Source: Verrucomicrobiota bacterium (GTDB taxonomy: Bacteria > Verrucomicrobiota > Verrucomicrobiia > Limisphaerales > JAHDYP01). From it: DNA of 16,873 nucleotides. The position numbers were made by a program, and so were the translations under genes. The notes below the pieces were generated by a model that ran no database searches, was not told the DNA's origin, and was given only the letters and a program-made list of their open reading frames with translations. The DNA is taken from positions 1 through 16,873 of the forward strand of contig JBJOII010000099.1 in assembly GCA_046047235.1 (NCBI GenBank), in the 5' to 3' direction. This document shows, piece by piece, positions 1 to 16,873 of the stretch; position 1 is the stretch's first letter, and the number at the start of each line of letters is the position of its first letter.

Positions 1-2
1 GC

Positions 3-110
3 CCATTCGCGTCTACTCCCGATCAGCAAGAGAAACAGTCCCTGCCATTCGCGTCTATTCGTGTCCATTCGCGGTCAAAAAAGAAAACCATCCGCGTCCA
101 TTCGTGTCTC
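3..110. repeat. Four dispersed direct copies of a roughly 13-bp motif CCATTCG(C/T)G(G)TCT at 3-15, 45-57, 65-76 and 98-110, immediately upstream of the oxidoreductase gene. Possible operator or iteron array. It may continue beyond the window edge.
   Basis: Seen directly: ccattcgcgtcta occurs identically at 3-15 and 45-57. The 65-76 copy (ccattcgcggtc) has one indel and the 98-110 copy (ccattcgtgtctc) has one mismatch. Spacings are 42, 20 and 33 bp. Confidence 0.5.
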
Positions 111-157
111 TATTTTCGGCTCGCACTACCCCCCCTCCCCGTGCATGGTCTCATTCC

Positions 158-265
158 ATGAATTCACCCCTTTCCAAGACTACTTCACGTCGCCGTTTTT
201 TGGCTGCCGTAGGCACGGCGATGGCGGCTCCCATGATCGTTCCCTCGTCCGTGTTGGGTCAGGGT
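158..265 (+). other. Predicted Tat signal peptide (about 36 aa: MNSPLSKTTSRRRFLAAVGTAMAAPMIVPSSVLGQG).
   Basis: The S-R-R-x-F-L twin-arginine consensus is followed by a hydrophobic h-region and an A-x-A-like/GQG cleavage region. Confidence 0.6.
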
Positions 266-1480
266 GGAACTGCACCTTCCGAGCGCATCACCATGGGTGT
301 GGTGGGTTGGGGCATGCAGGGCCCCGGCAACACCGGCGCGTTCATGAACTACTCCGACTGCCAGGTCGTTGCCGCGTGTGATCTCGACAAAAACCACCTG
401 CAGGCTGCGGTGGACTCGGTCAACAACAAGTACGGCAACAAGGACTGCAAAGCCTACCACGACTACCGCGAGATGATGGCGCGCAAGGATATCGACAGCG
501 TCATGATCGCCATTCCTGACAACTGGCATGCGCTGGTTTCCATGGAGGCTGCCCGCAACAAGAAGGACATTTACGGCGAGAAACCCTTGGCTCGCACCAT
601 TGCCGAGCAGCAGGCCATCGTCCGTTCTGTTCAGGAGAACAAGCGCATTTGGCAAACCGGATCCTGGCAGCGTTCCACCGGCAACTTCCATTACGCCTGC
701 GAAATCGTCCGTAACGGTCTCATTGGTAAAGTCACCCGTGTCGAAGTCGGCCTGCCCAGCGGTCACCACGACTTTGCTGGCACCACCAAGTTCCGCGACA
801 TCACCGACCCTCCCGCTGAGCTCGACTACGAAACCTGGATCGGCCCGGCCCGCATGGAGCCCTACATTAAGGCGCGCGTGCACATGAACTGGCGCTGGAA
901 CTACAACATCGGCGGCGGCCAGCTCCTCGACTGGATCGGTCACCACTGCGACATCGCTCACTGGGGCCTCGACTTTGACAACTCCGGCCCCAGCGAAATC
1001 GAGGGCGAAGGCGAGTTCCCGCCTCAGGACGCTATCTGGAACACCTGCACCAAATACCGCATCAACCTCAAATACCCCAACAACATCGACATGGTCATCG
1101 CTGGCGGACATGGCGATATCCGTGGCGGCACCAAATGGATTGGTACCGACGGCTGGGTCTGGGTTGACCGTGGCGGCTTTGACACCTCCATCGCTGAGCT
1201 CAAGGACCGCACCCGTCTCCCTGAGGAGATGCGCAAGGTTCAGCTCATCAAAACCGGCGGCCACCAACGCAACTTCCTCGACTGCGTCAAATCCAGAAAG
1301 CCCACCGTCACCCCGGCTGAAACCGCACACCACTCCGCCATCCCCGGACACCTCGGCCTCATCTCCATGATCGTGGGCCGCAAAATCCGCTGGGACGCCG
1401 AAAAGGAAGTCATCCTCAACGACGATGCAGCCAGCAAGCTGCTCAGCCGACCCTACCGCGCCCCCTACAAGCTGGCCTAA
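158..1480 (+). CDS. Gfo/Idh/MocA-family NAD(P)-dependent oxidoreductase with an N-terminal twin-arginine (Tat) signal peptide. It is a periplasmic dehydrogenase of the glycosidase/GH109-like type. The ORF-track start at 104 is a GTG that overlaps the upstream repeat, and the ATG at 158 (MNSPLSK...) is preferred.
   Basis: The Tat motif SRRRFLAAVGTAMAAP sits at the N-terminus. A Rossmann motif MGVVGWGMQGPG is followed by AACDLDKNHLQ, then DIDSVMIAIPDNWHA, then the family-typical EKPLA motif (GEKPLARTIAEQQAIV). The ORF is continuous for 441 codons and ends in TAA at 1478-1480. Confidence 0.8.
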   Translation: MNSPLSKTTSRRRFLAAVGTAMAAPMIVPSSVLGQGGTAPSERITMGVVGWGMQGPGNTGAFMNYSDCQVVAACDLDKNHLQAAVDSVNNKYGNKDCKAYHDYREMMARKDIDSVMIAIPDNWHALVSMEAARNKKDIYGEKPLARTIAEQQAIVRSVQENKRIWQTGSWQRSTGNFHYACEIVRNGLIGKVTRVEVGLPSGHHDFAGTTKFRDITDPPAELDYETWIGPARMEPYIKARVHMNWRWNYNIGGGQLLDWIGHHCDIAHWGLDFDNSGPSEIEGEGEFPPQDAIWNTCTKYRINLKYPNNIDMVIAGGHGDIRGGTKWIGTDGWVWVDRGGFDTSIAELKDRTRLPEEMRKVQLIKTGGHQRNFLDCVKSRKPTVTPAETAHHSAIPGHLGLISMIVGRKIRWDAEKEVILNDDAASKLLSRPYRAPYKLA

Positions 1481-1492
1481 ACCAGCCAGCTC

Positions 1493-2875
1493 ATGACCCC
1501 GGCGGACCTCATCAGACTGGGCGTCCCCCTCGGACGCCCAGTCCGCCGGGCCAATGACTTCATTGCCAATTACTGCCTCAAGGGACTCGATCGCTCTCGG
1601 ATCGAGGACGAAATCCGCTCCATTCTCGCCAACCCGACGGCTTACGCCGAGGACCCGCTCCGCGGCTCCTTCGCCCGGTCCCTCCTCAAACCCCGCCCTG
1701 CCCTCAAGGACCCACCTGCGGACTACCACCAGTGGGGCAATGATCTCGACCCCCAGTCAGTCCAGCAAATGGAACAGGCCTGCCGGCTGCCCGTCGCAGT
1801 CGCTGGCGCACTGATGCCCGATGCCCATATCGGCTATGGCCTGCCCATCGGCGGCGTCCTCGCCACCCACAACGCCGTCATCCCTTACGCCGTCGGTGTC
1901 GACATCGCCTGCCGGATGAAAATGACGGTGCTGGACCTCCCCGTCCGGCGCATCGAATCCCGCGCCGACCGCCTCATCTCCGCCATCGAATCCGAAACCC
2001 GCTTTGGCATCGGTGCCAGTTTCCAGGACCGACGGCAACACCCCGTCATGGATGCCGACTGGTCAGTGACCCACATCACTGCCGAGCACAAGGACAAGGC
2101 CTGGTCCCAGCTCGGAACCAGCGGCTCCGGCAACCACTTCGTCGAGTTCGGTACACTCGAAATCACTGCACCCGACCTGACCCTTCCCCCCGGTCTCTAC
2201 CTCGCACTTCTCAGCCATAGCGGCAGCCGCGGCACCGGCGCCGCCATCTGCAACCACTACAGCAAACTCGCCGTTAAACTCCATCCCGACCTCCCCCACG
2301 AAATCTCCCGCCTCGCTTGGCTCGACCTCAACTCCGAACCCGGACAGGAATACTGGAACGCCATGGAACTCATGGGCCAATACGCCGCCGCCAACCACGC
2401 TGTCATCCACCAGTCCATCGCCGCCAATTTGGGCGCCGAAGTCCTCCTCGATATCGAAAACCACCACAACTTTGCCTGGAAAGAGCACCACCTCGGCCAG
2501 GACCTCATCGTTCACCGCAAAGGCGCTACTCCCGCCTCCATCGGCACGCTCGGCATCATCCCGGGTTCGATGGCCACACCAGGCTTCCTCGTCCGTGGCA
2601 AAGGCAACCCCCTCTCCCTCCAGTCCGCCTCCCACGGCGCCGGACGTTGCATGAGCCGTACCCAAGCCACCAAGAAATTCACCTGGAATAACGTCCAGGC
2701 ATACCTCCAAAAACAAGGCGTCAAACTCATATCCGCCGGCCTCGACGAAGTCCCCATGGCCTATAAAAATATCCACACCGTCATGGCCGCTCAAACCGAC
2801 CTCATCGAACCCCTCGCCCAATTCAATCCTAAGCTCGTCAAAATGGCCCCCGCCGGAGAACGCCCCGAAGATTAA
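1493..2875 (+). CDS. rtcB: RtcB-family RNA-splicing ligase (3'-phosphate/5'-OH RNA ligase). It carries an N-terminal extension of about 60 aa relative to E. coli RtcB.
   Basis: Four conserved RtcB metal/GTP-site motifs are present. MPDAHIGYGLPIGGV matches E. coli MPDVHLGKG. GSGNHFVEFG is present. ENHHNFAW is present. SASHGAGR matches the HGAGR active-site histidine. The ATG at 1493 lies 12 nt after the upstream stop, and the gene ends in TAA at 2873-2875. Confidence 0.8.
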   Translation: MTPADLIRLGVPLGRPVRRANDFIANYCLKGLDRSRIEDEIRSILANPTAYAEDPLRGSFARSLLKPRPALKDPPADYHQWGNDLDPQSVQQMEQACRLPVAVAGALMPDAHIGYGLPIGGVLATHNAVIPYAVGVDIACRMKMTVLDLPVRRIESRADRLISAIESETRFGIGASFQDRRQHPVMDADWSVTHITAEHKDKAWSQLGTSGSGNHFVEFGTLEITAPDLTLPPGLYLALLSHSGSRGTGAAICNHYSKLAVKLHPDLPHEISRLAWLDLNSEPGQEYWNAMELMGQYAAANHAVIHQSIAANLGAEVLLDIENHHNFAWKEHHLGQDLIVHRKGATPASIGTLGIIPGSMATPGFLVRGKGNPLSLQSASHGAGRCMSRTQATKKFTWNNVQAYLQKQGVKLISAGLDEVPMAYKNIHTVMAAQTDLIEPLAQFNPKLVKMAPAGERPED

Positions 2876-2893
2876 GCACCCACCTGTCCACGG

Positions 2894-2958
2894 AGGTCAG
2901 CCTGTCCGCCATAGCCTTGGCGAAGGCGGAAGGGCAAAGGTCAGCCTGTCGCCCGTAG
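2894..2958. repeat. An imperfect 21-bp direct repeat, AGGTCAGCCTGTC(C/G)(G/C)CC(A/G)TAG, at 2894-2914 and 2938-2958 (about 18/21 identical) in the convergent intergenic region.
   Basis: Read directly from the sequence. The spacing is 44 bp. Confidence 0.4.
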
Positions 2959-3146
2959 TCCCCTCCACTCCAAACCTCACCAACGGCGCCATCCTCCACA
3001 GAACCACCGGCGCAGGGTGCCCGCCCTTTAAGGCACCTTGGCCCCCTTCTCTCAACTCCATCCCTTTCTCTACAGACATACATGGCACAGCCAAATCCCG
3101 ACACCACCCTCTCCTCTCTTCTCCCTCCCATCTCCCGGAACAAAAA

Positions 3147-3172
3147 ACGACCGCCGGTTTCCCGGCGGTCGT
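3147..3172 (-). terminator. Rho-independent terminator for the minus-strand LamG/Ig gene. The stem ACGACCGCCGG/CCGGCGGTCGT has a 4-nt loop and is followed on the minus strand by TTTTTTG (plus-strand A-run 3142-3147).
   Basis: A perfect 11-bp GC-rich stem with a tetraloop sits 25 nt downstream of the minus-strand stop (3197-3199). The T6 tract is on the transcribed (minus) sense strand. No T-run follows on the plus strand, so the terminator is unidirectional. Confidence 0.65.
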
Positions 3173-3196
3173 TCGCGTTAGAATGAATCTGCCGAC

Positions 3197-6187
3197 TTAC
3201 TTCCGCAAACGGAAGAAGCCCGGCGTGCTCGTGGTGTGGCTGGTTTCACCGGCAGTCGACACATCCTGCCAGGTCGCACCGCTCAGGTCAGAGGCCTGCT
3301 GTAGTACTGCAGTGCTGTCACTCCAGGTGACAGTCACGCTGCCTGCACCAGCATCATAGGTCACACCGCCAACCTCAGGCTGCGTCACCACGTCAATCAC
3401 CACGGTCGACAGGTCGTTGCCCGCCAACCCGGCAGCGTAGATCGCCGCGACCTCAGTCGGGGTCACCACACGACGCCAGATGCCCAGATCGTCTACGCTC
3501 AGGTCGGTGAACGTCGAACCATAGGATCCCGTGCCGTCCTGGCCAATGTTCGTGCTGTTCGCTCCAGGAGTCGTCACGTCACGCACACCGTCGCCAATCA
3601 GGGTCCGGTTCGCCAACACTCCGTCCACATAGGTCGAGGCCATACCGCTGCGGTCATAAGCCACCACCACATGGTGCCAGTTCGCGTTGCCGAAGGTGCC
3701 GCCAGGACCGTCGTAGTCCTTGCGACCAGCCGGAGGACCAGCGTAGTTCCACTGCACACGACCATCACCGTCACCGGCGATCACGTAGCCCTGGTTGCCA
3801 CCGCTGTTCCAGTCCTTGTTGCCAATGAACGAAGGATCACCACTCCAGCCACCCTCGGGATTCAACGCCCAGAAGCTGATCGAGAAGTCGACGTCCGATC
3901 CGAAGTCCAGATCCGAAGGCGCCCCCAAGGACACGTAGTCAGAACCGGAAGGAATGTTCACCGCACCGCCAACGGCGCCAGTCACAAAGGTCGGGCTGCC
4001 CACGGCCTGCCCGTTGTTCCCTGCACCCGACGCGTCGTTCAGGTTGTTGTCAAACTTCAGGTGCACCACCAGATCCTGCCCGATGCTGCCCGCAAACACG
4101 TCCACCTGCGTGGACTTGCTCATCACGGCCGCACCACCAGTCAACTGCGCGTTGCTCACTTCCACGGCATACGTGCCAGCATCCGAAACGCTGGCCGATG
4201 CCACGCTGTAGGTCGCCTCGGTCGCTCCCGCGATCGCCGCACCGTCCTTATACCAGGTGTAGGTGAACGGCTCAGTCCCGGTCGCAGTGACCGACAAGCT
4301 GAACGAAGAACCCGCATGCACCCACGATCCCGCCGGCTGATCACCGATCACCGGAGGCAACGCCGTGTTGATGCTATACAAGCCGACGTTGTCCACGCCG
4401 AAGTACCAGCTCGCGGTGCCGGCCTGCATGAAGCGCAGTCGAACGGCCGCTTGATTGTCGGCCTGAGGCAGGCGGAACAACTCAACGCGCTTCGACTCCA
4501 AACGATCGTCGTTGATACGACCACTGATGTAAGGCGCCAGATCCTGGGAAACCGTGGCACCAATCCACGCGCCATACGCCTCACCATGCGCCTGGTCAGC
4601 ACGCACCTCGCTCAAAGTCGCCACTGCGTCAACTTCTTCCCCGTTCATGATGATGTCCGGCGCGTCAATCATGTAGACCACCGGCAGCCAAGTCGCACCG
4701 CCATCAATGGAATACTCCACCGAGGCAATGTTGTCCTGGTTCTGCTCATACATGCTGTGATACGAGAGATACACGTTGTTCTGTCCGGAACAGTTGAAGT
4801 CCTTCGAGAACATCACCTGCACCTGATTTCCGCTGCGGACATCCGATTCGCCATAGGCAAAGTTTCCGCTCACCAGGCTCTCCAATACCACGCCGTTTTC
4901 CACGATCGGATTCAGCGCAAGACGACGGGCCGAATCCACGTTCAGGGCCGCCAAGGTGTCCGTGCTGATCACCACGAAGTCCGCATACGAATCTGAATTC
5001 GCATTGCTCAAATCCAAACCCGTGCCCGCAATGTCCGTCAGGTTGGTCACAGTCCAGCCAGCCGGAAGCGACCCCTCAGCCACCGCGTCAAAGGTCTCCA
5101 ACGCAATCGGTGAAGGCAGATTCACGTTGATGTAGTCCGCCACGGTAAACGTCCAGCTCTCCGTACGCGCACCGTCCGCACTGTCCGTCCAGTTCAGCTG
5201 AACGGAATGCTCGGTCAAAGGAGCCAGCACAGAGGCCGGGGTGTACACAATCGTGTAGGACTTCCCGTCAACGGTAATCCCCGGCGTCACCGCCGCACCG
5301 TCAAACTCCATCTGAATGCTCCCCTGCGCCACGGTGCTGCCACCCTGGTTCAAGACCACTGTCACTGCCGGAACCGGCGAGGCATTCACACCGTTCACCG
5401 CCGGATCACGCGACTCGATAAAGCTCGAGACGGTCGGGATCGAGGTCGGAATCCCGGCCGCACTCGGCCCGCCCAACGCAATCATGTCCCCCGCCGTCAG
5501 CACCTGCGCCCACAACTGAATGCTGTTCACATAACCCGGGGCAATGTCCCCGTCATTATCCGTGAACAACTCAGCATAGTAGTTCGGTGCCATGGCCCAA
5601 CGACCCTCCAGCACGTTGCCCAGGTTCTGCACACCCACCTCAGCGCCGTCGATGTACTTGCGCATGGTCCCGGTCACGCTGTCCATCGTCACCGCAATCC
5701 GGTGCCAGGTGTCAGCCACAACCTGACCGTCATACTGGCCACTAATACCAATCCCGTTCGAGGTGTTCACAAAGAACTCCGCGTCGGCATTGATCACGCT
5801 CTCATCAATATCAATGATCGAACGCCACTTGGAATCAGAAGCCGCCGGGAACAACACGTCCATGATTAGCGTCCATTGGTTCACCAATGAGCCGCCCCCG
5901 TTCGCCGCCGTCGGTGTCGGCATCCGCAAACCCGAGCCAATCTCATAACCCGTGAAGCTCAGGACCTGCGCCACCTCACCGTTGATGTCCGGAATACCAA
6001 AAGAAGTGGTGCTGCCAAAGGCAGTCCCCGCCTGCCCGCTCGCCCCGTAAGTCATGTCTCCACCTATCGTCGCCGATAGGTTGCCACTGTTGAAATCCCA
6101 CTGTCCGCTCGGCGCGGCCTGCAAGGTCATATACCCTGCACATGCCGCCACCGCCACAAACAGGCTGGGTCGGATGGTTGTTCGCAT
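3197..6187 (-). CDS. Large secreted cell-surface protein (996 aa). It has an N-terminal signal peptide, Ig-like (I-set-like) repeats and a LamG/concanavalin-A-like lectin domain. A small beta-sandwich-like tail ends ...TWQDVSTAGETSHTTSTPGFFRLRK.
   Basis: The signal peptide is MRTTIRPSLFVAVAACAGYMTLQAAP. The Ig-like signature is YTWYKDGAAIAGATEATYSVASASVSDAGTYAVEVSN. A LamG-like stretch reads NWHHVVVAYDRSGMASTYVDGVLANRTLIGDG. The composition is Thr/Ser/Gly/Val-rich, typical of adhesin-like beta-sandwich repeats. The start ATG is at 6185-6187 and the stop TAA at 3197-3199. Confidence 0.7.
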   Translation of the reverse strand: MRTTIRPSLFVAVAACAGYMTLQAAPSGQWDFNSGNLSATIGGDMTYGASGQAGTAFGSTTSFGIPDINGEVAQVLSFTGYEIGSGLRMPTPTAANGGGSLVNQWTLIMDVLFPAASDSKWRSIIDIDESVINADAEFFVNTSNGIGISGQYDGQVVADTWHRIAVTMDSVTGTMRKYIDGAEVGVQNLGNVLEGRWAMAPNYYAELFTDNDGDIAPGYVNSIQLWAQVLTAGDMIALGGPSAAGIPTSIPTVSSFIESRDPAVNGVNASPVPAVTVVLNQGGSTVAQGSIQMEFDGAAVTPGITVDGKSYTIVYTPASVLAPLTEHSVQLNWTDSADGARTESWTFTVADYINVNLPSPIALETFDAVAEGSLPAGWTVTNLTDIAGTGLDLSNANSDSYADFVVISTDTLAALNVDSARRLALNPIVENGVVLESLVSGNFAYGESDVRSGNQVQVMFSKDFNCSGQNNVYLSYHSMYEQNQDNIASVEYSIDGGATWLPVVYMIDAPDIIMNGEEVDAVATLSEVRADQAHGEAYGAWIGATVSQDLAPYISGRINDDRLESKRVELFRLPQADNQAAVRLRFMQAGTASWYFGVDNVGLYSINTALPPVIGDQPAGSWVHAGSSFSLSVTATGTEPFTYTWYKDGAAIAGATEATYSVASASVSDAGTYAVEVSNAQLTGGAAVMSKSTQVDVFAGSIGQDLVVHLKFDNNLNDASGAGNNGQAVGSPTFVTGAVGGAVNIPSGSDYVSLGAPSDLDFGSDVDFSISFWALNPEGGWSGDPSFIGNKDWNSGGNQGYVIAGDGDGRVQWNYAGPPAGRKDYDGPGGTFGNANWHHVVVAYDRSGMASTYVDGVLANRTLIGDGVRDVTTPGANSTNIGQDGTGSYGSTFTDLSVDDLGIWRRVVTPTEVAAIYAAGLAGNDLSTVVIDVVTQPEVGGVTYDAGAGSVTVTWSDSTAVLQQASDLSGATWQDVSTAGETSHTTSTPGFFRLRK

Positions 6188-6225
6188 AGTTCTCTGCTGG
6201 TTTGGTTTTGTTTGGGTTTTTGGAT

Positions 6226-6240
6226 TGTCAGTCTGACTGA
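6226..6240. promoter_or_regulatory. A 7-1-7 perfect palindrome GTCAGTC-T-GACTGAC lies about 40 bp upstream of the LamG/Ig gene start. It is preceded on the plus strand by a T-rich tract (6201-6222). Possible operator.
   Basis: Reverse-complement identity was checked by eye. The palindrome sits between the lipoprotein stop (6267) and the LamG start (6187). Confidence 0.3.
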
Positions 6241-6266
6241 CCGAAAGTCTTTGTATCCGGCCCCGG

Positions 6267-6644
6267 CTACTTGCGCGCCTGATGGGTCTTCAACATCTCC
6301 TGCGCCGCCGCATTCCCCGCCTCCGCCGCCGCTCGCAATTGCTCCGCCACAGTCCTCAACGACCCCGCCGCAATCTCCCGCTGCTCCGGCGTCAGATCCG
6401 GCCGCGCCATCATGCTCTGTAATTCAATAAACGCACGCGGCGTGTCCTGCGACTCCATCGCCGCAATCGCACTCTCCGCATTCGCCTGCGCCTCAGGTGA
6501 CGCATCCTGAAAGGCCTCCTTCACCGCCCCCGGTGCCGCCTCGGCCGACACCGCCTCCGGCGGCTTGGAATCCCCACCGCACCCCGCCAAAAATGAAGCC
6601 GCCACCACCAACACCCCGACTCTGTAACAAATGCGCCTTAACAT
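6267..6644 (-). CDS. Small Ala-rich lipoprotein of 125 aa and unknown function.
   Basis: The N-terminus MLRRICYRVGVLVVAASFLAGCGG carries a lipobox (LAGC) after a hydrophobic h-region. A strong Shine-Dalgarno AGGAGG lies 3 nt upstream of the ATG (plus-strand cctcct at 6648-6653). The stop TAG is at 6267-6269. Confidence 0.65.
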   Translation of the reverse strand: MLRRICYRVGVLVVAASFLAGCGGDSKPPEAVSAEAAPGAVKEAFQDASPEAQANAESAIAAMESQDTPRAFIELQSMMARPDLTPEQREIAAGSLRTVAEQLRAAAEAGNAAAQEMLKTHQARK

Positions 6645-6647
6645 AAT

Positions 6648-6653
6648 CCTCCT
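6648..6653 (-). promoter_or_regulatory. Shine-Dalgarno sequence AGGAGG for the lipoprotein gene.
   Basis: Plus-strand cctcct lies immediately upstream (on the minus strand) of the ATG at 6642-6644. Confidence 0.6.
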
Positions 6654-6714
6654 GATACCTCTCTGTTCTCCAATTCAAACGGATACACTCTGGGCAATCC
6701 GCCCCCCCGCCACC

Positions 6715-7533
6715 CTAGAAACTCGGCTGTTCCAAAGGCGTCTCACCTGTGTACCACCGGTAGTCCACCCCCTTGTCAAAACCCCGGAACGTAATGGTCG
6801 ATACATTCCCCGGAATCCACAACGTGTTACATCGCTTGTTGTGCCGAAACCATTCGTTAGACATGTCCAGGTTCGGATACAGCGCCGCCAAATCATACCG
6901 CCATTGCGTCAAAATCTCCCGCTGACCGGGGAATAAACCCAGACTGTCGGTCGTTCCCTCCATCCGCTGCTCCGCTGCGTCCTGCGCAAAAATCGTCGTC
7001 GAAGGACTCTGAAAAGTGCTCAGCTTCATGGGCCCCAGATCCCCGCGATACGAGGACACCACAAACCGGTTCAAGCCGTAGGAGGAATAGAGCCAGAACT
7101 CTTTCGGATAGGTCTTCCCCTCCTCCCGCCACTCGTCCACCACCCGCGCACTGGGACACCGATAGATATCCTTGGTCCCGCCAAAATAACTCACATACGC
7201 AATCCCCCAATACGCCTCACCGTCCGTAGGCTCCAGCTGCACGGTCGACCGAGGATTCCGCACCCATTGCCCGTGGTTCGGCGCGCTGGCCGCCCCGGAA
7301 CTATCCAACACGTGATGGAAGGTATCGTTGTTGTCCTCCGCATACATGGTGGTGCCCAAGCCAATCTGGTGCAGGTTGTTCAAGCACTTGGTCTGACGAG
7401 CCTTCTCCTTGGCCTTCGCCAGCGCCGGTAACAACATGCCGGCCAAGATCGCGATAATCGCAATCACGACCAAAAGCTCAATAAGGGTGAACCCCGAAAA
7501 ACGGGCGTTCTTATTGGGAATTCTCAAAACCAT
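6715..7533 (-). CDS. Prepilin-type N-terminal cleavage/methylation domain protein of the DUF1559 / H-X9-DG-like family. This family is massively expanded in Planctomycetota/Verrucomicrobiota.
   Basis: The N-terminus [14 protein letters not shown]|[28 protein letters not shown] has the class-III (type IV pilin) leader with cleavage after Gly, Phe at +1 and Glu at +5. The C-terminal motif [19 protein letters not shown] resembles the DUF1559 H-x2-N-x-LW-x-(D/P)G-xV signature. The start ATG is at 7531-7533 and the stop TAG at 6715-6717. Confidence 0.85.
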
Positions 7534-7578
7534 GGCTTTTTCTAGAAGGTATTAAACGATGCTGCCGGCGGTACGGAA

Positions 7579-7584
7579 TGTCAA
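7579..7584 (-). promoter_or_regulatory. A perfect TTGACA -35-like hexamer on the minus strand, about 46 nt upstream of the DUF1559 gene start. No convincing -10 follows at 17-18 bp spacing (CATCGT/ATCGTT).
   Basis: Plus-strand tgtcaa at 7579-7584. It lies in the only clearly AT-richer intergenic region of the window (7534-7774). Confidence 0.25.
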
Positions 7585-7774
7585 CCACCCTTGCTACAAT
7601 AGGCAGGATTTAAGCACATCAGCGCAGCAGTTAGGCGGAATAATACATAGCGTTGCAACCCTTAGAGTTAGGCTCCACATATCGCTTGCACTTCGCTTTT
7701 TCACGCATCGCTGAACACACCTATCCCCCCAGCCCGTCACCTTCAGATGACCAAAATGTGACGAATCGGTGAAC

Positions 7775-8605
7775 TCACCCCCCGCCAGCGCCGGAATACT
7801 TGGAAGCGCCCGGCATCGTTTTAAACCTCTCCAAGGCGCTCCTTCCCCAATCCTTCCGACGCTCCACGGCCCCGGGGCCTGCAACCCCGGCGGCCTGAAC
7901 CGCCTTCTGCCCCGCCACGGCAGGCTCGGCACTCACCACAGGCTTCGCAGGGACTGAGGGCACCGGCAAAACCGGAGCAGGTCTCGGCTCAAAAAATGAA
8001 CTCCTCCCGAGCCCCATACCCGATGTCGCCATCACCTCCCCCGGCTCCGTCGCCCCAACAGCCGCCACACCGATCTCACGCGCCAACTCGGCTTCCGGCT
8101 TCCAAACCAAACGCACCGACGGCACCGGCCCCACATGCACCACCAGCCGGTAATACACCTGCCCCGCCAGATCCACCCGGTCCACCATGGACTCCGCCTG
8201 TAAAATCGAAGCCAGCAACCCCTTCAGCACGGGTCGCTCGGCATTCGCCGTCACCAGCGACCGCAACGCCCGCTCCGATACATCCCGTACCCGATCCAAC
8301 TCCAACAACAACCTCGGCACCGGAGTCAGTTCCATCTGGAACTCACCCAGCTCATACCCCGCCTCCAAAATCACCGGCGCACCACCGTGGATCTCATGCA
8401 AGGCCTCCACCAACCGGTCCGGCCCCTCCGCCTTGAAGCCGGCTACACTCCCCTGCAACTCAACCTGCAGCTGGCGAAGCTGACCACTCGCCGCCGTGAC
8501 CGCCCCGCGAATCTCAGCCACCTTCGGCGGCACCAGCTGCAACGCCTCCTGAAACCGCGCCGCGCTGTCCCCCAAATGCTGCAGCTTGCGAATAAATTTC
8601 TTCAT
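7775..8605 (-). CDS. Hypothetical cytoplasmic protein of 276 aa. The N-terminal half is helical/coiled-coil-like and the C-terminal roughly 90 aa form a Pro/Ala/Val-rich low-complexity tail. It is the last gene of the flotillin-AAA cassette. The ORF-track start at 8677 would overlap the upstream gene, and the ATG at 8603-8605 (MKKFIRKL...) is preferred.
   Basis: The ATG at 8605 is preceded by GAGGAAAGG (a Shine-Dalgarno sequence overlapping the TGA of the giant gene), with only 13 nt between the genes. There is no TM segment or signal peptide. The tail reads ...FFEPRPAPVLPVPSVPAKPVVSAEPAVAGQKAVQAAGVAGPGAV... The stop is at 7775-7777. Confidence 0.6.
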   Translation of the reverse strand: MKKFIRKLQHLGDSAARFQEALQLVPPKVAEIRGAVTAASGQLRQLQVELQGSVAGFKAEGPDRLVEALHEIHGGAPVILEAGYELGEFQMELTPVPRLLLELDRVRDVSERALRSLVTANAERPVLKGLLASILQAESMVDRVDLAGQVYYRLVVHVGPVPSVRLVWKPEAELAREIGVAAVGATEPGEVMATSGMGLGRSSFFEPRPAPVLPVPSVPAKPVVSAEPAVAGQKAVQAAGVAGPGAVERRKDWGRSALERFKTMPGASKYSGAGGG

Positions 8606-8608
8606 AAC

Positions 8609-8619
8609 GATCCTTTCCT
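8609..8619 (-). promoter_or_regulatory. Shine-Dalgarno sequence (GAGGAAAGG) for the 276-aa gene, overlapping the stop codon of the giant ATPase gene. This indicates translational coupling.
   Basis: Plus-strand cctttcctc is the reverse complement of gaggaaagg, ending about 6 nt before the ATG at 8605. Confidence 0.5.
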
Positions 8620-11600
8620 CAACGCTCGGCCTGGCTGGCACCCTCCTGTTCCCCACCCTTTCCCGACTCCCCACCACGCACCGACAATGCCCGCTGGAAC
8701 TGCTCCAAAAACGCCTGCTCGTTCTCCATCATCTCCTGCGTCAACCGAATCTCCACCGTCCCGTCCCGCGCCTTCGCCAACAGCATCTCCTCCACGCTGC
8801 GCAAGTAATCCCGCTGCCTCGCCGCAATGTCCTTCAAGGTCGCCAAAGTGCTGTGAACCATCTCCATCTCATGCATCACACTCCCCATCCGGTCCGCCGT
8901 CGTCGCCGCATACACCTCCTGAATCACCCGCGTCAAATCCGCCCTCAACCCCTCCAAGCCCGCACCCACCCGATGCGCCGCCGACACCACGGCATCGGTC
9001 CCGCTTACCCCGGCACTCTCTCTCGCCCTCAACCCCTGCTCCATCACGGATCGCATCGCTTCCAACTGTCCCGCCAATGGAGCCAAATCCAGCGGAGCAG
9101 ACTCAGGCTTCGTCGCCTCACCCCGCTTCGCCAGCGCCTCACTCACCACCCCTCGCAACGCCGCCAGCCCCTGCTCCACCGGCCCCAGGTCCACCACCAC
9201 CGACGGCCCGGCATTCCGCGCCTTAAACTGCGCCTCCAAGGTCTGCCGGATCCCGTCCAACCCCGACTCAAAGGCCGACAACTGCGCCACCACCCGCCCC
9301 ACCGGATCTGAACCCTCCCCACCCTGAGACAACAGGTTCCTCCGAAACACGCGCTTGATGTCCGCCCAGCGCTCCGCCTCCGCCTCGGTCTGCACCCCCA
9401 GCAGTTCCTTGAACTTCAAAAGGTTCGCCTCCGCCCCCGTCGTCAGTGTCTGGGATTCCCCCCGATAATGCTCCACCACCAACGCCCGCACCTCCGCCTC
9501 GCTCAGGATCGGAACCACCTTTTCCGCCAGCCGGTTCATGTTCCGATACGAACCCTGCAGCTTGAACGCCGGCTCCGTCCGGTACGCATCGGCCTGCCCT
9601 GCCGAATGGATATACTCCTGGTTCACCCGCAGGATCACCTCGCGCACCGCCACCAGTTTCACCATCACCGACAAAAGTTCCTCCACCTCCTGCGCCGCAT
9701 AACTCCCCTCCAGCCCCTCCAGATCCCGCTCCCCCGTCTCTGCCATCCGGATAAACGCCCGAATGTCTTTCTGACTCTTGTTCGCCAACGGCGCCAAGGT
9801 CGCGTTCGATGTCACCGCATTCTCCAGGTAACTCCGCCGAAACGCCTCCGCACTCCCGCCCAGGATGTCGCCCAAATTGTACGTGTCCGCCCGGTTCGCC
9901 AACATGTCCGGTATCCGGAACTTCAAACCGCTCTCGGTATACGGATTGCCCGCCATCACCACCACCACCTTGCGCCCCCGCAAATCATACGTCCGCGGCC
10001 GACCACGCCAGACCCCTTCAATCTTCCGCTGTGCATCACACAACGAAATGAACTTCTGCAAAAACTCCGCATGACAATGCTGGATGTCATCCACATAGAT
10101 CATCGCATTGTCCCCCATCTCCAAGGCGAGGTTCAAACGCCGCACCTCCTCCCGCGCCGCCGCATTCGGCGCCTCCTCCGGATCCAACGATGTCACCCCA
10201 TGCCCCAAGGCCGGACCGTTGATCTTCACAAAAACAATCCCCAGCCGGTTCGCGATATACTCCATCAAGGTGGTCTTGCCATACCCCGGCGGCGATATCA
10301 CCAGCAGCAACCCCATCAAATCAGTCCGCTTCTGATCCCCCGCCGCACCCACCTGCTTCGCCAAGTTGTCGCCAATCAAAGGCAGATACACCTCGTCAAT
10401 CAGCTGGTTCCGCACAAAGGACGTCAGCACCCGCGGCTTAAACTCGCCCAACCGTAACCGCTCCCGCTCCGCATCCAGCAACTCCCGCTTCACCTCCTGA
10501 TACCGGTTGAACCTCGGCACCACCTCCGCCTCAAACCGCCCCAACCGCTTCCGAAAATCCAGATAATCAAACCGGTACACCCCGCCCGCTATCCGCCGGT
10601 GGCTCCCCTTCATCCCCTCCAGATCCACCCGCGTCCTCGCCTCCACCACTTCCCAATTCACCCCCTCCCCGCAAAACAATACCGCCGCCACTTCCTCCAA
10701 ATACCGCACTCCCTCCGCACGCCCGGACAAGAAACCCCGCACCCAGTCCCGCACCAACTCCAGCTCGCTTCCCGGATGCGACGCCACTTCCTCCCGCACC
10801 CGACGAAAATCACTCTCCGCGCCCAGCCGCACCAGGTCGGCTTCAAACGCCGTGACCTGCTCCCTCCCCTCCCGGCTCAACACAAACCCCTCGCTCGACG
10901 TCAATTGGTCAACCAGATACCCCGCCGCCGCACCACACAACCCCTCCGTATACAAACCGGTCTCCCGCACAAAATCCCCCAGCAACTTCTCCAGCCCGCG
11001 CCGATACCCCTCCTGTCTCGTGTCCCCGGGAAATAATCGGTTGCGCCGACCCAACCCCCTCAGCTTCGCACCCCATAACGCCCGCACCTCATCCGGACAA
11101 AACCGCTGCCAATACACCACCGCACACGCCCGCACCTCAGGCGCATACCGCGCCAAACCCAACGCCCGATGCGCCTCCGCCAGCACCCGTAAAATCTTCG
11201 CCCCATCCGCATCGTGCACCCCCTTCACATACCCCTCCTGATACCGCCCCCCCATATACTCCCGCACCCGCTCCAATATCACCCCCTCCTCCAATTCCCC
11301 CACAACCCCGCCACCCGCTTGCCCCAGCAACCAGGCCAGACATCCCTGCGCCAAATACTCGGCCCGATACACCTCCCCATCCTCAGATACGACCTCCTGA
11401 CCCCACGCCTCCCGCGTGCCCAAAAATGCCTCGTCCCGGATCACCTCAAAATACTGGGTCGATGTCAGATGAAAACAGGGCTCCCCCTCCCGCTGCACCA
11501 CGGTCAAATCCAACGCCTGCGTGTTGACATTAAAACGATGCCGCCCCAGCCGGATCACCGCCTGCCCCCCGACAAACAACTCCTGCCGATCCTTCAACTG

Positions 11601-14171
11601 CCGCACCGCATCCTGCTGCACCGACTTCAGCCGCCCCGCCAGATCATCCGCCTTCACGGAATCTTCCAGCGCCATCAAATGACCCATGGTGTCCCGCACC
11701 TTGCTCACCATCAGGTCCGACACCATGTAAGTGTGGATCTCCTCCACACTCTCAAAACCCGCCAACCGCGACTGGATCACTTTCAAGATCCGCTCCGCCG
11801 CCCCCATCAATGCCCCCGCCCGCCGATTCCGCTCCTCCACCAACGCCAGCTTCCGCTGCTCAAAGGCCTCATACAACTCCGCCCGCCGCCCCGCCAGCTC
11901 CACGGTGTAATCTTCAAAATCCGCAAACGCACCCTCCAACTCCTCCAACTGCACCGATATCCGGTTCAAATACTCATCACACCTCGCCGGCGTGTCGCAC
12001 AAATCCAAGTAGCTGGAGGCCGACTGCGACAGTAACTTCAACTGCGCCGCAAACTGCGCCGCACCCTCCTTCGACGCCAACTCCTTCAACCGCTGCTTCA
12101 ACGCCGCCTTGGCCTGGTTCAACGTCGCATACACCGACGTAATACCGTCCAGTATCCGCGTGGTCTCAGTCGCATCCTCAATCTTCAGGCTGTTCACCAC
12201 CTCCACCAGCATCTCCAGCCCGCCCCCCGCCTCACCAATCTCCTTCTCCAATGCCCGCCCCTCAGCCGCCTTCCCCACGACCTCCACCCCACGCAAAAAA
12301 CCGTCCGCCCTGCCCCGATGCCCGTCCAAGGCCTCAGGCAACAACAAGAACTTCACGGTCGCCTGCGCCAACTCATCAGTCTGCCCCACCACCGCCGCCT
12401 CCACTTCCCCCACCTGGCCCACATCCACATACCGCACCTCCCGCAACGCCAGCAAATCCCCGCGCAATCTCCGTAAACCCGCCAAATGCCCCACGTAATC
12501 ATCCAAACTCTTGAAACTCGTCCGCCGCACGGCCTGCATCCGCTCCTCACAATGCCCCCGCACCAACTCCATCCGCTCCCCCGCCTCCCGCTGCAACCGC
12601 CGCACTTTGTCAAACTCGTCCACCGCACGATCCGCCGCCTCCCTCACCCGGCCCAACGCCTCACCCACCCCATAACCCTCCTCGCCCCCCAGCCAGGAAT
12701 ACGCATCCAACATCGCTCCACACCGCCGAACGACATCTGTATACAACTCCGCATACGGTTCCTCCTTGCGCAACAAGGTCATCACCTCGTTCCCCTCCGC
12801 CAAACACCGCACCACCGCCTTGTTCCCCACCTGATACAAAAACGCCTCGCGCTGCCCCGCCGGCTCCTGCCCCGCCTCGTGAAACGGCGTCTGCCAAACC
12901 TGCACCAAATGATGCTTCTGCGCCTCCTGCTCCGCCCGAAACAACGCCACATGCCCGTTCGGAAATATCGAAAACCCATGACACCCCAACCGCTGCTCCA
13001 CCTTCTGCTCAATCAACCGATACGGCATCAACACGTAATCCCCACTCAGCCGATTGTAAAAAACATACAGGGAATCCTCCCCGTTCGGTGCATGCACCAC
13101 CCGCTCCACCAACAAATCCTTCTCCCGACTCTCAAATCGCTTCACCTCCCCCGTCGCCAAACAAACCCCATCCGGAAAAATCAACCCGTGATCCTCCGGC
13201 AACCGCACACACGACTGCCCAATCGAATCCACCCGCACCACCGTCCGCTGCTTGCCGTTGTAAATGAAATACCGCGCGTCCGCCTCCTTATACGGCCGCA
13301 CCCGCAACACCACCAGATGCTGCATCAACGCATACGCAATCTCCGCATCATCCACCTTCTGGTTCTTGTCCTCCACCGGCTCAGCATAAATCCCCTGCCC
13401 CGTGTCCGTGTTGTCCTCCACTTTGATGGTCAAATCCCCCTCGGTACACTCCACAAATAACCGGTCCTCAATCGATACATGCGGATGATCCCCATACCGA
13501 TACGCCTCCCGCCCCGGCGTCAACCAACGAAAATCATACTGCGGAGGAAATCCCACCCGACGATACTCCGCCTCCGCCCGACCATCCATATACCGCACCC
13601 CGCCCCCCTCAAAGGCCCACTTGAACACCGCAATGTCGTTCACCCCCGCCCCCGTCCCAAACACCATGTACAACCGACCCTCAATCACAGAGAATTTCCG
13701 CAGCCTGCTCTTCTCATACACGTTGTACAACCGCTTGAAATCCGCCTCAAAAACCGGATCCCGCAACACCTCCAGACTCTCCTCCCGAAAACTGCCCGTC
13801 TCTCCATCCCTCACGTAAACAGCAAACACATCCCCCAGATCCACCTGCCGCTTCAAACCAAAGTGCACGTTGAACCCAAATAAAAACCGCCCCTGCCCCA
13901 ACTGAACCATGTCCCGCGGAACACAGTTGTGCGACGTCACAATCCGGTCCGCCTGCAATAGCTGATACCCCACCGAACCAAAGACCTCGCGCCTCCGCTC
14001 ATCCAGCCGCGCCAACCCCAACCGCAACGCCTCCCCATGCTGCAATAACCGCTGCCGGATAATCTCATACGTCGCACTCCCCAACGCCTCCTGCGCCGAC
14101 GCCCCCACCACCGGCTGCCCCACGGCACCCGACGCCTCCTTCATCTCTCGCTCGTCTGCTGGCTCAGGCAT
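8619..14171 (-). CDS. Giant multidomain protein of 1850 aa with a central MoxR/AAA_5-type AAA+ ATPase core (about aa 1290-1440). An N-terminal region of about 1100 aa has no recognisable motifs; it is beta-rich and then helical. A helical, Ala/Glu/Arg-rich C-terminal region of about 480 aa follows the ATPase core.
   Basis: Walker A LLLVISPPGYGKTTLMEYIA (nt about 10265-10303). Walker B MIYVDDIQH (about 10081-10107). An AAA_5-specific sensor-1 block VVVVMAGNPYTESG...RIPDMLANRADTY (about 9947-9988) parallels the MoxR hhIATQNPxExxGTYxLPEAQLDRF block. A sensor-2-like LQGSYRNMNRL lies downstream. The ORF is 5.5 kb and uninterrupted. The start ATG is at 14169-14171 with an AGGA about 10 nt upstream. 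The stop TGA is at 8619-8621. Confidence 0.8.
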   Translation of the reverse strand: MPEPADEREMKEASGAVGQPVVGASAQEALGSATYEIIRQRLLQHGEALRLGLARLDERRREVFGSVGYQLLQADRIVTSHNCVPRDMVQLGQGRFLFGFNVHFGLKRQVDLGDVFAVYVRDGETGSFREESLEVLRDPVFEADFKRLYNVYEKSRLRKFSVIEGRLYMVFGTGAGVNDIAVFKWAFEGGGVRYMDGRAEAEYRRVGFPPQYDFRWLTPGREAYRYGDHPHVSIEDRLFVECTEGDLTIKVEDNTDTGQGIYAEPVEDKNQKVDDAEIAYALMQHLVVLRVRPYKEADARYFIYNGKQRTVVRVDSIGQSCVRLPEDHGLIFPDGVCLATGEVKRFESREKDLLVERVVHAPNGEDSLYVFYNRLSGDYVLMPYRLIEQKVEQRLGCHGFSIFPNGHVALFRAEQEAQKHHLVQVWQTPFHEAGQEPAGQREAFLYQVGNKAVVRCLAEGNEVMTLLRKEEPYAELYTDVVRRCGAMLDAYSWLGGEEGYGVGEALGRVREAADRAVDEFDKVRRLQREAGERMELVRGHCEERMQAVRRTSFKSLDDYVGHLAGLRRLRGDLLALREVRYVDVGQVGEVEAAVVGQTDELAQATVKFLLLPEALDGHRGRADGFLRGVEVVGKAAEGRALEKEIGEAGGGLEMLVEVVNSLKIEDATETTRILDGITSVYATLNQAKAALKQRLKELASKEGAAQFAAQLKLLSQSASSYLDLCDTPARCDEYLNRISVQLEELEGAFADFEDYTVELAGRRAELYEAFEQRKLALVEERNRRAGALMGAAERILKVIQSRLAGFESVEEIHTYMVSDLMVSKVRDTMGHLMALEDSVKADDLAGRLKSVQQDAVRQLKDRQELFVGGQAVIRLGRHRFNVNTQALDLTVVQREGEPCFHLTSTQYFEVIRDEAFLGTREAWGQEVVSEDGEVYRAEYLAQGCLAWLLGQAGGGVVGELEEGVILERVREYMGGRYQEGYVKGVHDADGAKILRVLAEAHRALGLARYAPEVRACAVVYWQRFCPDEVRALWGAKLRGLGRRNRLFPGDTRQEGYRRGLEKLLGDFVRETGLYTEGLCGAAAGYLVDQLTSSEGFVLSREGREQVTAFEADLVRLGAESDFRRVREEVASHPGSELELVRDWVRGFLSGRAEGVRYLEEVAAVLFCGEGVNWEVVEARTRVDLEGMKGSHRRIAGGVYRFDYLDFRKRLGRFEAEVVPRFNRYQEVKRELLDAERERLRLGEFKPRVLTSFVRNQLIDEVYLPLIGDNLAKQVGAAGDQKRTDLMGLLLVISPPGYGKTTLMEYIANRLGIVFVKINGPALGHGVTSLDPEEAPNAAAREEVRRLNLALEMGDNAMIYVDDIQHCHAEFLQKFISLCDAQRKIEGVWRGRPRTYDLRGRKVVVVMAGNPYTESGLKFRIPDMLANRADTYNLGDILGGSAEAFRRSYLENAVTSNATLAPLANKSQKDIRAFIRMAETGERDLEGLEGSYAAQEVEELLSVMVKLVAVREVILRVNQEYIHSAGQADAYRTEPAFKLQGSYRNMNRLAEKVVPILSEAEVRALVVEHYRGESQTLTTGAEANLLKFKELLGVQTEAEAERWADIKRVFRRNLLSQGGEGSDPVGRVVAQLSAFESGLDGIRQTLEAQFKARNAGPSVVVDLGPVEQGLAALRGVVSEALAKRGEATKPESAPLDLAPLAGQLEAMRSVMEQGLRARESAGVSGTDAVVSAAHRVGAGLEGLRADLTRVIQEVYAATTADRMGSVMHEMEMVHSTLATLKDIAARQRDYLRSVEEMLLAKARDGTVEIRLTQEMMENEQAFLEQFQRALSVRGGESGKGGEQEGASQAER
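9940..10305 (-). other. AAA_5 (MoxR/McrB/dynein-class) ATPase core within the giant protein: Walker A, Walker B, and the NP sensor-1 plus arginine block.
   Basis: The motif positions were located in the nucleotide sequence: ggtcttgcc is GKT on the minus strand at 10271-10279, the codons for IYVDDIQ lie at 10081-10101, and the codons for VVVVMAGNPYT lie at 9947-9980. Confidence 0.7.
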
Positions 14172-14221
14172 GTCTCAGTCCTGCCACACATCATTTCACC
14201 CAGCCCACCCCAACCCGCCAA

Positions 14222-16396
14222 TCAACCCTGACCCGCCTTGTCCCCGCCCAATACAGACAACGCCACCGCGTCCGCCAACCCACTCTCCTTCGCCATCACT
14301 CCAGCCGACGCCAAAAGCCGCTTCACCCCGCCGTCCTCAGTCGATACCGCCAGCCGCGCCAGCAACGCCGCCACCGTCAGGTTCTTCAAATCCTCACTCG
14401 GAATCCCAAAGTCCTTCACCCACTGGCGCAACTGCACCTTGAACCGCTCCGGATCCCCATTGAAAAACGTCCGCTTGATGTCGCCCAAAGCCTCGCTGTT
14501 CGCCAACAATCGATCCACCGACTTGCCGGAACCAACCGCCTTCACAATCTTCTCAAAGAAGTCGTTCTCCCCGCCCACAATGTCGATCTTCGCGTGCTTC
14601 AACGCCTCGCCCACCAGCTCGGAATGCGCCCTCGCCACATCCCGCTCGACGCCGATCGCCGCCAGCTCCACATCCCGCTCCTTCGCCAGCTTCAACCGGA
14701 ACTCCTCATGCTGCTGCGTCGTCGCCTGGAACAACTTCATCGACTTCGCCTTCTCCTCAATCCCCTTCGCCTCAGCCAACAGCTTCGCCTCAATACCCGA
14801 TGCCGTCGCCGTCTCCTTGTCACGAATCCCCTCCGCCTCAGCCTCAGCCTGAATCTCCGTCACCTTCGCCCGCGCCTCACCCTTCAACCGGTCCACCTGC
14901 GCCTCAGCCGACCCCATCTCCAATACCGCACCCGCATCCACCTTCCGCGCATCCGCCTTGGCCTTGATCACCTTGGCCTCCGCCAACCCCTTCGCCGCCT
15001 CCCGCGCCGCCTCCCCGTCCGCCTCCTGCTCCATCGCATGCCGACGCTTCTCGGACGCCTTCGCCTCCGCATCCGCCAAAATCTGCACCCGCTCCGATTC
15101 CCGCGTCGCCGCCTCCCGCGCCGCATCCGCCTCAGTCACGGTCTTGATCCGCTGCCCCTCAGCCAGATTGCGCTCCACTTCCTTCTGCGCCTCAGCCGCC
15201 ACCACCTTCTCCACCTGATCCTTCTTCGCGTTCATGTCGGCCTCAATCAGCGTGACCTCACGCACCCGATTGGCCGTCATCTGCGCCTCAATGTTCAGCT
15301 TCTCCTCCTCCTGCTGCACCACCGCCTTCTGCTCCGCCACCACCACCGCACGCTTCCGCTCCACCTCCACAGCCGCCTCAGCCACCTTCACCTGCTTGTC
15401 CATGTCCGCCAACGAGACCACCCGCTCCCGACGCACCCGCGCCTCCTCACCCTCCTGCGCCGCCTCTTCCTCCAGCCGACGCTGCTCCTTCGTCACGGTA
15501 TACTGCCGCTCCTGCACCGCCCGCTTCATGTCCTCCGACCGCAAACTAATCGCCTCATCCGTCTCCAATCGCTTCGTCTCCACCTCCTGCCGACGCGCCT
15601 CAATCACCTTCCGCGACTCCGCCTCCTCAGTCGCCTGCACCTCGGTAATCGCCCGGGTCTGCTTGGCCGAATCCTCCTCATTGCGCCGCTTCTGCTCCCG
15701 CTTCGCAATGTCCGCATCCGCATTCTCCTTCTCAATCTGAACCCCCGCCCGCTTCGCATGCTCGTTCGCCACCACCCGCTCCCGCTGCGTAATCTCGGTA
15801 ATCTTCTTAATACCCTCCGAATCCAACACGTTGTCCGGATCATGCTGGTTCAACGGCGTCTGCTCCAAATAGTCGATCGCCACGTCCTGCAACAAAAACC
15901 CATCCAGATCCTTGCCAATCGTCTCCTGAATCCGGTCCCGGAACTTGATCCGCTCGGTAAACAACTCGTGAAACTCCATCTGCTTACCCGCAGTCTTCAA
16001 GGCCTCGGAAAACTTCGCCTCAAATAACTCCCGCAATTGCCCCTCGTCCGATACCCGCTCCGGCGTCAGCATCTGCGCCACCTTCCGCACGCTCTCCTCA
16101 GTCGCCTCCACCCGAATGTAAAATGCCACGGTAATGTCCGCCCGAATGTTGTCCTTGCACACCAACCCGTCCTTCCCCTTGCGCGCAATCTCCAGCTTCT
16201 TCACAGAAATATCGACAATGTGATACGTCTGCAAAAACGGCACCCGTACCATCCAGTCAAACGCCACCTTCAACCCGCCCCACCCCGTCTTCACCCCCGC
16301 CCGGCCAGGCTGAATCTTGCGAATGCACATCGCAAAAAACGATCCCACCACCACCAGCACCACCAAAACCGCCAGAACAATCAACAAGGTCTTCAT
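14222..16396 (-). CDS. Flotillin-like SPFH/band-7 membrane protein (YqiK/FloT-type) of 724 aa with an unusually long E/A/K/R-rich coiled-coil region. The ORF-track start at 16408 is a TTG, and the ATG at 16394-16396 (MKTLLIV...) is preferred.
   Basis: An N-terminal TM helix MKTLLIVLAVLVVLVVVGSFFAM is present. The SPFH core reads PGRAGVKTGWGGLKVAFDWMVRVPFLQTYHIVDISVKKLEIARKGKDGLVCKDNIRADITVAFYIRV. About 400 aa of EA-rich coiled coil follow (AEAKASEKRR..., QAEAEAEGIRDKE...). A flotillin-like C-terminal globular region is also present. The stop TGA is at 14222-14224. Confidence 0.85.
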   Translation of the reverse strand: MKTLLIVLAVLVVLVVVGSFFAMCIRKIQPGRAGVKTGWGGLKVAFDWMVRVPFLQTYHIVDISVKKLEIARKGKDGLVCKDNIRADITVAFYIRVEATEESVRKVAQMLTPERVSDEGQLRELFEAKFSEALKTAGKQMEFHELFTERIKFRDRIQETIGKDLDGFLLQDVAIDYLEQTPLNQHDPDNVLDSEGIKKITEITQRERVVANEHAKRAGVQIEKENADADIAKREQKRRNEEDSAKQTRAITEVQATEEAESRKVIEARRQEVETKRLETDEAISLRSEDMKRAVQERQYTVTKEQRRLEEEAAQEGEEARVRRERVVSLADMDKQVKVAEAAVEVERKRAVVVAEQKAVVQQEEEKLNIEAQMTANRVREVTLIEADMNAKKDQVEKVVAAEAQKEVERNLAEGQRIKTVTEADAAREAATRESERVQILADAEAKASEKRRHAMEQEADGEAAREAAKGLAEAKVIKAKADARKVDAGAVLEMGSAEAQVDRLKGEARAKVTEIQAEAEAEGIRDKETATASGIEAKLLAEAKGIEEKAKSMKLFQATTQQHEEFRLKLAKERDVELAAIGVERDVARAHSELVGEALKHAKIDIVGGENDFFEKIVKAVGSGKSVDRLLANSEALGDIKRTFFNGDPERFKVQLRQWVKDFGIPSEDLKNLTVAALLARLAVSTEDGGVKRLLASAGVMAKESGLADAVALSVLGGDKAGQG

Positions 16397-16408
16397 GATC
16401 GAATCCAA

Positions 16409-16760
16409 ACGCGCTCAGGTTTCTATCCCCTCCCCAAACACCAGCCACCCCCGCCCATCCAACAACACAACACACCCCCCGCAAACACCTCTCCTATCTA
16501 GGGAATGCCAGTGAATTACCAAAGTTCAACACCCCCCGCCACTATAATTCCCCCACCATATTCCACCCTCCCACCCAGATAACGAGCCGCACACCCCCCA
16601 AAACCAACCTCCCATATCCCACCTCCCATATCCGATCTCCCATCTCCCACCTTCGATCCCCCATCTCCACTCTCGCGCAAAGCGCCCATCCCCTAGCTCC
16701 TGACTGCCAGCTCCCAACTCCTGCGCATAGCGCTATCTCACCCTCTCCTCTCTCCTCTCT
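16409..16760. repeat. An approximately 350-bp polypyrimidine (C/T-rich, G-poor) tract on the plus strand immediately upstream of the flotillin gene. This makes a G/A-rich leader on the minus strand. It includes C4-C6 runs at 16427-16480 and a CT microsatellite-like stretch at 16740-16762.
   Basis: Direct reading shows very few G between 16420 and 16680. C-tracts are ccccTcccc (16427-16435), ccccc (16448-16452), ccc (16454-16456) and cccccc (16475-16480). The stretch ctctcctctctcctctctcc runs from 16740 to 16762. Confidence 0.6.
16609..16664. repeat. Degenerate 14-bp tandem direct repeats with no spacers. Three clear units (CTCCCATATCCCAC / CTCCCATATCCGAT / CTCCCATCTCCCAC) are followed by a decayed fourth (CTTCGATCCCCCAT).
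   Basis: Units at 16609-16622, 16623-16636 and 16637-16650, with a decayed copy at 16651-16664. The units are contiguous. Confidence 0.5.
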
Positions 16761-16762
16761 CC

Positions 16763-16788
16763 CTGCGTTCCGCAACCGCGGAACGCAG
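16763..16788. promoter_or_regulatory. A perfect inverted repeat CTGCGTTCCGC-AACC-GCGGAACGCAG (11-bp stem, 4-nt loop). No T-run follows on either strand, so this is a candidate operator or protein-binding palindrome rather than an intrinsic terminator.
   Basis: Reverse-complement identity of the two arms was verified base by base. Flanking sequence is ctctcc... on one side and aagccctcagccctcagc on the other. Confidence 0.45.
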
Positions 16789-16873
16789 AAGCCCTCAGCC
16801 CTCAGCGCTCTGCGCTTCCCGCTTACCGCTCAGCACCCCCCCCCATCGAAATCGAAATCGGGATCGCTATCGG

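Follow-up and report, generated by a model that had tools for sequence, protein, structure and literature searches.

The closest described relative of the locus studied here is an operon reported in silico by Ravi et al. 2024 (mSystems; PMC11237479), in which CesT-PspA, YqiJ-YuaF, band-7-flotillin and beta-propeller-coiled-coil-AAA+ genes stand together and which was associated with the phage-shock-protein (PSP) system, the exemplar being the IS97_2772 neighbourhood of Dokdonia donghaensis. According to these authors, CesT-PspA is a frequent addition to such operons and a PLD enzyme an occasional one, abbreviated operons consist of flotillin and YqiJ with or without the AAA+ protein, and the products were proposed to form a sub-membrane macromolecular assembly carrying out ESCRT-like, ATP-dependent remodelling. 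The three-gene cassette reported here had been put forward in an earlier note on this DNA as an undescribed system. This can no longer be maintained, since the flotillin-ATPase operon was already known from that in silico work; what is new is a YqiJ-less form with a 276-amino-acid (aa) protein, which is absent from Ravi et al. (PMC11237479).

The window, i.e. the whole 16,873-nt stretch of DNA that was analysed, does carry three packed, co-oriented genes on the minus strand (Table 1), with the coordinates and the 50-nt and 13-nt gaps that had been claimed for them. The 50-nt gap runs from the flotillin stop codon (TGA, 14222-14224) to the ATG of the giant gene at 14171, and the 13-nt gap from the stop codon of the giant gene (TGA, 8619-8621) to the ATG of the small gene at 8605, with TGAGGA running across the former ahead of the 276-aa gene. 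The identical three genes are called in two public copies of the contig, and no terminator-like site was found in the 50-nt gap or between the three genes of the window. Among 135 related loci, the extrapolated gap between the flotillin and giant genes has a median of ~153 nt and is at most 300 nt in 105. Upstream of the flotillin gene of the window, 477 nt are non-coding and repeat-rich, and no NfeD or YqiJ gene lies within the window.

Table 1. Features of the cassette, with positions in the window and residues of the encoded proteins.
Feature	Position	Strand	Basis or remark
YqiK-type flotillin gene (SPFH family)	14222..16396	-	724 aa from ATG
Flotillin N-terminal TM helix, ~residues 4-24, LLIVLAVLVVLVVVGSFFAMC	16325..16387	-	Hydrophobic stretch in translation
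Flotillin SPFH/Band-7 domain, ~residues 30-184	15845..16309	-	Alignment to YqiK 39-192
Flotillin conserved C-terminal domain, ~residues 560-724	14225..14719	-	HEEF...IDIVGGE..FF.KIV...GK.VDR
Flotillin/giant-gene intergenic junction, 50 nt	14172..14221	-	Direct sequence reading
Giant ATPase gene (putative beta-propeller/helical-bundle/AAA+)	8619..14171	-	1850 aa; DUF3686 family
DUF3686 region, residues 52-491	12699..14018	-	Pfam PF12458; predicted beta-rich, propeller-like
Helical-bundle or coiled-coil region, residues 444-866	11574..12842	-	Long; contains DUF7902
DUF7902, residues 613-697	12081-12335	-	Pfam
Single AAA+ module, residues 1287-1545	9537..10313	-	Motifs invariant in 28 members
Giant/small-gene junction, 13 nt	8606..8618	-	Direct reading; TGAGGA overlaps stop codon, Shine-Dalgarno-like
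Lineage-specific accessory protein gene	7775..8605	-	276 aa from ATG
Small-protein C-terminal motif DWGRSALERFKTMPGASKY, residues 252-270	7796..7852	-	Alignment of 31 sequences

The flotillin identity of the 724-aa protein, which had been read from its translation, is borne out by direct comparison with E. coli YqiK and not by Pfam: BLASTP aligns residues 4-427 with YqiK (5e-38, 30% identity), and hhalign matches the family profile to YqiK with a probability of 100% and an E value of 5e-42, the match stopping near column 430. The homologues are labelled 'flotillin family protein' or YqiK by NCBI and JGI. The Pfam matches that had been expected did not appear, neither Band_7 nor Flot matching the 724-aa protein even at E<=10, and Band_7 is matched by one of the 29 flotillin family members (7e-13). 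The protein has a TM helix at its N-terminus and a conserved domain at its C-terminus, with an SPFH domain and a long Glu/Ala/Lys-rich coiled coil between them. The helix, placed at residues 2-24 with a pLDDT above 80 in the AF2 model, corresponds in the alignment to the hydrophobic segment at the N-terminus of YqiK, and the SPFH domain aligns residue for residue with the stretch of E. coli YqiK (39-192) that is matched by Pfam Band_7 (2.1e-18). As a whole, the AF2 model is poor (pLDDT 56), and Foldseek ranks stomatin, HflK/C, prohibitin and erlin on top for this low-confidence model, but at E values of 0.09 or above. The C-terminal domain shows no alignment with E. coli YqiK; the residues invariant in the 29 flotillin members, from three phyla, include H563, E564, E565, F566, I604, I606, G608, G609, D628 and S634, and this domain might serve as a docking region.

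The giant protein matches Pfam DUF3686 (1.9e-159), DUF7902 (5.1e-26) and, at ~1e-4 to 1e-5, AAA, AAA_5 and AAA_22. It has more than 2751 homologues, the full-length members of the family measuring 1600-1930 aa and their N-terminal 700 aa falling into 844 clusters at 50% identity. In the AF2 model, the DUF3686 region contains ~25 strands between residues 85 and 410 (pLDDT mostly 60-85), and its Foldseek matches are beta-propellers, namely Sec12 (probability 1.0, E 3e-4), Kelch, the clathrin terminal domain and IFT-A; since the TM-scores are low (<=0.23), the assignment of a propeller-like fold is tentative. The 'beta-propeller repeats' of Ravi et al. 2024 (PMC11237479) agree with it. The single AAA+ core attributed to this protein is present, with the Walker A motif SPPGYGKTT at 1293-1301 and the Walker B motif VDD (D1361, D1362). 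Judging from motif position, N1409 in GNPYTE would act as sensor-1, R1427 in PDMLANR as candidate arginine finger and R1543 in QGSYR as candidate sensor-2. The Walker A, Walker B, sensor and arginine residues are invariant across 28 members at 26-42% identity. Besides, Walker B reads DD instead of DE in every one of the 28 family members compared, so that the hydrolysis kinetics of the giant ATPase may be unusual.

The linkage of the two large genes was counted in loci whose upstream flank covers 2.5 kb or more. In 63/63 genome and 57/58 metagenome loci of this kind (120/121 in total), the giant gene is immediately preceded by a flotillin gene on the same strand. Verrucomicrobiota, Planctomycetota, Bacteroidota and metagenomes are represented among these loci, which cover four phyla or more and encode giant proteins with identities down to 38%; in one locus (L131), the giant gene stands without a flotillin gene. 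Because 120/121 loci keep this order, the adjacency is far beyond chance and not incidental. The proposed cassette, with a functional link between its flotillin and ATPase genes, therefore stands, and the question whether homologues of the giant protein usually occur without an SPFH neighbour is answered in the negative.

Outside the clade of the window, the flotillin gene is preceded by a YqiJ-like gene; among loci with enough flank, this was seen in 33/61 from genomes and 50/52 from metagenomes (83 loci). In most related loci, the YqiJ-like gene lies directly ahead of the flotillin gene, often overlapping it. Its product is homologous over its full length to E. coli YqiJ (hhalign probability 95.5%, E 1.6e-8) and matches Pfam YqiJ_N (6e-7). 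The ancestral and majority form thus pairs flotillin with a YqiJ/NfeD-like protein, and the arrangement extends the canonical yqiJ-yqiK operon rather than being an alternative to the NfeD pairing, as had been supposed. In Bacteroidota-type loci, PspA_IM30 (4.5e-41), CesT_Tir_1 (4e-54) and a divergent HTH_3+Peptidase_S24 regulator are found immediately upstream; among related loci, PspA occurs in 25, CesT in 22, a PLD-like gene in 16 and the XRE-S24 regulator in ~24. The absence of NfeD/YqiJ upstream, suspected from the window, is supported for its clade; two related loci (L003 and L028) show divergent unrelated genes upstream of flotillin. No PspA, CesT, YqiJ or PLD gene was found in the window or in the 25-kb loci of its clade, so that in the organism of the window it is solely through homology of its flotillin and giant genes that the cassette is tied to the PSP response.

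In the 276-aa protein, a variable linker rich in Pro and Ala joins a conserved ~170-aa N-terminal domain to a conserved C-terminal motif. The protein has no match in Pfam, NCBIfam, PADLOC, PHROGs or PDB, and none of its 37 homologues has a family assignment. In 31 sequences, W253, L258, R260, F261, K262, M264, P265, S268 and K269 are invariant or nearly so, behind a hypervariable linker, and the motif may be a docking peptide. The protein had been considered a core member of the cassette; it is in fact limited to one Verrucomicrobial subclade, where it occurs only in loci devoid of a YqiJ-like gene (30 loci with YqiJ-like and no 276-aa protein, 21 with the reverse, none with both). In 4-6 related loci, the small gene is encoded on the other strand, and translational coupling is therefore not a conserved feature. 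Since hhalign gives a probability of 0.2% against YqiJ and 0.6% against PspA, the 276-aa protein is unrelated to either, and its simplest interpretation is that of a lineage-specific adaptor or regulator which came to occupy the place of the third subunit.

On balance, the cassette is probably a Verrucomicrobial variant of a flotillin-centred membrane-dynamics/envelope-stress module that comparative genomics links to the PspA/ESCRT-III PSP system. We infer the physical interaction, oligomeric state, ATPase activity and substrate of its members as follows. Held by a single N-terminal TM helix, the flotillin would oligomerise beneath the membrane, as a ring or cage like those of solved SPFH proteins, and the giant protein would form a ring, probably a hexamer, through its AAA+ domain. 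The propeller and helical arms of the giant protein would dock on this flotillin scaffold, possibly at the C-terminal domain peculiar to the flotillin family, and ATP hydrolysis would then drive assembly, disassembly or remodelling of the scaffold or of clients collected there, PspA polymers being among them where PspA is present. The third subunit would be a YqiJ/NfeD-like protein with three TM segments in most lineages and, in the clade of the window, the soluble 276-aa protein encoded beside the ATPase, YqiJ being absent from the locus.

Other readings start from the ATPase. It is unlikely that the giant protein is a MoxR-class (AAA_5) chaperone in which flotillin stands in for a lost VWA partner. 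The AAA_5 match foreseen in the earlier note does exist, almost end to end (profile positions 3-125 of 139) although borderline (22.7 bits against a cutoff of 22) and no stronger than the AAA or AAA_22 match of the giant protein, AAA_5 is matched by 28/28 diverse members (best E 1.2e-8), and GNPYTE...PDMLANR and GSYR, which we take to resemble the MoxR/chelatase pattern, were counted in favour of this class. However, AAA (best E 6e-9) and AAA_22 (7e-8) are matched about equally by the same 28 members, and the 'MoxR' label is not supported by hhalign, in which the AAA+ region matches the MoxR exemplar E. coli RavA (2e-3, probability 12%) less well than RuvB (1e-8), FtsH (1e-6) or McrB (5e-5); in addition, no VWA gene occurs among the conserved neighbour clusters, and 1850 aa is ~5 times the size of MoxR proteins. 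That the giant protein would be a DNA-repair ATPase merely sharing an operon with flotillin is very unlikely. This reading follows the names (Pfam PF12458 is an 'ATPase involved in DNA repair', and NCBI calls the DUF3686-family homologues 'DNA repair ATPase'), weak RuvB_N matches in 25/28 members, a weak clamp-loader match (phrog_168, 7e-5) and the LexA-like S24 regulator of Bacteroidota loci, but similarity to RuvB, FtsH and p97, like the matches to solved structures, is confined to the Walker A region, Pfam and NCBIfam detect no nuclease, helicase or DNA-binding domain, every conserved neighbour is a membrane or membrane-stress protein, and no paper tying DUF3686 to repair was found in the literature searched.

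The suggestion of a defence machine, i.e. an anti-phage or abortive-infection system in which flotillin is the membrane sensor/effector platform, the giant ATPase a STAND-, AAA- or McrB-like sensor triggering membrane damage and PLD an effector in some loci, appears distinctly improbable. Conflict systems typically include giant NTPases of several domains in which propellers or repeats act as sensors, the PLD-like gene (PLDc_2, 2e-31) and the XRE-S24 regulator fit such a system, and phage-like genes lie less than 5 kb away in L003. Evidence for a defence role was nevertheless not found: PADLOC gives no model match for five proteins except a P-loop-only one (0.002), PHROGs matches are generic only, identities of 74-87% for flotillin and 61-69% for the giant protein across many Verrucomicrobial contigs indicate strong purifying selection and not diversifying defence genes, the flanking genes vary by locus and are housekeeping or envelope genes, not defence islands, and a role in envelope homeostasis is suggested by PspA and CesT as conserved partners. 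As for an ordinary flotillin gene incidentally followed by unrelated genes, conserved terminator or promoter evidence is absent either way, and the pair can be separated by unrelated ORFs (DUF3784, DUF559) in Bacteroidota and by an IS200-type transposase in L003; the order and strand kept across phyla in the adequately flanked loci refute this reading and leave it next to no probability.

When the envelope-stress module is compared with known systems, the Bacteroidota and metagenome loci reproduce the full operon of Ravi et al., with its divergent cHTH+protease regulator and, for some loci, PLD, whereas the window is without CesT, PspA and YqiJ; the Dokdonia ATPase would belong to the DUF3686 family, given its identical architecture and context. 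With E. coli yqiJ-yqiK and B. subtilis yuaF-floT, which combine an NfeD-like protein and a flotillin, the window shares a clear YqiK homologue (5e-38), but the E. coli operon ends after yqiK without a giant ATPase, the flotillin of the window is 170 aa longer than YqiK with its own conserved C-terminal domain, and its clade has no YqiJ at the locus. The pairing of an SPFH-family scaffold with an AAA+ machine recalls HflK/C-FtsH, as a functional analogy only: Pfam and NCBIfam detect no protease domain or TM segment in the giant protein, and its AAA+ similarity to FtsH is limited to Walker A. HflK/C are periplasm-facing, prohibitin-type SPFH proteins and not flotillins. Finally, 25 related loci couple a dedicated AAA+ ATPase genomically to PspA, a polymer that remodels membranes, which recalls Vps4-ESCRT-III and bacterial PspA proteins with AAA+ partners; the giant protein differs from Vps4 in having neither a MIT domain nor a Vps4-type AAA signature, and the window differs from PspA/ESCRT-III systems in that it encodes no PspA, the invariant partner of the ATPase being flotillin.

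The layout proposed in the earlier note, namely three packed and co-oriented genes on the minus strand, proved accurate, since the ORFs, the gaps and the public gene calls, the latter being the same in two public copies of the contig, all agree. As read from the sequence, 50 nt separate the flotillin stop from the ATG of the giant gene and 13 nt separate the giant-gene stop from the ATG of the small gene, TGAGGA spanning this stop, and no terminator-like site was detected in either of these two intergenic gaps. On the 3' side, the DUF1559 gene has counterparts at just 5 of the related loci and is therefore placed outside the system.

Genes of the cassette and of its flanks in the window
Feature	Position	Strand	Basis or place
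Flotillin gene, 724 aa	14222-16396	minus	ORF translation
Giant ATPase gene, 1850 aa	8619-14171	minus	ORF translation
Small-protein gene, 276 aa	7775-8605	minus	ORF translation
Prepilin-type N-methylation/DUF1559 protein	6715-7533	minus	first gene 3' of cassette
125-aa protein, lipoprotein-like N-terminus, no family match	6267-6644	minus	second gene 3' of cassette
996-aa secreted protein, Laminin_G_3 + Ig domains	3197-6187	minus	third gene 3' of cassette
Gfo/Idh/MocA oxidoreductase	104-1480	plus	left end of window
RtcB RNA ligase	1493-2875	plus	left end of window

The 477 nt located 5' of the flotillin gene (16397-16873) are non-coding and contain G-rich tandem repeats of 7/14 nt. Those at 16592-16668 read CACCTCCCATATCC on the plus strand, in about 4.4 copies, the gene strand being G-rich, and a promoter or regulatory role is possible for them; shorter heptad repeats occur in the same stretch at 16743-16762 and 16790-16834. 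No RNA family of Rfam was found in the window. Between 7500 and 16500, the plus strand shows an extreme GC skew (-0.3 to -0.5), reflecting a very G-rich coding minus strand and giving rise to many long plus-strand shadow ORFs that are not genes, such as the one of 477 aa at 14594-16027. A 514-aa ORF on the minus strand (185-1729), devoid of family match, is probably a shadow ORF as well.

The identity of the flotillin was settled by direct comparison with the E. coli yqiJ-yqiK sequences, fetched for this purpose. The 724-aa protein has no significant match in Pfam, NCBIfam or PDB sequences, even at E ≤ 10, and the Pfam Band_7 and Flot matches that had been predicted for it were absent at this threshold, while its homologues carry the names "flotillin family protein" or YqiK (NCBI, JGI). 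It aligns with E. coli YqiK by BLASTP over residues 4-427 (5e-38, 30% identity), and the profile of its 29-member family does so with an hhalign probability of 100% (E 5e-42), the aligned part spanning YqiK 39-192, which is the Pfam Band_7 stretch of the latter. On these alignments, the protein shares a homologous SPFH (Band-7) domain with the characterised flotillins, the subfamily tested being YqiK, i.e. SPFH2 of Hinderhofer et al. 2009. Since the Band_7 model detects just one of the 29 family members, this flotillin subfamily is divergent and overlooked by the Pfam model, which is an annotation problem in itself. The protein also shows an N-terminal membrane anchor (hydrophobic residues 4-24) and a long coiled coil, with AF2 helices at 193-314, 319-466 and 472-601; this coiled coil matches that of QmcA (E 1e-4), the only PDB sequence match found by single-sequence and profile searches. 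Towards its C-terminus, the family has a conserved domain of its own (approximately residues 560-724) that does not align to YqiK, and Flot (PF15975), which matches E. coli YqiK at 6.4e-41, gives no match here at E ≤ 10. The AF2 model, obtained from a shallow, 75%-identical alignment, is poor (pLDDT 56), and the stomatin, HflK/C, prohibitin and erlin structures that Foldseek placed on top with it were not significant, thereby giving weak support.

The association of the flotillin with the giant protein was then evaluated across related loci. A scan of one genome per species yielded more than 585 loci, the best 80 of which were examined; they belong to Verrucomicrobiota, Planctomycetota, Bacteroidota, Hydrogenedentota and Victivallales, some of them to strains in culture such as Rhodopirellula baltica, Hymenobacter spp., Haloferula sargassicola and Cesiribacter andamanensis. 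Another 80 loci, with a giant protein 38-63% identical to that of the window, were obtained from metagenomes by means of a diverse profile. When adjacency was scored by HMM searches of all ORFs in loci with at least 2.5 kb of flank, a flotillin gene was found directly 5' of the giant gene and on the same strand in 63/63 genome and 57/58 metagenome loci, hence in 120 of the 121 loci with adequate flank, and the extrapolated gap between the two genes is at most 300 nt in 105/135 loci. An SPFH gene is thus the regular companion of the giant homologues, clearly contrary to the main condition that the earlier note had set for its own refutation, and the two genes form a unit.

The sole exception, L131 (1-9657), has no flotillin gene within the available 4 kb upstream, and the ORF of 709 aa found there bears no relation to flotillin (hhalign probability 0.07%). 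In L003, a 2.36-Mb metagenomic contig, an IS200-type Y1 transposase (PF01797) and two small ORFs lie between the pair (8722-9993), which can therefore be split without loss. Gap inserts also occur in Bacteroidota, namely a DUF3784 membrane protein (L074, 9212-9970), a DUF559 endonuclease-like protein (L077, 9479-9991) and small unassigned ORFs (L064, 9289-9937). Finally, six loci from MAGs labelled Bifidobacteriaceae, Klebsiella, Kapaibacterium or Methylomirabilota (L004, L010, L058, L061, L007 and L018) encode copies 61-67% identical to the window protein, and their contigs are probably mis-binned.

Clustering of the neighbouring genes revealed further conserved companions. A gene of 220-270 aa lies directly 5' of the flotillin gene, often with an overlap between the two, in 33/61 genome and 50/52 metagenome loci with enough flank. 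Its product combines transmembrane segments with an acidic loop and a C-terminal beta domain, matches Pfam YqiJ_N (6e-7) and aligns over its full length to E. coli YqiJ (probability 95.5%, E 1.6e-8); it is a YqiJ homologue, and the majority operon therefore consists of a yqiJ-like gene, a yqiK-like gene and the giant ATPase gene. Further 5', Bacteroidota-type loci carry CesT_Tir_1 (4e-54), PspA_IM30 (4.5e-41) and a divergent HTH_3+Peptidase_S24 regulator. Among all 160 loci, PspA was counted in 25, CesT in 22, the regulator in about 24 and a PLD-like gene (PLDc_2 2e-31) in 16. None of these five genes is present in the window, as judged by HMM for the YqiJ-like gene and by HMMs built from the Bacteroidota neighbours for PspA and CesT, and same-clade loci have no YqiJ/NfeD gene within 10 kb on either side.

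The small protein has only 37 detectable homologues and no match in Pfam, NCBIfam, PADLOC, PHROGs or PDB. Conservation is seen over the first 170 aa and in a motif at the C-terminus, DW..SALERFKxMP..SKY, which are separated by a hypervariable Pro/Ala-rich linker. Where both flanks of a locus could be read, YqiJ occurs without the small protein in 30 loci. The small protein occurs without YqiJ in 21, its gene being co-oriented with the giant gene in 17 and convergent to it, on the opposite strand, in four; both are missing from two loci, and in no locus do they occur together. Comparisons with YqiJ/NfeD, as a relocated copy (hhalign probability 0.2%), and with PspA, as a divergent form (PspA_IM30 E 0.26, hhalign probability 0.6%), led to the rejection of both identities. 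This complementary distribution, together with the lack of homology to YqiJ and PspA, makes it a lineage-specific accessory. The translational coupling put forward for the small gene is, in view of the four loci with the opposite orientation, a local trait that is not conserved, while the 13-nt junction itself holds in the window. In a second Verrucomicrobial subclade (L028, 15539-19085; also L030-L032, L036, L037 and L090), next to the convergent small-protein gene come a PLD-like gene (PLDc_2 2e-31) and a gene for a 621-aa protein without family match. The small protein of this subclade ends in a C-terminal motif (…DDKWTSFPDISFPGSK) unlike that of the window.

In the giant protein, Pfam recognises DUF3686 (1.9e-159, residues 52-491), DUF7902 (residues 613-697) and one P-loop region, and matches to solved structures (p97, Rix7, RuvB) are limited to the neighbourhood of Walker A. 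The family is large: when clustered at 50% identity, its N-terminal 700 residues fall into 844 groups, and the full-length members measure 1600-1930 aa. SPPGYGKTT, VDDIQH, GNPYT, PDML.NR and QGSYR are invariant across 28 members that are 26-42% identical, and the module is a bona fide AAA+ domain. The Walker B (10086-10091, D1361 D1362) reads hhhhDD instead of DE in all 28 diverse members, which may reflect slow or regulated hydrolysis. The AF2 model of residues 1-1200 (pLDDT 71.9) shows in succession an N-terminal helix, a beta-rich part (85-410), long helices (444-866), a small beta unit (872-910) and a helical part (936-1170), and gives moderate support to a propeller fold for the N-terminal region. 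A membrane-coat ("protocoatomer") reading suggested by an IFT-A match was set aside, given a TM of ~0.07, helices that are bundle-like and not solenoid, and a family that is not PVC-specific.

For the giant protein, a MoxR chaperone devoid of VWA would agree with the AAA_5 match, which is borderline (22.7 bits for a cutoff of 22). However, no VWA was found in the window proteins, as the earlier note had observed, or among the annotated conserved neighbour clusters, AAA and AAA_22 score 26.7 bits each in the window protein, the three profiles are matched about equally by 28/28 family members, and RavA fits worse than the other E. coli AAA+ exemplars in hhalign (RuvB 1e-8, FtsH 1e-6, McrB 5e-5, RavA 2e-3 with a probability of 12%), a weak test in view of the shallow alignment (Neff 1.4). 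The "MoxR" label is thus not supported by these profiles, a MoxR chaperone is unlikely, and what persists of the proposed MoxR/AAA_5 core is a single AAA+ module.

The annotation of the giant protein as a DNA-repair ATPase has only names in its favour, i.e. the NCBI product name "DNA repair ATPase" and the Pfam description of PF12458, "ATPase involved in DNA repair". DNA-related domains are absent, the conserved neighbours are all membrane-associated, and the family name occurs in no paper of the literature searched, where DUF3686, PF12458, "DNA repair ATPase" with flotillin, and SPFH with MoxR returned nothing relevant. Such a function is highly improbable, and the DNA-repair names of this family appear unfounded, which exposes an annotation problem. 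A defence system is also very unlikely: PADLOC-DB v2 gives only a P-loop-level mad8 match for the giant protein (E 0.002, 0 stretches), the flotillin, the small protein and the two proteins 3' of the cassette having no match at all, there is no system-level PHROGs match, and the genes are strongly conserved without defence-island context. As for a chance adjacency of the flotillin and giant genes, the synteny refutes it and its probability is negligible.

It is instead highly probable that the cassette belongs to the class of dedicated flotillin-AAA+ partner modules described by Ravi et al. As to how this module would work, the flotillin would form a ring or cage beneath the membrane, and the giant protein would assemble into an AAA+ ring and attach to the flotillin scaffold by its propeller and helical arms; ATP hydrolysis would then remodel this scaffold or its clients, PspA included, with the small protein as adaptor in the place of YqiJ. 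Firmly established are the flotillin homology, the architecture and motif conservation of the ATPase, the almost invariable synteny, and the repeated association with YqiJ, PspA and CesT. The mechanism is tentative in its specifics, and partner module and mechanism taken together are favoured as the best explanation with some reserve. A broader proposal is rather doubtful: the giant protein would be a dedicated ATP-driven machine for assembly or disassembly of flotillin cages, and of PspA/ESCRT-III polymers where present, as a bacterial counterpart of Vps4/NSF on an SPFH scaffold, and the Limisphaerales/Pedosphaera-type Verrucomicrobia would have exchanged the membrane-embedded NfeD/YqiJ for an unrelated soluble protein docking via DW..ALERFKxMP..SKY, so that the universal partner of SPFH proteins would have undergone a non-orthologous displacement.

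What bacterial flotillins do is still a matter of dispute, and NfeD/YqiJ is, to our knowledge, their sole established partner. In this context, no genomic lead to an energy-consuming activity on an SPFH scaffold is stronger than a giant AAA+ protein of 1600-1900 aa beside a flotillin, and its frequent joining to PspA operons connects flotillins with membrane repair of the ESCRT-III-like kind. The flotillin/AAA+ module, so far noted in silico, is open to experiment, and cultured carriers are available. What the window newly contributes is that the YqiJ gene is strictly complementary to a small protein that had carried no annotation before.

The claim of an undescribed three-gene system has to be abandoned, and with it the novelty and the MoxR class in the overall interpretation of the earlier note, of which the flotillin-AAA+ linkage stands: exactly this operon was described by Ravi et al. 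2024 (PMC11237479), with a PLD hydrolase in some cases, together with more widespread "related abbreviated operons" made of flotillin, YqiJ and sometimes the ATPase. The system is therefore already known in silico, and was read as sub-membrane assembly/remodelling machinery; the ATPase is mentioned neither in the classic SPFH operon survey (Hinderhofer 2009) nor in a 2026 Pseudomonas SPFH survey. By its gene content, the cassette is a YqiJ-less, PspA-less Verrucomicrobial variant of this flotillin/AAA+ module, to which one unannotated accessory protein is added. Unlike FtsH in the HflK/C-FtsH assembly, which has a protease domain and a membrane anchor, the giant protein has no peptidase family and no transmembrane segment detectable by Pfam or NCBIfam, its FtsH match being confined to 35 columns around Walker A. 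Unlike NfeD/YqiJ-partnered flotillins, the window-clade loci have no NfeD/YqiJ partner gene, which is present in other clades. Compared to the operon of Ravi et al., the window does not contain the 3-TM YqiJ/YuaF protein or, as in the abbreviated forms, the CesT/Tir-PspA dyad of the full operon; it nevertheless shares with it the flotillin and the propeller-like/AAA+ giant protein, the propeller fold being moderately supported, and the supplementary row of these authors for Dokdonia donghaensis matches the Bacteroidota loci gene for gene.

Follow-up and report, generated by a model that had tools for sequence, protein, structure and literature searches.

Genes at the locus

The window, by which we mean the whole 16,873-nucleotide stretch of Verrucomicrobiota DNA that was analyzed, carries three closely spaced genes on one strand. 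The central gene runs from ATG to stop and encodes a protein of 1850 aa; 50 nt separate it from a flotillin gene upstream and 13 nt from a gene for a 276-aa protein downstream. These genes, together with the elements of the 1850-aa protein, are as follows, with the basis of each call in parentheses.

14222..16396, minus strand: gene for a 724-aa YqiK-family flotillin (hhalign against Escherichia coli YqiK)
8619..14171, minus strand: gene for the 1850-aa DUF3686-DUF7902-AAA+ ATPase, stop codon included (ORF list, translation, Pfam, full-length homologs)
13980..14096, minus strand: long N-terminal alpha-helix, residues 26-64 (AF2 model 1, DSSP, pLDDT 72-95)
12699..14018, minus strand: Pfam DUF3686 (PF12458), residues 52-491 (E=1.9e-159)
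11502..12842, minus strand: helical Arg/Glu/Leu-rich region, residues 444-890, conserved across phyla (AF2 model 1, composition)
12081..12335, minus strand: Pfam DUF7902 (PF25472), residues 613-697, within the helical region (E=5.1e-26)
10437..11501, minus strand: small beta elements and an all-alpha domain ahead of the ATPase, residues 891-1245 (AF2 model 2)
9852..10316, minus strand: AAA+ alpha/beta (P-loop) domain, residues 1286-1440 (Pfam AAA, AAA_5, and AAA_22; AAA+ fold matches)
10269-10292, minus strand: Walker A (invariant residues)
10086-10100, minus strand: Walker B, IYVDD (invariant residues)
9942-9968, minus strand: sensor 1, VVVVMAGNP (invariant residues)
9891-9893, minus strand: Arg finger, R1427 (invariant residue)
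9372..9851, minus strand: helical lid, residues 1441-1600 (DSSP of AF2 model 2)
9543-9557, minus strand: sensor 2, QGSYR with R1543 (QGSYR.M motif invariant)
8622..9224, minus strand: Ala/Glu/Arg-rich helical tail, residues 1650-1850 (homolog matches, alignment of close relatives)
7775..8605, minus strand: 276-aa clade-specific partner gene (homolog search, alignment)

The ORF and every motif quoted in a preliminary description of this DNA, made from the sequence alone, are present where that description placed them: PPGYGKTT lies at residues 1294-1301, IYVDD at 1358-1362, VVVVMAGNP at 1402-1410, the arginine at 1427, and QGSYR at 1539-1543, and the beta-rich strings that it quoted are found at residues 94, 165, 301, and 367. 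It is also right about a single, catalytically complete AAA+ module (approximately residues 1286-1600) in one giant chain, preceded by beta-rich and helical sequence and followed by a tail of helices. A scan for promoters and terminators returned nothing above the shuffled expectation.

A widespread family of giant AAA+ ATPases

The same description called this protein an orphan, yet the family has thousands of members. We found more than 2,700 homologs from at least 584 species genomes, spread over Verrucomicrobiota, Planctomycetota, Bacteroidota, Desulfobacterota, Kiritimatiellota, Clostridia, and Vibrio, and the complete forms are collinear and 1,600 to 1,930 aa long. The best 120 homologs (1734-1931 aa, 61-69% identity) nearly all match across 93-100% of the query, and of 76 clustered loci, L042 alone shows a split gene, so the ORF is neither an artifact nor a fusion. 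DUF3686, DUF7902, a single C-terminal AAA+ module, and a flotillin gene directly upstream, the features by which family membership is recognized, all occur here, and on the strength of this shared layout the protein is a member of a widespread, catalogued family of giant bacterial AAA+ ATPases. Among the short homolog matches there was no convincing stand-alone DUF3686 protein; many of these start or stop in the middle of a domain and look like contig-end fragments.

The N-terminal region of about 1100 aa had been described as unrecognizable; it contains two catalogued domains. After 25 residues of predicted disorder and the long helix comes DUF3686, which scores 531.4 bits against a cutoff of 25 and covers profile positions 5-447 of 448; DUF7902, at 91.1 bits against a cutoff of 26, covers its full profile and was found in all top homologs. 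The core of DUF3686 (residues 70-427) is beta-rich, with about 27 strands, and putatively propeller-like, which bears out the beta-rich character suggested earlier. The proposed repeated beta domains could not be recognized as sequence repeats: profile-profile comparison of the two domain halves detected no blade repeats. The helical region beyond DUF3686 was modeled over residues 444-549 (AF2 model 1). In the segment that precedes the ATPase, the all-alpha domain was modeled confidently (AF2 model 2 has helices over model positions 46-348, with pLDDT reaching 94). Residues 891-1245 are not a second AAA module: the domain just ahead of the ATPase is all-alpha in the model, and the stretch holds no P-loop motif. 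At the other end of the protein, the tail is clade specific: matches from most other phyla end at approximately query residue 1645, and the last ~90 residues are conserved among the Verrucomicrobia relatives aligned.

In an alignment of 29 members at 30-46% identity, the GK of Walker A, D1361 and D1362, N1409, R1427, and R1543 are all invariant, which argues that the ATPase is under selection and that the motif did not arise by chance. Judged by these conserved residues, the AAA+ core is catalytically intact. By Pfam coverage, the core is AAA_5-like: AAA_5 is the sole AAA model to span nearly the whole alpha/beta domain (profile positions 3-125 of 139), and it matched in 20 of 20 diverse family members. 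PF00004, the classical AAA model, aligned over profile positions 1-70 of 131 only, i.e., the first half of the domain. This partial match, together with a modeled beta-hairpin ahead of beta4 (residues 1383-1396; DSSP of AF2 model 2) that corresponds to a pre-sensor-1 hairpin, argues against the classical AAA clade of FtsH, p97, and Vps4. The same model, whose confidence in the AAA+ region is moderate (pLDDT ~65-80), places an insertion of about 85 residues in the lid before sensor 2. The earlier assignment to a MoxR class of AAA_5 agrees with the AAA_5-like coverage; a compact size and a VWA partner, two hallmarks of MoxR, are not seen here, and the MoxR type is a candidate placement of the core. 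When the AAA profile was compared by hhalign with seven E. coli AAA+ proteins, RuvB was the best match and RavA was weak (E=1.6e-3), so the MoxR assignment draws no support from that comparison; among structural matches of the modeled core, NorQ and CbbQ were marginally best. Sequence searches of the PDB, both with the whole protein and with the AAA-region profile, returned classical AAA proteins, RuvB, and midasin over the Walker A-beta2 stretch only, the profile matches ending after beta2, and are thus uninformative on clade. The conserved loop between beta2 and alpha2 reads LGHxVTSLDPxxAPNA and lacks the aromatic pore-loop motif, so nothing in the sequence points to a mechanism of threading.

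A conserved operon with a YqiK-type flotillin

An hhalign comparison with E. coli YqiK (probability 100%, E=1.6e-40, 30% identity over 393 columns) identifies the gene upstream as one for a flotillin of the YqiK type. Its product combines an N-terminal transmembrane helix (residues 3-22, hydropathy 3.2) with an SPFH region and a coiled coil rich in E and A, and its homologs are named "flotillin family protein" or "YqiK" in the databases. The start at ATG 16396 is backed by homologs; the mechanical ORF begins at TTG 16408. The Pfam Band_7 and Flot models did not match this protein, and the YqiJ-like genes discussed below were likewise without a Pfam match; in both cases homology was established with hhalign, for which E. 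coli YqiK and YqiJ served as references. The preliminary description had missed this flotillin, which belongs to a conserved operon already described in the literature.

Among loci with at least 3 kb of flank, 60 of 63 carry a YqiK-like gene upstream of the ATPase on the same strand, in six phyla whose flanks are otherwise unrelated; L018, L020, and L057 have long flanks and an ATPase with no adjacent flotillin. Of 82 loci, 54 have a YqiJ/NfeD-like gene, 17 have PspA, and 15 have a CesT-like gene; operons of Bacteroidota add both PspA and a CesT-like gene. The conserved neighbors that could be assigned to a family are, without exception, proteins of the membrane or of envelope stress. In the window, tblastn with all cluster members found no CesT-like, PspA, or YqiJ gene (nothing better than E=0.1), and the close relatives L001 to L006 and L008 to L010 also lack them; the operon in the window is thus a shortened version. 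No VWA/MIDAS partner was detected by Pfam in the three operon proteins, or in the annotated 8-kb flanks of two close relatives (L001 and L002), or among the conserved neighbor families with a Pfam or profile assignment. The DxSxS motif, correctly reported as missing from the ATPase and its 276-aa neighbor, is absent from the upstream gene as well.

The downstream gene lies directly after the ATPase gene also in L001 to L005 and L010. In its product, about 170 aa at the N terminus form a conserved domain. A variable Pro/Ala/Ser linker, in which the motif "SFFE" occurs, connects it to a peptide at the C terminus that is again conserved, DWxxSALERFKKMPxxSKYRR. It had no match in Pfam or the PDB and only 37 homologs of about 250-310 aa, the named ones all from Verrucomicrobiota. 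A Pfam PspA_IM30 hit at E=0.22 raised the idea of a divergent PspA, which was dropped at an hhalign probability of 1.5%; a divergent YqiJ was likewise rejected (hhalign probability, 0.07%).

A proposed role at flotillin scaffolds

In total, the observations outlined above favor a model in which membrane scaffolds are the most likely target of the ATPase, which would remodel them in an ATP-driven manner, coupled to a flotillin/PSP membrane-stress module. More specifically, we would give about an even chance that it is a soluble, cytoplasmic AAA+ ATPase working with the membrane-anchored flotillin encoded just upstream. The protein has no transmembrane segment (maximum hydropathy, 1.52), which fits the prediction that YqiK faces the cytoplasm (PMC10434171). 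Ravi et al. 2024 (mSystems 9:e00847-23, PMC11237479) have described this operon and suggest that it takes part in ATP-dependent dynamics and assembly beneath the membrane.

In this model, the C-terminal AAA+ module would form a ring oligomer and hydrolyze ATP. Oligomerization into rings is general among AAA+ proteins. The long N-terminal arm, composed of the helix, the propeller-like DUF3686, and the helical DUF7902 region, would recognize the target, which we predict to be the flotillin assembly on its cytoplasmic side; in lineages whose operons also encode YqiJ/NfeD-like and PspA proteins, these may be targets too. By analogy with Vps4 and ESCRT-III, ATP turnover could then drive the assembly, disassembly, or reshaping of a sub-membrane scaffold during envelope stress. 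In the Verrucomicrobia clade that lacks YqiJ, the 276-aa protein, presumably co-transcribed, might serve as an adaptor instead. We speculate further, and tentatively, that the DUF3686 ATPase is a dedicated ATP-driven assembly or disassembly factor of YqiK-type SPFH assemblies, a bacterial counterpart of Vps4 for such scaffolds, whose N-terminal domain docks on flotillin and for which the 276-aa protein is a peptide-motif adaptor replacing YqiJ/NfeD. In E. coli and many other bacteria, yqiJK occurs without a DUF3686 ATPase, so the ATPase is not a general requirement for the flotillin. This speaks against the model, as do the three long-flanked loci with no adjacent flotillin, the missing aromatic pore-loop motif, and the moderate confidence of the modeled AAA+ region.

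Alternative explanations

Could the ATPase act on clients held by the flotillin and leave the scaffold itself alone? Under this explanation, membrane or unfolded clients corralled by flotillin would be extracted, unfolded, or handed over, in parallel with FtsH inside the HflK/C SPFH cage. We regard this as unlikely, given that the conserved neighborhood offers neither a protease domain nor a protease partner, that the aromatic-hydrophobic pore loop is missing, and that the classical AAA model stops halfway through the domain. Less likely still is an enlarged MoxR/AAA_5 chaperone that matures a complex, or inserts a cofactor or subunit into it, without the usual VWA partner; the AAA_5 coverage is shared with such proteins, and the size and the flotillin pairing are not. 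In a role in conflict or defense, flotillin and ATPase would jointly detect an attack by phage or toxin at the membrane and set off a response that protects the cell or is abortive. A handful of observations favor this: phospholipase D genes occur in 5 of 82 loci (in L008 and L009 beside a 276-aa-type gene), a divergent gene for an XRE-family HTH regulator is present in Bacteroidota loci, and flanks differ between relatives. In addition, Pseudomonas aeruginosa PA3728-PA3732 are reported to be co-induced by phage infection, PA3728 being listed as an ATPase and a candidate homolog of the present protein; this co-induction would also suit the preferred, flotillin-linked model. Against this, PADLOC gave no meaningful match for any of the three operon proteins, the window holds no effector domain, the flanks in close relatives are housekeeping genes (pheS/pheT, birA, a murC-type ligase), and the module is vertically conserved within clades (61-87% identity) rather than patchy, all of which leave defense a poor prospect.

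The least probable explanation, to which we give hardly any weight, is the one written into the databases, i.e., that the protein is an ATPase of DNA repair. It draws on inherited names only (Pfam describes DUF3686 as "ATPase involved in DNA repair," and the NCBI product name is "DNA repair ATPase") and on a weak similarity to the RuvB N-terminal domain that does not extend beyond the Walker A-Walker B segment. NCBIfam returned sub-threshold RuvB and CDC48 matches only, the RuvB equivalogs scoring 20-21 bits against cutoffs of 282-299; the Pfam and NCBIfam searches revealed neither a nuclease nor a helicase nor a DNA-binding domain, the conserved neighbors of assigned family belong to the membrane and envelope, and a literature search found no paper tying DUF3686 or PF12458 to DNA repair. 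The product name is unsupported by the evidence gathered and is probably misleading.

The preferred reading, an ATPase working with a YqiK-type flotillin, bears on how bacterial flotillin assemblies are built and dismantled. The family is already catalogued and discussed in one comparative-genomics paper. Flotillin deletion phenotypes in E. coli are reported to be weak. In at least six phyla, a giant, catalytically intact AAA+ ATPase is encoded, almost as a rule, together with one flotillin subfamily, which offers an experimental handle. No organism is known to have an ATPase for the turnover of flotillin scaffolds.

Comparison with known systems

The preliminary description likened the protein to midasin and dynein, a likeness that does not survive: those proteins ring six concatenated AAA modules in one chain, with a MIDAS added in midasin, whereas here there is one P-loop module, one AAA Pfam region, and no MIDAS. 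With the MoxR family (RavA, NorQ, CbbQ), the protein shares a single AAA+ module, an AAA_5-type sensor-1/Arg-finger region, a hairpin modeled ahead of sensor 1, and an insertion that precedes sensor 2. MoxR proteins are compact (~300-500 aa), however, whereas this protein is 4 to 6 times larger, with about 1285 aa ahead of the P-loop domain, and its genomic partner is a flotillin in place of a VWA/MIDAS protein.

HflK/C-FtsH likewise pairs an SPFH-family membrane scaffold, genetically or functionally, with an AAA+ ATPase. FtsH is membrane anchored, belongs to the classical AAA clade, and has a protease domain, whereas the present ATPase is predicted to be soluble and has no protease domain; the SPFH domains of HflK/C are periplasmic, whereas a cytoplasmic orientation is predicted for flotillins of the YqiK type. 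PspA and Vipp1 are bacterial relatives of ESCRT-III, and the pairing in Bacteroidota operons of an AAA+ ATPase with PspA, a polymer-forming membrane remodeler, recalls Vps4/CdvC and ESCRT-III. The present protein differs from Vps4/CdvC in having no MIT domain and a core outside the classical clade, and the window has no PspA. The closest likeness is to the ATPases of the flotillin-YqiJ(-PspA-CesT) operons, which show the same order of N-terminal helix, propeller-like DUF3686, helical DUF7902, and C-terminal AAA+ module, full-length identity of 30-69%, and a flotillin gene likewise upstream. Relative to those operons, the clade described here dispenses with YqiJ, PspA, and CesT and adds the 276-aa gene and an ATPase tail of about 200 aa.

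An intact ATPase of a widespread family

The minus-strand ORF studied here encodes a giant protein whose ATPase motifs all lie where the preliminary description had placed them, and the observation of a giant ORF carrying such motifs is confirmed. The gene and motifs are as follows (residue numbers are those of the ATPase).

8619-14171 (-), ATPase ORF, uninterrupted, ATG start, 1850 aa by translation
Residues 1294-1301, Walker A, PPGYGKTT
Residues 1358-1362, Walker B, IYVDD
Residues 1402-1410, VVVVMAGNP, including sensor-1 N1409
Residue R1427, candidate arginine finger
Residues 1539-1543, QGSYR, including sensor-2 R1543

The catalytic motif residues are invariant among 29 aligned family members that share 30-46% identity with the query, and likewise when the AAA region by itself is aligned across 20 members. 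Such invariance at 30-46% identity argues that the ATPase is real and under purifying selection. No transmembrane segment is predicted in it; judged from its sequence, the ATPase is a soluble, catalytically intact AAA+ protein.

The protein had been described as an orphan with an unrecognisable N terminus, and neither description holds. In Pfam, DUF3686 (PF12458) covers residues 52-491 (531 bits, E=1.9e-159) and DUF7902 (PF25472) residues 613-697 (E=5e-26), and a word-indexed homology search matches 2,751 proteins at E<=1e-5. The top 120 range in length from 1734 to 1931 aa and in identity from 61 to 69%, with alignments that nearly always span 93-100% of the query; some of them bear the NCBI names "DNA repair ATPase" or "AAA family ATPase." When residues 1-520 were searched exhaustively with HMMER against 1.84 billion cluster representatives, 668 clusters passed E<=1e-3, and 239 passed E<=1e-30. 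The complete proteins among them span 1,600-1,930 aa, with DUF3686 invariably N terminal, and many shorter matches begin or end within DUF3686 and have the appearance of contig-end fragments. With each species represented by a single genome, at least 584 genomes carry a relative, from Verrucomicrobiota, Planctomycetota, Bacteroidota, Desulfobacterota, Kiritimatiellota, and Clostridia; Vibrio species have a 1606-aa member. The gene is split in only 1 of 76 clustered loci (L042, a Rubripirellula MAG, with ORFs of 776 and 887 aa), probably through a frameshift or assembly error in that MAG. The ATPase ORF itself is not the product of a fusion or of misassembly.

Domain anatomy and placement among AAA+ proteins

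Two AlphaFold2 models, each built on 48-sequence alignments, cover residues 1-550 (model 1; pLDDT 80.8, pTM 0.78) and residues 891-1650 (model 2; pLDDT 74.9, pTM 0.45).

Ahead of residue 26, disordered N terminus (model 1)
Residues 26-64, long helix (model 1)
Residues 70-427, beta-rich domain of ~27 strands (model 1)
Residue 444 onward, helices (model 1)
Residues ~936-1240, well-modelled all-alpha domain (model 2)
Between the all-alpha and P-loop domains, low-confidence linker (model 2)
Residues 1286-1440, P-loop alpha/beta domain (model 2)
Residues 1383-1396, beta-hairpin where a pre-sensor-1 hairpin would sit, after alpha3 and before beta4 (model 2)
Helical lid, with ~85 residues between the first lid helix and the sensor-2 helix (model 2)
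Residues 1650-1850, Ala/Glu/Arg-rich tail

The tail is clade specific, and matches from most other phyla stop near query residue 1645. The domain at ~936-1240, modelled as all alpha, is not a second AAA module. The likeness to midasin and dynein that had been proposed fails because the ATPase has a single AAA module.

To which clade does this module belong? In 20 diverse family members, AAA_5 (PF07728) matches 20 of 20, aligned over profile positions 3-125 of 139; AAA (PF00004) also matches all 20 but over its first half alone (1-70 of 131), and AAA_3, the MoxR-proper model, matches 5, weakly. Against PDB sequences, the family profile matches only from the helix before Walker A through beta2, in Rix7, NVL, and p97 (E ~1e-6 to 3e-5) and also in RuvB and midasin. 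Among E. coli representatives, hhalign ranks RuvB first (8e-9, 75 columns), followed by ClpX, FtsH, and YifB, which align around Walker A only; RavA scores 1.6e-3 against the family AAA profile. Foldseek gives similar E values (2e-4 to 2e-3) for FtsH, NorQ, Ycf2/FtsHi, ClpB, RuvB, p97, CbbQ, and MCM. These comparisons single out no one clade; we assign the core to the pre-sensor-1-hairpin superclade of AAA+ modules and note that some of its features are AAA_5-like. The earlier interpretation holds in part: the ATPase is a giant single chain whose AAA+ core resembles AAA_5, and no VWA partner is encoded in the window or in the annotated neighbourhoods. The MoxR-class label is unproven.

A flotillin operon

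The preliminary description overlooked the gene 50 nt upstream, which encodes a YqiK homologue. The two genes flanking the ATPase gene are as follows.

14222-16396 (-), flotillin gene, 724 aa from the homologue-supported ATG, 50 nt upstream of the ATPase gene
7775-8605 (-), gene for the 276-aa protein, 13 nt past the ATPase stop

The mechanical flotillin ORF begins at a TTG at 16408; homologues favour the ATG at 16396. The protein has an N-terminal TM helix, and other sources name its homologues "flotillin family protein" or "YqiK." The YqiK relationship is not detected by Pfam (Band_7 and Flot models) or by a phmmer search of PDB sequences; a 19-member flotillin alignment matches E. coli YqiK by hhalign with a probability of 100% (E=1.6e-40, 393 columns), over flotillin residues ~7-465, with the C-terminal ~260 residues, themselves conserved, unaligned. 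This Pfam-invisible YqiK-type subfamily of ~700 aa is also found at loci L011 and L064.

Of 82 fetched loci carrying ATPase relatives, 63 include 3 kb or more of sequence upstream, and in 60 of these the ATPase gene is preceded on its own strand by a YqiK-like gene; the genes surrounding the pair differ between loci. The exceptions, L018, L020, and L057, lack a neighbouring flotillin gene although their upstream flanks extend for 7 kb or more. Cytoplasmic-membrane flotillin is a near-obligatory operon partner of the ATPase across phyla. Ahead of flotillin, 50-54 of the 82 loci encode a ~220-aa 3-TM protein homologous to E. coli YqiJ (DUF1449/NfeD-like; hhalign probability 96%, E=1.8e-9). Bacteroidota loci also encode PspA/IM30 (PF04012, E=9e-41) and a CesT_Tir_1 protein (E=1e-56), together with an XRE-type regulator whose gene lies divergently. 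Co-encoding with YqiJ/NfeD is frequent, and PspA and CesT join in some lineages. The same operon was described by Ravi et al. 2024 (mSystems 9:e00847-23, PMC11237479), who noted phospholipase D (PLD) in some Proteobacteria and a wider distribution of "abbreviated operons." PLD genes occur in 5 of our 82 loci, an echo of those proteobacterial operons: a PLDc_2 gene adjoins the 276-aa-gene homologue in L008 (16610-17314) and L009 (9259-10113), and L030, L034, and L075 have PLD matches.

Some Bacteroidota and Verrucomicrobia loci have genes of ~125-185 aa between the flotillin and ATPase genes (cluster c14 in L024, L038, and L043; c15 in L026 and L049). They may be selfish elements that entered the operon; on visual inspection, one type resembles a DUF559/Vsr-like endonuclease.

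YqiJ, PspA, and CesT genes are missing from the window and from its nearest relatives, L001-L006 and L008-L010. In their place, most of these have a ~280-aa gene, which follows the ATPase gene directly in L001-L005 and L010 and is oppositely oriented in L008 and L009; the copy in the window encodes the 276-aa protein. This protein has only 37 detectable family members, those with a named source all being Verrucomicrobiota, and no Pfam or PDB match. Its identity to all homologues except the two closest is 33-55%, so that it diverges faster than its neighbours (flotillin, 74-87%; ATPase, 61-69%). The alignment shows three parts.

Conserved N-terminal domain, ~170 aa
Variable Pro/Ala/Ser linker bearing a conserved SFFE motif
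Conserved basic C-terminal peptide, DWxxSALERFKKMPxxSKYRR

With such a layout, the protein may be an adaptor displaying short peptide motifs. Comparisons with PspA and YqiJ were both negative, and a likeness to either was rejected.

The rest of the window

104-1480 (+), Gfo/Idh/MocA oxidoreductase with a Tat-like signal
1493-2875 (+), RNA ligase RtcB
3197-6187 (-), 996-aa protein that looks secreted, containing Laminin_G_3, Ig, and Reelin-subrepeat-like domains
6715-7533 (-), prepilin-type N-terminal-methylation/DUF1559 protein, typical of Verrucomicrobia and Planctomycetes

The first two and the last of these are ordinary. GC3 skew in the window is extreme and tracks the DNA strand, not gene orientation. 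It was computed for genes 104-1480(+), 1493-2875(+), 6267-6644(-), 7775-8605(-), 8619-14171(-), and 14222-16396(-): on the coding strand it is -0.43 and -0.62 for the plus-strand genes and +0.64 to +0.77 for the minus-strand genes, and therefore the minus strand is strongly G rich throughout; windowed GC skew falls to -0.5. The 996-aa protein gene departs from its neighbours with a skew of just +0.10 and may for that reason be a recent acquisition.

A proposed mechanism and its rivals

PspA is a member of the ESCRT-III superfamily, whose proteins remodel membranes. For YqiK-type flotillins, most of the protein is predicted to lie on the cytoplasmic side (PMC10434171). We posit that the AAA+ module would mediate oligomerisation of the ATPase and that its N-terminal helix, propeller-like domain, and helical arms would bind the flotillin (or PspA/YqiJ) assembly. 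In this model, ATP turnover would assemble, dismantle, or reshape a sub-membrane scaffold during envelope stress. That the ATPase is functionally coupled to flotillin is likely; the model as a whole could equally well prove right or wrong, and the specific remodelling role is rated below it.

The main rival, itself unlikely, has the ATPase extract clients at flotillin microdomains, by analogy with HflK/C-FtsH; a threading or degradation machine is disfavoured by the absence of an aromatic pore loop from the ATPase and of a protease. A MoxR chaperone working without a VWA partner is more doubtful still: the MoxR family is defined by that partner and by compact size, neither of which the ATPase has, and its sequence has no DxSxS motif. 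We regard a defence or conflict module as improbable and a DNA-repair role, which some database names would imply, as very improbable; the searchable literature yielded no mention of DUF3686 or PF12458 and no link between this ATPase and DNA repair, and no experimental work on the family was found.

Relation to known systems

A possible experimental lead is Pseudomonas aeruginosa PA3728-PA3732, reported as "phage shock proteins" whose induction was seen in every sample infected with phage (PMC12041424). PA3728, listed as an ATPase (PMC8190622), is a candidate DUF3686 protein. The adjacent bac cluster includes CesT-like and PspA-like proteins (PMC10948618). PA3728 is also, according to the literature, recurrently mutated in cystic fibrosis isolates. 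The ATPase of the window is a further member of a family already present in Pfam and in one comparative-genomics paper, and its operon variant is minor. Its importance is moderate and lies in the tie to bacterial flotillin biology; the architecture itself is not new.
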